A stretch of 64,000 nucleotides of DNA from Desulfosudis oleivorans. Lineage in GTDB: Bacteria > Desulfobacterota > Desulfobacteria > Desulfobacterales > SURF-7. This document shows, piece after piece, positions 1 to 64,000 of this stretch. The position numbers and the translations under genes were made by a program. Every line of letters starts with the position of its first letter. Position 1 is the stretch's first letter. The notes under the pieces are model-generated. The model was not told the origin of the DNA. It saw only the letters and a list, made by a program, of their open reading frames with translations, and did no database searches. The stretch lies in contig DYJD01000006.1 in the NCBI GenBank assembly GCA_020723325.1, positions 143,465 to 207,464 of the forward strand, given 5' to 3'.

Positions 1-1469
1 AGCAAGGGAATCATGGTGAGCAGCAAAGCCGCCGGCGCAAATACATGACCCCACCAGCCGGGTGCTCCCAGGGGTTTGATCTTTTCTAGCAGAACCGGAA
101 AGACTCCATGCAGGACCGCGAACAGCAGGCATAGCAGCAAGGCCTGATTCAACAAATCCGGCGTGAGAAATTCAGTGATCCAAAGGGTCTGCAACAGAAA
201 AACTGCCACCCCGGCCCCCATGTTGATCCAGCGCAGCTTCGGGCGCAGCCAGGCCGCCAAGAGCAAGGCCGCATCCGCCGTAAGTACGATGCCGAACACC
301 TGAAAAGGGTTTTGGGCGATCTGCCGGAAAGGGTAGGCCAACAGGTAAAATGCAAACAATAAGGCCGCGCAAGGCAAAAGCCCGGCGCCGGCGGCAACAT
401 ATTTATCGGCCCTGTCCTTGCGCTGGGTGATCCACAGGGCCGCTGCGAAAAGCAGCACAAAGGCGCAGAACACTCCCTGGGCAGTATGGATTTTAGCGGC
501 ATCAAAAAATTTCGCAACCCAGCCGAATTGCATGACCATGGTGGCCAGGGCCGCCAGCAGGCAAAGATAACCCCAGCGCTTGATCAGAACCAGGGCCAGC
601 AAACCTAGGTCCAGCATGGCAATGTAGCTGAACAGGGCCAGGGGCCGGTCTTCGCCGGTGGACAAAAGCGGCGGGGTGAGAAATCCTCCCAGCATTCCCA
701 GCACGGCCACCACCTGGGCGTCCAGGCGCAAGGACAGCACAAAGGCGGCCACGGTGATCAGCACCATCAGCAGAAAAGCCGCGGAGTTGGGCAGGAGATG
801 ATACAGGGAGCAGGCCGCGAAGATATCGGCATAAAAAATCAGGATGGCGGCGGCGCACAGGGTTTGCACGCTGACGGCATAACGGCTTCTGTCCAGCAAC
901 AATCCAGCGGCCAAAAGGCCGAGACCCAACACCAAGCCCATGGCCACCCGTACCGGCGGGCTGATCAGATTATGCTCAAAAGAATACTTGACGAAAAAGG
1001 CCACCCCTAGAAAAAGCGCCAGCCCCCCCAGCCAGGCGAACAGCTTGGCGCCCATGAACTGCTCCCAGTTCATCGTCACTGGCAATTTGGTGCTTGCCGG
1101 CGGCGGGCCGTCCGAATCCTGGGCAAAATCCATTTCGTCTGAATCATCCAGGGGCAAGGCTTCCTCACTCGCAAAAGCAGGGGGTTCAACAGTAGGAGTT
1201 GCCGTGTCCCGTGCCCCTAACGGTTCCGGAAAATCAGGCAGGGGCGGCGGCGCCATAGGCATCTGATCCCCGACCCGGCTCTCTTCCGGAGTTTGGGCCG
1301 CGGCCTGGTTAGGCCGGCCCCCGGCTTCCAGGGCCCGGATGCGCGCCAGAATTTCAGAAAGCAGGTCATGGTCTTTTTCTACCTGCTTGGCGGTCTTGAC
1401 GATCTTGAACGTCAACCAGATCACCAAGGCCCAAAAAAATAGTGAGTATATTGAGTTGAATGGATACAT
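1..1469 (-). CDS. DUF2339-like polytopic membrane protein (C-terminus runs off the window edge)
   Basis: Absent from the ORF track because it has no stop inside the window. Manual minus-strand translation from the ATG (complement of 1467-1469) gives MYPFNSIYSLFFWALVIWLTFKIVKTAKQVEKDHDLLSEILARIRALEAGG. A Pro/acidic linker follows, then FMGAKLFAWLGGLALFLGVAFFVKYSFEHNLISPPVRVAMGLVLG and many further hydrophobic helices, open to position 1. The architecture matches DUF2339 from memory. Confidence 0.6.
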   Translation of the reverse strand, partial: MYPFNSIYSLFFWALVIWLTFKIVKTAKQVEKDHDLLSEILARIRALEAGGRPNQAAAQTPEESRVGDQMPMAPPPLPDFPEPLGARDTATPTVEPPAFASEEALPLDDSDEMDFAQDSDGPPPASTKLPVTMNWEQFMGAKLFAWLGGLALFLGVAFFVKYSFEHNLISPPVRVAMGLVLGLGLLAAGLLLDRSRYAVSVQTLCAAAILIFYADIFAACSLYHLLPNSAAFLLMVLITVAAFVLSLRLDAQVVAVLGMLGGFLTPPLLSTGEDRPLALFSYIAMLDLGLLALVLIKRWGYLCLLAALATMVMQFGWVAKFFDAAKIHTAQGVFCAFVLLFAAALWITQRKDRADKYVAAGAGLLPCAALLFAFYLLAYPFRQIAQNPFQVFGIVLTADAALLLAAWLRPKLRWINMGAGVAVFLLQTLWITEFLTPDLLNQALLLCLLFAVLHGVFPVLLEKIKPLGAPGWWGHVFAPAALLLTMIPL

Positions 1470-1617
1470 GGGTTGTCCGTAGCGAAGAATCAAATGTTAA
1501 TTTTGTTTAATTACTGGCCGGCGTTCAGTGCTGTCCTGTGCAATATAAACCCCTTTGGCATGGGGATCAACTTGAAACTATATGCAATTCTGGGTAGTCG
1601 CATTTGGATTCTCCGAA

Positions 1618-2283
1618 TCAAGGGCCGGGCTCCGATCGCCCGTCCTTTGATGGATTTTCCATGTGAATTTTATGTTCAGGATACAAAATTTTAACGCATT
1701 CCGGGCAAATTCCATGGCTGAAGGCCGCGGCTGAATGTTCCTGAATATATTTTTCAATCTGATTCCAATAGCCCTTGTCATCTCTGATTTTTTTACAATT
1801 GGCGCAGATGGGTATGATGCCCCGCAAGGTTTTAATTTCGCCCAGGGCCTGTTCCAGGGCCTGATTTTTTTCTTCAATACTTTTAGTATGGGCCAGAATT
1901 CTATCCTCGGCCGCCACCAGACGGGAGCCCACGGCGATGCGGCTGCGCAACTCACCGGTATGCACCGGCTTGGAAAGGAAATCATAGGCGCCCTCATCCA
2001 ACGCTCGGACAATATCGGCCTTTTCTTTTTTGATGGTCAACAGAATCGTGTAGATGAGCGGCCGGCCCACTGACTGGCGCAAGCGCCGGCAGATTTCAAT
2101 CCCTTCCATACCGGGCATGAGCCAATCCAGAATGGCCAGCCGGGGTGGGTCCTCCGCGCTAAGAATCTCAAGGGCCTTTATTCCATCTTCGACCTGAATA
2201 ACGTCATAGCCCCATTTTTCCAGATTCTTTACCAGAGCCAGGCGTGTCATGCCGTCGTCTTCTGCCACAACAATTTTCATCAT
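1618..2283 (-). CDS. Response regulator: receiver domain plus C-terminal Cys/His-rich module
   Basis: The ORF 1618..2463 is trimmed to MMKIVVAEDDGMTRLALVKNLEKWGYDV, which is preceded by GGAGGTGGG. It has a REC domain (DWLMPGMEGIE, conserved K in LSKP). The C-terminus reads LRGIIPICANCKKIRDDKGYWNQIEKYIQEHSAAAFSHGICPECV. It starts 88 nt downstream of the kinase stop. Confidence 0.85.
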   Translation of the reverse strand: MMKIVVAEDDGMTRLALVKNLEKWGYDVIQVEDGIKALEILSAEDPPRLAILDWLMPGMEGIEICRRLRQSVGRPLIYTILLTIKKEKADIVRALDEGAYDFLSKPVHTGELRSRIAVGSRLVAAEDRILAHTKSIEEKNQALEQALGEIKTLRGIIPICANCKKIRDDKGYWNQIEKYIQEHSAAAFSHGICPECVKILYPEHKIHMENPSKDGRSEPGP

Positions 2284-2371
2284 CCCACCTCCGGCACATG
2301 TTCCCGCTTCTGCATTGCATGGAATCCCAATCCTCGGATTGACATCCTGCTTTGCCGGCAATAGTTGTTTC

Positions 2372-5300
2372 TCACTTTCTTTGGGCGCATAATGTCCTCC
2401 AATCAGTATCAAGAAGCGCCTGCTCCAATAATTGCATCTGATCTTCCAAAAGGGTGAAGTCAACAGTGTCCGGAATGAATTTTCCTTTTTGGATCATGGT
2501 TTCAATTTCCGTCAGGATCATTTGCAGTTTTTCACCGCCGGCATTGGCTGCCAGTCCTTTTAGTCTATGGGATCTTTTATAAGTCAGATCCGCATCATCT
2601 GTTTCAATGGCTGCCCGTAATTCTTGGAGATAGCGCCGGGCATCCCCCATGAATTCATCAATCAGCGCTTGAAGGATATCCGGGTCACATCCACTGATAT
2701 CCAGCAGGTTTTCAACATTAAGGACTTTTTCTTCATCTGCATTACGCGGTGATTCGTGCCTTATGCTGCTTTTGGTTTCAACCGATGGCTTTGGGGGACA
2801 ATATTTTAATACGACTTGTCGCAAGGCTTCAGATTGAATGGGTTTGGCGATATAATCGTTCATCCCGGCTTCAAGACAGCGCTCCCGATCCCCCTGCATG
2901 GCCAAAGCGGTCATGGCGATGATGGGGACAGGCTGCCGGCCTTTTTCCCTTTCTCGAATCAAGCGGGTGGCTTCAAAGCCATCCATGACCGGCATATGAA
3001 TGTCCATCAGGATCATATCGCAGGGCATGGTTTCAGACAGCGCAACCGCCTCTTTGCCGTTTTGGGCGACAATGACGCTGCAACCGCAATGCTTGAGAAT
3101 TTCCATGGCCACGCGCAGATTCATGTTGTTGTCCTCCACCAAAAGAACCTGGGCCGTGATTTTGCTTTCCGGTTGTGCTGGATGCTCGGGCGCCATTTCT
3201 TTGGGTTCCAGCGGTTGGTTCAGAAGCTTCCATCGCCATACTTTTGCCAGGGTTTCCAAAAGGGACATAAGTCGGATGGGCTTATTCAGGGTTGCAGAAA
3301 AAAGGCTGCCGACCCCGCTCTTAAGTTCATTTTCCGGCCTTAAGGATGAAAGCAGGATTAAAGTCGTATTCGAAATCCGCGGATCATCTTTGATCATGCG
3401 GGCCAAATCCGGTCCATCGATTCCAGGCATGCAATAATCCAGAAGCGCCATGTCAAACGGATTACCGGCTGCAGCGGCGCCATGCAATTTTTCAACAGCT
3501 TCCGAAGCTGAAATAGCGCTCTCACAAGGAATGGAACGAAGCGCCAGATATTCTGCGACAATTTCCCGATTCAGGCTGTTATCGTCCACGATCAAAACGG
3601 TAACACCCGAGAGATCATCCGTGGGGGCCGCGGCCGGCGCACCCCGGCTCACCGGGCGCAGATCCAAATAAAATGAAAAGATCGAGCCTTTACCCATCCG
3701 GCTTTTCACCCAAATCTTTCCCCCCATTATCTCCACCAATTGGTGACAAATGGCCAAGCCAAGTCCGGTACCACCGTAACGCCGCGTTGTGGATTCATCC
3801 GCCTGGGAGAAATGCTGAAAAATGTCGTTCATTTTCTCCTCAGGGATTCCGATGCCTGTATCGGCAATTGAAAACTGAAGGCGGCATTGGTCATTCCCGC
3901 GCTCTTCCAGCATCACTTCCATCAGAACATGGCCGCTTTCCGTGAATTTCACGGCATTGCCGGCCAGATTTAAAAGAATTTGGCGGATGCGGGTGGGATC
4001 ACCCCAAAAATCATCCGGTATGCCGGGTGGATACTTGACGATTATTTCAATGTTTTTGCCCTGTGCGCGTAGACCCAGTATCTGACCGATCTGTTCCACG
4101 ATCTCACGCAGGTTAAAAGGAACTTGCTCAATTGCGAGTTTGCCGGCCTGAATTTTCGAAAAATCAAGAATGTCATTGAGAACGGTCAGCAGCATGCCGG
4201 CTGAATCCGAGATGGCGGTTACATAATCTTTTTGTTTGGCCGAGAGTTCCGTGCTCATCAGCAACTCGGCCATTCCAACCACCGCATTCATGGGCGTGCG
4301 GATCTCATGACTCATATTTGCCAGGAATTCACTTTTGGCCGTATCCGCCTTCCTGATTCTTCGATTCAGCACTGCCAAGCGCCGATTCCAATAAAATAAG
4401 GCGCCCAGGAATATGGCCACACCTGCCATGATTTTCCACAGCAGCAGATAATCGAACTTTCTTTCATACTGCATCGTGATCCAATGGTTGTAAATTTCCT
4501 GGCGCTCTTTCTCTGTGATGGATTGCACCGCTTTTTGAATGATGTTGAACAGTACGGGATTGTCGTTGCGAACGGCAACACATAATGAATAGTAATCGCT
4601 TAAGGCGCCATTGATTTTCACATCAAACAGGCCCATTTTGGCAATCTCGTAATTCAAGGTGGCAGCCATATCCAAAATCCCGAAAACCTCTCCGCTTCGG
4701 ACCTTTTGAAGGCCTTCTTCCATATTTTGCACTTCAATCAAGTGGATCTGCGGGTGGCGTTGTCGCAGAATCTCTACAAAAGAAAAGCTTTTAATAATCG
4801 CCAGCTTTTTATCCAGGATTTGCTCCATTCTTTCCACAAAGGGTTGGTCGTTGCGCGTGGCAATGACCAAAGGAAACTCCAGCAGCGGCGGTGAAAAATT
4901 CAGATATTCCTTTCGACCCGGAGTTTCCATGACCAGCGGGAGAATATCGCATTTTCGCTTTAGGGCGAAATCAAGGCTTTCACTCCAGGTGCGAGTGGGC
5001 ACCACTTCTATGTCCTTTCCAGTCCGTTTGCCTATTAAGGCCATCAGATCCGCCCCGATCCCGGTATATTCGCCCTTTTGATTCAGGCCTTCAATGGGCA
5101 TCCATTGCGGATCCACACAAATCCGAAAAGGACCGCTCTGATTCATATAATCGGCTTCTTCCAGAGTGAGCCGGATCATTTGAATTCCCAATCTCTTTCC
5201 AAACCATTTTTCTTCCAATTTCTGGATTTCCTCAGGTGGAATGGAGATCAGGGCATTTTCAAAAAGCCTGTAAAGGATGGGCCAGTCTTTGCGAATCGCG

Positions 5301-6091
5301 ATGTGATAGGCTTTGGGCGAGCCGCGCTCGTATTCTTTAAAACTGCCTGATAATTTCAGATCGGTAAATAAATATTTTTGAATAAAATATCCGGCCACGG
5401 CTTCCAATTCCAAAGTCGCATCGGCCTTTTCCCGATCCACGGCTTGAAAGGCGTCCTGGACGCTCGGCAAACTGAGGATATGAATACGGGGGTGATGCTC
5501 CTTAAAATACCCTTCAAAGGCCCAGCCCTTGGGCAATGCCAAGATTTTCCCTTCCAATTGGTCGACATGGTTGATCTCAGGGGAATCCTTGCGAATGATG
5601 AATCTGTTCTTACCACTATAGATGGGTTTGGTGAACAAGCCGTAAGCTTCACGCGCCTCGGTTTTGTAAATGGGATGGATGACATCTATCTTCCGATCTT
5701 GAAATAATTTCAGTAATTCATCCCAGGTATATCCATTAATATATTCCACCTTGATACCCATGCGTTGTGCTGCCAGATTGATCAGGTCAACGGAAAATCC
5801 TTGGGCTTGACCGTTTACGGCAAAATCAAAGGGCGGGTAATCCGTTTCATTGGAAACGCGGATGATGGGATGAGCTTGTAGGAAATTCCTTTGCTCCGGC
5901 GTTATCGGCAAGGCTGAATCCGGCGTGAAGTCCTTTTCCCCTGCCCACAGGGAGATGGGGACCCAGCAAAGGAATAAAAAGATCATCCGCCATCTGGTAG
6001 TATATAATGCCGGCATTTGCTCAACCGCCTTGCAAAGGATTTCTCTTAGAACACGTGTTGCGAGCCCAATTGAATAACGACGGCAAAGCAA
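2372..6091 (-). CDS. Hybrid sensor histidine kinase (BvgS/EvgS-like): 2 periplasmic solute-binding domains, TM, HisKA, HATPase, 2 REC, Hpt
   Basis: 1239-aa ORF. It has two SBP_bac_3-like blocks, a TM segment ([20 protein letters not shown]), an H-box ([16 protein letters not shown]) and a G2 box (GGTGLGLAI). Two receivers follow ([21 protein letters not shown]; [21 protein letters not shown]), then Hpt ([13 protein letters not shown]). An alternative start at 6016 (MPALYTTRW) is possible. Confidence 0.9.
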
Positions 6092-6455
6092 GTCATCAGA
6101 AAAAAGGAACGTGATTTCAGATTATTGGATTTTATCCAAAATAATTTAGGGCGTCAATCACTATCTTCCCGGTCTTGATATAGCCTTGACACCTCCATAG
6201 TCATGGCCTACCATTTCGCCATGATTAATATCAATGTCCAAAACCCCTCACCCATAAGCGCCGCTGAGATTGCATGCGCGACAGAGCGAGGACGAATCGA
6301 GCTCGATCATCTTTGGAAGATTGTGAATGCCATCTGGTAGATGCAGACTTTCGACAAACTGATGAGGAAAATACATGGATGACCTTCAACGTGAAAAAAG
6401 TCTGGGCTTTGATTTTGAATATCTGAAGGAAAGCAACAAGCCCTTTTAATTAAGC

Positions 6456-8219
6456 TCAAATGGTCTGGGGCGACCGTTTCTCATGGACCACAGCGAGTTT
6501 CCCCTTGAGATAGAGCTCATGGTAATACCGCCGCCGCGGCTTGCCGCTGGAGGTCTTTTCGAGACTCCGCGGCTCCACGAACACCACGGATCGCAACGAC
6601 AGGCCATGCCCGGCTGAAACGGCCCCCTGGATGTTTTTTACAGCCGCGGCCCAGAACTCATCCATGGACTCCGCTCCCGTTCCCCCGGAATTGGCCTGGA
6701 CAGGAAGCTTGCGGTCATCCACTTCCGCAATAATGACCAGTTCTTCGACACCGTCGATCCGTTCAGAAATGGCTGCGCAAGCCCCTGGTCGAACCGGAGC
6801 GCCGGACTCCTGGACAGTGAGCTCGATGTCGCCCGGGTAGTGGTTTCGTCCGGCGATGATAATCAGGTCTTTCAATCGACCGGTTATATAAACCTCTCCA
6901 TCCGCAACAAAGCCCAAGTCGCCGGTGCGCAGAAAGGGCCCCTCGTTCGTGTCGGCCAAGTGCCCCTTAAATGTGGCCGCGGATTCCTCCGGCAGGCCCC
7001 AGTATTCGCCGGGCACACTGGGGCCTTGCACCCACAGCTCGCCGACTTGATTGGAATTGCATGGCGTGAGCGTCATCGGGTCCACGGCGATTATCCGGTG
7101 GCCGTATCCTGGTTTTCCGCAGCTTACAACACTACGTTCGGCGGGCTCATTTTCAGCCAGTATGCGGACACTGTGAATCTCCAAATCCGCTGCGCTCAGC
7201 CGAAGTACCTTGGGCGGCTCGGACAGTGACTTCATCCCGGCCACAAACAGCACGGACTCCGCCATGCCGTAACAGGGCATAAAGGTTTGCGGCCGAAATC
7301 CGTATGGTTCGAACTTTTTGATGAATTTTTCCATCGTCTGCGGAAGGACGGGCTCCCCGCCATTTCCCGCTACCAGCCAATGACTCAAATCAAGGCCTTT
7401 GCATTCTTCGGATTTGATCCGCCGCGCCGAATACTCGTAACCGAAGTTCGGACAGGCGGTGTTGGCGATTTTATAGTGACTGATCGCGCGCAGCCACCGC
7501 ACCGGCTTTATCAGAAAATCCATGGGTGACATCAGGGTGGACTCAAAGCCGTAATACACCGGACCCAGAATGTGCCCCACCAGGCATAAATCGTGGTAAT
7601 GGGGCGCCCACACAATCGCCGGTTGTGTTGATTTAATGCGCAGCATCTGGCCCATCACGCGGAGATTCGACACAATATTGGCGTGTTTGATGGCGACCCC
7701 TTTGGGGTGACCGGTGGAGCCGGATGTGAATTGCAAGTAAGCCACCGTGTCCATCTCAGCCGGCGGGCCGGACCAGTCGCTCCCGATACGGTCGGTCACG
7801 GCTCTCAAACAAACGGGCAGTTGGGAGGCTATGGCCGCGACCATTGCTGCCAGATCCGAACTAGTCAGAACCGTCGAAGCCCCGCAGGCCCCGGCGGTTT
7901 TCAGGATTTTACCTAAAGGGTTCTTGCTGTTGGGATTGGGCAGCGGGACAGGAACAGCCCGCGCTCCCGCAAGCAGGCAGCCGTAAAAGGCCTTCACAAG
8001 GTCCAGCCCGGGCGGGAAGGCCAGCATGACACTCGCGCCTGCGAGACCTTGTTCCGTCAAGTCTTCGGCCACTCCGACACTCTGGCGATAGAGTTCGGAA
8101 AAAGTCCATTCTGTAATGGGCCCGTCCACTTCACCGTTGCCCAGGAAACGAAAGGCCAGGTCATCTGCATTTCTCGTTGCCCGTTCCTTCAGAAAATCGG
8201 TAATCGTCAAGTTAATCAT
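6456..8219 (-). CDS. Fatty acyl-AMP ligase (FAAL) / AMP-dependent synthetase
   Basis: 587 aa. Motifs: AYLQFTSGSTGHPKGV (A3), WAPHYHDLCLVGHILGP, PNFGYEY, GDLGF, SSGKPRR. The N-terminal DFLKERATRNADDLAFRFL is typical of FadD32-like FAALs. Confidence 0.85.
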   Translation of the reverse strand: MINLTITDFLKERATRNADDLAFRFLGNGEVDGPITEWTFSELYRQSVGVAEDLTEQGLAGASVMLAFPPGLDLVKAFYGCLLAGARAVPVPLPNPNSKNPLGKILKTAGACGASTVLTSSDLAAMVAAIASQLPVCLRAVTDRIGSDWSGPPAEMDTVAYLQFTSGSTGHPKGVAIKHANIVSNLRVMGQMLRIKSTQPAIVWAPHYHDLCLVGHILGPVYYGFESTLMSPMDFLIKPVRWLRAISHYKIANTACPNFGYEYSARRIKSEECKGLDLSHWLVAGNGGEPVLPQTMEKFIKKFEPYGFRPQTFMPCYGMAESVLFVAGMKSLSEPPKVLRLSAADLEIHSVRILAENEPAERSVVSCGKPGYGHRIIAVDPMTLTPCNSNQVGELWVQGPSVPGEYWGLPEESAATFKGHLADTNEGPFLRTGDLGFVADGEVYITGRLKDLIIIAGRNHYPGDIELTVQESGAPVRPGACAAISERIDGVEELVIIAEVDDRKLPVQANSGGTGAESMDEFWAAAVKNIQGAVSAGHGLSLRSVVFVEPRSLEKTSSGKPRRRYYHELYLKGKLAVVHEKRSPQTI

Positions 8220-8526
8220 GAAAACTCCTTGGTATTATCCATCCAACAGCGCTTTCAACACATCTGCTTCCGATCAAAAGGTTCTTATCATGGAAATCCA
8301 TAGCGTATCCCGAACTGATTCTTGATGAAATAATTTCTGAGTTTGGTCAAGGTTTTTTTTTCGGTTACCTGGGAAATTGATCCGGGTTTGAATTTCCTTC
8401 TCGAGTTCATAAGGATGGTCGTGCCAAAGTAAATTATTCCATGTCTCGATAAGTTTAACTCAATTATGAAATATATATTTTGGCAAACAATATATGTGCA
8501 GATTTCGAGCTAAATAACTTTAAAAA

Positions 8527-8639
8527 TTCAAGAGCCTGATTGTCGAGAAAGGCGAGACCCTGATCAACTGCCTGGCCTATATATCGACCTCAATCCGGTA
8601 CGGGCCGGGCTGGTGTCAAAGCCCGTGGAACACCGATAG
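8527..8639 (+). pseudogene. Remnant of an IS200/RAYT-type (Y1) transposase C-terminus
   Basis: Translation FKSLIVEKGETLINCLAYI, then a 1-nt frame shift, then YIDLNPVRAGLVSKPVEHR*. This matches the conserved ..FKS.lVe....ll.l.rYI.LNPVRAGLV.. motif of REP-associated tyrosine transposase-like proteins. No N-terminal catalytic part is present. Confidence 0.5.
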
Positions 8640-8918
8640 AATTCCATATTATATTTATGCATCGGTCAATGATGTGTTCCACGATAACCATACCGGATTT
8701 TTTACTGCATCCGTTATAGCAGCCCCCGTTCTTTTGCCTGATGCTGGCTTTTGAATCCCGCAAATATTGGTCATACTTGCCGCCGATTTTTTTCCTTTGA
8801 AATCGTTGATGTCCTTCCAATCAAAGGGATTTTTTCAAATGAAAAATCATATCGCAGGTTCCGGAGATCACCACATCGCTGAAATACATTTTGGATTATC
8901 AATTTAAAAATATGGATT

Positions 8919-10235
8919 TTATTGGCTTACTGTGCGCCCGAATTCCGCCCCCTGTTTGAGAAGCGATTCCAAATCCATAGTCAGCAAGGAACGATCTTTT
9001 ACCAGCATTTTGCCGGCCACGAAAACATGGCGGACATCCGCTCCCCGCACGGAATAGACCAGGTGGGAGATTGGGTTGTACATGGGGGTGAGATGGGGCT
9101 TTTGGGTGTCGATGATGATCAGGTCAGCCTGCTTCCCGATTTCCAGGGTACCGATTTCCTGTTCCAATCCCAGGGCTCTGGCGCCGCTGCTGGTGGTCAT
9201 GTCCAGCACTGTCCCGGCATCCAGGCGGGTGGGGTCCAGCAGATAGACCTTGTGCAGCTTGGCAGCGGTATCCATCTCGCTGAACAGATCCAGATCATTG
9301 TTGCTGGCGCAGCCGTCCGTGCCGAGCCCCACTGGAATCCGGGCGGCAAGCATGGCCGCCACCGGTGCGATACCGGCCGCGAGTTTCATATTGCTTTCCG
9401 GATTGTGGGCCACTGCCGCGCCACGGGCGGCGATAAGTTCTATATCACTTTCTTCCAGCCAGACCGCATGAACCAGCAGGGTCTTCGCATCCAGCAACCC
9501 CAGACGGTCCAGATATTGAATCGGCGTGAGCCCGTGTTCAGCCTGAATTTGCTCCTTCTCGGCTTTGGTTTCCGCCACGTGAATTTGAAACAAGAGCCCC
9601 CTTTCGCTTGCCGCGGCTTTGGCTTTTTTCAGGGTGGCGGCGGAACAAGTATAGGGCGAATGGCAGAAAATGGAAGGAGTGATGAGGGCGGATCGGCCGC
9701 GCCATTTGTCACAAAAATCACCCGCTGTCTGAACGTTCTTTCCGGGGTCCGGGACGCCGGGCGCCGGAAAATCGATGACACCGTGGCCCAATACAGCGCG
9801 GATGCCGCTTTCCAAGACCGCTTGCGCCACCGTATCCTCATGAAAATAACCGTCGCAGCAGGTGGTAGTGCCGGACAAAAGCATTTCGGCAATGGACAAA
9901 CGGGTGCCCAGGCCCACGGTTTCCGGATTGATATGTGAGGCTTCGGCCGGAAAGATATGCTCATTAAGCCAGGCCATGAGGGGCAAATCATCGGCCAGAC
10001 CGCGAAAAAGGGACATGGGCAAGTGGGTATGGGTGTTGATGAGACCGGGCATGATGATGCCGCCCCGGGCATCGATGGTTTCGATTGCGGTCCACTCCGC
10101 CATTTCCAGGCCGGAACCTACTGCGGCGATACGCGTACCGGTGATGGCCACGGCGCCGTCCGGTATCCAGGTTGCGGACAAGGCTTTGGGAACAACGATA
10201 CCGTTTTTAATCAGGATGTGTGCTTGGCGGTTCAT
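8919..10235 (-). CDS. mtaD: 5-methylthioadenosine/S-adenosylhomocysteine deaminase-type amidohydrolase
   Basis: The ORF 8919..10343 is trimmed to MNRQAHILIKNGIVV. It carries the amidohydrolase metal motif GLINTHTHLPMSLFRG, then HVAET, and GTDGCASNNDLDLF near the C-terminus. Confidence 0.8.
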   Translation of the reverse strand: MNRQAHILIKNGIVVPKALSATWIPDGAVAITGTRIAAVGSGLEMAEWTAIETIDARGGIIMPGLINTHTHLPMSLFRGLADDLPLMAWLNEHIFPAEASHINPETVGLGTRLSIAEMLLSGTTTCCDGYFHEDTVAQAVLESGIRAVLGHGVIDFPAPGVPDPGKNVQTAGDFCDKWRGRSALITPSIFCHSPYTCSAATLKKAKAAASERGLLFQIHVAETKAEKEQIQAEHGLTPIQYLDRLGLLDAKTLLVHAVWLEESDIELIAARGAAVAHNPESNMKLAAGIAPVAAMLAARIPVGLGTDGCASNNDLDLFSEMDTAAKLHKVYLLDPTRLDAGTVLDMTTSSGARALGLEQEIGTLEIGKQADLIIIDTQKPHLTPMYNPISHLVYSVRGADVRHVFVAGKMLVKDRSLLTMDLESLLKQGAEFGRTVSQ

Positions 10236-11103
10236 CCATTTGCTCCAGGATTTGCCCCAGCAGGGCGGAAAGGGGCGCAGCCGCGGTCCGGGCCACCTGG
10301 ATGACGGCCTCCACGGTGGTCCGTTCCGGCCTGTCCGAATCATTCAGGTTAGTGATGATGGAAAGGCCCAGGATGCGCATGCCGGCATGTGCTGCGGCAA
10401 TGGCCTCCATAACGGTTGAAAACCCCACAGCATCGGCGCCGATCGAGCGCAGATAGCGGGTCTCCGCCGGGGTTTCCAAGGAAGGACCCAGCAACCCGGC
10501 ATAGCTGCCTTGTTGGAGTCTGAGATTCAGCTTTTTTGCCAGTCTGGCGGCCAGGGCGCGTAACTGGGGGTCATATACACTCGTCATATCCGGAAAGCGC
10601 GGTCCCCATTCGTCTTCGTTGGGTCCCCTCAACGGATTGCAGCCGGTAAGATTGATATGGTCCTTGATGGCCATGATATCGCCGGCCTGAAAATCCAGGT
10701 TCAAACCGCCGGCGGCATTTAGCAGAATCACGTTTTTCACGCCCAGGGCCTGCAGGATACGGATAGGCAATGTGACCTGCCGGGCATCATACCCTTCATA
10801 CAAGTGAAATCTTCCTTGCAGGACAAGGATGGACTTGCGGCCCAGGGTGCCGATCAAGAGCTTACCTGTATGGCCGATCACTGTGGCTGCTGGGAAATGA
10901 GGGATATGGGCATAATCCAAGGCCGTCTTCACCTCCATACCGGCCACGGCCTCCCCCAATCCGGTGCCGGTGAGAATCCCCGCAAGCGGCGTGGCTTGGA
11001 TCTGTTTGCGGATAAAATCCGCTGCTTCGGCTACTGTTTGCTTATCGATTTTGTTTCCTCCCCAGGCAAAGATAGTGATGCTGTAAATATCGGCTGCGAT
11101 CAT
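10207..11103 (-). CDS. Purine nucleoside phosphorylase (PunA/trimeric PNP family)
   Basis: Motifs GILTGTGLGE, QGRFHLYEGY, LLNAAGGLN, VGFSTVMEA. The start is uncertain. The ORF track begins at TTG 11199 and the first ATG is 11103. A strong GGAGG sits just upstream of an ATC at 11049, which would give the family-typical N-terminus xDKQTVAEAADFIRKQ. The gene overlaps the mtaD start by 29 nt. Confidence 0.8.
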   Translation of the reverse strand: MIAADIYSITIFAWGGNKIDKQTVAEAADFIRKQIQATPLAGILTGTGLGEAVAGMEVKTALDYAHIPHFPAATVIGHTGKLLIGTLGRKSILVLQGRFHLYEGYDARQVTLPIRILQALGVKNVILLNAAGGLNLDFQAGDIMAIKDHINLTGCNPLRGPNEDEWGPRFPDMTSVYDPQLRALAARLAKKLNLRLQQGSYAGLLGPSLETPAETRYLRSIGADAVGFSTVMEAIAAAHAGMRILGLSIITNLNDSDRPERTTVEAVIQVARTAAAPLSALLGQILEQMDEPPSTHPD

Positions 11104-11528
11104 TCTTGTAGCCGAATCGCGGCTGGAAGCCGCTCCCACAACGGAGAATGAGCGAATAAGATCAAATTCTTCATAATTCAGGAGGAACAAATCCGTCAAG
11201 GGGCAATCCAGGGGGGATCCATGGGAATCCCATGTAAACTTGGTACGGAAGCCGGGGTCGGTCAGCCCCGGCTTCCTTGGCCCTGGTTAGTGCGCTTCAT
11301 ATGGTAAGGAAACCCACATCCGCGTTTTTTTAATCCTTTTCTGTATCACCTGAATACACTCAAAATAGCGACCTATCTTTGCCTTGGTATCTTGATATAT
11401 GCGATTGCCCAGTTGACACAACTCCGCCCCCCTGATACAAACCGTTCAAAAACATAAAAGCGTTGTGCGTTTTGCCGGCGCTATAGTTGTGTTTTTCGTG
11501 GCTGAAACAAAATTGAATAGGTGATCCC

Positions 11529-11711
11529 ATGTCCTCCATGGATGAACAAATCCTGCGTACGGCCAAAGAAGTTGTGGTGAAGTTCATCGAGGTGGGCCGC
11601 ATTTCCCCGGCAGCCTTTGACGAATCCTTCCGGGCCATCTACCGCACGGTGGAAGAGGCTGTCCGCGGCCCCGGCAGCGAGCAGGGGGAAGACAAAGGGG
11701 AAACCAAATAA
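11529..11711 (+). CDS. Small hypothetical protein (60 aa)
   Basis: ATG ORF with coding-like composition, convergent with polA (stop 4 nt before the polA stop). A TTGACA-N17-TACAAA box lies upstream. No recognisable domain. Confidence 0.4.
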   Translation: MSSMDEQILRTAKEVVVKFIEVGRISPAAFDESFRAIYRTVEEAVRGPGSEQGEDKGETK

Positions 11712-11715
11712 TGGT

Positions 11716-14394
11716 CTAATGGGCTTCGGCCCAATTCCCACCCTCGGCAATGTTGACCTTCAGGGGAACCCTGAGGTTCCAGACCCCTTCCATCAAGCTT
11801 GTCACCATTTTGGTGACCGGCGCAAGCTCCGCCGGCGGGACTTCAAAAACCAGTTCATCATGCACGGACAGCAGCATGGCTGCCTGAAATTTCTCTTTTT
11901 CAAAGGCCGCGGCAATATGGATCATGGCCAGCTTGATCAGGTCGGCGGCGGTGCCCTGAATGGGTGTGTTGATGGCGATCCGTTCCGCGAACTGCCGCAG
12001 ATTCTGGTTGCTGCTGTTGATGTCCGGCAACAGGCGGATGCGGCCCAGGAGGGTGTTGGTGCGGCCGGTTTTGCGGGTTACGGCGATGGTCTCGTCAATG
12101 AAGCGTTTGACGCCCTGGTAACGGGCAAAATAGTGATCAATATAAGTTTTGGCCATTTTCTGGCTGATGCCCAGGGTCCTGGAAAGGCCGAAGGGGCTCA
12201 TGCCGTAAATGATGCCGAAATTGATGGCCTTGGCCTGGCGCCGGATTTCCGGGGTGATGAAAGCCGGCAGCATTTCAAACACCTCGCTGGCCGTGCGGGT
12301 ATGAATATCCTCCTCTTGTTCAAAGGCGCTGATCAGGATGGGATCTTCCGAATAGTGGGCCAGAATGCGCAGTTCGATCTGGGAGTAATCGGCTGAAACC
12401 AGCTTCCAGCCCGGCCTGGGGATGAAGGCCCGGCGGATCTCGCGGCCGTCGTCGTCCCGCACCGGGATATTCTGGAGATTGGGGTCTGAGCTGCTCAACC
12501 GGCCGGTGGCGGTGATGGTCTGGTTGTAAGAGGTATGGATGCGCCGGGTTTGCGGATGAATCAGGTCCAGCAGGGCATCGGCATAGGTGGATTTCAGTTT
12601 GGCCAGGGTGCGGTGCTTCAGCACCAGGGCCGGCAGTTCATGCTTGTCGGCCAGGAGGGTCAGCACTTCCACATCGGTTGAATAACCGGTCTTTTTCTTG
12701 GTCTTTTTTTGAACCGGTAGCTTAAGCTTTTCAAACAGGATGTCCCCCAGTTGCTGGGAGGATTTGATATTGAAGGTTTCGCCGGCCGCGGCGTAAATGT
12801 CCGCCTCGAGGCGGTCCAGACGGATTTCAAAGGATTTGGACAAGTCCCGCAATTTGTCCTGGTCCACACAGATCCCCTGCATTTCCATCTTCATCAGAAT
12901 TTCCACCAGGGGCATTTCCACCTTTTCAAACAATTCAGTCAAGCCGGCAGAGGCAAGCAGCGGGCCTAGGACCTGATAGGCCTTGAGGGTCATGTCAGCG
13001 TCTTCGCTGGAGTAGATTATGGCTTTTTCCAAAGGCACGGCGGCAAAGCTGACGGCGGTCTTGCCTTTACCGGCCACTTCCTCGTAGGAGATCATCTTAT
13101 GCCCGAGAAAATCCAGGGCGATCTGATCCAGGCTGTGGGCCCGCTTGGAAGGATCAATGAGATAAGAAGCCAGCATGGTGTCAAAGACCACGCCGTTCAA
13201 CGGCAGGCCGTGGCGTTTCAAGACGATCCAATCATATTTGATATTTTGGCCGATCTTTTGGAGCCGGGAATCGGCCAGGAGCGGCCCCAGGCAGGTAGCC
13301 ACTTCTGTGAGGGGTAGTTGTCCGGCGGCATCGTCGCCGGTATGGCCCACGGGGATATAGAAAGCCTCATCCGGCCGGTATGCCACTGAAATACCCACCA
13401 GGCGGGCCTGCATGGGGTCGATGGAAGTGGTTTCCGTATCGATGGCAAAGCGGCCGGCGGCGGAGAGATTTTCAACCAGGGTCTGCAGCGAGGCAAGACT
13501 TTTCACCCCGTAGTACTTTTTCTCCGCCATGTCTTTGGGTGCCGCGACCTGTTGCTGCAATTGCCGAAATTCCAACTCCTGATAAAGGGCGGCCAGTTTT
13601 TCGTTAAGGGCGCTCTTGACCTTGAATTCCTCGGGCTCAAAGGCAACCGGTGCATGTTTGTTGATGGTCACCAGCTCTTGGCTGAGCAATGCCTGGCTTT
13701 TGAAATTCAAGAGCTTTTCACGCTGTTTCAACTGGGGCACTTGATCGAGCTGCTCATATAAAAGCGCCAGGCTGCCGAAGCGCTGGATCAAAGCCGCCGC
13801 GGTTTTGGGGCCGATGCCGGGCACGCCCGGAATGTTGTCCGAGGTATCGCCGGACAAGGCCATGACATCGATCATCTGGGCCGGGGCGACGCCGTGGAGG
13901 CTGCGGATGCCGGCTGTGTCCACTTGGCTGTCCTTCATGGGGTCCCAGATGACGGTGTTTTCCGTGACCAATTGCATGAAATCCTTGTCGCCGGTCACCA
14001 TGACCACGGCAAATCCGCTTTCCTCGGCCAGGCGGGCAATGGTGCCGATCAGATCGTCGGCCTCGAAGCCGGTAAGTTCCAATTGTTTCAGGTTGAAGCC
14101 TTCCACAACCGCCTTGATATAGGGGAGCTGAACCGCAAGATCATCCGGCATGGGCGGGCGATTGGCCTTGTAATCGGAATAAACAGCATGGCGGAAGGTG
14201 GGGCCTTTGGCGTCAAAAAAGACCGCGGCAAATTCCGGCGCTTTGTCCGCCATCAATTTCAGGATCATCTTGGTAAAACCGAAGACCGCATTGGTGGGCA
14301 GGCCTTTTGAATTGGACAGGTTGCGGATGGCATGGTAGGCTCGATAAATATAGGCGCTGCCATCGATGAGATAGATGGTTTGGCGATGGGTCAT
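11716..14394 (-). CDS. polA: DNA polymerase I
   Basis: 892 aa. It has a 5'-3' exonuclease N-terminus (IYLIDGSAYIYRAYHA), a 3'-5' exonuclease domain (FAIDTETTS) and Pol A motifs (DYSQIELRILAH, RRQAKAINFGIIYG, QVHDELVFE-like SVHDELVFEV). Confidence 0.97.
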   Translation of the reverse strand: MTHRQTIYLIDGSAYIYRAYHAIRNLSNSKGLPTNAVFGFTKMILKLMADKAPEFAAVFFDAKGPTFRHAVYSDYKANRPPMPDDLAVQLPYIKAVVEGFNLKQLELTGFEADDLIGTIARLAEESGFAVVMVTGDKDFMQLVTENTVIWDPMKDSQVDTAGIRSLHGVAPAQMIDVMALSGDTSDNIPGVPGIGPKTAAALIQRFGSLALLYEQLDQVPQLKQREKLLNFKSQALLSQELVTINKHAPVAFEPEEFKVKSALNEKLAALYQELEFRQLQQQVAAPKDMAEKKYYGVKSLASLQTLVENLSAAGRFAIDTETTSIDPMQARLVGISVAYRPDEAFYIPVGHTGDDAAGQLPLTEVATCLGPLLADSRLQKIGQNIKYDWIVLKRHGLPLNGVVFDTMLASYLIDPSKRAHSLDQIALDFLGHKMISYEEVAGKGKTAVSFAAVPLEKAIIYSSEDADMTLKAYQVLGPLLASAGLTELFEKVEMPLVEILMKMEMQGICVDQDKLRDLSKSFEIRLDRLEADIYAAAGETFNIKSSQQLGDILFEKLKLPVQKKTKKKTGYSTDVEVLTLLADKHELPALVLKHRTLAKLKSTYADALLDLIHPQTRRIHTSYNQTITATGRLSSSDPNLQNIPVRDDDGREIRRAFIPRPGWKLVSADYSQIELRILAHYSEDPILISAFEQEEDIHTRTASEVFEMLPAFITPEIRRQAKAINFGIIYGMSPFGLSRTLGISQKMAKTYIDHYFARYQGVKRFIDETIAVTRKTGRTNTLLGRIRLLPDINSSNQNLRQFAERIAINTPIQGTAADLIKLAMIHIAAAFEKEKFQAAMLLSVHDELVFEVPPAELAPVTKMVTSLMEGVWNLRVPLKVNIAEGGNWAEAH

Positions 14395-14512
14395 GGCGAT
14401 TTTCCTGATAAATTATTGACGGCTTGAAAAAAATCCGTAGTATAGTAGCTCGCATTAACACGAACGGCGGGAAACGACAAGTGCCAGGTACCGGAATTTT
14501 AAGGTGGAATAG

Positions 14513-14737
14513 ATGACCGGCGTTTCAGAACAAGCGGCGCAGCGAAAGAAACAACGGCGCAGCAGAAGCACGGCTTGCTGCTGCTGTCGGCGGGAAATGC
14601 CGTTCTGTTGGCAGTGCCGCTGCGGCTTCAGTATTTGCCAGACCTGCATGAATGAAAACGTCTGGGGCATGTCCTGCAACGGCATCACCTGGCAGTGCCC
14701 GGACTGCGGCGCCCAGAACGGATTCGGCAACCAATGA
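14513..14737 (+). CDS. Cys-rich small protein (74 aa, 12 Cys), putative zinc-binding
   Basis: AAGGTGG lies 6 nt upstream of the ATG, and a TTGACG..TAGTAT/TATAGT box lies upstream. Sequence: basic N-terminus (QRKKQRRSRS), then CCCCRREMPFCWQCRCGFSICQTCMNENVWGMSCNGITWQCPDCGAQN. It ends 28 nt before the AsmA-like gene. Confidence 0.5.
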   Translation: MTGVSEQAAQRKKQRRSRSTACCCCRREMPFCWQCRCGFSICQTCMNENVWGMSCNGITWQCPDCGAQNGFGNQ

Positions 14738-14765
14738 GGAGCCTTTAAAATCCAAACCCATTTTC

Positions 14766-17700
14766 ATGAATAATTTCCTGCGTAAAATCAGCGTGGCGGT
14801 ATTTATCGTGCTTTTATCGGTCCTGGCGGGCGGGGGCTATTATTTCAGCCGAATCCTGCTGGATCAGAACAGGTTGCGCGGCTTGATTCAAGCCGAGATC
14901 CAGCGCAAACTGGGGCAGGCCATTGCCATCGGCCAGGTCAAGCTGAGTCTTGGGGATGGTCTCAGCGTGGATTTGAGCGCGATTCAATTGGGGCAAGCCG
15001 AACACATGTATTTATCGGCCGGCAATGTCAAGCTGCGCCTCTCCATTTGGGGGCTCATCCTGGGGCGCGAGGCTATTCAGAGTATACTTCTGACCAGCCC
15101 CCACCTGATGCTGCGCCTGGATGATCTGACCAAAGACCGGTCTTTTGAAGAACAAGCCTTTCCCACCATGGAAATGGAGGATGGGGCCGTTACCGTTCTT
15201 TTCAAGGACCGGGAATTCGTTCTTTCCCATTTGAACGGCCGGGTGGATGTCCAGGCCCTCCAACTCACCGCCCGTTTTCTGAACGCGGAAACCCAGATTT
15301 TCATGCATATCCTCAAATCCGGCTGGAAAGGCGAAGTCAATATCAAGGCCTTGCCCCTGCATGAATTGAATCAGGACATCAACGGCACGGCTGATCTGGA
15401 AATCCGGGCTGAAAAAGCCGGGCAAGAAAGTCTTGTTGTTGAAACCATTCTGAAAGCCAAGGCCTTATCCTTTCCGGGCGGCGGCCAGCCCATCCAGGAG
15501 CTGGAAGGCCGGCTGGCAGCCGGGCTGTCTGCCGGCAGCCTGGAATTGTCCACTGTCAGGATTGGGACGCCCTTCATAAATATATCCGGCCAGGCCGGGC
15601 TGAACAGCGGCTGGAATTTTGAGAAACTTGAAACCGCGGATTTGCAATTCACGCTGGCCACCGACACTTTTGACTATGAGGAATTGATCCGCCACCTGCC
15701 CCTCAAAATCCTGCCGGACTGGCTGACCGTGCTGCTTGCCCGCCAGATCCGCAACGGCCGGGCCCGTCTGGAATCCATCACCTATACCGGTCCTTTAAGT
15801 GATTTCAATGCCCAAGGGGATTTTTTCAAGCGCCTGAATATCAACGGCGAGATTTTAGGGGCAAGCTTCGGCGCCGGTCACAGCCAGGACCGCATCACCG
15901 ATATCCAGGCCGCGGTGAAGACCAGCGGCGGGGACTTGATTTTCAACAATATTCAGGGAACGCTTGAAAATATGCGCATGGGTTCGGTGAATCTGCTTTT
16001 TCCCGGCATCCTCCTTGAAGGCCGGCGGGTGGAAGTGAACGTGGATGTGGAGCTGCCCGGGCCCCATTTTTTGAAAGCCTTTCGGGCCGGGATGTGGCCC
16101 GAGGCGGTCTTTCATCTGCTGGATCCATTGGACCAGGTCCAAGGCGGCCTGGTTTCCGCCCAAGTGGTTTACCAGGAAGGCATGAGCGGCAAAAAGCCGC
16201 TGATCAAAGGCAATGTCCGGGTACAGGACGGTAGTTTCACCTGGGGCAAGCGTGTGTTTCAGCATCTTTCCGGCACGGCTGCGGCTGGGGAATTCGGCCG
16301 GCCGGTGCATGCGGAGTTGACCGGAACCCTCAACGGTTTTCCTGTGCGCCGCCTGGATCTGGATATCCAGGAACCCCTGGGCGAGGCCCGTTATCGTTTC
16401 CAACTGGAAGCAGCCCAATTGCCCCAGACCAATCGTTTCGCCCTGGATCCCACCGGCCGCATTCTGGTAACCGGCACAGGCAAGGGCAATACCATCAACG
16501 GCGGAGTCGAGATTCAATGCCAGGGGTTTGAACTCCTGGGCCGACACTACCGCCTGCCGGAAGGAAGGCTGGAAGGCGCGGGCAAAATAACCGCCCGCTT
16601 GTGGCCGACGTTTTCCCTTGAGCTCACCGATTTGGAGCTGAAAATGCCGGACGGCCGCATGCGTTTGGAGCATCACTGGTCGGAAGAGTCCGGCAGTCTT
16701 TTCTTGCTGGGAACCATTGCGGCCCAGGAAATCATCGATGGCCAACCCAGCCCCAGGCATCCGCTCAAGGGGCATGTTCAGCTCAAGCTGGGCTGGGACC
16801 AGTCCAGGCCCTTCTCCGGTCAAATCCAATTTTCAGATTTCATTGTCCATCAGGGCGGGAGCCTGGTGATTGTCAACGGCCCCCTGGCCCTGGAGGGCGA
16901 CCTGCTTTCCACAAAAAGCCTCAGCCTGTTGCGCAACAACACTCATTTTCTTGTTTCAGGGGAATACCGGCAAGGAACACCGGCCCGCTTCAGCGGCAAT
17001 GCCGCCATCCAGGGTTTGAAGGTCGGCAAGCAGGATAGTGAAGAGACGAAATTGCCGGAGGATGTCATTGTCGAAGCCGGCCTGACATTCAGCGACCTGG
17101 AATTCTATGACATTCCATTTGAAACCGGCAGCACCAAGGCCCGGCTGGAAAACGGCCGGTTGAAATTATACGGAACCGACCTGAACGGCCCAAACGGCTC
17201 CATCAAGGGGGAAGTGGAAATGGCCAAGGCCGAGCCGACCCGGCTGGATCTTCACCTGGATTTGCAGGATCAGGGCGTGCAGCGCCTGCTGAATACGCAT
17301 TATGCGGATAAAGACTTGATCCAAGGCAAGCTGGAAATGAAGGGCCGGATTGCGGGGACCCTCAAGGAACTCGACGGCCGCTTATCCTTCTCGGCCAAGA
17401 ACGGCCATACCATGAAATCCTCCCTGGTCACCAAATTGTTCGGGGCCTTGAATTTTTATAAGATCATCAAGTCCCGCAATCTGGATTTAAAGGAGGAGCG
17501 CTTTGCCTTCAACAACATTCGGGTCAATTTGGATCTGAAACAAGGCCGGGCCGGATTTGATGATTTTTATCTGGACAGCGATTCCATTCAATTGTCGGCG
17601 GTGGGCGCATATGCTGTCAATACCGGCGAGATCGACGCCCTGGTGGGGGTCCAGCCCCTGGAGACCATTGACCGGGCCGTCAGTGCCATTCCGGTGATCG

Positions 17701-17900
17701 GCTGGGTGCTCACCGGCGACGACGGCAAACTCATCGTGGTCACCCTGAGCATCAAAGGCACAACCGCTAAACCCGAGATCGAACTTGCGCCGGTGAATGC
17801 GGTTTCAGCCTCCATGGCCGATACCCTGCTCCGGGTTCTGCAGTTGCCCGAACACATCATCAGCAAATCAAAGTCGTTGATTTCCGTTAAAAAGAATTGA
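14766..17900 (+). CDS. AsmA-family / YhdP-like large envelope protein
   Basis: The ORF 14652..17900 is trimmed to MNNFLRKISVAVFIVLLSVLAGGGYYF, an N-terminal membrane anchor. The ~1040-aa body is beta-rich. The C-terminal segment (DSDSIQLSAVGAYAVNTGEIDALVGVQPL..IPVIGWVLTGDDGKLIVVTLSIKGTTAKPEI) is typical of the AsmA_2/YhdP C-terminus. Confidence 0.7.
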   Translation: MNNFLRKISVAVFIVLLSVLAGGGYYFSRILLDQNRLRGLIQAEIQRKLGQAIAIGQVKLSLGDGLSVDLSAIQLGQAEHMYLSAGNVKLRLSIWGLILGREAIQSILLTSPHLMLRLDDLTKDRSFEEQAFPTMEMEDGAVTVLFKDREFVLSHLNGRVDVQALQLTARFLNAETQIFMHILKSGWKGEVNIKALPLHELNQDINGTADLEIRAEKAGQESLVVETILKAKALSFPGGGQPIQELEGRLAAGLSAGSLELSTVRIGTPFINISGQAGLNSGWNFEKLETADLQFTLATDTFDYEELIRHLPLKILPDWLTVLLARQIRNGRARLESITYTGPLSDFNAQGDFFKRLNINGEILGASFGAGHSQDRITDIQAAVKTSGGDLIFNNIQGTLENMRMGSVNLLFPGILLEGRRVEVNVDVELPGPHFLKAFRAGMWPEAVFHLLDPLDQVQGGLVSAQVVYQEGMSGKKPLIKGNVRVQDGSFTWGKRVFQHLSGTAAAGEFGRPVHAELTGTLNGFPVRRLDLDIQEPLGEARYRFQLEAAQLPQTNRFALDPTGRILVTGTGKGNTINGGVEIQCQGFELLGRHYRLPEGRLEGAGKITARLWPTFSLELTDLELKMPDGRMRLEHHWSEESGSLFLLGTIAAQEIIDGQPSPRHPLKGHVQLKLGWDQSRPFSGQIQFSDFIVHQGGSLVIVNGPLALEGDLLSTKSLSLLRNNTHFLVSGEYRQGTPARFSGNAAIQGLKVGKQDSEETKLPEDVIVEAGLTFSDLEFYDIPFETGSTKARLENGRLKLYGTDLNGPNGSIKGEVEMAKAEPTRLDLHLDLQDQGVQRLLNTHYADKDLIQGKLEMKGRIAGTLKELDGRLSFSAKNGHTMKSSLVTKLFGALNFYKIIKSRNLDLKEERFAFNNIRVNLDLKQGRAGFDDFYLDSDSIQLSAVGAYAVNTGEIDALVGVQPLETIDRAVSAIPVIGWVLTGDDGKLIVVTLSIKGTTAKPEIELAPVNAVSASMADTLLRVLQLPEHIISKSKSLISVKKN

Positions 17901-17985
17901 AGCTGAGGATTGATCGATAGGATTCCGACGGGTTGGGCCGGCTCGGAATTATATGCGAAGGATCAACGCTGCGATTTGAGTGGTA

Positions 17986-18171
17986 TTAGGGTTCGGTTGA
18001 ATCTTTTTTATTCTCGAGCTGTTCCTTTTTTTCGCCTTCGGACGTGGCATTTTTAAAATTGCGAATGCCCTTGCCCAGCCCGGCGCCGATTTCCGGTAAT
18101 TTCCCGGCGCCGAATATGATCAGGACAATTACCAGGACGACCAGTAATTCCGACATGCCGATACCAAACAT
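17986..18171 (-). CDS. tatA: Twin-arginine translocase subunit TatA/E
   Basis: [40 protein letters not shown] is the canonical TatA TM plus amphipathic helix. Confidence 0.95.
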
Positions 18172-18275
18172 AGAGACCTCCTCTTATTTCATTGTTGAAA
18201 AAGGTATATCACCGGGTTTGGTGTGTGTCAACCGACCGTAATGGTGATAATGGGGGAAGCGCGGGTGGTTTTTTT

Positions 18276-18432
18276 CGGGGTCGGGGTCGCTATCGGTATC
18301 GGGGTCGCCCGTTAATGGCAATAGAATAAACAAGAAAAGGCTCCTTCTATAGTGAATCGTTTGTATTAACGACGTATTGAAAAATGGAATTGTTTTCGAT
18401 ACCGATACCGACCCCGATACCGACCCCGAGCG
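18276..18432. repeat. Inverted pair of hexanucleotide tandem repeats flanking an A/T-rich 89-bp core
   Basis: Left arm 18276-18307: cggggt cggggt cgctat cggtat cggggt cg. Right arm 18397-18432: cgatac cgatac cgaccc cgatac cgaccc cgagcg, i.e. the complement of the same (CGGKRT)n unit. It lies in the tatA / MetE-like divergent intergenic region. Confidence 0.8.
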
Positions 18433-18583
18433 ATAAGGATATTTTGCACGCAATCGTACTGAAGGCGACAAATGATAGTTTTCGAAATCCCTTGAGAACT
18501 TCGGCAGAATCGACTATCTATAAATTTTGTTACTCATGCCGCACGTTATCTGCTCAAGCGGCAACTTCAGGAAAGGAGCTCAT

Positions 18584-19672
18584 ATGCACGCTGCTTTTCA
18601 GGCAAACGGACATGCCACCCTCATCGGCAGCCTTCCCATGGACAATCATCAGGAGGCGGCCCGGCTGGTATGGCAGCATACCCCGGACATCCCCCTGTGG
18701 GTCCAGCTTCCGGTTTATCCCCAAGAGGGCATGATGGCGCAATTCCTGCCGGGTTTTCCCGGCCTGACGGAAAAGGACGGCAGAACATACATTCAAAGCG
18801 ACGGCCCTGGTTTTGAGGCGGATTTGCTGGGTTTTTATGAAGACTATCTGGCGGCGGGCGAGGGCGCCGGCGATTTGGACTCATCCCGCTTCGCCCTTTC
18901 ACCCCAATTTGCCCCGGGCTTTTTTGAAATGCTCCGCCAATTGGAGGCAGCGTCTGCAAAACCCCTGGCAGTAAAGGCCCAAATCACCGGCCCCATCACC
19001 CTGGGCACCGGTATCACCGACCAGGACGGACGGGCGATCTTTTATGACGAGCGTTTGCGGGATGCGGCCGTGAAACTGCTGGCCCTTAAGGCGCGCTGGC
19101 AGGTCCGGCGTTTGGCGCAATACGGCCGGCCGGTGATCCTGTTTTTTGATGAGCCGGCCCTGACCGGTTTCGGTTCCGCGGCTTTTATCAGCATATCCAA
19201 GGCTGATATCGCCGCTTGTTTTGCGGAAGTCATTGCAGCGGTCCAGGCCGAAGGCGGACTGGCCGGGATTCATGTCTGCGCCAATGCCGAATGGTCCTTG
19301 GTGTTGGACTCCCCGGCGGATATCCTCAGTTTTGACGCTTATGCGTATTTTGACCGTCTAATGCTGTATCCGGAGCAGCTCCGCAACTTTCTCAATTCCG
19401 GCCGCATGATCGCCTGGGGGCTCATCCCCACTCTGAATCCGGAAGATCTGGCCAAGGAAAGGGTCGACACCTTGGCCGCGCTCTGGGAGGCAAGGGTGGC
19501 ACAACTCACGGCCCTGGTGGGAATCGATCCGGGCTGTATTATATCCCAATCCCTGATCACACCGGCCTGCGGCACCGGTTCCCTGACCCTGGCCCAGGCC
19601 GTGCAGGTTTTGGAGCTGACCGCCGGATTATCCGATACCATTCGCCGTCGAAAAAATATCAATATAAAATGA
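18584..19672 (+). CDS. MetE C-terminal-like (cobalamin-independent methionine synthase / URO-D superfamily) zinc-enzyme homologue
   Basis: The ORF is trimmed to the ATG at 18584, preceded by AGGAGC. Putative Zn ligands lie in GIHVCAN and ITPACGTGS, resembling the MetE H-x-C ... C arrangement. The family call is from memory only. Confidence 0.55.
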   Translation: MHAAFQANGHATLIGSLPMDNHQEAARLVWQHTPDIPLWVQLPVYPQEGMMAQFLPGFPGLTEKDGRTYIQSDGPGFEADLLGFYEDYLAAGEGAGDLDSSRFALSPQFAPGFFEMLRQLEAASAKPLAVKAQITGPITLGTGITDQDGRAIFYDERLRDAAVKLLALKARWQVRRLAQYGRPVILFFDEPALTGFGSAAFISISKADIAACFAEVIAAVQAEGGLAGIHVCANAEWSLVLDSPADILSFDAYAYFDRLMLYPEQLRNFLNSGRMIAWGLIPTLNPEDLAKERVDTLAALWEARVAQLTALVGIDPGCIISQSLITPACGTGSLTLAQAVQVLELTAGLSDTIRRRKNINIK

Positions 19673-19683
19673 GGTAAGTAGCT

Positions 19684-20538
19684 ATGTTCGAAACCCGTTC
19701 AAAAAACAGCTTTGCCGGCGCCGCCAAATACATTCTGGATGAGGAGCTGGCCCAGATTGTCAACATTTCCATGGCCCTGGAAATGCCCTTGCTGCTCAAG
19801 GGCGAGCCGGGCACAGGCAAGACCATGCTGGCCCATGCCATTGCCGAAAGCCTGAAAATGCCCTTGATCGTGCTCAACGTCAAATCCAGCATGAAGTTGG
19901 TGGACGCCTTGTATCAATACGACACCCTGACCCGTTTGAACGACAGCCGCTTCGGCGACTCTTCCCGGAATGTGAGCAATATTGAAGAATATATCCGCAT
20001 GGGCAAGATCGGCCAGGCCTTTACCGCCGAGCACCGCACCGTACTATTGATTGATGAAATCGACAAGGCCGACACGGATTTCCAGGACGACATGCTGGAT
20101 GTGCTGGATCAGATGCAGTTCGACATCATTGAAATCGATAAAACCATCACCGCCCGGCACCGGCCGGTGATCATCATCACTTCCAATGCCAAGAAGGATT
20201 TGTCCGACCCCTTCCTGGGCCGCTGCAATTTCCATCATATCGCCTTTCCGGACCCCAAAATGATGCGCAAGATCCTGAATGTGCATTTCCCGGACATTGA
20301 CGGCAGCCTGGCGGATCACGCGGTCACGGCCTTCTATGCCCTGCGGGAGCTGGATTCCGTTGAAAAACGGCCGGCCACCCGGGAGCTGATCAACTGGGTG
20401 CGGGCCCTGCAATCTGATCCGGATTTTTCGCCCAAAAAACTGGCCAAGGGCGAACTGCCGTATTTGGGCGTGCTGTTCAAGAAAAGCCAGGATTATGCCA
20501 GGGCCCAAAACAATGTCAGCCGGCGGAAACTTTTTTAG
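19684..20538 (+). CDS. MoxR/CoxD-like AAA+ ATPase
   Basis: Walker A LLKGEPGTGKTMLA, Walker B VLLIDEIDKA, sensor region IIITSN. The ~284-aa size is typical of the MoxR AAA_5 class. Confidence 0.85.
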   Translation: MFETRSKNSFAGAAKYILDEELAQIVNISMALEMPLLLKGEPGTGKTMLAHAIAESLKMPLIVLNVKSSMKLVDALYQYDTLTRLNDSRFGDSSRNVSNIEEYIRMGKIGQAFTAEHRTVLLIDEIDKADTDFQDDMLDVLDQMQFDIIEIDKTITARHRPVIIITSNAKKDLSDPFLGRCNFHHIAFPDPKMMRKILNVHFPDIDGSLADHAVTAFYALRELDSVEKRPATRELINWVRALQSDPDFSPKKLAKGELPYLGVLFKKSQDYARAQNNVSRRKLF

Positions 20539-20556
20539 ACCAGCAGGGGTGGGGCC

Positions 20557-21747
20557 ATGTTCATCGACTTCTTCTATAAAGTGAGGGAAACCGGGATTCC
20601 GGTCAGCCCCACCGCCTTTCTCACCCTGCACCGGGCCCTTTCAACCGGTCTGGTGAACAACCTGAACGAATTCTATACCGCCGCCCGCTCCATCCTGGTG
20701 AAAAGCGAGCGCTATTTCGACTTGTTCGATCAGATTTTCGCCCATCATTTCCAGGGTGCGGAAATGCCGGACACGGAAGGACTGGAGCTGGATGAGATGG
20801 CCCGGGCCATGCTGGCGGAATGGCTCAAGGACCCCCAGGATCTGGCCCGGGCCCTGGGCATGGATGAGTCCGATTTGAGCAAGCTGACTCCGGACGAACT
20901 CATTGAATATTTCAAGAAACGGTTGCAGGATCAGACCGAACGCCATGACGGCGGCAATAAGTGGATCGGCACGGGCGGAACCTCGCCGGTGGGGCATTCC
21001 GGCCATCATCCGGGGGGTATGCGGGTGGGGGGTGTTTCCCGCAACAAATCCGCCGTGAAAGTGGCCCTGGAAAGGCGCTACAAGGATTATTCCAAGAGCG
21101 GTCCGCTTACCCAGGCCCTGATCGGCGAAGCCCTCAAACGCCTGCGCAACCTGGTGCCCTCCGGTCCCAAGGACCAGGTGAATATCGATGAAACCATTTA
21201 CCGCACCATGAAAAACGCCGGTGAAATCGAAATCATCTTTGATCGCAGCCTGAAGGACCGCCTGAAAATCATCCTGGCCATCGACAACGGCGGCTGGTCC
21301 ATGGACCCCTACATCCCGGTGGTTCAAACCATCTTCGACTATGCCCGGGGCCAATTCAAGGACCTGCGGACCTATTTTTTTCACAACACCATTTATGACA
21401 CGGTCTGGGAAGATCCCAGCCGCTACAAGAAGCCGGTCAAAATCGATGATTTGGCCCGCCGGGACCCGGAAACCCGTTTGATTCTGGTGGGTGATGCCAG
21501 CATGGCGCCCTATGAGTTGATGGCCCGGGACGGCTCCATCTATGTGCATGAGCGCAGCGGCAAGGCCAGCATCGAACGCTTGAAATTCCTGGCTGATCTG
21601 TTCAAGCACAGTGTCTGGCTGAACCCGGTGCCGCCCCACATGTGGAATTACACCCAGACCATCATGACCATCAACCGCATTTTCCCCATGTTCGAACTCA
21701 CTCTGGACGGTTTGGAAAAAGCGATCGGCCATTTGATGGCCAAGTAG
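20557..21747 (+). CDS. VWA domain-containing CoxE-like protein
   Basis: 396 aa, 18 nt downstream of the MoxR ATPase. The C-terminal VWA-like block (LKIILAIDNGGWSMDPY ... LILVGDASM) is consistent with CoxE/VWA_CoxE partners of MoxR ATPases. Confidence 0.7.
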   Translation: MFIDFFYKVRETGIPVSPTAFLTLHRALSTGLVNNLNEFYTAARSILVKSERYFDLFDQIFAHHFQGAEMPDTEGLELDEMARAMLAEWLKDPQDLARALGMDESDLSKLTPDELIEYFKKRLQDQTERHDGGNKWIGTGGTSPVGHSGHHPGGMRVGGVSRNKSAVKVALERRYKDYSKSGPLTQALIGEALKRLRNLVPSGPKDQVNIDETIYRTMKNAGEIEIIFDRSLKDRLKIILAIDNGGWSMDPYIPVVQTIFDYARGQFKDLRTYFFHNTIYDTVWEDPSRYKKPVKIDDLARRDPETRLILVGDASMAPYELMARDGSIYVHERSGKASIERLKFLADLFKHSVWLNPVPPHMWNYTQTIMTINRIFPMFELTLDGLEKAIGHLMAK

Positions 21748-21754
21748 CAGCACC

Positions 21755-23056
21755 ATGGCGCGTTTTTCCGAACTGGTCCGCATGATGCAGCGATTGGACG
21801 ACTTGCTGTCCAAATGCACCCGTTGCGGCATGTGTCAGGCGGTTTGCCCGGTGTTTGCCCAGAGCGGGCATGAAGGCGATGTGGCCCGGGGCAAGCTGGC
21901 GCTCCTCAGCGGTTTGTCCCGGAACCTGTTTGCAAAGGCGGATATCACTGCCGCGCGCCTCAACCGCTGTTTGCTCTGCGGAGCCTGCGAGCGCAATTGC
22001 TCCAATAGCGTTCAGACCCTGGAGGTTTTTCTCAAAGCCCGGGCCCTGATGGCGGAATACGGTCGCCTGCCCATGGCCAAAAAAATGCTTTTCAAACGGA
22101 TTTTGGCCCGGCCGCAAACCTTTGACAGTCTCATGGCCTGGGCCGCCCGGCACCAGCAACTGTTTTCAAAATCCACCCTGAGCCGCCTGGGAACCTCCTG
22201 CGGCCGCCTGGGGCCGGCTTTTTTCAAGGAACGGCATTTTACTCCCCTGGCGAACCCGCCCTTGCACGAACGCCTTCCCTCCCTTAGCACCCCTGGCGCT
22301 GCCGGCGGGCTGCGGGTGGCCTTTTTCCCAGGCTGCCTGCTGGATAAAGTCTATCCCCAGGTGGCCCTGGCCGCCATTCAGGCCCTAACCCATTTCGGCC
22401 TGGGTATTTTCATGCCCCAGGGTCAGGGCTGCTGCGGGATTCCGGCCCTTTCCGCCGGGGAGGTGGAAACCTTTGATGAACTTGTGCGCCACAATCTGGC
22501 CTTGTTCCAGACGGAAAACTGGGACTGCCTGGTGACGGCCTGTGCCACCTGCACCTTTACCCTGAAAAAACTCTGGCCCTTGATGGCCGGTCGTTTTTCG
22601 GAAGAAGTCGGCGGGCAGATCCACCGCCTGGCCGACAAAACCATGGACATCAGCCAATTTCTGGCAGACCGGCTCGACACTGCTTCCATAATACAAACAC
22701 CTACAGAGGAGCCGATTCCGGTCACCTACCACGACCCCTGCCACTTGAACAAATCCCTGGGGATCATCGCCCAGCCCCGCAAACTGATCGCGGCCAATCC
22801 GCGGGTGCTCCTGAAGGAAATGGCCTGCGCCGCCCAATGCTGCGGCATGGGCGGCAGCTTCGGCATGGATCATTTTGATCTTTCCGCTGCCATCGGCGCC
22901 CAGAAACGGGATCACATTCTGGCCAGCGGCTGCCGTACCGTGGTGACCGGCTGCCCGGCCTGCATGCTCCAGCTCACGGACCAGCTTTCCAGAGCCGGTC
23001 AGGCCATCACGGTCCGGCACACCATGGAGGTTTTTGCGGAAGCGCTGGTGGATTAA
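21755..23056 (+). CDS. (Fe-S)-binding protein, GlcF/HdrD-like (2x[4Fe-4S] plus two CCG domains)
   Basis: CTRCGMCQAVCP and CLLCGACERNCS ferredoxin motifs. Two CCG-type cysteine motifs (GQGCCGIP ; QCCGMGGSF, plus CPACMLQL). Confidence 0.85.
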   Translation: MARFSELVRMMQRLDDLLSKCTRCGMCQAVCPVFAQSGHEGDVARGKLALLSGLSRNLFAKADITAARLNRCLLCGACERNCSNSVQTLEVFLKARALMAEYGRLPMAKKMLFKRILARPQTFDSLMAWAARHQQLFSKSTLSRLGTSCGRLGPAFFKERHFTPLANPPLHERLPSLSTPGAAGGLRVAFFPGCLLDKVYPQVALAAIQALTHFGLGIFMPQGQGCCGIPALSAGEVETFDELVRHNLALFQTENWDCLVTACATCTFTLKKLWPLMAGRFSEEVGGQIHRLADKTMDISQFLADRLDTASIIQTPTEEPIPVTYHDPCHLNKSLGIIAQPRKLIAANPRVLLKEMACAAQCCGMGGSFGMDHFDLSAAIGAQKRDHILASGCRTVVTGCPACMLQLTDQLSRAGQAITVRHTMEVFAEALVD

Positions 23057-23129
23057 AGGACTTCTTTGTTGATTTCGAGGCGCATGAATGATATACAGAA
23101 TTAAAATGTATATCAAGGAGGTGTTTAGT

Positions 23130-23363
23130 ATGCGTGTCACCAAATGGGGCAACAGTCTGGCAATCAGATTGCCGAGGTCGGTGGTTCGAGCGCTGGAGCT
23201 GAATGAAGGCGACGACATTGAAGTGGTCGTGTCAAACGCCAGAATTTTTGAGGTTAAAAAGAAACCTGGAAAAGATGATATTTTATCGTGCTTGAGAAGA
23301 TTTCGCGGAAAATTGCCGGCCGATTTCAAATTTGATCGGGAAGAAGCAAATGCCAGACGCTAA
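23130..23363 (+). CDS. AbrB/MazE/SpoVT-family antitoxin (VapB-like)
   Basis: AAGGAGG lies upstream of the ATG at 23130. MRVTKWGNSLAIRLPRSVVRALELNEGDDIEV is the SpoVT-AbrB swapped-hairpin signature. Confidence 0.85.
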   Translation: MRVTKWGNSLAIRLPRSVVRALELNEGDDIEVVVSNARIFEVKKKPGKDDILSCLRRFRGKLPADFKFDREEANARR

Positions 23364-23751
23364 AGCGTTCATTGACACAAATGTACTGCTTTATTTATTA
23401 TCACACGATGCTGTAAGGGCAGATCGCGCAGAGTCCATCCTTCGAACGGGTGCTATTATCAGCGTCCAGGTATTGAATGAAATGACCCATGTCGCCCGCC
23501 GGAAGCTCAACATGTCGTGGGTGGAAATCACCGAGTTGGTGGAACTGATTCGGGTTGTATGTCCAGTGGTGGCCCTGACTGTCGAAACCCATGACAAGGG
23601 TAGGCGCATCGCCGAGCAGTACGGCTTGAGCGTGTATGATTCAATGATCGTGGCCGCTGCCATTCTGGCGGAATGTGAAATAGTATATTCGGAAGATATG
23701 CATGACGGTTTGGTGGTAGATGATCGCTTGCGGATAACTAATCCATTTTAA
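23350..23751 (+). CDS. PIN-domain toxin (VapC-like)
   Basis: AFIDTNVLLYLL (first acidic PIN residue), later VYDSMIVAAA and SEDMHDG. It overlaps the antitoxin stop by 14 nt. Confidence 0.85.
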   Translation: MPDAKAFIDTNVLLYLLSHDAVRADRAESILRTGAIISVQVLNEMTHVARRKLNMSWVEITELVELIRVVCPVVALTVETHDKGRRIAEQYGLSVYDSMIVAAAILAECEIVYSEDMHDGLVVDDRLRITNPF

Positions 23752-23788
23752 TATTTATACAAAACCTTTAGCCCCAATTGCATCTCGC

Positions 23789-24634
23789 CTATTCCCCCGC
23801 CGGCAAACTTTTAATCCAATGACGGATCTCCTGATTCAGTACCGCGTAAAAACGTTCGGAGCCGCCTAAGCCCCTGCGGCCGAAGAAGTAGTTGATCTCT
23901 AGGAAATAGGGAGTTTGGTGCGGTGTGGTGCCGGGTAACAGGAGGTCGAAGCCGGCCAGGTTGATGCCGGTTTTGCGGCAAAACTCGCTTACGGTTTGAA
24001 TCCCCATGGCCTGTAGTTGCGGGTCCGAGACGCTATCGATGACGGCGCCGTGGGCGAGGCTGGTGCCAAACACGGCCGGGTCTTGTTGAACCCGCCAGTA
24101 GGAAAGCATTGTTCGGCCGATGACGGCCACTCGGAGGGCGCGCTGATTGCCGGGGATAAAGGTTTGCAGAAGAAAGCCGCTGCGGCCGGCGGCTTCACCG
24201 AACCCGGCTTTTTGAAGAGCCACGGAAAGATCGGCCGGATTTTGAACCCAAAAAACCGTTTCACCTTCCCCACCCCAATTCAATTTGAAAACCACTGGAA
24301 ATTTAAAGTCGGCAGGCAAAAGATCGGAATCCAGGGATAGGGTATAATCTTCAATAGAGTTATAAATCCGGGTGTCGGGATGGCGGGTGCCGGTTTCCTG
24401 AAAAAGCCGGATCTGGCCGGTTTTGCCTGGATAGCGAAAGCGGGCCCGGTAGTCGGGGAAGACATGGCGGCCATGGCAGTGGACCATCTCAAACAAGGGC
24501 TGCGGGCAGCCCTGGGGCAATATGACGGCACGGGCCGCCCGCACAGCGGCCTGATCGTTTTCATCCGGCGCGCGGCCGGCGCAAAGGATGTTGCGATCCC
24601 CTTCAAAACAGGGATGAAAGGAAAGGATCATCAA
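23789..24634 (-). CDS. ATP-grasp domain protein (RimK-like)
   Basis: 281 aa. VFKLNWGGEGETVF ... LEINYFFGRRGLGG is typical of ATP-grasp C-terminal lobes. Its start codon overlaps the era stop (ATGA). Confidence 0.6.
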   Translation of the reverse strand: MMILSFHPCFEGDRNILCAGRAPDENDQAAVRAARAVILPQGCPQPLFEMVHCHGRHVFPDYRARFRYPGKTGQIRLFQETGTRHPDTRIYNSIEDYTLSLDSDLLPADFKFPVVFKLNWGGEGETVFWVQNPADLSVALQKAGFGEAAGRSGFLLQTFIPGNQRALRVAVIGRTMLSYWRVQQDPAVFGTSLAHGAVIDSVSDPQLQAMGIQTVSEFCRKTGINLAGFDLLLPGTTPHQTPYFLEINYFFGRRGLGGSERFYAVLNQEIRHWIKSLPAGE

Positions 24635-25554
24635 TAGCCCAGTCGCTGCAGCGCCTTGGTATCCTTGCTCCAGTTCTTCTGGATGCGGACAAAGAGTTTC
24701 AAAAACACCTTGGTGCCGGTCATGCGTTCAATCTCCTTGCGGGCGGCCTCCCCGATTTGCTTCAGTTTGCTGCCGCCCTTGCCGATCAGAATCCCTTTTT
24801 GGGAGTCCCGTTCCAGATGGATCACAGCTTCGATATGGATCAAGCGGCCTTCTTTTTTTTCCGAAAAACGCTCCACGGTTACGGCCGTGGCATAGGGAAT
24901 CTCCTGGCCGGTGAGGCGGAACACCTTTTCCCGGATCATTTCCGCGGCAATGAACCGCTCCGAAAGGTCTGTGAGGGTCTCGGCCGGGAACAAGGGCGGA
25001 CCTTGCGGCAGGCAGGTTTCCATGATGGTGAGCAAATCCGGAACCTGGGTCCCGTGGCGGGCCGAGATGGGAATGACGGCCTTGAAATCGTAAGCTTGGG
25101 ACCAGTCCTGGATCAGGCCCAGAAGCTGGGGCTTGGCTATAAGATCAATCTTGTTCAGGGCCAGGATCACCGGTTTCCGCAGGTCTTGCAGGCATTCGCG
25201 CAAAAAGGCTTCGGCTTTTGGATCCGGCGCGGATGCGTCTGCGAGTGCTAAGATCACGTCGGCATCCTGAAAGGCGGAAAGGGCCTGCTCTACTATTTTG
25301 GTGTTGAATAATTCCCGGGCCTTGTGCACACCAGGGGTATCAATAAAAATCATTTGGGACTTGGGCCGGTTTATAACCCCCAGGATGCGGTTGCGGGTGG
25401 TCTGGGGTTTGCGGGAAGTAATGGAAATTTTTTGGCCGAGAATCCGGTTGAGCAGGGTGGATTTGCCCACATTGGGGGCGCCGGCTATGGCGATGAAGCC
25501 GGATTTGAAATCCGAAGCATGCATGGGTTGCATGGGTTCGTCCGGGAAGTTCAT
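24631..25554 (-). CDS. era: GTPase Era
   Basis: The ORF 24631..25788 is trimmed to MNFPDEPMQPMHASDFKSGFIAIAGAPNVGKSTLLN (G1), then DTPG (G3), NKID (G4) and a KH domain with VIHLERDSQKGILIGKGG. The start overlaps the engB stop as ATGA (25551-25554). Confidence 0.93.
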   Translation of the reverse strand: MNFPDEPMQPMHASDFKSGFIAIAGAPNVGKSTLLNRILGQKISITSRKPQTTRNRILGVINRPKSQMIFIDTPGVHKARELFNTKIVEQALSAFQDADVILALADASAPDPKAEAFLRECLQDLRKPVILALNKIDLIAKPQLLGLIQDWSQAYDFKAVIPISARHGTQVPDLLTIMETCLPQGPPLFPAETLTDLSERFIAAEMIREKVFRLTGQEIPYATAVTVERFSEKKEGRLIHIEAVIHLERDSQKGILIGKGGSKLKQIGEAARKEIERMTGTKVFLKLFVRIQKNWSKDTKALQRLGY

Positions 25555-26177
25555 GGGGTTTGCACCTTTCTGTTGAGGATGGGGAAATCGCCCGCAAGGA
25601 GTTGCTGGATTTTTTCCCAGACCTGCTCCTTGCCCTGGCCGGATTTGGCGGAAAACAGCAACAGGTGTTCTTGCGCCACCCCCAAGAGATCTGCGATCTT
25701 GCGTTGTTGATCCTTCTGGGGACCCCGGTTCAGTTTGTCCGCTTTGGTCAGGATGAGAACAAAGGGCCGGTGGTGAAGATTCATCCAATCCAGAAGGTTC
25801 ATCTCCGCAATGCCGGGCAAACGTCGCAAGTCAAGAATCACGACAGCGCCCTTCAGCGTTTTTCTTTGGGCAAGATAGGTCTCGATCATGGGGCCCCAGG
25901 TTTTTTTCACTTGGAAGGGTACCTTGGCATAGCCGAAGCCGGGCAGGTCCACAAAGGTAAAGGCGTCGTTGATGTTGAAAAAATTGATCAACTGGGTCCG
26001 GCCTGGGGTGGAGCTGGTCTTTACCAGGTGCCGGCGGTTCACCAGGGTGTTGATCAGGGAGGACTTGCCCACGTTGGAGCGGCCGATAAAGGCGATTTCC
26101 GGCAGGGACTCTTCCGGATACTGGGACGGCTTTACGGCGCTGGTGATGAATTCGGCGGTTTTAATGATCATGGGCAT
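25551..26177 (-). CDS. engB: Ribosome-biogenesis GTPase YihA/EngB
   Basis: AFIGRSNVGKSSLINTL, DLPGFGYAKV, TKADKL. 208 aa. Confidence 0.93.
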   Translation of the reverse strand: MPMIIKTAEFITSAVKPSQYPEESLPEIAFIGRSNVGKSSLINTLVNRRHLVKTSSTPGRTQLINFFNINDAFTFVDLPGFGYAKVPFQVKKTWGPMIETYLAQRKTLKGAVVILDLRRLPGIAEMNLLDWMNLHHRPFVLILTKADKLNRGPQKDQQRKIADLLGVAQEHLLLFSAKSGQGKEQVWEKIQQLLAGDFPILNRKVQTP

Positions 26178-27346
26178 GGTGCAGATCCGTGCAGGTAGTT
26201 TTCCAGCCGGTCCATGGCTTCCACAATGACTTCCATGGAGTTGGCGTAAGAGAAACGCAGGTAGCCCTCGCCGTTTTTGCCGAAATCAATGCCGGGGGCC
26301 ACGCCCACATGGGCTTTTTCCAGAATATCAAAAGCCAGTTTGTAGGAATCCCGGGAAAAGGCCTTGGCATTGGCGAATATATAGAAGGCGCCGGTGGGCT
26401 CCACGGTAATGCCGAAGCCCATTTGTTTCAAACGGGCCAGCATGTATTGCCGGCGCTCATTATAAATCATTTTCATGCGGGCAATGTCCGCGGCGCATTG
26501 GGACAGGGCCGTGATGCCGGCCTGCTGGACCACGGAATTGGCGGAAATGAAGAAATTCTGCTGAATTTTCTGGATGGGCCGCACAAAGGCCTTGGGGGCG
26601 ATCAAATACCCCAGGCGCAGGCCGGTCATGGCATGGAGTTTGGAAAAGCCGTTCAGGACAAAGGCATTGTCGGTGAATTCCAGGACAGAATGCTCTTGGC
26701 CCTCATACACCAGGCCGTGATAGATCTCATCGGAAATGATCAGGGGCGCAAATTCGGCAATGGCCCGGATACGCTCGGCGGAAAGCAGGTTGCCGGTGGG
26801 ATTGGAAGGGGAGTTGATGACCACGGCCTTGGTGGCTTCGGTCAGTTTGGCACGGATTTCCTCCGGCCGGTACTGGAACCCCTCGGCTTCATAAACCGGC
26901 ACGAAAACCGGTTCCCCCTGCATAAAGCGAATAAAATTGGGGTAGCAAGCATAGTGGGGATCGGACACAATGACCTGGTCGCCGGCTTCGATCAGGGCCG
27001 CAAACAGGAGAAACATGGCCGGCGAAGTCCCGGAGGTGACGATCACCTGTTCCGGGTCCACAGTCACACCGTAGGTGGCGGCATAGTGGCGGCAGATGGC
27101 CAGACGCAGGTCCAAATCCCCCAGGCTGTGGGTGTAATGGGTATGGCCGCATTCCAGGGCGCGGCAGACTTGGGCCTTGACGCAGGCCGGGGTGTCGAAA
27201 TCCGGTTCCCCCACCTCCAGGTGGAGAACCCGGATCCCTTGCCTGGCCATGGCCTGGGCCTTTTCCAGCACGTCCATGACGATGAAGGGCGGCATATCCG
27301 CCGCCCGTTTTGCGATTCGGTAGGAGGTTTCCTTGGTTGAATGCAT
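26168..27346 (-). CDS. Class I/II pyridoxal-phosphate aminotransferase (AspC-like)
   Basis: 392 aa. NSPSNPTGN, SDEIYHGLVY, GFSKLHAMTGLRLGY (PLP lysine), RFSYA. Confidence 0.88.
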   Translation of the reverse strand: MHSTKETSYRIAKRAADMPPFIVMDVLEKAQAMARQGIRVLHLEVGEPDFDTPACVKAQVCRALECGHTHYTHSLGDLDLRLAICRHYAATYGVTVDPEQVIVTSGTSPAMFLLFAALIEAGDQVIVSDPHYACYPNFIRFMQGEPVFVPVYEAEGFQYRPEEIRAKLTEATKAVVINSPSNPTGNLLSAERIRAIAEFAPLIISDEIYHGLVYEGQEHSVLEFTDNAFVLNGFSKLHAMTGLRLGYLIAPKAFVRPIQKIQQNFFISANSVVQQAGITALSQCAADIARMKMIYNERRQYMLARLKQMGFGITVEPTGAFYIFANAKAFSRDSYKLAFDILEKAHVGVAPGIDFGKNGEGYLRFSYANSMEVIVEAMDRLENYLHGSAPCP

Positions 27347-28222
27347 TCAGACCACTTTGTTCAGCGGATATTCCACGATGCCCTCGGCGCCTTTTTCCAG
27401 CAATTGGGGAATCAGGTCCCGCACCACCTCGGAGGCCACCATGGTTTCCACGGAAAACCAGTCGGATTGATACAGATGGGCCACGGTGGGGGCATTGAGA
27501 CTGGGCAAAAGGGCCACCACCTCCTTGATACAGGCTTCCGGCACGTTCATTTTCAGACCCACCAGCTTTTCGCCCAGCAGGGCGCCTTTCAGGAGCAGGG
27601 CGATCTGTTCGATTTTCTTTCTTTTGAGCGGGTCCTTGAAAGCCTCATGATTGGCGATCAACTGGGTGTTGGTCTGCATCAATTCGTGAATGACCCGCAG
27701 GCCGTGGGCCTTGATGGTGCTTTCGGTCTCGGTGATCTCCACGATGGCGTCGGCCAGGCCGGACACGACTTTGGCTTCCGTGGCGCCCCAGGAGAATTCC
27801 ACGCGTACATTGATGTTTCTATCAGCAAAAAAGCGCTGGGTGAATTTCACCAGCTCAGTGGATATCTTTTTTCCTTCCAGGTCTTCCAGGCGTTTGATGG
27901 GTGAATCGTAAGCCACGGCAAGCACCCAGCGGGCGGGGCGGGCGCTGACCTTGGAATAAACAAGATCCGTGACCACATGCACATCGGAATTGTTTTCGGC
28001 GATCCAGTCCTTGCCGGTCAGGCCCGCATCCAGGGTGCCGTTTTCCACATTGATGGACATTTCCTGGGCCCGGCACAGGGCGCATTGCAGGGTGGGATCA
28101 TTGATATCCGGAAAATAGCTCCGGCCGTTCACATTGATTTTCCAGCCCGAGCGCCGGAACAAGGCCACGGTGGCTTCCTGGAGGCTTCCCTTGGGAATGC
28201 CGAGTTTGAGTTTTTCATTCAT
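27347..28222 (-). CDS. hisG: ATP phosphoribosyltransferase (long form)
   Basis: [27 protein letters not shown]..., 291 aa with the C-terminal regulatory domain. It overlaps hisI as ATGA. Confidence 0.93.
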
Positions 28223-28596
28223 TTATATACCTCCTTGGGATCAAAAACCGGCTGGTCCACGGTTTTGATGGATTCATTTTCCAATTGACGGTAAAAGCAA
28301 CTGCGGTGACCGGTGTGGCAGGCGGCGCCGCCCACCTGCTCGACCTTTAATAATACCGTGTCGTTGTCGCAGTCGATGCGGATTTCCTTGACAAGCTGGA
28401 CATGTCCCGAAGTCTCGCCCTTTACCCAGAGCTTTTTACGGCTGCGGCTGTAAAAAGTGGCCTTGCCGGTTTTTAAAGTTGCGGCCCAGGCCTCGGCATT
28501 CATGAAAGCCAGCATGAGCACCTCGGCGCTTTGATGGTCCTGGACAATGGCCGGTAACAGCCCGTTAAATTTGCTGAAATCAAGTTCAATGGTCAT
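28219..28596 (-). CDS. hisI: Phosphoribosyl-AMP cyclohydrolase
   Basis: [70 protein letters not shown]. Confidence 0.95.
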
Positions 28597-28710
28597 AAGC
28601 GTTTCTCTGTCTATCCTATCGATTTAATTCCTTAAATTTATTCATATACCTGTTGGGATCAGGCAAGTCAAATGGTTTTTATCACCGTCTTGGTTTTGGA
28701 TATTTGGTCA

Positions 28711-28764
28711 TTTGAGTTTTGAATTTGTTTCGGATTTCGTGTTTCGATATTCGAATTTAATTGG
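28711..28764. repeat. TTCGAA/TTTCG-rich A/T-phased intergenic element, copy A
   Basis: tttgagttttgaatttgtttcggatttcgtgtttcgatattcgaatttaattgg. It is about 34/42 identical to copy B at 41311-41373, in the same orientation. It lies ~45 nt upstream (minus-strand sense) of a TTGACT-N17-TATATG promoter-like box for hisI. Confidence 0.65.
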
Positions 28765-28824
28765 TCCTGGTCGTAATAATGACCATGGCTGACGGCTGGA
28801 CCTGTTGTACCTAATTGGGAGGAG

Positions 28825-29367
28825 CTATTTTTTCTTGAGCATGCTCATAAGCTTGGTCACGGCTTCGCGCAATTCCACTTTTTCCTCTTTCAGGCGCTTG
28901 ATCTCTTCCGTATAAGGGGCCTGCTTGCGGACAAAGTCATCGGTGAGGGCTTTTTCGCGTTTGGCGAACTGGGATTTTAAGCTCTGTTCCTTGCGATTGT
29001 ACTCTTCCTCGCAATGGCTGACGAGGGTTTGGTAGTGGTTGCGCTCCTTTTCGGCCTCTTCCATGATTTCTTCGGCATTGCGCAGCTTGGCGCTGATGGT
29101 GAGGTCTTGCTTATGGCGCAGAAAAAGGATGAGGCCGGCGCCGGCAAAGGCGAGCAGCAGCAGCCATGGTATGGCGAAGATCACGGCCCTGAAAACTGTT
29201 TTAATGACGGGTAGGGATTGAAGCAGCAGCCGGGCGAATTGGCCGGAAAAAGCCGCCTCCGATTGGTCGGTGATGCTCGTAAAATAAAGATAATGAAGCA
29301 GATGGGACAGCGCCACGCCGATGGCGATCCAAAGAATTCCTCTAGCTGCTCTGAGCATATTCATCAC
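28825..29367 (-). CDS. Membrane-anchored coiled-coil protein, hypothetical
   Basis: 180 aa. Two to three hydrophobic helices are followed by a charged heptad-like region (EEAEKERNHYQTLVSHCEEEYNRKEQSLKSQFAKREKAL). The start codon directly abuts the sbcB stop. Confidence 0.6.
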   Translation of the reverse strand: MMNMLRAARGILWIAIGVALSHLLHYLYFTSITDQSEAAFSGQFARLLLQSLPVIKTVFRAVIFAIPWLLLLAFAGAGLILFLRHKQDLTISAKLRNAEEIMEEAEKERNHYQTLVSHCEEEYNRKEQSLKSQFAKREKALTDDFVRKQAPYTEEIKRLKEEKVELREAVTKLMSMLKKK

Positions 29368-30825
29368 CTAGCAAAAGCGTTGTTGGATGTCCGTCTGCAA
29401 TTCTTTCAGCAACAAGCACTGTTCCTCATCAAGATTGCCGGCTGTCCGCAGTTGTTGAATTTCCGTAAGGGCCGCCGCCGGCGTCATTCTTTGAGCGCCT
29501 TTGAAATCCTGCAAAGCATCTTCCGGTCTTTGGGGATTGATTCGGCCCATATAGGTTTGAAAGTCTTTTTCGCTTTTCTTGGGCAGGGCTTGCTCCGGAA
29601 AATTACGGGAGAGGATTCGGCCGGCCAGGGTGCGGATTTCCGGTTTTTTAAACCGGTCAATCAAACCGGCTTTTTCCCCCAGGGGCAATAGGTGGTATTT
29701 TCGGCACAAGTCCTGCTCTTCCGTGGAAAGAAAGCCCATCTGATAAAGGGCCGCATCCGCATCCAGGTCCGGGATGACCGGATAGGCAAAATCGCGATGA
29801 TGGGCGATGATCAGGTCCAGCAGGTCCCGGCGATTCTGTAAAAAGGCGATATTCTCCGTTACAAGGGCCTGCCTTTCCGGGCTAATGAGCTGGTAAAAAC
29901 GCTCATGGGGTGGCAGGATAATGGGGCGGTCGCCCAGGCGTTTGCGGACAACCCAGGTCATTGCAGCGATGGTGTCCTGCTGCACAGTGGTTAATTCTGG
30001 GCAGTCCAGGCGCAGCCAGAGGGTTTGATTGCTGTACGGGACGGAACGGCCAATGGATAAGACCGGTGCTTGAAAGCGCTGCTCATGGCCGAATTCATTG
30101 CTGACGGCCAGGCCCAGGTGATGGGCGCCCGCAGGAGAAGTGAAGGCAACAGGAAGTTGTTCAAGGCGCTGCCCGTCGGTAATTTTGTCAAAAGAACCGG
30201 CCAGATAATCCCACATGGCGGAAGCGGTGCGCATTTTACGGGCCAATGCCAGGGCTGCTTCCGTATCGGCCATGGCATCATGGGACGGGCCTTCGGTGAG
30301 CTCGTTTGCCGCGTTCAGATGCTCCAGTTTCAAGGAGGGCCGGCCGTTCCGTTCGGGCCAGTGCAAATGGTTGCCTTTATATAGATGGTAGCAAGTGACC
30401 ATGGGGAGCAGATCCATCCTGCGGCAGCCTTTGCCGTACTGGTGGGTATAGGGCGGCAGCAGATTGCGATGAAAGGTGAAGCGGAGGAAATCATCGTCAA
30501 AACCCATGGAGTTGTAGCCGATGCTGATGGTGCCGGGCTCGTTCAGCAGGCTGTGCAATTGCCGTGCGGCCTCGAATTCAACAGTTCCGGTGGAAAGGGC
30601 CACATGAATCGGGATGCGGTGGGTGGCCATGGCCTGGGGGGAGATGATCACATCCGGCCGCAGTTTTACAGAGACAGCGTGGCGCTCGAGTTCATGCAGG
30701 CGCAGATCCGTGCGGATGGCGGCAAAGCGCAGGATCTGATCAAAGGCCGGGTTCAGGCCGGAAGTTTCAGTGTCGTAAAACAGAAAGCTGTTCATCATCG
30801 TCCTGTGGAACACGCGTATGGCCAT
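29368..30825 (-). CDS. sbcB: Exodeoxyribonuclease I-like DEDDh exonuclease
   Basis: FLFYDTETSGLNPAFDQILRFAAIRTD (ExoI motif I), IGYNSMGFDDDFLR (II), HDAMADTEA (III). The start is more likely 30798 (MMNSF). Confidence 0.8.
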   Translation of the reverse strand: MAIRVFHRTMMNSFLFYDTETSGLNPAFDQILRFAAIRTDLRLHELERHAVSVKLRPDVIISPQAMATHRIPIHVALSTGTVEFEAARQLHSLLNEPGTISIGYNSMGFDDDFLRFTFHRNLLPPYTHQYGKGCRRMDLLPMVTCYHLYKGNHLHWPERNGRPSLKLEHLNAANELTEGPSHDAMADTEAALALARKMRTASAMWDYLAGSFDKITDGQRLEQLPVAFTSPAGAHHLGLAVSNEFGHEQRFQAPVLSIGRSVPYSNQTLWLRLDCPELTTVQQDTIAAMTWVVRKRLGDRPIILPPHERFYQLISPERQALVTENIAFLQNRRDLLDLIIAHHRDFAYPVIPDLDADAALYQMGFLSTEEQDLCRKYHLLPLGEKAGLIDRFKKPEIRTLAGRILSRNFPEQALPKKSEKDFQTYMGRINPQRPEDALQDFKGAQRMTPAAALTEIQQLRTAGNLDEEQCLLLKELQTDIQQRFC

Positions 30826-30939
30826 GGAAATGGGTTATTTTTCCACACATAGCGGATATGCCGTATAAGATCAAGGCTGTTTTATCTTTGAAATAGTGCA
30901 ATATCCTCCATCGCTGAGTGATAATCGCATACAATAATG

Positions 30940-30967
30940 TTGACACTTGATGCCAAAAAGGTAAACT
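30940..30967 (+). promoter_or_regulatory. Sigma70-like promoter for the Phd/PIN pair
   Basis: TTGACA (30940-30945), 16-nt spacer, TAAACT (30962-30967). Confidence 0.45.
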
Positions 30968-30992
30968 TAAGATGAACTTGGTTGGAAAGGAG

Positions 30993-31259
30993 ATGAATGA
31001 ATTGAAACATATTATTAATGTAAAAGAACTTAGGGCATCTTTACCCGAGATAGTAAGAAGGGTTCAAAATGGTGACCAGTACACCGTGTTTTACAGAAGT
31101 CGTCCCGCTTTTCGGATAATTGCATTGTCTGCTGAGGAAGAAATAAAATTGCCTCTATCTGATGATCCTCTCTATCAGGCTCGTGCTGTGGGAAAATCTT
31201 CGGATGGATTAACCGGAAAAGATCATGATGCGGTTCTATATGGACGGCTGGAGGGCTAA
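30993..31259 (+). CDS. Phd/YefM-family antitoxin
   Basis: GGAAAGGAG lies upstream of the ATG at 30993. MNELKHIINVKELRASLPEIVRRVQNGDQYTVFYRSRPAFRIIAL is the typical Phd/YefM N-terminus. Confidence 0.75.
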   Translation: MNELKHIINVKELRASLPEIVRRVQNGDQYTVFYRSRPAFRIIALSAEEEIKLPLSDDPLYQARAVGKSSDGLTGKDHDAVLYGRLEG

Positions 31260-31667
31260 TTGAAACAGCTTTTTGTTGATACAGCGGCATGGATGGCCAT
31301 GGCGGACGGCAGAGATCCACTTCATGAAGCTTGCCGGGAGATTCGTGACGGCTGGCTAAAAGCTGGGGGCGTTCTCGTGACTTCTGACTATGTGCTTGAT
31401 GAAACGCTTACACTGATCAGAATGCGCTTGGGTATCGATGCGGCTGAAAAATGGTGGGATCAACTGGCCAGCAGTTCCAGGTTAAAGCAAGAGCGGGTAA
31501 ATTTCGAACGCGCTGAGAAGGCCAGGAATTGGTTCTTCAAGTGGAGAGACAAATCTTTTTCGTTCACAGATTGCACTAGTTTTGTTGTAATGAAGGAACT
31601 CCGGATTAACAAGGCGCTGACAAGCGACACTCATTTTGTTCAAGCCGGTTTCGAAATTCTTCCATAG
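31260..31667 (+). CDS. PIN-domain toxin (VapC-like)
   Basis: The TTG start immediately follows the antitoxin stop. FVDTAAWMAMADGRD, TSDYVLDETLTL, FSFTDCTSF, LTSDTHF give the four acidic PIN positions. Confidence 0.8.
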   Translation: MKQLFVDTAAWMAMADGRDPLHEACREIRDGWLKAGGVLVTSDYVLDETLTLIRMRLGIDAAEKWWDQLASSSRLKQERVNFERAEKARNWFFKWRDKSFSFTDCTSFVVMKELRINKALTSDTHFVQAGFEILP

Positions 31668-31707
31668 CACCAGATGCGATTGCCCTGAACAAAGAATGAG
31701 TTTGTGC

Positions 31708-31736
31708 TTGACATGAAATGGGGAGTCGTTTATATT
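31708..31736 (+). promoter_or_regulatory. Sigma70-like promoter upstream of the RsbRD_N-dsrMKJOP cluster
   Basis: TTGACA (31708-31713), 17-nt spacer, TATATT (31731-31736). Confidence 0.55.
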
Positions 31737-31830
31737 CCACCTTCTTGGTTTTTTCTGTGTATGTCAATGATTTTCCAGGATATAGAGTTTGAGGATAGGA
31801 AGGGCGCAGAGTGTGCGCCGAAGGGAGCAA

Positions 31831-32376
31831 ATGAAAATTACCACCCTCTTGCAGCAGCAGCGAACGGCCATTTTGAAAAAGTGGTTTGACAGCGTAGCAG
31901 ATGCCTATCCCCTGGAAACCTCACGTTTCTTGAAAACCCAGCAAGACCCCTTTGCCAATCCGGTGGGAAATGCCATGACCAGCGGCCTGGAGGGCCTGTT
32001 GGAGGAATTTGCCAAAGGGGCGGAGCGCGAAAAGCTTATCCGCCTGCTGGATCCCATCATTCGAATCCGTGCTGTTCAGGACTTTTCGCCTTCCCAGGCT
32101 GTGGGATTCATTTTCAACCTGAAAAAAATCATCCGTGATTTCATCAATAATATAGCTAATGCGCAGGTCGCCCAAGATGATCTTGCACGCTTGGAAGCGG
32201 AGATCGATGCGGCCGGCCTTTTGGCTTTTGATATCTACATGGGTTGCCGGGAAAGACTTTACGATATCAAGGCAAACCAGGAAAGAACCAAGGTATTTAA
32301 GGCATTCAAGCGGGCCGGTTTAGTAACGGAACCCTCGGAGGATGACCCGGGGCTTACGGTATCCAATATTTCATAA
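31831..32376 (+). CDS. RsbRD N-terminal domain protein (commonly linked to dsrMKJOP)
   Basis: Trimmed to MKITTLLQQQRTAILKKWFDSVADAYPLETSRFLKTQQDPFANPVG, preceded by AAGGGAG. The N-terminal pattern matches the RsbRD_N family seen next to dsr genes in sulfate reducers (from memory). Confidence 0.65.
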   Translation: MKITTLLQQQRTAILKKWFDSVADAYPLETSRFLKTQQDPFANPVGNAMTSGLEGLLEEFAKGAEREKLIRLLDPIIRIRAVQDFSPSQAVGFIFNLKKIIRDFINNIANAQVAQDDLARLEAEIDAAGLLAFDIYMGCRERLYDIKANQERTKVFKAFKRAGLVTEPSEDDPGLTVSNIS

Positions 32377-32432
32377 ACGGGCTGCCGGCGTTCAAGCACT
32401 GACGCAGGGGCCGGAAAAAGAGGTACGAGTCG

Positions 32433-33473
32433 ATGAATGTTCACTATCTGTTTTCCCTCATCGCTGTTGTAGCGCTTTGTTTGATCGCCTTTGTGGGGGT
32501 GGAATGGCTAGGGTTGCAGGCTTTATTCGGTGTTGTCTTGCCGTATGCAGCCGTATTAACGTTTGTCGTGGCTTTTTGGTATCGGGTTTGGAGCTGGGCC
32601 AGATCACCGGTTCCTTTCCGAATTCCCACGACATGCGGCCAACAAAAATCCCTGCCCTGGATCAACGCTGCGAAAATCGACAACCCCACCACCACAGGCG
32701 CCGTGATTGTGCGCATGCTGCTGGAGATTTTCTGCTTCCGTTCGTTGTTCCGCAACACCCATATGTCCTTTCATGAAACCGGGACAGGGGTACGCATCAC
32801 CTACCGCTGGGAAATCTGGTTGTGGGTTTTTGCCATGGCGTTTCACTATTCCTTTCTGGTGGTCCTGTTGCGGCATATGCGCTTTTTCTTTGAGCCGGTG
32901 CCCATGGTGATTCAACTCTTGGAAAACCTGGACAGTTTTTTCCGGATTGAATGGATGAGCAGCGTGGTCGGCATCGGCCTTCCCGGCGTGTTTGTGTCCG
33001 GCCTGGTCCTGCTCGCGGCGGTGACTTTTTTGTTTCTCCGGCGTCTGCTCAGCCCCAAGATCCGCTATATCTCCCTGGCAGCGGATTATTTTCCGTTGTT
33101 CCTGATCATGGCCATTGCCCTCACCGGCATCATGATGCGCTATTTCCTGAAGACCGACATCGTGGGCGTCAAATCTTTGGTCTGGGGCCTGGTTACATTG
33201 CAGCCGGCGCTGCCGGAAACAGTGGGAAGCCTATTTTATGTCCATCTCTTTCTGGTAACGGTGCTGTTGGTGTATTTCCCCTTCAGCAAACTGATGCATA
33301 TGGGAGGCGTCTTTCTGAGCCCGACACGCAACCTGACCACGGATACAAGGGCGCGGCGGCATGTCAATCCTTGGAACTACCCCGTAAAAGTTCATACTTA
33401 TGAAGAATACGAAGATGATTTCAGGGAGAAGATGATAGACGCGGGACTCCCTGTTGAAAAGGAGCAAGAGTAA
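32433..33473 (+). CDS. dsrM: DsrM, NarI-like membrane dihaem b subunit of the DsrMKJOP complex
   Basis: 346-aa polytopic membrane protein immediately upstream of the HdrD-like dsrK. Gene order is M-K-J-O-P. Confidence 0.88.
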   Translation: MNVHYLFSLIAVVALCLIAFVGVEWLGLQALFGVVLPYAAVLTFVVAFWYRVWSWARSPVPFRIPTTCGQQKSLPWINAAKIDNPTTTGAVIVRMLLEIFCFRSLFRNTHMSFHETGTGVRITYRWEIWLWVFAMAFHYSFLVVLLRHMRFFFEPVPMVIQLLENLDSFFRIEWMSSVVGIGLPGVFVSGLVLLAAVTFLFLRRLLSPKIRYISLAADYFPLFLIMAIALTGIMMRYFLKTDIVGVKSLVWGLVTLQPALPETVGSLFYVHLFLVTVLLVYFPFSKLMHMGGVFLSPTRNLTTDTRARRHVNPWNYPVKVHTYEEYEDDFREKMIDAGLPVEKEQE

Positions 33474-35101
33474 TGGCAGACCTTCCAAAAGCAGCGGAAC
33501 TAATCAAGATCGATCACAAGCCGAAGGCAAAGGGATGGATGGAAACGCCGGTGAACATCCGGCCGGGCATGTATTGCTATGCCGCCAATCCCAAGAGTCT
33601 TGACTACATGGGTTTTCCCAACGTGCGCGAATGGAATCCCCTGGATCAGGACTGGAAACTACCCAACAACTGGAAAGAAATCCTTTTCGAAGGTATCCGG
33701 GAGAGGTTGGGGCGTTTCCGCTCGTTTAAAATTTTCATGGATATTTGCGTGCGCTGCGGTGCCTGCGCCGACAAATGTCATTTTTTCATCGGCACCGGCG
33801 ACCCCAAGAACATGCCGGTGCTGCGCGCCGAGCTGCTGCGCTCGGTTTACCGCAACGATTTCACCATGGCCGGAAAAATCCTCGGCAAGATCGCCGGGGC
33901 AAGACCCATGACCCTGGATGTGCTGAAGGAGTGGTGGTATTATTTCTTTCAATGCACCGAATGCCGCCGCTGTTCGGTTTTTTGCCCGTATGGAATCGAT
34001 ACGGCGGAAATCACCATCATGGGCCGGGAGCTGCTCAATCTGCTGGGCCTGAACATCGACTGGATTGCAACCCCGGTGGCCAATTGCTTTCGCATGGGCA
34101 ACCACCTCGGCATCCAGCCCCACGCCTTCAAGGACATGCTCGATTTTTTTGAGGACGATATCGAAGAGCTGACCGGTTTGCGCATGGGCGTGCAGTACAA
34201 CAAGAAAGGCGCCGACATTCTGTTCATCACCCCCTCCGGTGACGTGTTCGCCGACCCCGGCACATACACCTGCATGGGCTACATGATGCTGTTCTATTAT
34301 CTGAAGCAGGAATACGGCCTGGATGTCACCTGGAGCACCTATGCTTCCGAGGGCGGCAATTTCGGCTTCTTCACCTCCCATGAGACCATGAAGCGACTGA
34401 ACGCCAAAATGTATGCCGAAGCCAAGCGCCTGGGGGTCAAATGGATTCTGGGCGGTGAATGCGGACACATGTGGCGGGTGATCACCCAGTACATGGACAC
34501 CATGAACGGCCCCGCGGATTTTCTGGAAGTGCCCAAAAATCCCATCACCGGAACGGTCTTTGAAAACGCCCGCTCCACCAAAATGGTGCACATCAGCGAG
34601 TTCACGGCCGACCTGATCCGGCACAAGAAATTGCGCCTGGACCCCAGCCGCAACGACAATCTGAAGGTCACCTTCCATGACTCCTGCAACCCCTCCCGGG
34701 GCATGGGGCTCTTGGACGAACCCCGCTATGTCATCCAGAATGTCTGCAACAATTTCTGTGACATGCCGCCCAACACCATCCGCGAGAATACCTTCTGCTG
34801 CGGCAGCGGCTCCGGCTTGAACGCCGGCGAGAATATGGAGCAGCGCATGGCCGGCGGTCTTCCCCGGGCCAATGCGGTTAAATATGTCCAGGAAAAACAC
34901 GGCGTGAACATGCTCGCCACCATCTGCGCGGTGGACCGGGCGGCCTTGCCGGATTTGATGAAATATTGGGTGCCCGGCGTGGCTGTCACCGGCCTGCACG
35001 AATTGGTGGCCAATGCGTTGATACTGCCGGGAGAAAAAGAAAGGGAGACCGACCTGCGCCAGGAGCCGCTCCCAGGAATGGAGGATGGCACCGATGAATG
35101 A
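33473..35101 (+). CDS. dsrK: DsrK, HdrD-like Fe-S/CCG catalytic subunit
   Basis: CVRCGACADKCH and CTECRRCSVFCPYG ferredoxin motifs, with a C-terminal CCG motif FCCGSGSG. 542 aa. Confidence 0.92.
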   Translation: MADLPKAAELIKIDHKPKAKGWMETPVNIRPGMYCYAANPKSLDYMGFPNVREWNPLDQDWKLPNNWKEILFEGIRERLGRFRSFKIFMDICVRCGACADKCHFFIGTGDPKNMPVLRAELLRSVYRNDFTMAGKILGKIAGARPMTLDVLKEWWYYFFQCTECRRCSVFCPYGIDTAEITIMGRELLNLLGLNIDWIATPVANCFRMGNHLGIQPHAFKDMLDFFEDDIEELTGLRMGVQYNKKGADILFITPSGDVFADPGTYTCMGYMMLFYYLKQEYGLDVTWSTYASEGGNFGFFTSHETMKRLNAKMYAEAKRLGVKWILGGECGHMWRVITQYMDTMNGPADFLEVPKNPITGTVFENARSTKMVHISEFTADLIRHKKLRLDPSRNDNLKVTFHDSCNPSRGMGLLDEPRYVIQNVCNNFCDMPPNTIRENTFCCGSGSGLNAGENMEQRMAGGLPRANAVKYVQEKHGVNMLATICAVDRAALPDLMKYWVPGVAVTGLHELVANALILPGEKERETDLRQEPLPGMEDGTDE

Positions 35102-35489
35102 TAAAAAATGGATCATCGCCGGATTGTTGCTTTTTACGGTTGTAGTATTGTCCCCGGTTTTGTGGAATGCCTTCAAAACACCCACGCCGCCTGAACCGGT
35201 CTTGTCGGCCAAGGCCAAAGCCGCGGGTTATTGTGTGCTGGCCAAGGATCAGATGAAGGCCGGACATATGCAGATTCTGGATGTATGGCGGGACGCGGTG
35301 GTGCGCCAGGGCGAGCGAGTATACAAAAGCACCAACGGCAAGGAATTCAACATGAGTCTTTCCAGCGGCGAGAATTCGTGCATCGGCTGCCATACCAGCA
35401 AGGTCGAATTCTGCGATAAATGCCATAACTATACTTCCGTAAGACCATACTGCTGGGATTGCCATAATGCACCGAAGGAGGCGATGTAA
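35085..35489 (+). CDS. dsrJ: DsrJ, periplasmic trihaem cytochrome c
   Basis: N-terminal anchor plus three CxxCH motifs (CIGCH, CDKCH, CWDCH). 134 aa. Confidence 0.9.
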   Translation: MAPMNDKKWIIAGLLLFTVVVLSPVLWNAFKTPTPPEPVLSAKAKAAGYCVLAKDQMKAGHMQILDVWRDAVVRQGERVYKSTNGKEFNMSLSSGENSCIGCHTSKVEFCDKCHNYTSVRPYCWDCHNAPKEAM

Positions 35490-36283
35490 TGAAAAACAGC
35501 CGAAGAAGCTTTATTAAAATAGCGGGCCTGGCTGCCCTCGGAATCGGATCAAAGCCGGTGCTAAATGCTTTTGCGATGGCCGAAGAGCATGGTGCCGGCG
35601 CCAAGGCCGCCACCCATGTGGGTGAAAAGGCCCTGGCCGCCAAGCAATGGGGCATGGTCATTGATACCCGCAAACTGGAGAAGGAATCGGATTTTGCACC
35701 GATTATCGCGGCCTGTCACGACGCCCACAATGTTCCCAACATGAAGGAAAAACGGCATGAGATCAAATGGATCTGGCAGGAAGACTACAAGCATGTATTT
35801 GCCGAGATGGAAAGCAAATATCTGAACGAACGCGTGGAAAAACTGCCCCTGCTGGTGCTGTGCAATCACTGCGAAAATCCATCCTGCGTGCGCGCCTGCC
35901 CGACCCAGGCGACCTTTAAGCGAGCGGACGGCATCGTCATGATGGATTTCCATCGCTGCATCGGCTGCCGTTTCTGCATGGCCGCCTGCCCCTATGGGTC
36001 CCGCAGTTTCAATTTCCAGGATCCGCGGCCCTTTATTGATTCCAAGAAATTCAATCCGGAATTTCCGACGCGCATGCGCGGCGTGGTTGAAAAATGTAAT
36101 TTCTGTTCGGAAAGACTGGCGGTGGGCAAACTTCCGGCCTGTGTGGAAGCCTCCAAGGGCGCCATTGTTTTCGGAGATTTGGAGGACCCCGCCTCCGACG
36201 TTCGGAAGATGTTGAAATCCAATTACACCATCCGACGCAAACCCGCGCTGGGCACTAGTCCGGCCGTCTACTACATCGTGTGA
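35489..36283 (+). CDS. dsrO: DsrO, Tat-exported 4Fe-4S ferredoxin-like subunit
   Basis: Twin-arginine signal SRRSFIKIAGLAALG. Multiple CxxCxxCxxxCP motifs (CNHCENPSCVRACP, CIGCRFCMAACP). Confidence 0.9.
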   Translation: MKNSRRSFIKIAGLAALGIGSKPVLNAFAMAEEHGAGAKAATHVGEKALAAKQWGMVIDTRKLEKESDFAPIIAACHDAHNVPNMKEKRHEIKWIWQEDYKHVFAEMESKYLNERVEKLPLLVLCNHCENPSCVRACPTQATFKRADGIVMMDFHRCIGCRFCMAACPYGSRSFNFQDPRPFIDSKKFNPEFPTRMRGVVEKCNFCSERLAVGKLPACVEASKGAIVFGDLEDPASDVRKMLKSNYTIRRKPALGTSPAVYYIV

Positions 36284-36290
36284 GGTCACT

Positions 36291-37448
36291 ATGCTTGAAC
36301 TGGCGGTAAAAGGAAGCAAAAAATACTGGCTGTTGGTACTGGCGCTGGCAGGCGTTGCCGGCATCGGTTTTCTGGTTTACCTGAAACAATTCAGCTTCGG
36401 TCTTGGAATCACCGGCCTGAGCCGGGATGTGACCTGGGGCTTTTATATCGCCCAATTCACTTTCCTGGTCGGGGTGGCCGCCGGCGGGGTCATGGTGGTG
36501 CTGCCGTATTATCTGCATGATTATAAAAAATTCGGCAAGATCACCATTCTGGGTGAGTTTCTGGCAGTGGCGGCCATTTCCATGTGCCTGATGTTCATCA
36601 TCGCCGACCTGGGGCAGCCCATGCGCGCCCTGAACGTGCTGCTCTATCCCACCCCCCGCTCCATGTTGTTCTGGGACATGATCGTTTTGAACGGCTACCT
36701 GTTCCTCAATATTTTTGTGGGCTGGATCGTGCTGGAAGCCGAACGTAACGGCGTGGCGCCGCCCAAATGGGTCAAGCCTTTTATCTTTCTTTCCATTCCC
36801 TGGGCCTTCGGCATTCATACGGTCACGGCCTGGTTGTACTGCGGCCTGCCCGGCCGCGGCTTCTGGTTGACTGCCATTCTGGCCCCGCGCTTTCTGGCTT
36901 CGGCCTTTGCCTCCGGACCGGCCTTTCTGATCTTGCTGTGCTTCCTCATCCGCAAATTCACCAAATTCGATCCGGGCAAGGAAGCCATTCAAACCGTGGC
37001 CAAAATCGTCACCTATGCCCTTATCGCCAACGTGTTTTTCTTTGTTTGCGAAGTGTTCGTGGCCATGTACAGCAACATTCCCGAACATCTTACGCATCTC
37101 CAATACCTGTTCTTCGGCATTCACGGTCATGGTGTGCTGGTGCCCTGGATGTGGCTGGCCATGATCTTGTTGGTATTGGCCATCGTGCTGTTGGTGAATC
37201 CCAACACCCGGGCCAATGAAACCACCCTGGGCATTGCCTGCGCCATGCTGTTTGCCGGCGCCTGGATCGACAAGGGCCTGGGCCTGATCGCCGGCGGTTT
37301 TGTGCCCAACCCCTTCCACCAGGTCAATGAATATGTGCCCACCCCCATGGAAGCCATGATCACCATCGGTGTCTGGGCCGCGGGTTTCCTGGTGCTCACG
37401 ATTCTGTATAAAATCGCCGTGGGCGTGAAGGAGGAAGTGACGGTCTAA
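36291..37448 (+). CDS. dsrP: DsrP, NrfD/PsrC-like integral membrane subunit
   Basis: 385 aa with about 10 TM helices, last gene of the M-K-J-O-P order. Confidence 0.88.
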   Translation: MLELAVKGSKKYWLLVLALAGVAGIGFLVYLKQFSFGLGITGLSRDVTWGFYIAQFTFLVGVAAGGVMVVLPYYLHDYKKFGKITILGEFLAVAAISMCLMFIIADLGQPMRALNVLLYPTPRSMLFWDMIVLNGYLFLNIFVGWIVLEAERNGVAPPKWVKPFIFLSIPWAFGIHTVTAWLYCGLPGRGFWLTAILAPRFLASAFASGPAFLILLCFLIRKFTKFDPGKEAIQTVAKIVTYALIANVFFFVCEVFVAMYSNIPEHLTHLQYLFFGIHGHGVLVPWMWLAMILLVLAIVLLVNPNTRANETTLGIACAMLFAGAWIDKGLGLIAGGFVPNPFHQVNEYVPTPMEAMITIGVWAAGFLVLTILYKIAVGVKEEVTV

Positions 37449-37487
37449 TTACCGACGACTGATTCCACTTTATTGGTTTGGTTTCTT

Positions 37488-37522
37488 GGGGAGCGCCATA
37501 CAAAAGCGCTCCCCCTTTTTTT
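37488..37522 (+). terminator. Rho-independent terminator after dsrP
   Basis: ggggagcgc-catacaaaa-gcgctcccc followed by cttttttt. A second hairpin gcggcgac-gt-gtcgccgc lies at 37528-37545. Confidence 0.8.
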
Positions 37523-37600
37523 GGAGTGCGGCGACGTGTCGCCGCTTTAAAAAGCGCCGTCATGCCGGCGCACTCCAAAAACCGTGAGCCTGGCGAAAGT

Positions 37601-38821
37601 ATGCAAACAGACCAAAGCCCCTTTGCAAAACGCATCAAACGCCGGATTATCGGCCGCACCCATGGGTTTTTTGCCCAAACAGCACCGGGGCTTGAGGGGC
37701 TTTGCCAGGCGGAACTCAATGGCCCCCTGCTTGGAATTGCAGACACCAGGATAGAAAACGGCGGTGTGCACTTTACCGGCAAGGTGCATGATTGCTATGC
37801 AGCCAACCTGCATCTGCGTACCGCCGGCCGCATCCTGATGCGCGTGGCGCATCTTTCGGCCACAAATTTCCGGCAGCTCTCCCGCAAATTAAAAGAGATT
37901 CCCTGGGATTTGTATCTTCCAGCCACATCACTGCCGGAAGTCCGGGTCAGCGCACGGCAATGCCGCCTCCACCATACAGCCGCCGTTGCCGAATGTTTTC
38001 AGGAAAGCGTTGCCGATTTTATCTCGTCTGCCGCTGAAACAGCCGGGCGGCCTCAGGACCAAGCCGAACCGGCTCAAATATTCATTCGGGGTGAAGGGGA
38101 TGAATTCCTGATTTCCCTGGACAGCAGTGGCGCCCTGCTTTACAAACGCGGCATCAAGACCCACGGCGGCCGGGCCCCTCTGCGGGAAACCCTGGCAGCC
38201 GCCGTTTTGATTCTCTCTGGTTATGACGGAAGTCAATTCCTGCTGGATCCCATGGGCGGCTCCGGCTCTTTTGCCCTGGAGGCGGCCATGATTGCCCGGC
38301 GCGTTCCAGCCGGCTGGCACCGCACCTTTGCCTTTATGCAATGGCCGTGCTTCCGTCCCCAACGCTGGGAGAGTATCCGCAGGGAAGCGGAACAGATTTT
38401 CGCCCCTGCCCCGCCTGTGCCGAAAATCTGGAGCGCTGATAAGGATGAAAATTCTTGCCGGATGCTAGGGCAAGTTGTTGCGGATTTCGGGTTCAGGGAA
38501 ACCATTCACGTACACTGCCGGGATTTTTTTGATTGGGATTCGCTGGAAATCTCGGCCGGCATGGGGCTGGGAGAAGATCGGAGCGGCTCCGGTCTGATTG
38601 TATTGAATCCTCCCTATGGCCTGCGCTTGGGCCATGAAGGCGAAAGCAAAAAGCTGATCAAGGCTGTCCTGGACAAGCTGGCTGCTGATTTCCGCGGCTG
38701 GCGCTTTGCCCTGATCGCGCCGCCGCCCAACCTGCCGCAAAAAATCCACCTGAAATACAACTTATATAATATCCAGCATGGCGGCTTGTGGCTGAGTCTG
38801 CTGCTAGGCAGTGTGCCATAG
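37601..38821 (+). CDS. THUMP-domain class I SAM-dependent RNA methyltransferase (RlmL/UPF0020-like)
   Basis: The ORF is trimmed to the ATG at 37601 (MQTDQSPFAKRIKRRIIGRTHGFFAQTAPGLE). SAM motif LLDPMGGSGSFALEAA, catalytic VLNPPYG. Confidence 0.8.
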   Translation: MQTDQSPFAKRIKRRIIGRTHGFFAQTAPGLEGLCQAELNGPLLGIADTRIENGGVHFTGKVHDCYAANLHLRTAGRILMRVAHLSATNFRQLSRKLKEIPWDLYLPATSLPEVRVSARQCRLHHTAAVAECFQESVADFISSAAETAGRPQDQAEPAQIFIRGEGDEFLISLDSSGALLYKRGIKTHGGRAPLRETLAAAVLILSGYDGSQFLLDPMGGSGSFALEAAMIARRVPAGWHRTFAFMQWPCFRPQRWESIRREAEQIFAPAPPVPKIWSADKDENSCRMLGQVVADFGFRETIHVHCRDFFDWDSLEISAGMGLGEDRSGSGLIVLNPPYGLRLGHEGESKKLIKAVLDKLAADFRGWRFALIAPPPNLPQKIHLKYNLYNIQHGGLWLSLLLGSVP

Positions 38822-38846
38822 ACAAGCAGAATGCTTTCAAAAGTTC

Positions 38847-38884
38847 AGCCCCCGTTTATCCTTTAAAATGGGAAAACGGGGGCT
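38847..38884. terminator. Hairpin between convergent genes (putative bidirectional terminator)
   Basis: agcccccgttt (38847-38857) pairs with aaacgggggct (38874-38884), an 11-bp stem. A T-run follows only in the minus-strand sense. Confidence 0.5.
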
Positions 38885-38890
38885 CTATGA

Positions 38891-41200
38891 TTAGAATATG
38901 GTGGTGATAAAGCAATTATCACTTAATTCTGGGGAGCTGCCGGTGCTTGGTGTAGTGGCTTGGGTGTCGGAAAAAGCCAGAACAGTAAGACCGCCTTTGT
39001 TGTCTGCCACGATTGCATTAGTGCCGGGTTCATTTACAGCAATTTCCGTGGAATTACCAACAGTATTATAAGCCCAACCAGTAACTTCTGTAGGAGATAG
39101 GGGGGCGGTGACATCTATTGTTATAACCCCGCCAGTCCCATCTGCAATATATGCATAGGTCTTTTGACTTGGGTTAAGAGACCCAGCCGGCTGGCTGACC
39201 CAGATCCCGCAGGCGTCAGTAGTGCGGAAAGTTGTTTTAATGGAGGGGTTGATGGGATTTTGGATATCGATAATTTGAACCCCTTCAGCTCCATCCGCTA
39301 CGAATGCATAGTTTCCCCAAATGGCCACGGCTTTGGCATCTCCAGGTGTATCTATTCCTCCGGTGACTCGCAGATTTTCTTTGTCAGAGCTGTCGATAAC
39401 TTGCAGTCCCGCGCTTCCTGCCGCGACATAGATGTAATTACCGGTATCAAACAGGTCTTTTGCAGTTCCAGAGATACGGGCAGGCTCTCCCTTTATAACC
39501 GGATTTGCTTTATTTTCTACGTTGATGGACCGAACCCCGTTGGTCCCATCGGCAACGAAGATGTATTTGACCAAGCTACCGGCTGTATCAATAGCCTGGG
39601 CCTGGTTCAGGCCTTGATCAGCCAATGTGCTGGTATTCAACCGGGAGGAAATATGTTTTTTGTCGTCTACATTGTAGATCAGCAAGCCGTTGCTGCCGTC
39701 GGCAATGAATGCATAAACATGATAAAGACCGCTTTCATTTACTTCTCTTACGAAAACATCTCTGGCTTCACCCGGCAGAGTTGTGTGGCTTTGCATGTTG
39801 ATATTGCTGAATTCCGTGTTGAGAATTCCGCCGACCTGGGCAAATTGAAGAATCCGCAAGGAATTGTTAAGACCGACGGATTCAAGGGAATAGACATATA
39901 GATTTGTATCATTGGTATGCGATTCCTGGTAGAGGTAGAATTTATTACAATTGGCCGGCAGATCGCTTTGGGTTGCAAGCGAAACAGGTGATGCCGGTGT
40001 GGTGGCATCCAGCTTTGTAATACCTGTTTCATGATCAACCATGTATATGCTGGAGCTGCTATTGCAAACGCTGTAGGCATCGGCAATGGCGGAATTGTAA
40101 ACCCCCTCTAATACAGGTGCCTCTTTATTAACGATATTAATTATTCTAAGACCGGATTCAACATTTCTGATTTGCTTGTCGTTGCCTTGGTTGTCCTTAG
40201 AGGGTTTCCAGCCGGAATCTATTGTTTTCATATAAGACAAACCATCCGGCGTCAGGCTGTCAATGATGTAAGCATAGGCAAAGTTATCAGACAGGGCAAT
40301 GCTGGCGGCCATTGCAGGATTATTGATTGTTTTGGAGTTATTATCCAGCACATCGGTGCCGTCTGTGTATTTCATGATTCCGTTGTAATTTTCATAAGGA
40401 TCTATTTTCCAATCCTTATCAGCCAGGGCGGCAATCCACAACCCATAGCTGCCGCCGGCCATGAAAGCGTGGTCCCCGCTGATCATGATATCCAGACCGG
40501 TCAAGGTGGCAGCCCAGTAAGTGCCTTGGGGATTGACCGGATTGGATACGTCAAATTTCATCAATCCATTGACATAATCCGCTACGTAAGCGTTTGACCC
40601 TGAAACGGCAATGCCGCGGGCTTCGGTAAAGGTAACGAATCCGCCCGGCAGATCCGCGGCGCCGCGGCGGCTCATGGCACCGCTGCCGGAGGCATTGACA
40701 ATTTCCACACCGGACATCACTGTGCTGTTGGGTATGACTTTGGTGTAGGCAACATAGGCGTTGCCGCCGGAAAGATGTACGCCCCTGGAGGTGGGCAGGA
40801 TCAAGTCTGTTTTGCTGTTGTCATCGCTATATTCACTGTAATCTTTTCCCTTTACGATATAATTCGTAGGAGTTATCTCCAGATTGTTGGTATCGATCCG
40901 ATATAAGCCGCTGTGGCCGCTGGTGACGAAAAGATAACCGGTGGCAGAATCATAGTAAAGGCCGGTTATGCCTTCGGATGTTTCAATGGCAATATCCGTA
41001 TGGTCTATTGCCAGAGTGTTTTTATCGTAGACCCGGATTATATTACCCAATCCAAGGAAAAGATGCGTTGAATCCGTTGCCACAGCCTTGGCAGCGTTGA
41101 AAGGCCAGCGATTGGAAAAGGTCGTCTTTTTTTCCGCCAGGGCAGTGGCGGCAAAGGCGAAAAAGAACAGTGTAAAAAGCAGCGCGGTTTTTGCTTTCAT
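38891..41200 (-). CDS. Secreted LVIVD-repeat beta-propeller protein
   Basis: Signal peptide MKAKTALLFTLFFFAFAATALA. Repeated units include NYAFVADGAEGVQIIDIQNPINP, NYIYVAAGSAGLQVIDSS, KYIFVADGTNGVRSINVENKANP and NAYVADYVNGLMKFDVSNPVNP. Confidence 0.8.
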   Translation of the reverse strand: MKAKTALLFTLFFFAFAATALAEKKTTFSNRWPFNAAKAVATDSTHLFLGLGNIIRVYDKNTLAIDHTDIAIETSEGITGLYYDSATGYLFVTSGHSGLYRIDTNNLEITPTNYIVKGKDYSEYSDDNSKTDLILPTSRGVHLSGGNAYVAYTKVIPNSTVMSGVEIVNASGSGAMSRRGAADLPGGFVTFTEARGIAVSGSNAYVADYVNGLMKFDVSNPVNPQGTYWAATLTGLDIMISGDHAFMAGGSYGLWIAALADKDWKIDPYENYNGIMKYTDGTDVLDNNSKTINNPAMAASIALSDNFAYAYIIDSLTPDGLSYMKTIDSGWKPSKDNQGNDKQIRNVESGLRIINIVNKEAPVLEGVYNSAIADAYSVCNSSSSIYMVDHETGITKLDATTPASPVSLATQSDLPANCNKFYLYQESHTNDTNLYVYSLESVGLNNSLRILQFAQVGGILNTEFSNINMQSHTTLPGEARDVFVREVNESGLYHVYAFIADGSNGLLIYNVDDKKHISSRLNTSTLADQGLNQAQAIDTAGSLVKYIFVADGTNGVRSINVENKANPVIKGEPARISGTAKDLFDTGNYIYVAAGSAGLQVIDSSDKENLRVTGGIDTPGDAKAVAIWGNYAFVADGAEGVQIIDIQNPINPSIKTTFRTTDACGIWVSQPAGSLNPSQKTYAYIADGTGGVITIDVTAPLSPTEVTGWAYNTVGNSTEIAVNEPGTNAIVADNKGGLTVLAFSDTQATTPSTGSSPELSDNCFITTIF

Positions 41201-41310
41201 GATGTTTCCTTATTTTAAATGATTAAATTTTTCGCCAGAATAATAATTCATCCTCGAAAAGTCAAACGGAATAGCAGCACCAGAGATTCGATGCCAAGGC
41301 AATTTGTTTT

Positions 41311-41373
41311 TAATTTTAATAATTCGAATTTGTTTCGTATTTCGAAATTCGAATTTCGAATTTTTCAAATCGG
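41311..41373. repeat. TTCGAA/TTTCG-rich A/T-phased intergenic element, copy B
   Basis: taattttaataattcgaatttgtttcgtatttcgaaattcgaatttcgaatttttcaaatcgg. Homologous to copy A at 28711-28764. It lies ~56 nt upstream (minus sense) of a TTGACT box preceding the LVIVD gene. Confidence 0.65.
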
Positions 41374-41505
41374 CCGGAACAAAGATCAAGGCTGCAAGAG
41401 TTCCTGATATTATATGGATGACTTCAGGGTTGATTTTTCCTTAAAATATTGTAATTATTATCGCTGATCACAGTTCAAAAAAATCCCTATTTCGTGGAGA
41501 AGAAT

Positions 41506-43035
41506 ATGGATTGTCCAAAATGTGGTTATGAGCATGCGCCGGAAGCCGTCAAGTGCCAAATGTGCGGATTGGATTTTATATTGTGGGAGCGCCAGCAGGC
41601 TGAGAAGAAAATCCTGGCTGAACGTTACAAGCAAAATTCTACGGACATGGGCGAACTGCAAATGGAAGGGGGGCTCGATACCGGCGAAGGCGGGATTCCA
41701 TCAGGAAAAAAAGCCGTTTCTGAAAAAAAAATAGTAGGCAAATGCCCGAAATGCAGTTATCCCCGCCGTGAGCAGGATTTGGATTGCCCCAATTGCGGCG
41801 TGATTTACGAGAAACACGAGCAGCTTTTGTCCAAGCAACAAGAGGAATTTGAAGCCCAAAAAAAGGAGGAGAAGCGCCGTTTTGCCGAGGAGCGGGCCAG
41901 GATTCAGCAGCAGGCCGAAAAAGGAATGGCCAAAGAGCGGGCCAGGCGTGAAAAGGAAGCCCTGCGGAAAACAGCGGAGATGAAGGCCTTGACAAATCGG
42001 GCCCTAAGAAAAGAAAAGCGGGCGGAGCAGATCAAACATGCCGCGGAACGGACCAAGCTTGTTGCGGAAAAAATAAAAAAATTGAAAATGCCCAAGGGAC
42101 TGACGGCAAAGCTATTGACGGGACTGGTGGTGATCGCTTTGGTTTGGGGCGCCGTGGCCTGGATGCTGCATTTGCAGGACAATGCGCGGCAACGACGCTT
42201 GCAGGCAAAACAGGAAAAGGCTTTGCGAAAAATTTCCGAAGAGCAGCAGCGGATCGCCACGCGCTTTCGGGAAAACAAAATCGAGATAGTCAATTATTTA
42301 TGCGCCCTGATTGATGGAAGAAAATTTGCGTTTTTTGAGGAAGAAATCCAGCGTTATACCATTCCGCCTCTTCAAGGGGAACTGAATGGTGTCAACCAAT
42401 ATCTGGAAGAAATAAAACTTTTCGATACAACCAAAGGATTTCCGGAGGATGCCAATCAGCCGAATTTTGATGCTTTTCTAAAATTGAGCCAAATGAGCCC
42501 GCAAAATCGGTTTTACGCTGAAAAATTGGCCCTGTATCGAAAAAAATACGCAGAGGAAAATTTCCGTTGTGTTAATGAATTTCTGAAAAAAAAGAATCCT
42601 TTTCGAACCGAATTCCAGACCGCCATGGCCTGTATGACCAAAGCAGTGGAGTTGGAAGGGAATAAGGAACCATATGACAAGGCCATGGTGGAATTGAAAA
42701 AAGCGGAACTGCTGTTTTTTGACGGAAATGAAAAAGTGCAAATGGCGGTGCGTAATGACGGGGTTACGCCCGGTGCAACCGGCGGCCAGCGCAAACTGTT
42801 TGTCTGGATTAAAAATGTCGGTCAGGATTCATTCATTGTGAATGTGGATTTTTTCACAATGGTTGGAAAGGACGATAAGGAGTATAAATTCAATAATTTT
42901 TCAAAAGAACTGGTGACCGAGGTAAAACCGGGGGACCAGGCCCAGGGCAATATTCTTTTCTATACCCGGGTTGAGCCCAAGGAGCTGATCTTTGCCCATG
43001 TCAATGCCGGCACCATCTCTCGCAGGTTTCCCTGA
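41506..43035 (+). CDS. Double zinc-ribbon, coiled-coil, single-pass membrane protein with DUF4352-like C-terminal domain
   Basis: Starts at the ATG at 41506, after GGAGAA. CPKCGYEH..CQMCG and CPKCSYPRREQDLDCPNCG. A Lys/Glu/Arg-rich coiled coil and a TM segment (LLTGLVVIALVWGAVAWML) follow. The C-terminal beta-rich segment reads KLFVWIKNVGQDSFIVNVDFFTMVGKDDKEYKF..GNILFY. Confidence 0.65.
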   Translation: MDCPKCGYEHAPEAVKCQMCGLDFILWERQQAEKKILAERYKQNSTDMGELQMEGGLDTGEGGIPSGKKAVSEKKIVGKCPKCSYPRREQDLDCPNCGVIYEKHEQLLSKQQEEFEAQKKEEKRRFAEERARIQQQAEKGMAKERARREKEALRKTAEMKALTNRALRKEKRAEQIKHAAERTKLVAEKIKKLKMPKGLTAKLLTGLVVIALVWGAVAWMLHLQDNARQRRLQAKQEKALRKISEEQQRIATRFRENKIEIVNYLCALIDGRKFAFFEEEIQRYTIPPLQGELNGVNQYLEEIKLFDTTKGFPEDANQPNFDAFLKLSQMSPQNRFYAEKLALYRKKYAEENFRCVNEFLKKKNPFRTEFQTAMACMTKAVELEGNKEPYDKAMVELKKAELLFFDGNEKVQMAVRNDGVTPGATGGQRKLFVWIKNVGQDSFIVNVDFFTMVGKDDKEYKFNNFSKELVTEVKPGDQAQGNILFYTRVEPKELIFAHVNAGTISRRFP

Positions 43036-43045
43036 TTAAGAGTGG

Positions 43046-44821
43046 TTAATCGACAAACAACTCCTGCCCTGGAAAGATCCTGCTGTTCCCGTTCATTTTA
43101 TTAATAGATAATAATTGCGCCAGGGACATCTTGTGTTTTGTGGCGATGCTGAAGGCGGTGTCGCCTTGTTTGACCTGGTACATCTTGGCCGGTTTGGCTT
43201 TGGGGGCTGTTCCGGCCTTACCCGGGATTTTCAGGACCTGGCCGATGACAATGCTGTTGTCGGATGAAAGCCTGTTCATTTCTTTGATCCCATGGGTGGT
43301 GGTATTGTACCGTTTGGCGATATTCCAGAGGGAGTCCCCGCTTCTGACCGTATGGGTTCCGGTGTTGCGTTTATCCGTGGGCGGCGGCGCCGGTATTTCC
43401 TGGGGTACTTCAGCGCCGGGGCCAGGGATTCTGATCGAGTCGCCCGGGGTGAGGGCGCAGCGCCGGTTGAGGTTATTAGCCTGGGCAATGGCCTTTGGAC
43501 TGATATTGTATTTCATGGCGATGCTGGAGAGCGTCTGGCCGCGCTGGATCTTGTGATAAACATATTCGTTTTGCGGAGGTGTTTGAGCAATAGGGATCTC
43601 TTCGATTTTGGAAAGGAGGAACTCGCCTTTGCCCAGCGGGATCCGCAGGGGGTATGGGTCCGGCGGCAGCAGTTGCTGGCGCAGTTCCGGATTGAGCTGG
43701 GTCAATTCGTTCAGGCTCAGGTCGGTTGCCGCGGCTATCTGATCAAGGCTGACGGATCTTGAAATCTCAATGGTTTCAAAGTCCATGGGCGGGTCCACTT
43801 CGATTTCATCCATTCCGTATTTCTTCAGATTACCCACGATATGAAGGGTTGCCAGGAATTGGGGCACGTAGCCGGCGGTTTCCTGGGGCAGACGATCGTA
43901 AAGGTCCCAAAAATTGTCCAGATAATTGACATTCTGGGTTCGGATGGTTTGCAGAACCCGGCTTTCACCACAGTTATAGGCAGCCAGAACCGTTGTCCAA
44001 TCACCAAAAATATCGTGCAATTCCTTTAGATAGGCAATGGCGGCATGGGTGGCTTTGATGGGATCCAGGCGCTCGTCGATATAGGTATCCCGGTTCAAGC
44101 CGAATTTTGAGCCGGTGGAGGGGATGAATTGCCAAAGCCCCAAGGCCCTGGCTTTGGATAGCGCCCGGGTTTTAAAGCCGCTTTCAATCAAGGGCAGCCA
44201 GGACAGGCTTTCCGGCAGACCGGCGGCCTTGAGTTGCTCGATTATATAAGGTCGGTACCGGCCGGAGCGTCGATAGGCAGCGATGAAAAAATCACGCAAC
44301 TTGGCGTTTGTGGTAAAGCGGTCGATTTCATCTTGAACATATTGATTGACCGTAAGGGGAATGGCCCGGTGAAAACCATTGGCCACCACGTGCCTGGAAG
44401 CATAGATTTCCAGAATCCGTTTTGAAATCAGAAAGCGCAGATCTTCTTTTTGTTGAAACAGTCGGAGGTCGTCATTCGCGTCGACTTCCAGGATGGCGGC
44501 ATAAGCCTCATCAAGGGTTTGCAGGGCGTTGTCCAATTCCCCCTTATGCCAGAAATTTTGGGCAAGGTGGCATAAATCCAGGGCCCGGTCAAGGGTCGGG
44601 TTCAAACTGCCGGCGTTGGGATGAAGGCATTCATAACCGCGGCCGTTTTCCGGGGTTGAACTGTCTATCTCGCTCTTTTCTATTTCGTTTTCGGCAACTG
44701 TCGCCGGCTGGCGGGGTTCGGAGCGGGCAGTTGCGACAGTGGGTTTTGGTTGTTGAAGATGGCAAGCCGATAGAAACAGGCACAAACAAACGGCAATCAG
44801 GAATCGAAAATAAATGGTCAT
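43046..44821 (-). CDS. mltD: Membrane-bound lytic murein transglycosylase D-like (SLT domain plus 3 LysM)
   Basis: Lipoprotein-like N-terminus (LFLSAC). SLT catalytic region LPLIESGFKTRALSKARALGLWQFIPSTG. Three LysM repeats (YHKIQRGQTLSSIAMKY.., HTVRSGDSLWNIAKRY.., YQVKQGDTAFSIATKH..). Confidence 0.88.
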   Translation of the reverse strand: MTIYFRFLIAVCLCLFLSACHLQQPKPTVATARSEPRQPATVAENEIEKSEIDSSTPENGRGYECLHPNAGSLNPTLDRALDLCHLAQNFWHKGELDNALQTLDEAYAAILEVDANDDLRLFQQKEDLRFLISKRILEIYASRHVVANGFHRAIPLTVNQYVQDEIDRFTTNAKLRDFFIAAYRRSGRYRPYIIEQLKAAGLPESLSWLPLIESGFKTRALSKARALGLWQFIPSTGSKFGLNRDTYIDERLDPIKATHAAIAYLKELHDIFGDWTTVLAAYNCGESRVLQTIRTQNVNYLDNFWDLYDRLPQETAGYVPQFLATLHIVGNLKKYGMDEIEVDPPMDFETIEISRSVSLDQIAAATDLSLNELTQLNPELRQQLLPPDPYPLRIPLGKGEFLLSKIEEIPIAQTPPQNEYVYHKIQRGQTLSSIAMKYNISPKAIAQANNLNRRCALTPGDSIRIPGPGAEVPQEIPAPPPTDKRNTGTHTVRSGDSLWNIAKRYNTTTHGIKEMNRLSSDNSIVIGQVLKIPGKAGTAPKAKPAKMYQVKQGDTAFSIATKHKMSLAQLLSINKMNGNSRIFPGQELFVD

Positions 44822-45069
44822 AAGGCGGAACAGGAAGGCGTGGTAAAAGGAATCAACGCGCCACGCACAAGTCGGGAAATGTTGATGGCAGTGTGCAATT
44901 TGGTCCGTAATTACTGCAGTAACAGGTTTAACTTCAAGTATCGATGATCATCAGGCAGTTGCCGGTAAATATTTTAGTTGAACAAGATAAGAATGGCAAG
45001 CATTGTTTGTTGATTCTGCTAGAAAAATCTGTTAAAGAAGATTTTTTACATTCGGCAAGAAAAAGATTC

Positions 45070-45099
45070 TTGACAAGGCCGACGGCTTTTGCCTATAAG
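45070..45099 (+). promoter_or_regulatory. Sigma70-like promoter of the tRNA-tuf operon
   Basis: TTGACA (45070-45075), 18-nt spacer, TATAAG (45094-45099). An A/T-rich UP-like tract lies upstream. Confidence 0.55.
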
Positions 45100-45133
45100 T
45101 ACTGATTTGTTGACCGTCAGTTTTGGTGTTTGG

Positions 45134-45210
45134 GCCAACGTAGCTCAGCTAGGCAGAGCAACTGATTTGTAATCAGTAGGTCGTGGGTTCGATTCCCTCC
45201 GTTGGCTCCA
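45134..45210 (+). tRNA. tRNA-Thr (anticodon TGT)
   Basis: Manual cloverleaf: acceptor gccaacg/cgttggc, anticodon arm actga-tttgtaa-tcagt, T-loop gggttcgattccc, encoded CCA. Confidence 0.9.
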
Positions 45211-45228
45211 GGCATTAGGGTTTTTTTA

Positions 45229-45314
45229 GGTGGGGTTCCCGAGTGGTCAAAGGGAACAGACTGTAAATCTGTCGGCCGAAGCCTTCGGAGGTTCAAATCC
45301 TCCCCCCACCACCA
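45229..45314 (+). tRNA. tRNA-Tyr (anticodon GTA), long variable arm
   Basis: Acceptor ggtgggg/ccccacc, anticodon arm acaga-ctgtaaa-tctgt, long variable arm cggccgaagccttcg, T arm ggagg-ttcaaat-cctcc, CCA. Confidence 0.9.
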
Positions 45315-45461
45315 TTCTCATCGCAAGTCGAATGCAGGAGATCCCGGCTGTTGAATCGGATCGATGAAACTGCATGACTGCCTGCATGGGAGCCATCAAG
45401 ATTTGATAGCTGCCCAAGTCCTATTGCCCAATGGCGAATGGTGACCTGCGATGACCTTTGA

Positions 45462-45537
<76 letters not shown>

Positions 45538-45596
45538 GATCGGTTATTTGTTCGCCCCGGCAAATTGTGTCGGCCGGGGGTGTGGTCATGGATAAC

Positions 45597-45673
45597 GCCC
45601 ACGTAGCTCAGACGGTAGAGCGCTTCCTTGGTAAGGAAGAGGTTCATCGGTTCGATTCCGATCGTGGGCTCCA
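45597..45673 (+). tRNA. tRNA-Thr (anticodon GGT)
   Basis: Acceptor gcccacg/cgtgggc, anticodon arm cttcc-ttggtaa-ggaag, T-loop cggttcgattccg, CCA. Confidence 0.9.
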
Positions 45674-45773
45674 TACGGAGCATTCGGCACCTTAAGGTCA
45701 ATCCGAAGCGATTTTATGCTGTTTTAGAACGATCTCGTTATTTTTGATGATTAAGATAACTTATTTAATATGG

Positions 45774-46970
45774 GGAGGACGGGAAGATGGCGAAAGCGAA
45801 ATTTGAGCGAACCAAGCCGCATGTCAATGTAGGTACGATCGGTCATATTGATCATGGCAAGACGACGCTGACGGCAGCGATCACGAAGCATGCATCCTTG
45901 CGCGGGAACGCGCAGTATGTGCCTTTTGATCAGATTGACAAGGCTCCGGAGGAGAAGGAGCGCGGGATCACCATTGCCACCGCACATGTGGAGTATCAGA
46001 CGGATAAACGTCATTATGCGCATGTGGATTGTCCTGGTCATGCGGACTATATCAAGAACATGATCACGGGAGCAGCTCAGATGGACGGCGCCATTTTGGT
46101 GGTGGGTGCGGATGACGGCCCCATGCCCCAGACCCGCGAGCATATTCTGCTGGCCCGCCAGGTGGGTGTACCGCGGATAGTGGTGTTTTTGAACAAATGC
46201 GACATGGTGGATGATGAGGAACTGATCGAGCTGGTGGAGCTGGAATTGCGCGAGCTGCTGGACAAGTATGAGTTTCCCGGGGACGAGACCCCCATCATCC
46301 GGGGCAGTGCTTTGAAGGCCTTGGAGAGCGACGATGTGAACAGCGAGGAAGCCAAGCCGATTTTTGCGTTGCTGGATGCGGTGGACTCGTACATACCGGA
46401 GCCGGCCCGTGATATTGAGAAGCCGTTTTTGATGCCCATTGAGGATGTGTTCAGCATTTCCGGCCGCGGCACGGTGGTGACCGGTCGCGTGGAGCGCGGT
46501 ATTATCAAGGTGGGCGAGGAAATCGAGATCGTGGGTCTGCGTCCCACGGCCAAGACGGTGTGCACTGGTGTTGAGATGTTCCGCAAGCTGCTGGATGAAG
46601 GCCGGGCTGGAGACAACGTGGGTTTGTTGCTGCGGGGTACCAAGCGGGATGAAGTTGAGCGCGGTCAGGTGGTGGCGAAACCCGGTTCGATCACGCCGCA
46701 CATGAAGTTCAAGGCGGAAGTGTATGTGTTGAGCAAGGAAGAGGGTGGGCGTCATACGCCGTTTTTCAGTGGGTACCGGCCGCAGTTTTTCTTCCGGACA
46801 ACAGATGTGACGGGGATATTGACGCTGCCCGAGGGAGTGGAGATGGTCATGCCCGGCGACAATGTAACGATCACGGGCGAGCTGATTTCCCCCATCGCCA
46901 TGGAGAAAGAGCTGCGCTTTGCAGTGCGTGAAGGCGGTCGGACGGTGGGTGCCGGTGTCGTAAGTGATAT
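45774..46970 (+). repeat. 1197-bp direct repeat (tuf copy 1), identical to 60479-61675
   Basis: Identity starts at the SD (ggaggacgggaag ATG) and ends 10 nt before the stop. The translations of the overlapping ORFs on both strands are identical between the two loci in the ORF track, so nucleotide identity is inferred. Confidence 0.9.
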
Positions 46971-46980
46971 TATAGAGTAG
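45787..46980 (+). CDS. tuf: Elongation factor Tu (copy 1, tufB-like position after the tRNA cluster)
   Basis: [33 protein letters not shown]..., 397 aa, canonical G1-G5 motifs. Confidence 0.98.
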
Positions 46981-46999
46981 CGGCGAAGGGAGTGAGTCG

Positions 47000-47149
47000 G
47001 TGAGAACGATTATCACGCTTGCATGCACGGAATGCAAAAGAAGAAATTATAATACAACCAAAAATAAGCGGACAACGCCGGACAAGCTGGCGTTTAAAAA
47101 ATACTGCCGTTTCTGTCAGCGCCATACGGAACATCGCGAAACAAAATAG
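47000..47149 (+). CDS. rpmG: 50S ribosomal protein L33
   Basis: Not in the ORF track (49 aa). GTG start: (M)[48 protein letters not shown], with the CxxC...CxxC zinc-ribbon form. Confidence 0.9.
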
Positions 47150-47198
47150 CGGGAGCCGCGGTCAAGTTGCGCGGCGGATATCAGGAAGGTTTTCTTGC

Positions 47199-47275
47199 AG
47201 GCCAGTAGCATAATTGGGTAATGCAGCGGACTCCAAATCCGAAGATTGCGGGTTCAAGTCCTGCCTGGCCTGCCA
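47199..47275 (+). tRNA. tRNA-Trp (anticodon CCA)
   Basis: Acceptor aggccag/ctggcct, anticodon loop ctccaaa, T arm gcggg-ttcaagt-cctgc, CCA. It sits in the classical rpmG-tRNA-Trp-secE position. Confidence 0.88.
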
Positions 47276-47367
47276 ATCCTGATGGCACCGATTGCGATAG
47301 CACGGAAAGAAACGGATGGGCGAGCGGATCAATGTCTTGAGAGATAGACCTACTATTTAGGGGCAAG

Positions 47368-47757
47368 ATGGGAAAGCTACTTAGGAAAAAGCCGGCGGAC
47401 AAGAAGAAGAAGAAAAAGGCGGATGACGATGCGACTGTCGGTTCGACGGAAAGCGAGACCGGTGAGAAGAAGATTATTTCCCTCACTGATTTTTCCAGAG
47501 ATAAGAAAAAGCAGATTGCATCAAAAATGCGGACCACCGCTGTTGATAAACCGGTGAAGCCGATCAATGAAAAAATTGAAAAATGGCGGCAGTTTTTACG
47601 GGAAGTCAAGGTTGAACTTAAAAAAGTCACATGGCCTTCCCGGGCCCAAACCTTGGGCTCAACAGCCGTTGTCATTCTGCTGGTGATGATTATCTCTCTT
47701 TTTTTAGGTCTGGTTGATGCTGGTTTGAACAGTGTGATCCGTCTGGTTCTTCATTAA
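47368..47757 (+). CDS. secE: Preprotein translocase subunit SecE (with Lys-rich N-terminal extension)
   Basis: The C-terminal FLREVKVELKKVTWPSRAQTLGSTAVVILLVMIISLFLGLVDAGL is the conserved SecE TM3 region. The true start could instead be the internal Met (MRTTAVDKP, about 47527). Confidence 0.85.
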   Translation: MGKLLRKKPADKKKKKKADDDATVGSTESETGEKKIISLTDFSRDKKKQIASKMRTTAVDKPVKPINEKIEKWRQFLREVKVELKKVTWPSRAQTLGSTAVVILLVMIISLFLGLVDAGLNSVIRLVLH

Positions 47758-47774
47758 ATCCAAGGAGAGCGATA

Positions 47775-48305
47775 GTGGCGTTAAGATGGTATGTGGTCCA
47801 TGTTTATTCGGGATTCGAGAATAAAGTTAAAACGGCTTTGCAGGAACGTATTGCCGGATCTCCGCATCCTGAAAAATTCGACCAGGTTCTTGTACCGACC
47901 GAACAGGTGGTGGAGCTTGTTAAAGGCAAAAAGCGGGAATCTTCGCGCAAGTTTTACCCCGGTTACATACTCGTGCGCATGGAGCTGGATGATGAAACCT
48001 GGCATATCGTTAACAATACTGCCAAGGTGACCGGATTTTTAGGCGGGAAGGACAAACCTGCCCCCATTCCCGATGAGGAAGCTGCCCAGATTTTGAATCG
48101 TATGGAAGTGGGGCAGACAAAGCCCCAGCCGAAATACTATTTTGAGCCTGGGGATGAGATTCGGGTGATTGATGGTCCCTTTACAAATTTTAACGGAACC
48201 GTTGACGATGTGAATCCGGAAAAGGGTAAAATCAAGGTTTTAGTAAGTATTTTCGGTCGTTCGACGCCTGTGGAATTGGATTTCGTTCAGGTGACAAAAT
48301 TATAG
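47775..48305 (+). CDS. nusG: Transcription termination/antitermination factor NusG
   Basis: GTG start after [24 protein letters not shown] (NGN domain) and a KOW motif ([18 protein letters not shown]). Confidence 0.96.
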
Positions 48306-48324
48306 GGTCAGGAGCTAAGGCAAG

Positions 48325-48747
48325 ATGGCAAAAAAAGTAATTACGCAAATTAAACTGCAGGTACCTGCCGGCAAGGCAAATCCGTCGCCGCCGATCGGAC
48401 CTGCACTGGGGCAACACGGCGTCAATATCATGGATTTCTGCAAGGCCTTCAATGCCCGAACCGCTGGTGAAGAAGGCATGATCATACCGGTGGTCATTAC
48501 CGTATTTCAGGATCGAACATTTAAATTCATTACCAAAACCCCGCCTGCCGCGGTACTGTTGAAAAAAGCCGCAAAAATCGCCAAAGGTTCTGGTGACCCG
48601 AAGCGGATTAAGGTGGCCAAAGTAACGCAAAAGCAGGTTGAAGAAATCGCCAAATTGAAAATGACGGACTTGAATGCCTATGATCTGGAGGCTGCCTGCA
48701 AAATCATTGCGGGAACAGCACGCAGTATGGGGATTGAGGTAGCCTAA
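48325..48747 (+). CDS. rplK: 50S ribosomal protein L11
   Basis: [43 protein letters not shown]. Confidence 0.98.
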
Positions 48748-48775
48748 CAAATAGTGAAGGAGTAGGTAAGCAAAA

Positions 48776-49480
48776 ATGCCGAAGCGGGGTAAGAAATATA
48801 GAGAGATGAGAGGGAAGGTCGACACTCAAAAGCGACATGATTTAAAGGAAGCTTTTGCCATCGCGCTTGATTCGGCCTATGCCAAGTTTGACGAAACCGT
48901 GGATGTGGCGGTGAAGCTGGGAGTCGATCCGCGCCATGCGGACCAGATGGTTCGTGGAACAGTGGTTTTGCCTCATGGGCTGGGAAAGGAAGTGAAGGTT
49001 CTTGTCTTTGCCAAAGGGGAAAAGGAAAAGGAAGCCCTGGATGCAGGCGCCGACTTTGCCGGGAACGAAGACATCGTGGAAAAAATCAAGGGTGGCTGGT
49101 TCGGCTTTGATAAGGCCGTGGCCACACCGGATGTGATGGGAACCGTAGGCAAGATCGGTAAGCTCTTGGGACCTCGCGGGCTCATGCCCAATGCCAAGAC
49201 CGGCACGGTTACTTTTGAAGTGGCCCGGGCTGTTCAGGAACTCAAGGCCGGCAAGATCGATTTCCGGGTTGAAAAAGCCGGTATTGTTCATGCGCCCCTC
49301 GGCAAAGTATCTTTCGGTGTCGATAAGCTGATTGATAATTTCAATGCTTTCTTGGATCGCGTTATCCGTTTGAAACCGACATCCAGTAAGGGGATATATT
49401 TAAAAGGGATCGCCATTTCCACGACCATGGGGCCGGGTATTAAAATCGATACCAACCTGGCAAAGGATTTTGTGAAATAG
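48776..49480 (+). CDS. rplA: 50S ribosomal protein L1
   Basis: [16 protein letters not shown]..., [21 protein letters not shown]. 234 aa. Confidence 0.98.
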
Positions 49481-49720
49481 TCGTAAGACCCCTTTTGCGG
49501 TTCTCTTTTCCGACAGCACAGCAGCGTATTTGCGAAACCAGATACCGGACACCGTGAATTGAGAAGCGGTGTCGGAATAATCATAATACTGTCAAAGACC
49601 GTAGGTTCACAACCATGTGTGTAATCGGCATTGCCGGCCTACCGAGACAGCCAGTTCGCGCCTTTCACCTTTGGGCGGGAATCTCCGGTTTTTTACAGAT
49701 TTAAAAGGAGGTGGAATTCA
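49481..49720 (+). promoter_or_regulatory. Candidate rplJL (L10) leader region
   Basis: A 240-nt untranslated gap lies before rplJ, where bacteria commonly carry the L10(L12)4 autoregulatory leader. A strong hairpin lies at 49545-49575 (ccggacaccg ... cggtgtcgg). The motif identity is not verified. Confidence 0.35.
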
Positions 49721-50242
49721 TTGAACCGAGATGAAAAAGCAAAAGTCGTAGAGGATCTGCACGCTCGTCTCACACGCTCAAAAATTGTAATCCTGACGGA
49801 CTACAAGGGTCTGAATGTGGGCGCGCTGAGTGATCTGCGCCGCAAACTGTCCGAAGCCAAAGTGGACTACCAGGTTGCCAAAAACACCCTTATCAGAAGG
49901 GCGGCCCAAGGCACCGACGCAGCCAGGCTGGATGAGCATTACAAAGGACCGAGCGCCATTGCCATGAGTTATGATGACCCGGTGGCGCCGGCGAAGGTCT
50001 TGACCAAATTCGCTGCCGAGAACGACAAGCTTGAGATCAAAATGGCCGTATTGAACGGCAAGGTGATCGGTCTTGACGGGATCAAGGCCTTGTCTTCGCT
50101 GCCTTCCCGGGAAATTCTGCTGGGGCAATTGCTTTCAGCCATGAACGGCGTGGCCACCGGTTTTGTACGCGCGCTGAACGATGTACCGGTGAGATTGCTG
50201 AATGTATTGCAGGCGATCAAGGACAAAAAAGAAGCGGCCTGA
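49721..50242 (+). CDS. rplJ: 50S ribosomal protein L10
   Basis: The TTG start at 49721 follows AAGGAGG. (M)NRDEKAKVVEDLHARLTRSKIVILTDYKGLNV. The ORF-track extension back to 49631 is unlikely. Confidence 0.93.
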   Translation: MNRDEKAKVVEDLHARLTRSKIVILTDYKGLNVGALSDLRRKLSEAKVDYQVAKNTLIRRAAQGTDAARLDEHYKGPSAIAMSYDDPVAPAKVLTKFAAENDKLEIKMAVLNGKVIGLDGIKALSSLPSREILLGQLLSAMNGVATGFVRALNDVPVRLLNVLQAIKDKKEAA

Positions 50243-50307
50243 CAGTGCGGATAACGACAAAAAAAATCAGAACATAACAAATCTGTAATAAACTTTTGGA
50301 GGATGAC

Positions 50308-50694
50308 ATGGCGGATATCAAAAAAGAAGATGTGATCGAATTTATTGCAAACATGACCGTATTAGAGCTTTCTGAAATGGTGAAGGAGCTGGAAACCAAA
50401 TTCGGTGTTTCCGCTGCAGCTCCGGTGGCCATGATGGCGGCCGGTCCCGTCGGCGATGCCGGCGCGGCGGCGGTGGAAGAAAAGACCGAATTCGACGTGA
50501 TTCTGGTCACTGCCGGCGACAAGAAGATCCAGGTAATTAAGGAAGTCCGCGCCATCACCGGCTTGGGCTTGAAGGAAGCCAAGGACCTGGTGGACGGTGC
50601 CCCGAAACCGGTAAAGGAAGGCATTGCCAAGGAAGAAGCTGAAAAAATCAAAACGCAGCTTGAAGAAGCCGGCGCTCAAGTTGAAATTAAGTAG
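50308..50694 (+). CDS. rplL: 50S ribosomal protein L7/L12
   Basis: The ATG at 50308 follows [40 protein letters not shown]...[28 protein letters not shown]. Confidence 0.97.
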
Positions 50695-50821
50695 GAAAAC
50701 AGGCAACTCTTTCGGTTGATGCTTGTTCTAATCATATCTGCGGGATTGTGGAAGACTGGTAATTCGACCTTACGACGGTCGCGTCTTTCCACAGTCCCGA
50801 AACCATTATAGCGGAGACGGC

Positions 50822-53800
50822 ATGGCGGAAAAGCCCTGGGCGAAAAAGCGAATTAGAAAAAATTTCGGTAAAATTCATAAGATTGTAGAGATTCCGGATC
50901 TCATCGGCATGCAGCGGGAATCCTACAATCGTTTTCTGCAGATGGATGTCCCGCCGGAAATCCGGCAGGAAATCGGTTTGCAGGCGGTTTTCAAATCGGT
51001 CTTTCCCATCAACGATTTTACCGGAAGCGCCTCCCTTGAATTTGTATCCTACAGCTTCGGCGAAGTGAAGCATTCGGTGCATGAATGCATTCACAGGGGA
51101 ATGACCTATGAAATACCGGTGCGCATCCGCATTCGTCTGGTTGTATATGATGTGGACAAGGAATCCGGAATTTCCAATATTCGCGATATTAAAGAGCAGG
51201 AGATTTATTTCGGCACCATTCCCTTGATGACGGATAAGGGCACCTTTATCATTAACGGCACCGAACGAGTGGTGGTTAGCCAGTTGCACCGTTCCTCGGG
51301 CGTGTTTTTCGATCATGACAAGGGCAAGACCCATTCCAGCGGGAAAATCGTTTATACCGCCCGCATCATACCGGTGCGCGGTTCCTGGATCGATATGGAA
51401 ATCGATCCCAAGGATGTGGTGTATATCCGCATCGATCGCCGCCGGAAATTTCCGGTGACTCTGCTTTTCAAAGCCTTTGGCTATACCACCGCCGATCTCT
51501 TGGATTATTTCTACAAAAAAGACCGGATTTACATCAAACGCAAAAAATTGTTCCGGCGTTTTGACGAAGAAATTTTAAAGGGCCAGCGCTCCAGTTGCGA
51601 CATCAAGGATCCAAAAACCGGCGAAGTGGTTGTTAAAAAAGGCCGGGTATTCACCAAGCGCTCCCTGCGCCAATTGCAGGCCTCGGAATTGGACATAGTG
51701 CCGATTCTGCCGGAAGATATCATCGGCAAATCCTTTGCCGCGGAAGTGCAGCACCCGGAAACGGCCGAACGTCTGGCCGTGTCCACGGAAATCCTCCATG
51801 CGGAAACCATCGAGCGTTTCATGGAGATCGGCGTCAAGGAATTCGACCTGCTCCAGGTGGAAGGAGCCTACAGTAGCGATTCCATACGTAAGACCCTGCT
51901 GTTGGACAAAGTCGAAAGCAAAGAAGAAGCCCTCATTGAAATCTACCGGCGCCTGCGGCCGGGCAATCCGGCCACACCGGAAGTCGCCCTGGATTTCATC
52001 GATCATCTTTTCTTCAAATCCGCTTATTACGACTTGTCCGGCGTGGGCCGCCTGAAGCTGAACCACCGCCTGGGCATCAACGCTTCCATGGATTTGAAAA
52101 CCCTGAGAAAAGAAGACATACTTCTGACCGCCAAGACCCTGGTGGAATTAAGGGACACCCAAGGGGTGGTGGATGACATCGACCATCTCGGCAATCGCCG
52201 GGTGCGGGCCGTGGGTGAATTAATGGAAAACCAGTACCGCATCGGACTGGTCCGGATGGAGCGGGCCATCAAAGAGCGCATGAGCATGCAGGAAGTGGAT
52301 GCGCTTATGCCCCATGATCTGGTCAATCCAAAACCGGTGTCGGCAGTGGTGAAGGAATTTTTCGGCACTAGTCAGCTTTCCCAGTTCATGGACCAGACCA
52401 ATCCCCTTTCAGAAACCACCCACAAGCGCCGATTGAGCGCCCTGGGTCCGGGCGGTCTGACCCGGGAGCGCGCCGGTTTTGAAGTCCGGGATGTGCATCC
52501 TTCCCACTACGGTCGCATTTGTCCCATTGAAACCCCGGAAGGTCCCAACATCGGGCTGATCGTTTCCCTGTCCACCTATGCCCGGGTAAATGATTACGGC
52601 TTTATCGAGACACCCTACCGGGTGGTGAAAGATGCCACGGTCTCGGAGCAGGTGAAACTGCTGAGCGCCTTTGAGGAAAAGGAGCATCCCATTGCCCAGG
52701 CCAATGCCCCCATCAATGCAGCCAATCAGTATGTCAATCCCCTGGTGACATCCCGGGTGGCCGGCGAATTTATGATGGTGAAAGCCGGTGAAATTGAATT
52801 GATGGACGTTTCCCCCAACCAGTTGGTGAGCGTATCGGCCTCCTTGATTCCCTTTCTGGAGAATGACGACGCCAACCGGGCCTTGATGGGTTCCAACATG
52901 CAGCGCCAGGCCGTGCCCTTGACCCAGACACGGGCGCCCCTGGTGGGTACCGGCATCGAAGGCGTGGTGGCCAAGGATTCCGGAGTCACCATCGTGGCCC
53001 GCCGGGACGGGGAGGTAGTGGATGTGAGCGCCGACCGCATCGTGCTCAAGCATGCTGCCACGGGGAAAAACGGACAAAATTATGTGACCATCTACAACCT
53101 TTCCAAGTTCATCCGTTCCAATCAGAATACGTGTTTCAACCATCGCCCCATCGTTAAAAAGGGGCAGGTTGTGAGCGCCGGTGAAATCATCGCCGATGGA
53201 CCGGCAACGGAAAAAGGCGAACTCGCCCTTGGAAAAAATGTAACCGTGGCCTTCATGCCCTGGGGTGGGTACAATTTTGAAGATTCCATCCTGGTGAGCG
53301 AAAGACTGGTGCGGGACAACGTGTTTACATCGGTTCACATCGAGGAATTTGAGGTGGTCGCCCGGGACACCAAACTCGGCAAAGAGGAGATTACCCGTGA
53401 TATTCCCAATGTGGGCGAAGAAACCCTGAAGGATCTGGATGACAGCGGCATCATCCGCCTGGGAGCCGAAGTCAAACCAGGCGACATTCTGGTGGGCAAA
53501 ATCACTCCCAAAGGCGAGACCCAACTCTCTCCTGAGGAGAAACTGTTGCGCGCCATTTTCGGGGAGAAAGCCGGGGATGTAAAAGACACTTCCTTGCGGG
53601 TTCCGCCGGGGGTGGAAGGCATCGTCATCGACGCCAAGGTTTTTTCAAGGCGCGGAGTGGACAAAGACGACCGCGCCCGGGACATTGAGGACAAAGAGAT
53701 CGCCCTTTTGGAAAAAAACCGGGAGGACGAGATCCGCATCATCGAGGAAGTCGCCCGTGGAAAGCTGGAAGAACTGCTGGTCGGTAAAAAGTGTGAGACT

Positions 53801-54919
53801 TCCATCAAAGTGGGAAAAAAGCAGTTGATCCTCAAAGGCAAGGAAATCAGCAAGGAAATACTGGATGAGCTGCCCCTGGATCAGATGGAAGGCATCGTTA
53901 TGGAAGATGCCGAACTGACTGAAAAAGTGCACGAATTGTTAGACCGTGTCCGGGAACAAAAGGAAATTTGCCGGGAGCGCTTTGAGGAAAATGTCAGCCG
54001 CTATGAAAAAGGCGATGATCTGCCGCCGGGCGTCATCAAGCTCATCAAAATTTATGTGGCCATGAAACGAATCCTTTCCGTGGGTGATAAAATGGCCGGG
54101 CGGCACGGCAATAAAGGCGTGGTCTCCCGGATCCTGCCCCAGGAAGATCTGCCCTATTTCAAAAACGGCCTTACCGTGGACATGATTTTGAATCCCCTGG
54201 GGGTTCCGTCGCGTATGAATGTGGGGCAGATTTTAGAGATTCATTTGGGCCGGGCCGCCAGAACCCTGGGTGCCCAGATCGAACGTATGATAGAAGAGCG
54301 GAAATGTCAGGAGCTGCGCGGGAAGTTGAAGCGGATTTTTGCTTCCGAGCCGGAAAGCCAAGTCCTGGACAAGCTACCTGATGAGGAGCTGCTGGAATTG
54401 GCCGAGGATTATCGGGAAGGCGTGCATATGGCCACGCCGGTGTTCGACGGCGCCAAGGAAGAGGAGATCAAGACCCTGCTCAAAGAAGCGAATGTGGATA
54501 CCAGCGGTCAGGCCATATTGTTTGACGGCCGCACCGGTGAGCCTTTCCATGAAAAAGTAACGGTGGGGACCATGTATATGTTGAAACTCCACCACCTGGT
54601 GGATGACAAGATCCATGCCCGCTCCATCGGACCCTATTCCCTGGTAACCCAGCAGCCCCTGGGCGGCAAGGCCCAGTTCGGCGGGCAACGTCTGGGTGAA
54701 ATGGAAGTCTGGGCCATGGAAGCCTATGGCGCGGCCCATGCCTTGCAGGAATTTCTCACCGTTAAATCGGATGATATGGCCGGTAGAACGCGCATGTATG
54801 AGAAGATTGTGAAAGGGCAAAATGTTCTGGAACCGGGTCTGCCAGAATCCTTCCGGGTGTTGATCAAGGAACTGCAGAGCCTGGGGCTGGATATCAACCT
54901 TATTGAAAGAAAACAGTAA
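50822..54919 (+). CDS. rpoB: DNA-directed RNA polymerase subunit beta
   Basis: 1365 aa. [21 protein letters not shown]..., [57 protein letters not shown]. Confidence 0.99.
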
Positions 54920-54929
54920 GGAGAAACGA

Positions 54930-57900
54930 TTGGAAACCATTTACGATTTTTTCGCCAAACCGACGGATCCGCGGCTTTATACCGGAGTGAAAGTCAGCCT
55001 GGCCTCGCCAGAACAGATTCGCCAATGGTCCCACGGGGAAATTAAAAAACCGGAGACCATCAATTATCGCACCTTTAAACCGGAGCGGGATGGCCTGTTC
55101 TGCGCCAAAATTTTCGGCCCCACCAAGGATTATGAATGTAATTGCGGCAAGTACAAACGCATGAAGCACCGGGGGGTTATATGCGAAAAATGCGGTGTGG
55201 AAGTCATTCAATCCAAAGTGCGGCGTGAACGCCTGGCGCATATTGATCTTGCCACCCCCATCGCCCATATTTGGTTTTTGAAAAGCCTGCCGAGCAAAAT
55301 CGGCAATCTCTTGGACCTGACCCTCAAGAACATGGAGAAGGTTCTTTATTTTGACAGCTATATTGTCATTGACCCCAAGGACACCGGCCTGATGAGGGGC
55401 CAGTTGTTGTCCGACGAGAAATACCATGAGGCCCTTGAACTCTACGGCGCCAAATTCGAGGCCGGGATCGGCGCGGAAGCCGTCAAGCGCATGCTGGAGG
55501 AATTGGATCTCAATAAGGTATATCGGGAGCTGCGGGAGGAGATCATTTCCACCGGCTCCGACGCCAAGCGCAAGAAGCTTGCCAAGCGTCTGAAAATCGT
55601 GGATGCGTTTCGCAATTCCGGCATCGATCCCAAATGGATGATCATGGACGTGATTCCGGTGCTGCCGCCGGATCTGCGCCCCCTGGTGCCCCTGGAGGGC
55701 GGCCGTTTTGCCACCTCAGATCTGAACGATCTGTACCGGCGGGTCATCAACCGCAACAACCGGTTGAAACGTTTGATGGAGCTGAAGGCGCCGGATATCA
55801 TCGTGCGCAACGAGAAGCGCATGTTGCAGGAATCCGTGGATGTGCTTTTTGACAATGGCCGCCATGGTCGGGTGGTAACCGGCACGAACAAGCGGCCGCT
55901 GAAATCTCTGTCCGATACATTAAAAGGCAAGCAAGGCCGCTTCCGCCAGAATCTTTTGGGAAAACGGGTGGACTATTCCGGACGTACGGTTATCACCATC
56001 GGTCCCAATTTGCGGCTGCATCAATGCGGCCTGCCGAAACAGATGGCCCTGGAGCTGTTCAAGCCCTTTGTTTATCATCGTCTTGAGCATAAGGGTTTTG
56101 TTTCCACTGTGAAAAGCGCCAAAAAAATGGTGGAACGCCTGTCACCGGAAGTGTGGGACACCCTGGATGAAGTGGTCAAGGAATATCCGGTGATGCTGAA
56201 CCGCGCGCCCACCTTGCACCGTTTGGGAATCCAGGCCTTTGAACCGGTGTTGATCGAGGGCAAGGCCATTCAATTGCATCCTCTGGTTTGTACGGCCTTT
56301 AATGCGGACTTTGACGGCGACCAAATGGCGGTTCACATTCCCCTTTCCGTGGAATCCCAGATTGAAGCCCGGGTCCTGATGCTGGCCAGCAACAACATTT
56401 TGTCGCCGGCCAACGGCAGCCCCATCATTGTTCCCACCCAGGACATCGTGCTCGGTCTGTATTATTTGACCAAGGCCGCTGCCGGAGCCAAGGGCGAGGG
56501 CATGCTGTTTTCCAATTCGGATGAAGTGCAGGCCGCCTATGATTCCAACGTGGTGGATCTGCATGCGGCCATCACCGTGCGCATGGGGCAAACCCGGGTG
56601 GAAACCACGGTGGGCCGTATGCTGCTGTGGGAAATCATTCCCAAGGACATCATCATGTCCTTCCGCCACATCAAGGTCACGGCCAAGAAGACGGCCAAGG
56701 CCGTGTTGGAGGAAATCGAAAAGGGCGTGGCTTTCACGGATCTGGTCACCACCTATTCCAAGAGCCCGGATAAAGAGAACGGGGGCCTGATCGGCCGATT
56801 CAACGAGGAAGAATTCGGAAATATTTTCCCGGTGGAAGATGAGAATGCCATTGCCGGCCTGTTTGCCCTTGAAAAAGGCGGGATCAGTGAAATCATCATC
56901 ATGGATGACGGCTATCACCTATTTCAGGTGCTGGATAAAAAACCGGCCATTCCCTTCCATGTCATCAACCATGTGATGGACAAGAAGACCTTGCGGGATC
57001 TCGTTGATTATGCCTACCGGAATACCGGTCCCAAAACCACCGTAATCCTGTCCGATAAGCTCAAAGACATCGGTTATCGGTATTCCACCGAGGGCGGCCT
57101 TTCCATCTGCATAGACGACATGATCATCCCCAAGACCAAATGGAGCATCATTCACAGTGCTGAGAAAAAGGTCGAGGAAATCGGCACTCAGTACACCGAA
57201 GGTTTGATCACCCAGGGTGAAAAATACAACAAAGTGGTGGATATCTGGGCCAAAGCCACGGATGAAATTGCCGATGCCATGATGGAATCCATGAAGCGGA
57301 CGGCCAAGGCAGCGGATGGGGAAGCCTTGCCCAAAACCAAGGAGCATCTGAATTCCATTTTCATGATGGCAGATTCAGGCGCCCGGGGCAGTAAAGACCA
57401 GATGCGTCAGCTAGCCGGCATGCGCGGCTTGATGGCCAAACCTTCCGGTGAGATCATTGAAACCCCGATCACGGCCAATTTCCGGGAGGGATTGACCGTG
57501 CTGCAATACTTTATCTCCACCCATGGCGCCCGCAAGGGTCTGGCAGACACGGCCTTGAAAACAGCCAACTCGGGTTATTTGACCCGTAGGCTGGCGGACG
57601 TGGCCCAGGATTGCACGGTCATGGAGATCGATTGCGGCACCATGATGGGCATCGAGGTGGAGGCCCTCATGGAAGGCGGTGAGATTATTCAGCGCCTGGA
57701 TGAACGTATCCTGGGCCGCACGGCCCTGGAAGATGTTTTGGACCCGTTTACCGACGAGGTATTGTTGAAAGCCGGCGCTGAGTTTGATGAAGACGCCGTG
57801 CGCCTGATCGATGAATGCGGTCTGGCCAAGGTCAAGATCCGTTCTGTTCTGACCTGCAAGGCCCGTTTCGGCGTCTGCGCCAAATGCTACGGCCGGGATC

Positions 57901-59351
57901 TGTCCCATGGCGGTCCGGTTGAAATCGGTCAGGCCGTGGGCATTTTGGCGGCCCAATCCATCGGTGAGCCCGGCACCCAGTTGACCATGCGTACCTTCCA
58001 TATCGGCGGTACGGCCAGCCGGCGGGTGGAGCAGGCGGATATCCGCGCCCGGGTGGAAGGCACCATCAAATTCGGTGGATTGAATGTGGTGCGCAATGCG
58101 GAAAATCAATATATCGTCATGAATCGCCGGGGTGGAGAGTTCACCATTGTGGGCGAAACCGGTCGCGAGCGGGAGCGCTGTCCGGTTATTTATGGGGCCC
58201 ATATCATGGTGGAGGACGGCCAGGCGGTGAAAGTGGGTGATTTGATCGCCACCTGGGATCCCTTTACCACCCCCATCATCACGGAAGTGAACGGTATTGC
58301 CAAGTTCGGCGATATTGAAGCCGGCAAGACCATGCAGGAAAAGGTCGATCCGGTCACCGGTAAATCCAGCCGCACCATCATTGAGTCAAAGGCCGCGGAT
58401 GTGCGCCCGCGAATTTCCATCAAGGATGAGAGCGGTAAAACCGTTGTCCTGAAAGGCAAGAGCGGGCTGGCCCGTTATATGCTGCCGGTGGACGCCATTT
58501 TGCTGGTGGACGAAAATGACGAGGTCAAAGCCGGCGATGTGCTTGCCAAATTGCCCCGGGCCACCACCAAAACCAAGGATATCACCGGCGGTTTGCCGCG
58601 GGTGGCGGAATTGTTTGAGGTGCGCAAACCCAAGGAAGTGGCCGTGTTGAGCGAGATCGACGGCTATGTATCCATTGCCAAGGCCACCACGAAAAAGGGT
58701 AAGCAAAAAGTCACCATCACACCGGTGGATGTGGGCGAGAAAAAAGAATATCTCATTCCGCGCGGGAAACACATCAATGTTTATGAAGGCGATTATGTTC
58801 GGGCCGGCGAGCAGGTGGTGGGCGGCGCAGCCAATCCCCAGGATATTTTGAACATCAAGGGTGAAGTGGCTTTGGCGCGCTACCTGGTGGATGAGGTTCA
58901 GGAGGTCTATCGCCTGCAGGGTGTCAGGATCAATGACAAGCATATTGAAGTCATTGTGCGCCAGATGATGCGGCAGGTGAAGGTGAAAGATGTGGGTGAC
59001 ACCGATTTCATCGCCGAAGAGCAAGTGGAAAGAAATCGGTTTGAGTCGGTCAACCAGGCGGTCCTGGATAAAGGCGGCAGGCCGGCGGTGGGTGAACCCC
59101 TGATCCTCGGCATTACCAAGGCCTCCTTGTCCACGGACAGTTTTATATCTGCCGCTTCGTTCCAGGAAACCACCAAGGTGCTGACCGATGCAGCCATTCA
59201 GGGCAAGGTGGATTTGCTCATGGGGCTCAAGGAAAACGTCATCATGGGCCGCCTGATTCCGGCCGGCACCGGGCTGATGGCCATGCGGGAATTGGATATC
59301 GAAACTTTTACGGATCGCCGCATCGGTGAAGCCGAGCAGGGACTGGAATAA
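54930..59351 (+). CDS. rpoC: DNA-directed RNA polymerase subunit beta-prime, carrying an internal parvulin-like insertion (see findings)
   Basis: The TTG start at 54930 follows AAGGAGA. (M)[13 protein letters not shown], zinc motif [23 protein letters not shown], catalytic [12 protein letters not shown], trigger-loop region with an SI3-like insert. 1473 aa. Confidence 0.98.
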
Positions 59352-59426
59352 ACCGCAGTCAGGCCCAGGAGCGTGTGCAGATAGGGCCCCCTTGGAGAAA
59401 AAGTCAATCGTTTGGGAATAAAGCGC

Positions 59427-59455
59427 TTGACAATGGGGGGTGATGGATATAGAAT
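59427..59455 (+). promoter_or_regulatory. Sigma70-like promoter of the str (rpsL) operon
   Basis: TTGACA (59427-59432), 17-nt spacer, TAGAAT (59450-59455). Confidence 0.6.
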
Positions 59456-59514
59456 GCGCTATTTTGGGTGCTGGTCCATAAAATCGGAAGTGAATTAAAG
59501 GAGTTAGCAAGAGA

Positions 59515-59886
59515 ATGCCGACGATAAATCAGTTAGTTCGCAAGGGTAGAAAGCGGGTCAAAAAAAAGACCAATACGCCGGCGTTGAAAGGGGCGCCTCA
59601 GAAACGAGGAGTTTGCACCCGGGTATATACGTCAACGCCCAAAAAACCGAATTCAGCGCTTCGAAAAGTGGCGAGAGTGAGACTGACTACCGGTATAGAA
59701 GTTACCGCTTACATCCCGGGGATCGGGCACAATCTTCAGGAGCATTCCGTGGTGCTCGTTCGCGGGGGACGTGTGAAAGACCTTCCCGGTGTGAGATATC
59801 ATATTGTCCGCGGTACTCTTGATACGCTCGGGGTTGAGGATCGCAAGCAAGGCCGATCCAAATACGGTGCGAAAAAGCCGAAATAA
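59515..59886 (+). CDS. rpsL: 30S ribosomal protein S12
   Basis: [56 protein letters not shown]. Confidence 0.99.
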
Positions 59887-59933
59887 ATTCCCTGTAGCGC
59901 TGGACGGATTTTATAAACTATAAATCGAGTTAG

Positions 59934-60413
<480 letters not shown>

Positions 60414-60478
60414 GCGTGTACGGGCCGGGGTCGGCAGGATAAAGTAATAACGAACCAATGAAAAAAAACCGTTTTCGA

Positions 60479-61675
60479 GGAGGACGGGAAGATGGCGAAA
60501 GCGAAATTTGAGCGAACCAAGCCGCATGTCAATGTAGGTACGATCGGTCATATTGATCATGGCAAGACGACGCTGACGGCAGCGATCACGAAGCATGCAT
60601 CCTTGCGCGGGAACGCGCAGTATGTGCCTTTTGATCAGATTGACAAGGCTCCGGAGGAGAAGGAGCGCGGGATCACCATTGCCACCGCACATGTGGAGTA
60701 TCAGACGGATAAACGTCATTATGCGCATGTGGATTGTCCTGGTCATGCGGACTATATCAAGAACATGATCACGGGAGCAGCTCAGATGGACGGCGCCATT
60801 TTGGTGGTGGGTGCGGATGACGGCCCCATGCCCCAGACCCGCGAGCATATTCTGCTGGCCCGCCAGGTGGGTGTACCGCGGATAGTGGTGTTTTTGAACA
60901 AATGCGACATGGTGGATGATGAGGAACTGATCGAGCTGGTGGAGCTGGAATTGCGCGAGCTGCTGGACAAGTATGAGTTTCCCGGGGACGAGACCCCCAT
61001 CATCCGGGGCAGTGCTTTGAAGGCCTTGGAGAGCGACGATGTGAACAGCGAGGAAGCCAAGCCGATTTTTGCGTTGCTGGATGCGGTGGACTCGTACATA
61101 CCGGAGCCGGCCCGTGATATTGAGAAGCCGTTTTTGATGCCCATTGAGGATGTGTTCAGCATTTCCGGCCGCGGCACGGTGGTGACCGGTCGCGTGGAGC
61201 GCGGTATTATCAAGGTGGGCGAGGAAATCGAGATCGTGGGTCTGCGTCCCACGGCCAAGACGGTGTGCACTGGTGTTGAGATGTTCCGCAAGCTGCTGGA
61301 TGAAGGCCGGGCTGGAGACAACGTGGGTTTGTTGCTGCGGGGTACCAAGCGGGATGAAGTTGAGCGCGGTCAGGTGGTGGCGAAACCCGGTTCGATCACG
61401 CCGCACATGAAGTTCAAGGCGGAAGTGTATGTGTTGAGCAAGGAAGAGGGTGGGCGTCATACGCCGTTTTTCAGTGGGTACCGGCCGCAGTTTTTCTTCC
61501 GGACAACAGATGTGACGGGGATATTGACGCTGCCCGAGGGAGTGGAGATGGTCATGCCCGGCGACAATGTAACGATCACGGGCGAGCTGATTTCCCCCAT
61601 CGCCATGGAGAAAGAGCTGCGCTTTGCAGTGCGTGAAGGCGGTCGGACGGTGGGTGCCGGTGTCGTAAGTGATAT
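60479..61675 (+). repeat. 1197-bp direct repeat (tuf copy 2), identical to 45774-46970
   Basis: Same evidence as for copy 1. The offset between the copies is 14705 bp. Confidence 0.9.
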
Positions 61676-61685
61676 CATAGAATAA
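60492..61685 (+). CDS. tuf: Elongation factor Tu (copy 2, str-operon position)
   Basis: Its 397-aa product is identical to copy 1. Only the last codons differ, and synonymously (att ata gag tag versus atc ata gaa taa). Confidence 0.98.
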
Positions 61686-61704
61686 TGCGAAAGATTGTAT
61701 AACC

Positions 61705-62016
61705 ATGATGATGAATACGAAGATACGAATCAGACTGAAAGCATACGACCACAAGCTGTTGGATCAGTCGGCGGTGGATATCGTCAATACCGCAAGAAAA
61801 ACCGGCGCCAAGGTTCTGGGGCCCATTCCTTTGCCCACCAGAACCAACAAATATTGCGTATTACGATCACCGCACGTGAACAAGAAATCCCGGGAGCAGT
61901 TTGAAATTCGGACGCATAAGCGCTTGCTTGACATTCTCGAGCCGACCCAACAAACCGTGGACGCTCTGATGAAACTCGATTTGTCACCGGGTGTGGACGT
62001 TGAAATAAAACTGTAG
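61705..62016 (+). CDS. rpsJ: 30S ribosomal protein S10
   Basis: [40 protein letters not shown]. The start may be one of three consecutive ATGs (61705-61713). Confidence 0.98.
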
Positions 62017-62036
62017 CATAGGAAATTGGAATAGCC

Positions 62037-62675
62037 ATGTGTAGAGGAATGATAGGCAAAAAAATCGGAATGACCGGCCTGTTTGCACCGGATGGCCGGT
62101 ATGTGCCGGTGACGGTAATTCAAACAGGGCCGTGTGTCGTGACCCAGGTGAAAACCGAGACCACGGATGGATACAATGCGCTCCAACTGGGCTTTGGTGA
62201 GAAAAAGGCCGCACGGGTAAACAAACCGTTGACAGGCCATTTTGCCAAGAGCGGTGACAAGAAATTCTGGATTTTAAGGGAATTCAACGTAGAGAATCCT
62301 GCCGAATATCAAGTGGGACAAGCCATCACCGTGGACCTGTTCAAGATCGGGGATCGCGTGGACGTGATGGGGACCACCAAGGGTCGGGGTTTTGCCGGGG
62401 TAATGAAACGTCACGGCTTCAGCGGTGGCCGCAAAACCCATGGCAGCCACTGCGTACGGATTCCAGGCTCCATCGGCACTAGTGCTTGGCCGTCAAGGGT
62501 CACCAAGGGCAAGAAAATGCCCGGCAGATACGGTTTTGCCGCACAGACGAAAAAGAATGTGGAGATTGTTGATATCCGACCGGATGAGAATATTTTGTTG
62601 CTGAAGGGGACGATCCCGGGCAGCAAGGCCGGCTGGGTGAAGATCAATAAGATCAAAGCAAAAGCTAAAAAATGA
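62037..62675 (+). CDS. rplC: 50S ribosomal protein L3
   Basis: [25 protein letters not shown]...; start at 62037 or 62049. Confidence 0.97.
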
Positions 62676-62771
62676 TGCTGATCCATTTTATGGGTATCGG
62701 CAAGCGCGCATATACCATCTAATGGTGCTGCTATAACCCATTGGTGAGAGTGAGCTGCTACGAGGAAAATT

Positions 62772-63395
62772 ATGGCTGTCATAGATGTTCAGAACAAAAA
62801 AGGGGAAAAGGTTTCGCAGATAGACCTGTCTGATGAAATCTTTGGTGTGCCGGTAAAGCCGGAAGTGTTGCATGAAGTCGTGGTTATGCAGCTTGCCAAA
62901 CGTCGCGCCGGAACGAGTTCGGTCAAGCGTAGATCGGATGTGAGCGGCAGTACGCGCAAGCTCTACCGCCAAAAAGGGACGGGCCGGGCCAGACGGGGTG
63001 ATATCAAATCACCGCTCATGCGCGGCGGCGGCGTTGTATTCGGGCCTGATCCACGGGATTATTCCTACCGGATCCCGAAGAAGAAAATAAGCCTGGCATT
63101 GAAAATGGCCTTGAGTAGTAAATTGTCGGACCAGGAATTGCTGGTGGTCGACGACCTCACCATGGAGGAAATCAAGACCAAAAAAATGGTTGAGATTACC
63201 CAGGCGCTCAAGATCAATAAGGCCCTGATCGTTACCGAGGCGGAAAATCGAAATCTGGAATTATCAGCAAGAAATATTCCTGGAATCAAAGTTCTGCGCA
63301 GCCAGGGCTTGAATGTCTATGATATTTTAAAATACAACAATCTGGTTTTATCCGCATCGGCCATTAAAGCCATTGAAGGGAGACTACTCGGATGA
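62772..63395 (+). CDS. rplD: 50S ribosomal protein L4
   Basis: [41 protein letters not shown]. Confidence 0.97.
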
Positions 63396-63679
63396 AATCA
63401 TACGATATTATCAAGCGACCACTGAACACGGAAAAGACGAACATTCAAAAGCAGGATCACAATCAGGTGTCATTTGAGGTTAACCGCAAGGCCAACCGCA
63501 TTGAGATCGGAAAATCCGTGGAAGAGATTTTCAAGGTTAAAGTGGCCGGAGTTAGGACCATGAATATGATTGGAAAAATTAAAAGACGCGGAAAAACAAT
63601 CAGTAAACCACATCAGTGGAAAAAGGCTGTGGTTACGTTGATGCCCGGCGAGCGCATCGATTTTTTTGAGGGCGTATAG
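63392..63679 (+). CDS. rplW: 50S ribosomal protein L23
   Basis: [51 protein letters not shown]. It overlaps rplD by 4 nt. Confidence 0.97.
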
Positions 63680-63695
63680 GGGGTAGGAGAAGACA

Positions 63696-64000
63696 ATGGG
63701 AGTCAAGAAAGTAAAACCGACATCCTCAGGACGGCGTTCCCAGGAATACGATACCTTTGAAGATTTGTCCACCACGGAACCGGAAAAAAGCCTGCTGGTT
63801 CCGCTGCACAAATCCGGCGGCCGGAATTTCTATGGGCGCATAACTTCAAGGCACCGGGGCGGTGGGCACAGACGGCATTATCGCATCATTGATTTCAAAA
63901 GAGACAAAGCCGGCGTTCCGGCCAAAGTGGCCACCCTTGAATATGATCCCAATCGAAGCGCCCGGATCGCGCTATTGCATTATGCCGACGGTGAAAAACG
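63696..64000 (+). CDS. rplB: 50S ribosomal protein L2 (N-terminal part, truncated by the window end)
   Basis: Manual translation from the ATG at 63696: [71 protein letters not shown]. Not in the ORF track because no stop lies in the window. Confidence 0.95.

Follow-up and report, generated by a model that had tools for sequence, protein, structure and literature searches.

The beta' subunit of RNA polymerase encoded in the window analyzed here, a stretch of 64,000 nucleotides from Desulfosudis oleivorans (contig DYJD01000006.1), is interrupted in frame by a PpiC-type parvulin domain of 100 amino acids, and this parvulin identity is far above chance. Several lines of evidence support the view that the insert is old and fixed, that it is inherited vertically, and that it is under purifying selection. 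Judging from the sequences of the family, we put the probability at roughly 0.5 that the canonical catalysis of this old, vertically inherited insert has decayed and that it is now most likely a non-catalytic module for binding protein or peptide.

The rpoC gene occupies positions 54930..59351 of the plus strand and encodes 1473 amino acids from a likely TTG start at 54930, with AAGGAG 6 nt upstream and directly past the rpoB stop codon (54917-54919); the mechanical open reading frame in the ORF list is 54903-59351, or 1482 amino acids, and the length given in the initial annotation fits the TTG start. The identity of the product is established by a score of 1757 bits against NCBIfam TIGR02386 and by the presence of all Pfam Rpb1 domains 1-5. 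By motif position, the catalytic NADFDGDQM loop lies at 56301..56327 (+), and the parvulin-fold insert follows at 56649..56948 (+). In the numbering of the 1482-residue frame these are beta' residues 467-475 and 583-682, respectively; counted from the TTG start (1473 residues), the insert spans 574-673. The block translates in the rpoC frame exactly as first quoted, although it begins 108 amino acids from the end of the NADFDGDQM motif and not about 95 as had been estimated. Alignment to solved chains, with the domain boundaries at both flanks taken from Table 2 of PMC11515920, shows that the 15-residue N-terminal flank (56604..56648, +) closes the bacteria-specific domain beta'-bD4 and corresponds to E. 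coli beta' as far as about residue 585, and that the 24-residue C-terminal flank (56949..57020, +) is where the universal domain beta'-uD3 resumes, matching E. coli beta' onward of about residue 587. The alignment of 54 solved beta' sequences stops at ...IIPKD and restarts at aIPFHV across a single reference residue (E. coli 586); since the same reference residue is reached from both sides, about 100 amino acids have been added and none replaced. The insert is absent from all 54 of these solved sequences. The Pfam domain RNA_pol_Rpb1_3 is interrupted by the block, with profile positions 82 and 98 on its two sides, and the GC content of the block (0.50-0.56) lies inside the range of rpoC (0.48-0.62), as the initial annotation had observed. 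The same gene contains the SI3-like trigger-loop insert that was also described there, 197 amino acids long and delimited by the motif spacing from GEPGTQLT to DITGGLPRV (57987..58577, +). Hybrid-motif Pfam matches fall inside and just past this SI3-like insert, which we mention as context and treat as separate from the parvulin finding.

Membership in the parvulin family was judged with the Pfam models PF00639, PF13616 and PF13145 at their curated cutoffs, and the insert scores over all three: 41.7 bits for Rotamase PF00639 (cutoff 21.7), 39.4 for Rotamase_3 (22.5) and 35.1 for Rotamase_2 (27). No Pfam family other than the rotamases matched the block by itself. The best sequence matches in the PDB are PrsA and PpiC, with PrsA chains reaching an E value of 5e-7. 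Structure prediction with AF2, using homologous proteins from database searches as the input alignment, returned a confident parvulin fold for the insert (pLDDT 93.7, pTM 0.84) in which the order of elements is that of a parvulin, beta-alpha3-beta-alpha-beta2, with a four-stranded antiparallel sheet and helices. In a Foldseek comparison of this model with the PDB the best 50 matches are parvulins, 50 of 50, with TM scores up to 0.82 (normalized to target); they include 2pv1, the P1 domain of SurA with peptide, and 2kgj, PpiD, each with a TM of 0.74 under the same normalization. The PpiC-type identity proposed from motif resemblance is thus borne out by profile, sequence and structural comparison. 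Modeled in its beta' context the insert retains high confidence (pLDDT 92.3, pTM 0.80) without a dip at the junctions, and it is predicted to be joined to the core by short, ordered connections. An intein or other mobile element was considered as the identity of the block and is rejected on the strength of the clean match to parvulin HMMs and fold, the absence of any other Pfam family, and co-divergence with the host gene.

The distribution of the insert was mapped with a hand-made degenerate DNA pattern specific for the junction, which was applied to the GTDB species representatives. A homologous block is present at the same beta' site in at least 120 species-representative genomes. All 120 of the 120 matches listed are genuine beta' with the block, and no false positives occur among them. 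Their record titles are nearly all Desulfobacterales, including the cultured Desulfobotulus alkaliphilus and a Desulfosarcina strain, and the matches listed span isolate genomes and closed long-read chromosomes from many studies. More than 20 metagenome fragments also carry the block, and the flanks are contiguous without it in 20 of 35 related metagenome beta' fragments that span the junction. The notion of a trait peculiar to one genome is consequently wrong; the insert is order-wide and found in at least 120 species. Protein-level searches were less informative. A word-indexed search with the 100-residue block alone gave no match, a profile of the insert gave only four, and a wider segment retrieved only fragments shorter than 500 amino acids; full-length insert-bearing beta' did not surface in the word index, and so the names and counts in that index are a poor guide to how widely the insert occurs. 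When the insert of the window was itself used as a peptide pattern against species genomes there was no match, because its relatives are only about 40% identical, and an exhaustive HMMER search gave no match of RpoC length because clustering at 50% hides full-length RpoCs; ten of its short matches are beta' fragments.

The history of the insert follows that of the gene that carries it. Pairwise distances between inserts correlate with those between the flanks (Mantel r 0.61, with none of 999 permutations as high), and in 86 of 104 cases the nearest neighbor of an insert is within the top three neighbors of its flanks. Recent horizontal acquisition, a further candidate, is rejected on composition together with this co-divergence. 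The insert has a median dN/dS of 0.24, with values no higher than 0.2 among close pairs, against 0.06 for the flanks. At the amino-acid level the inserts are 40% identical and the flanks 74%, and the evolutionary rate of the insert exceeds that of the beta' core about 3-4 times. Its length is nonetheless held at 99-100 amino acids in 113 of the 117 inserts derived from the matches listed. The initial judgment that the block is old and fixed and no chimera is therefore upheld by its recurrence at one site in at least 120 independent assemblies, by co-divergence and by purifying selection. Such selection could, however, arise simply because an insert that misfolds is costly to an essential enzyme.

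The residues that define a parvulin active site were located by hmmalign mapping onto E. coli Par10 and Pin1 numbering. Both conserved histidines are present in the window copy, as had been noted: His-1 is insert H7 (56667..56669, +; Par10 H8, Pin1 H59) and His-2 is insert H90 (56916..56918, +; Par10 H84, Pin1 H157). The catalytic Cys/Asp position (Par10 C40, Pin1 C113, the Asp of PrsA) is occupied by Ser39 (56763..56765, +), an assignment made with verified references. The initial annotation had sought this residue in the GG(D/C)LG motif, whereas the Par10 and Pin1 mapping identifies the true site as S-x-[C/D]-x-S; its suggestion that the module may bind rather than isomerize is nevertheless the alternative favored by the family data, even though the residue from which it was argued was the wrong one. 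The proline-pocket segment (56790..56828, +) contains I48 (Pin1 L122), F56 (Pin1 M130, Par10 M57) and F60 (Pin1 F134).

Across the 117 inserts from the matches listed, the His-1 column contains H in 97, R in 14, Q in 5 and Y in 1, so that the histidine is lost in 20 of them (17%). The Cys/Asp column in the same inserts is occupied by S (49), A (33), G (16), H (8), D (3), C (3) and four others, with Cys or Asp in 6 of 117; the drift of this position among S, A, G and H indicates that no functional group is selected there. The pocket columns of the listed inserts behave differently, with I or L at the L122 equivalent in 102 of 117, F at the M130 equivalent in 102 and F at the F134 equivalent in 108. 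Since the DNA pattern demanded His-2 and F92, these genome-derived inserts are uninformative at both columns; in a sample of 14 full blocks free of selection on His-2, it is present in 11. The equivalents of Pin1 T152 and S154 are variable in the family, and the S154 position, which is also Par10 F81, is D, G or E. Both histidines are gone in two relatives (P0160 and P0164), some members without them fall below the Pfam cutoff, and in two others (P0161 and P0162) the domain is a remnant or internally deleted. Family-specific conservation is seen at E55, which is invariant in a 10-sequence alignment (A1) and kept in at least 90% of a 101-sequence alignment (A2), and at D41, which is kept in 83% of the 117 inserts from the matches listed.

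These observations show that a parvulin domain of the PrsA/SurA/PpiD type entered a surface junction of beta' on a single occasion, in an ancestor of the sampled Desulfobacterales genomes, and has since been transmitted vertically within the essential rpoC gene. Its catalytic network appears to have decayed while, we infer, the hydrophobic pocket for proline or peptide was retained, and this combination means that it is most likely not an efficient prolyl isomerase. The P1 domain of SurA and the parvulin domain of PpiD are catalytically inactive binding modules, and the insert conforms to the same pattern, in which the fold is kept and the catalytic residues are degenerate. The domain may therefore be pictured, by analogy with these inactive parvulins, as a chaperone-like module permanently resident on RNAP, which could dock a partner protein or aid the folding and assembly of beta'. 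Looser constraint together with decay or deletion in sub-lineages suggests that its role is accessory rather than essential. A more specific proposal is that the insert serves the polymerase as an integral chaperone or isomerase, engages a particular client during transcription, and would thus be a cis-acting bacterial counterpart of the Pin1/Ess1-Pol II system; we regard this as improbable. Candidate clients under that proposal are a proline-containing segment of NusG, Rho, a Gre/DksA-type factor or a sigma factor, and the nascent polypeptide in coupled transcription-translation. If it were true, recruiting factors or folding proteins would be a fixed property of the polymerase.

Whether the domain binds without catalyzing, catalyzes, or does neither turns largely on how the conservation pattern is read. 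An inert folded domain could be carried in a permissive loop as a neutral or structural passenger, with no ligand or regulatory role and with partial deletions usually deleterious. Such a passenger would sit comfortably at a site that tolerates a break in the chain in cyanobacteria and jumbo phages, and would be expected to show the fast evolution, the decayed catalytic residues and the remnant or deleted versions in P0161 and P0162 described above. Pocket conservation, too, could reflect a role of these residues in the hydrophobic core, and hence fold stability, instead of ligand binding. However, the dN/dS values are well under neutrality even for the family median, the length of the listed inserts is nearly fixed, the surface residues E55 and D41 are conserved along with the pocket aromatics, and the trait has persisted across all of the species counted, so that we consider a passenger rather unlikely. 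A binding module is the reading we prefer over this one.

An active prolyl isomerase tethered to RNAP makes a different demand on the same data. Such an enzyme would act on Xaa-Pro bonds of transcription or sigma factors, of NusG or NusA, or of nascent chains, as a counterpart of Pin1/Ess1, and the window copy is in several respects a good candidate, with both histidines, a Ser at the Cys/Asp position, an intact pocket and a fold that is confidently that of a complete parvulin. A minority of the listed inserts has Cys or Asp at the catalytic position, and the clients of E. coli PpiC include NusG, Rho and RpoA. The C113S substitution in Pin1 lowers activity about 20-fold and does not abolish it; because Ser at the catalytic position leaves Pin1 active, the window's own domain, with His, Ser and His, could keep weak PPIase activity. 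Against an active enzyme as the family's function stand the free drift of the Cys/Asp position, the replacement of His-1 by R, Q or Y among the matches listed, the D, G or E found in place of Par10 F81 or Pin1 S154, the lineages that lack both histidines or most of the domain, and the absence of a WW domain and of a Pin1-type basic phosphate loop. Tethered catalysis is thus unlikely in our assessment, and a non-catalytic binding module accounts for the family more readily. An assembly chimera or annotation artefact of one genome, for which the sole support is the general expectation that odd fusions tend to be artefactual, is effectively refuted: at least 120 independent assemblies have the block at one and the same position, more than 20 metagenome fragments carry it too, the reading frame is intact and the composition matches rpoC.

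That individual lineages carry inserts of their own in the large RNAP subunits is already known. The parvulin module demonstrates that a chaperone/isomerase fold can be recruited by RNAP, and it is fixed across an order of sulfate reducers that is ecologically dominant. In line with the initial impression that it had not been described, we found no published account of a parvulin insert in RNA polymerase in the searchable literature, in a search that did not extend to Lane & Darst 2010; public pipelines already label such beta' fragments with PF00639 and PF04983, so the architecture is visible to databases though no published description was found. Nature supplies canonical, His-less and remnant versions of the domain, which together amount to a ready-made mutational experiment; cultured carriers exist, and a domain of this small size should be easy to isolate from its host protein. 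The insert also provides a clean molecular synapomorphy for the classification of Desulfobacterales and for spotting mis-binned contigs.

Comparison with known systems places the insert nearest to the chaperones PrsA, SurA (P1 and P2) and PpiD. Their parvulins are the closest to it in sequence (PrsA) and in fold (TM 0.65-0.82), they are likewise modules inserted in or tethered to a larger protein, and the nearest free relatives of the insert have SurA_N plus Rotamase chaperone architectures. Those proteins, however, are secreted or periplasmic folding factors, whereas the host of the insert is the catalytic subunit of cytoplasmic RNAP, and the insert differs further in having about 6 extra residues before the last helix and the family-specific E55 and D41. 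E. coli PpiC (Par10) is equal in size and topology and aligns over its whole length, the two histidines and the equivalents of M57 and F61 falling in register; it differs in having C40 and F81 where the insert has Ser (variable in the family) and Asp (D, G or E in the family), and in being a free cytoplasmic protein and not part of RNAP. Pin1/Ess1 acting on the Pol II CTD is another case of a parvulin-fold protein functionally tied to a multisubunit RNA polymerase, and the analogy drawn in the initial annotation holds at the level of the fold only. Pin1/Ess1 acts on the Rpb1 CTD as an enzyme in its own right, equipped with a WW domain, a basic phosphate loop and Cys113; the insert lacks the WW domain (no Pfam match to one in the rpoC product), the phosphate loop and the Cys, it is part of the polymerase itself, and bacterial beta' has no CTD repeats. 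When Pin1 is aligned to the profile of the insert family, its long beta1-alpha1 segment, with the K63, R68, R69 loop, falls out as an unaligned insertion.

Among polymerase inserts, the parvulin resembles those already catalogued in beta and beta' (SI3/beta'i6, Thermus beta'i2, HABAS/SBHM, BEAN/BBM2 and sLC) in being in frame, lineage-restricted, vertically inherited and located at a surface site between conserved regions. According to PMC11515920, the most recent systematic survey, lineage-specific inserts of beta' are mostly HABAS and the rarer ones combine HABAS, BEAN and sLC; relative to the set described there, the parvulin is an insert of a fold class outside HABAS/SBHM, BEAN/BBM2 and sLC. 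The bD4/uD3 junction could not be matched to any of the seven beta' locations given in the text of that paper, the nearest being "the middle of bD4", and the paper and the supplements searched make no mention of parvulin or Desulfobacterales. The position itself has a precedent in the split between rpoC1 and rpoC2 of cyanobacteria and chloroplasts, which falls at the same place in beta': the NCBIfam gamma-subunit model ends at residue 567, before the insert, the rpoC2 (beta'') models begin at 685-688, and the starts of solved cyanobacterial RpoC2 chains lie no more than about 3 residues from the insert end. The split in jumbo-phage beta' coincides with the cyanobacterial one (PMC7598289). That the same site is shared by cyanobacterial, chloroplast and jumbo-phage splits points to a general "soft spot" in beta' that is of use when RNAP fusions are to be engineered. 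In those splits the chain is broken, whereas in the Desulfobacterales a folded domain has been spliced into it.

The 100-residue block at 56649-56948, proposed by the initial annotation to be a parvulin domain set in frame within rpoC, is identical to the in-frame translation of that interval, and on its own it exceeds all three PPIC-type rotamase Pfam models (41.7, 39.4 and 35.1 bits versus curated cutoffs of 21.7, 22.5 and 27). Local matches to the NCBIfam models PrsA, PpiC and SurA are also found, and among solved structures PrsA and Par10 match its sequence best. An AlphaFold2 model of the block, built from homologues gathered by sequence search, is confident (pLDDT 93.7, pTM 0.84) and has the secondary elements in parvulin order. 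A Foldseek search of the PDB gives parvulins for every one of its best 50 matches (PrsA, SurA P1/P2, PpiD, Par14, Pin1, Par10), with TM up to 0.82 normalised to single-domain targets. By both HMM and fold, the insert belongs to the parvulin fold family.

Alignment of beta' with 54 distinct solved sequences ends at ...LLWEIIPKD and restarts at aIPFHVIN on the same reference residue (E. coli 586), and so the block is a pure addition of ~100 aa. It starts 108 aa past the NADFDGDQM loop, interrupts Pfam Rpb1 domain 3 (pore 1), which is split to either side, and, as had been judged by eye, has a GC content inside the range of the remaining rpoC. A context model of beta' residues 495-770 (276 residues) shows no dip in confidence at either junction (pLDDT 92.3, pTM 0.80), and the insert is therefore predicted to be joined to beta' by short ordered connections. 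The TM of this model against solved beta' chains is only ~0.46, consistent with the absence of a counterpart of the insert in any solved RNAP.

The host gene lies in a cluster of usual order, tRNA-tuf-secE-nusG-rplKAJL-rpoB-rpoC-rpsL-rpsG-tuf. The mechanical rpoC ORF (54903-59351, 1482 aa) opens at a TTG at 54903 and runs across the rpoB stop (54917-54919); the second TTG, at 54930, is the likely start rather than the first, since an AAGGAG Shine-Dalgarno lies 6 nt upstream and the rpoB stop just before, and it yields exactly the 1473 aa originally reported. An SI3-like insert of 197 aa occupies the trigger loop between GEPGTQLT and DITGGLPRV (57987-58577). Because weak hybrid-motif Pfam matches (Biotin_lipoyl_2, Peptidase_M23, RPOC_hybrid) fall within and just after it, this beta' has two different insert types, parvulin and SI3-like. 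Four tRNA genes (45134-45670) directly precede the first tuf (EF-Tu, 45787-46980) and a fifth (47199-47272) lies between tuf and secE/nusG; the tRNA-tuf-secE-nusG order around 45134-47272 is the standard arrangement. The second tuf (60492-61685), also of 1194 nt, differs at 3 nt, all in the final 10 nt, and encodes an identical protein, near-identity typical of ongoing gene conversion. The common str operon arrangement is rpsL-rpsG-fusA-tuf. Here rpsL (59515-59886) and rpsG (59934-60413) are followed by tuf after a spacer of only 78 nt, and no fusA (EF-G) is present between rpsG and tuf within 59515-61685.

First searches with the block alone as query seemingly gave no relatives, and none of the 865 parvulin matches from an exhaustive HMMER search was of RpoC length. 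Ten of the best HMMER matches come from short beta' fragments in which the same site holds a homologous block sharing 35-53% identity with that of the window. A degenerate DNA pattern over the insert/beta' junction, H-x-F-x-[VI]-x6-I-P-[FY]-x2-[IV]-N-x12-D-Y, cannot match a beta' without the insert, and requires insert residues His-2 (H90, the second of the parvulin histidine pair) and F92, which are thus fixed in the derived set. At least 120 stretches from species-representative genomes match, and every one of the 120 matches listed is a beta' carrying the block in the position seen here. Nearly all labels among the matches listed are Desulfobacterales or its families. Carriers include Desulfonema limicola, Desulfosudis oleivorans, Desulfosarcina, Ca. 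Desulfatibia, the Olavius Delta-3 symbiont and the cultured Desulfobotulus alkaliphilus ASO4-4, and the families Desulfococcaceae, Desulfosalsimonadaceae and Desulforegulaceae; closest to the window among the matches listed is MAG JTS-AC21 (L059; insert 69%, flanks 92% identity). For most of the few carriers labelled otherwise the nearest insert is in a Desulfobacterales-labelled genome (81-97% identity), which points to mis-binned contigs or legacy labels as the likely explanation. Stretches L025, L009 and L087 (also L006, L018, L052, L066 and L105), labelled Nitrospinaceae, Gammaproteobacteria, Hyphomonadaceae or Pseudomonadota, hold a Desulfobacterales-type rpoC with the insert, and the inserts of L025 and L009 share 89-97% identity with Desulfobacterales-labelled genomes. 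The insert might thus be usable as a marker of contamination. Stretch L001 (ENA ERZ25039527 contig_48950, 1-13188) has the order tuf-secE-nusG-rplKAJL-rpoB-rpoC-rpsL, as in the window, with rplA, rpoB and rpoC fragmented by the gene calls into numerous short pieces, as is usual where an unpolished long-read assembly has frameshift errors; one fragment of its rpoC, which bears the insert, is the 85-aa "protein" P0084.

A wider-segment search, unbiased by the junction pattern, gave 35 junction-spanning metagenome fragments, with no insert in 20, the canonical block in 11 and a block without His-2 in three. Two of these three (P0160, P0164) have full-length blocks at the same site with both histidines gone, and the third (P0161) has a 13-aa internal deletion; one further fragment (P0162) keeps a 30-aa remnant comprising the first strand and helix only. 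The degenerate blocks score below the Pfam rotamase cutoff, and suggest decay or loss of the insert in some sub-lineages. Among the matches listed, insert length is 99-100 aa in 113/117, mean pairwise identity is 40% for the insert versus 74% for 200 flanking residues, and median dN/dS is 0.24 versus 0.06-0.07 (insert at most 0.2 in the closest pairs). Distances between inserts track those between flanks (Mantel r 0.61, reached by 0/999 permutations), and in 86 of 104 cases the nearest neighbour by insert ranks among the three nearest by flank. These patterns fit a single old acquisition, after which the insert descended vertically along with its essential host gene, under genuine purifying selection several-fold weaker than that on the core and with occasional decay. 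The architecture of the nearest free relatives, SurA_N + Rotamase chaperones, suggests a donor of this type.

The catalytic Asp/Cys had been sought in the GG(D/C)LG motif. Alignment of the insert-family profile with Par10 and Pin1, taken exactly as in the PDB, moves it to S-x-[C/D]-x-S, where the position of Par10 C40, Pin1 C113 and the PrsA Asp is Ser39 of the window insert. Across the 117 inserts from the matches listed this column holds S49, A33, G16, H8, D3, C3 and four others, with Cys or Asp in only six; the His-1 (H7) column holds H97, R14, Q5 and Y1, and the equivalents of Pin1 T152 and S154 (Par10 F81) are variable. In the pocket columns of the same inserts, the equivalent of Pin1 L122 is I/L in 102, that of M130 (Par10 M57, the second pocket position) is F in 102, and that of F134 is F in 108. 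Two family-specific residues are D41, kept in 83% of these inserts, and E55, invariant in a 10-sequence alignment and at least 90% conserved in one of 101 sequences. His-2 is kept in 11 of 14 full blocks among the pattern-independent fragments. The nucleophile/acid position is under no selection for a functional group, while the binding pocket is retained.

These results show that the parvulin module in beta' is folded, maintained and present lineage-wide, and that its pocket is conserved and its catalytic network decayed. We favour, at a probability of roughly 0.5, the reading that the domain stays attached to RNAP as a binding or chaperone-like module without catalytic activity, which might dock a partner on the enzyme or, alternatively, assist beta' folding and assembly. 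An inert structural passenger would be compatible with the looser selection and the degenerate blocks; the retained pocket and sub-neutral dN/dS argue the other way, and we regard this reading as unlikely. The tethered PPIase originally envisaged, still active, is quite improbable: the pocket and most histidines would suit it, but the insert differs from canonical catalytic parvulins because Cys/Asp is absent. An assembly artefact has a negligible chance; the earlier judgement of an old, fixed insertion and no chimera is borne out by its same place in at least 120 genomes, insert/flank co-divergence and purifying selection.

The insert counts among the lineage-specific insertions of beta', but its fold class is not HABAS, BEAN or sLC. 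No correspondence could be established between its site and the seven catalogued in a 2024 survey; parvulins and Desulfobacterales are both absent from the text and available supplements of that survey (PMC11515920). Full-text literature, with Lane & Darst 2010 outside the search, gave nothing relevant on a parvulin domain in rpoC. Automated Pfam annotation tags insert-bearing fragments PF00639 + PF04983, so the architecture is already visible in databases. Specialists in RNAP would be surprised by a parvulin insert in the enzyme, and the finding lends itself readily to testing; for now, the probable loss of catalysis limits the claim.

The pore-1 region and funnel line the secondary channel. 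By the domain table of the survey, the block lies at the end of bacteria-specific beta'-bD4, where universal uD3 resumes, and in the cyanobacterial split uD3 closes the N-terminal sub-subunit and uD4 opens the C-terminal one (Alvarez-Carreno et al. 2024, PMC11515920). In alignments the position of this split agrees with the insert site: the NCBIfam gamma-subunit model reaches residue 567 of the window beta', the rpoC2 (beta'') models begin at 685-688, and solved RpoC2 chains start within ~3 residues of the insert end. The split of jumbo-phage beta'-like subunits coincides with the cyanobacterial one (PMC7598289), again at the insert site. Since both splits fall at the same position, the site is one at which the surface of the pore-1 region has repeatedly proved permissive. 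As to the domain itself, Pin1 has a WW domain and a phosphate loop and the insert has neither, and so it is not Pin1-like. Its non-catalytic signature is shared with SurA P1 and PpiD, which are non-catalytic parvulin domains and are both among its Foldseek matches.
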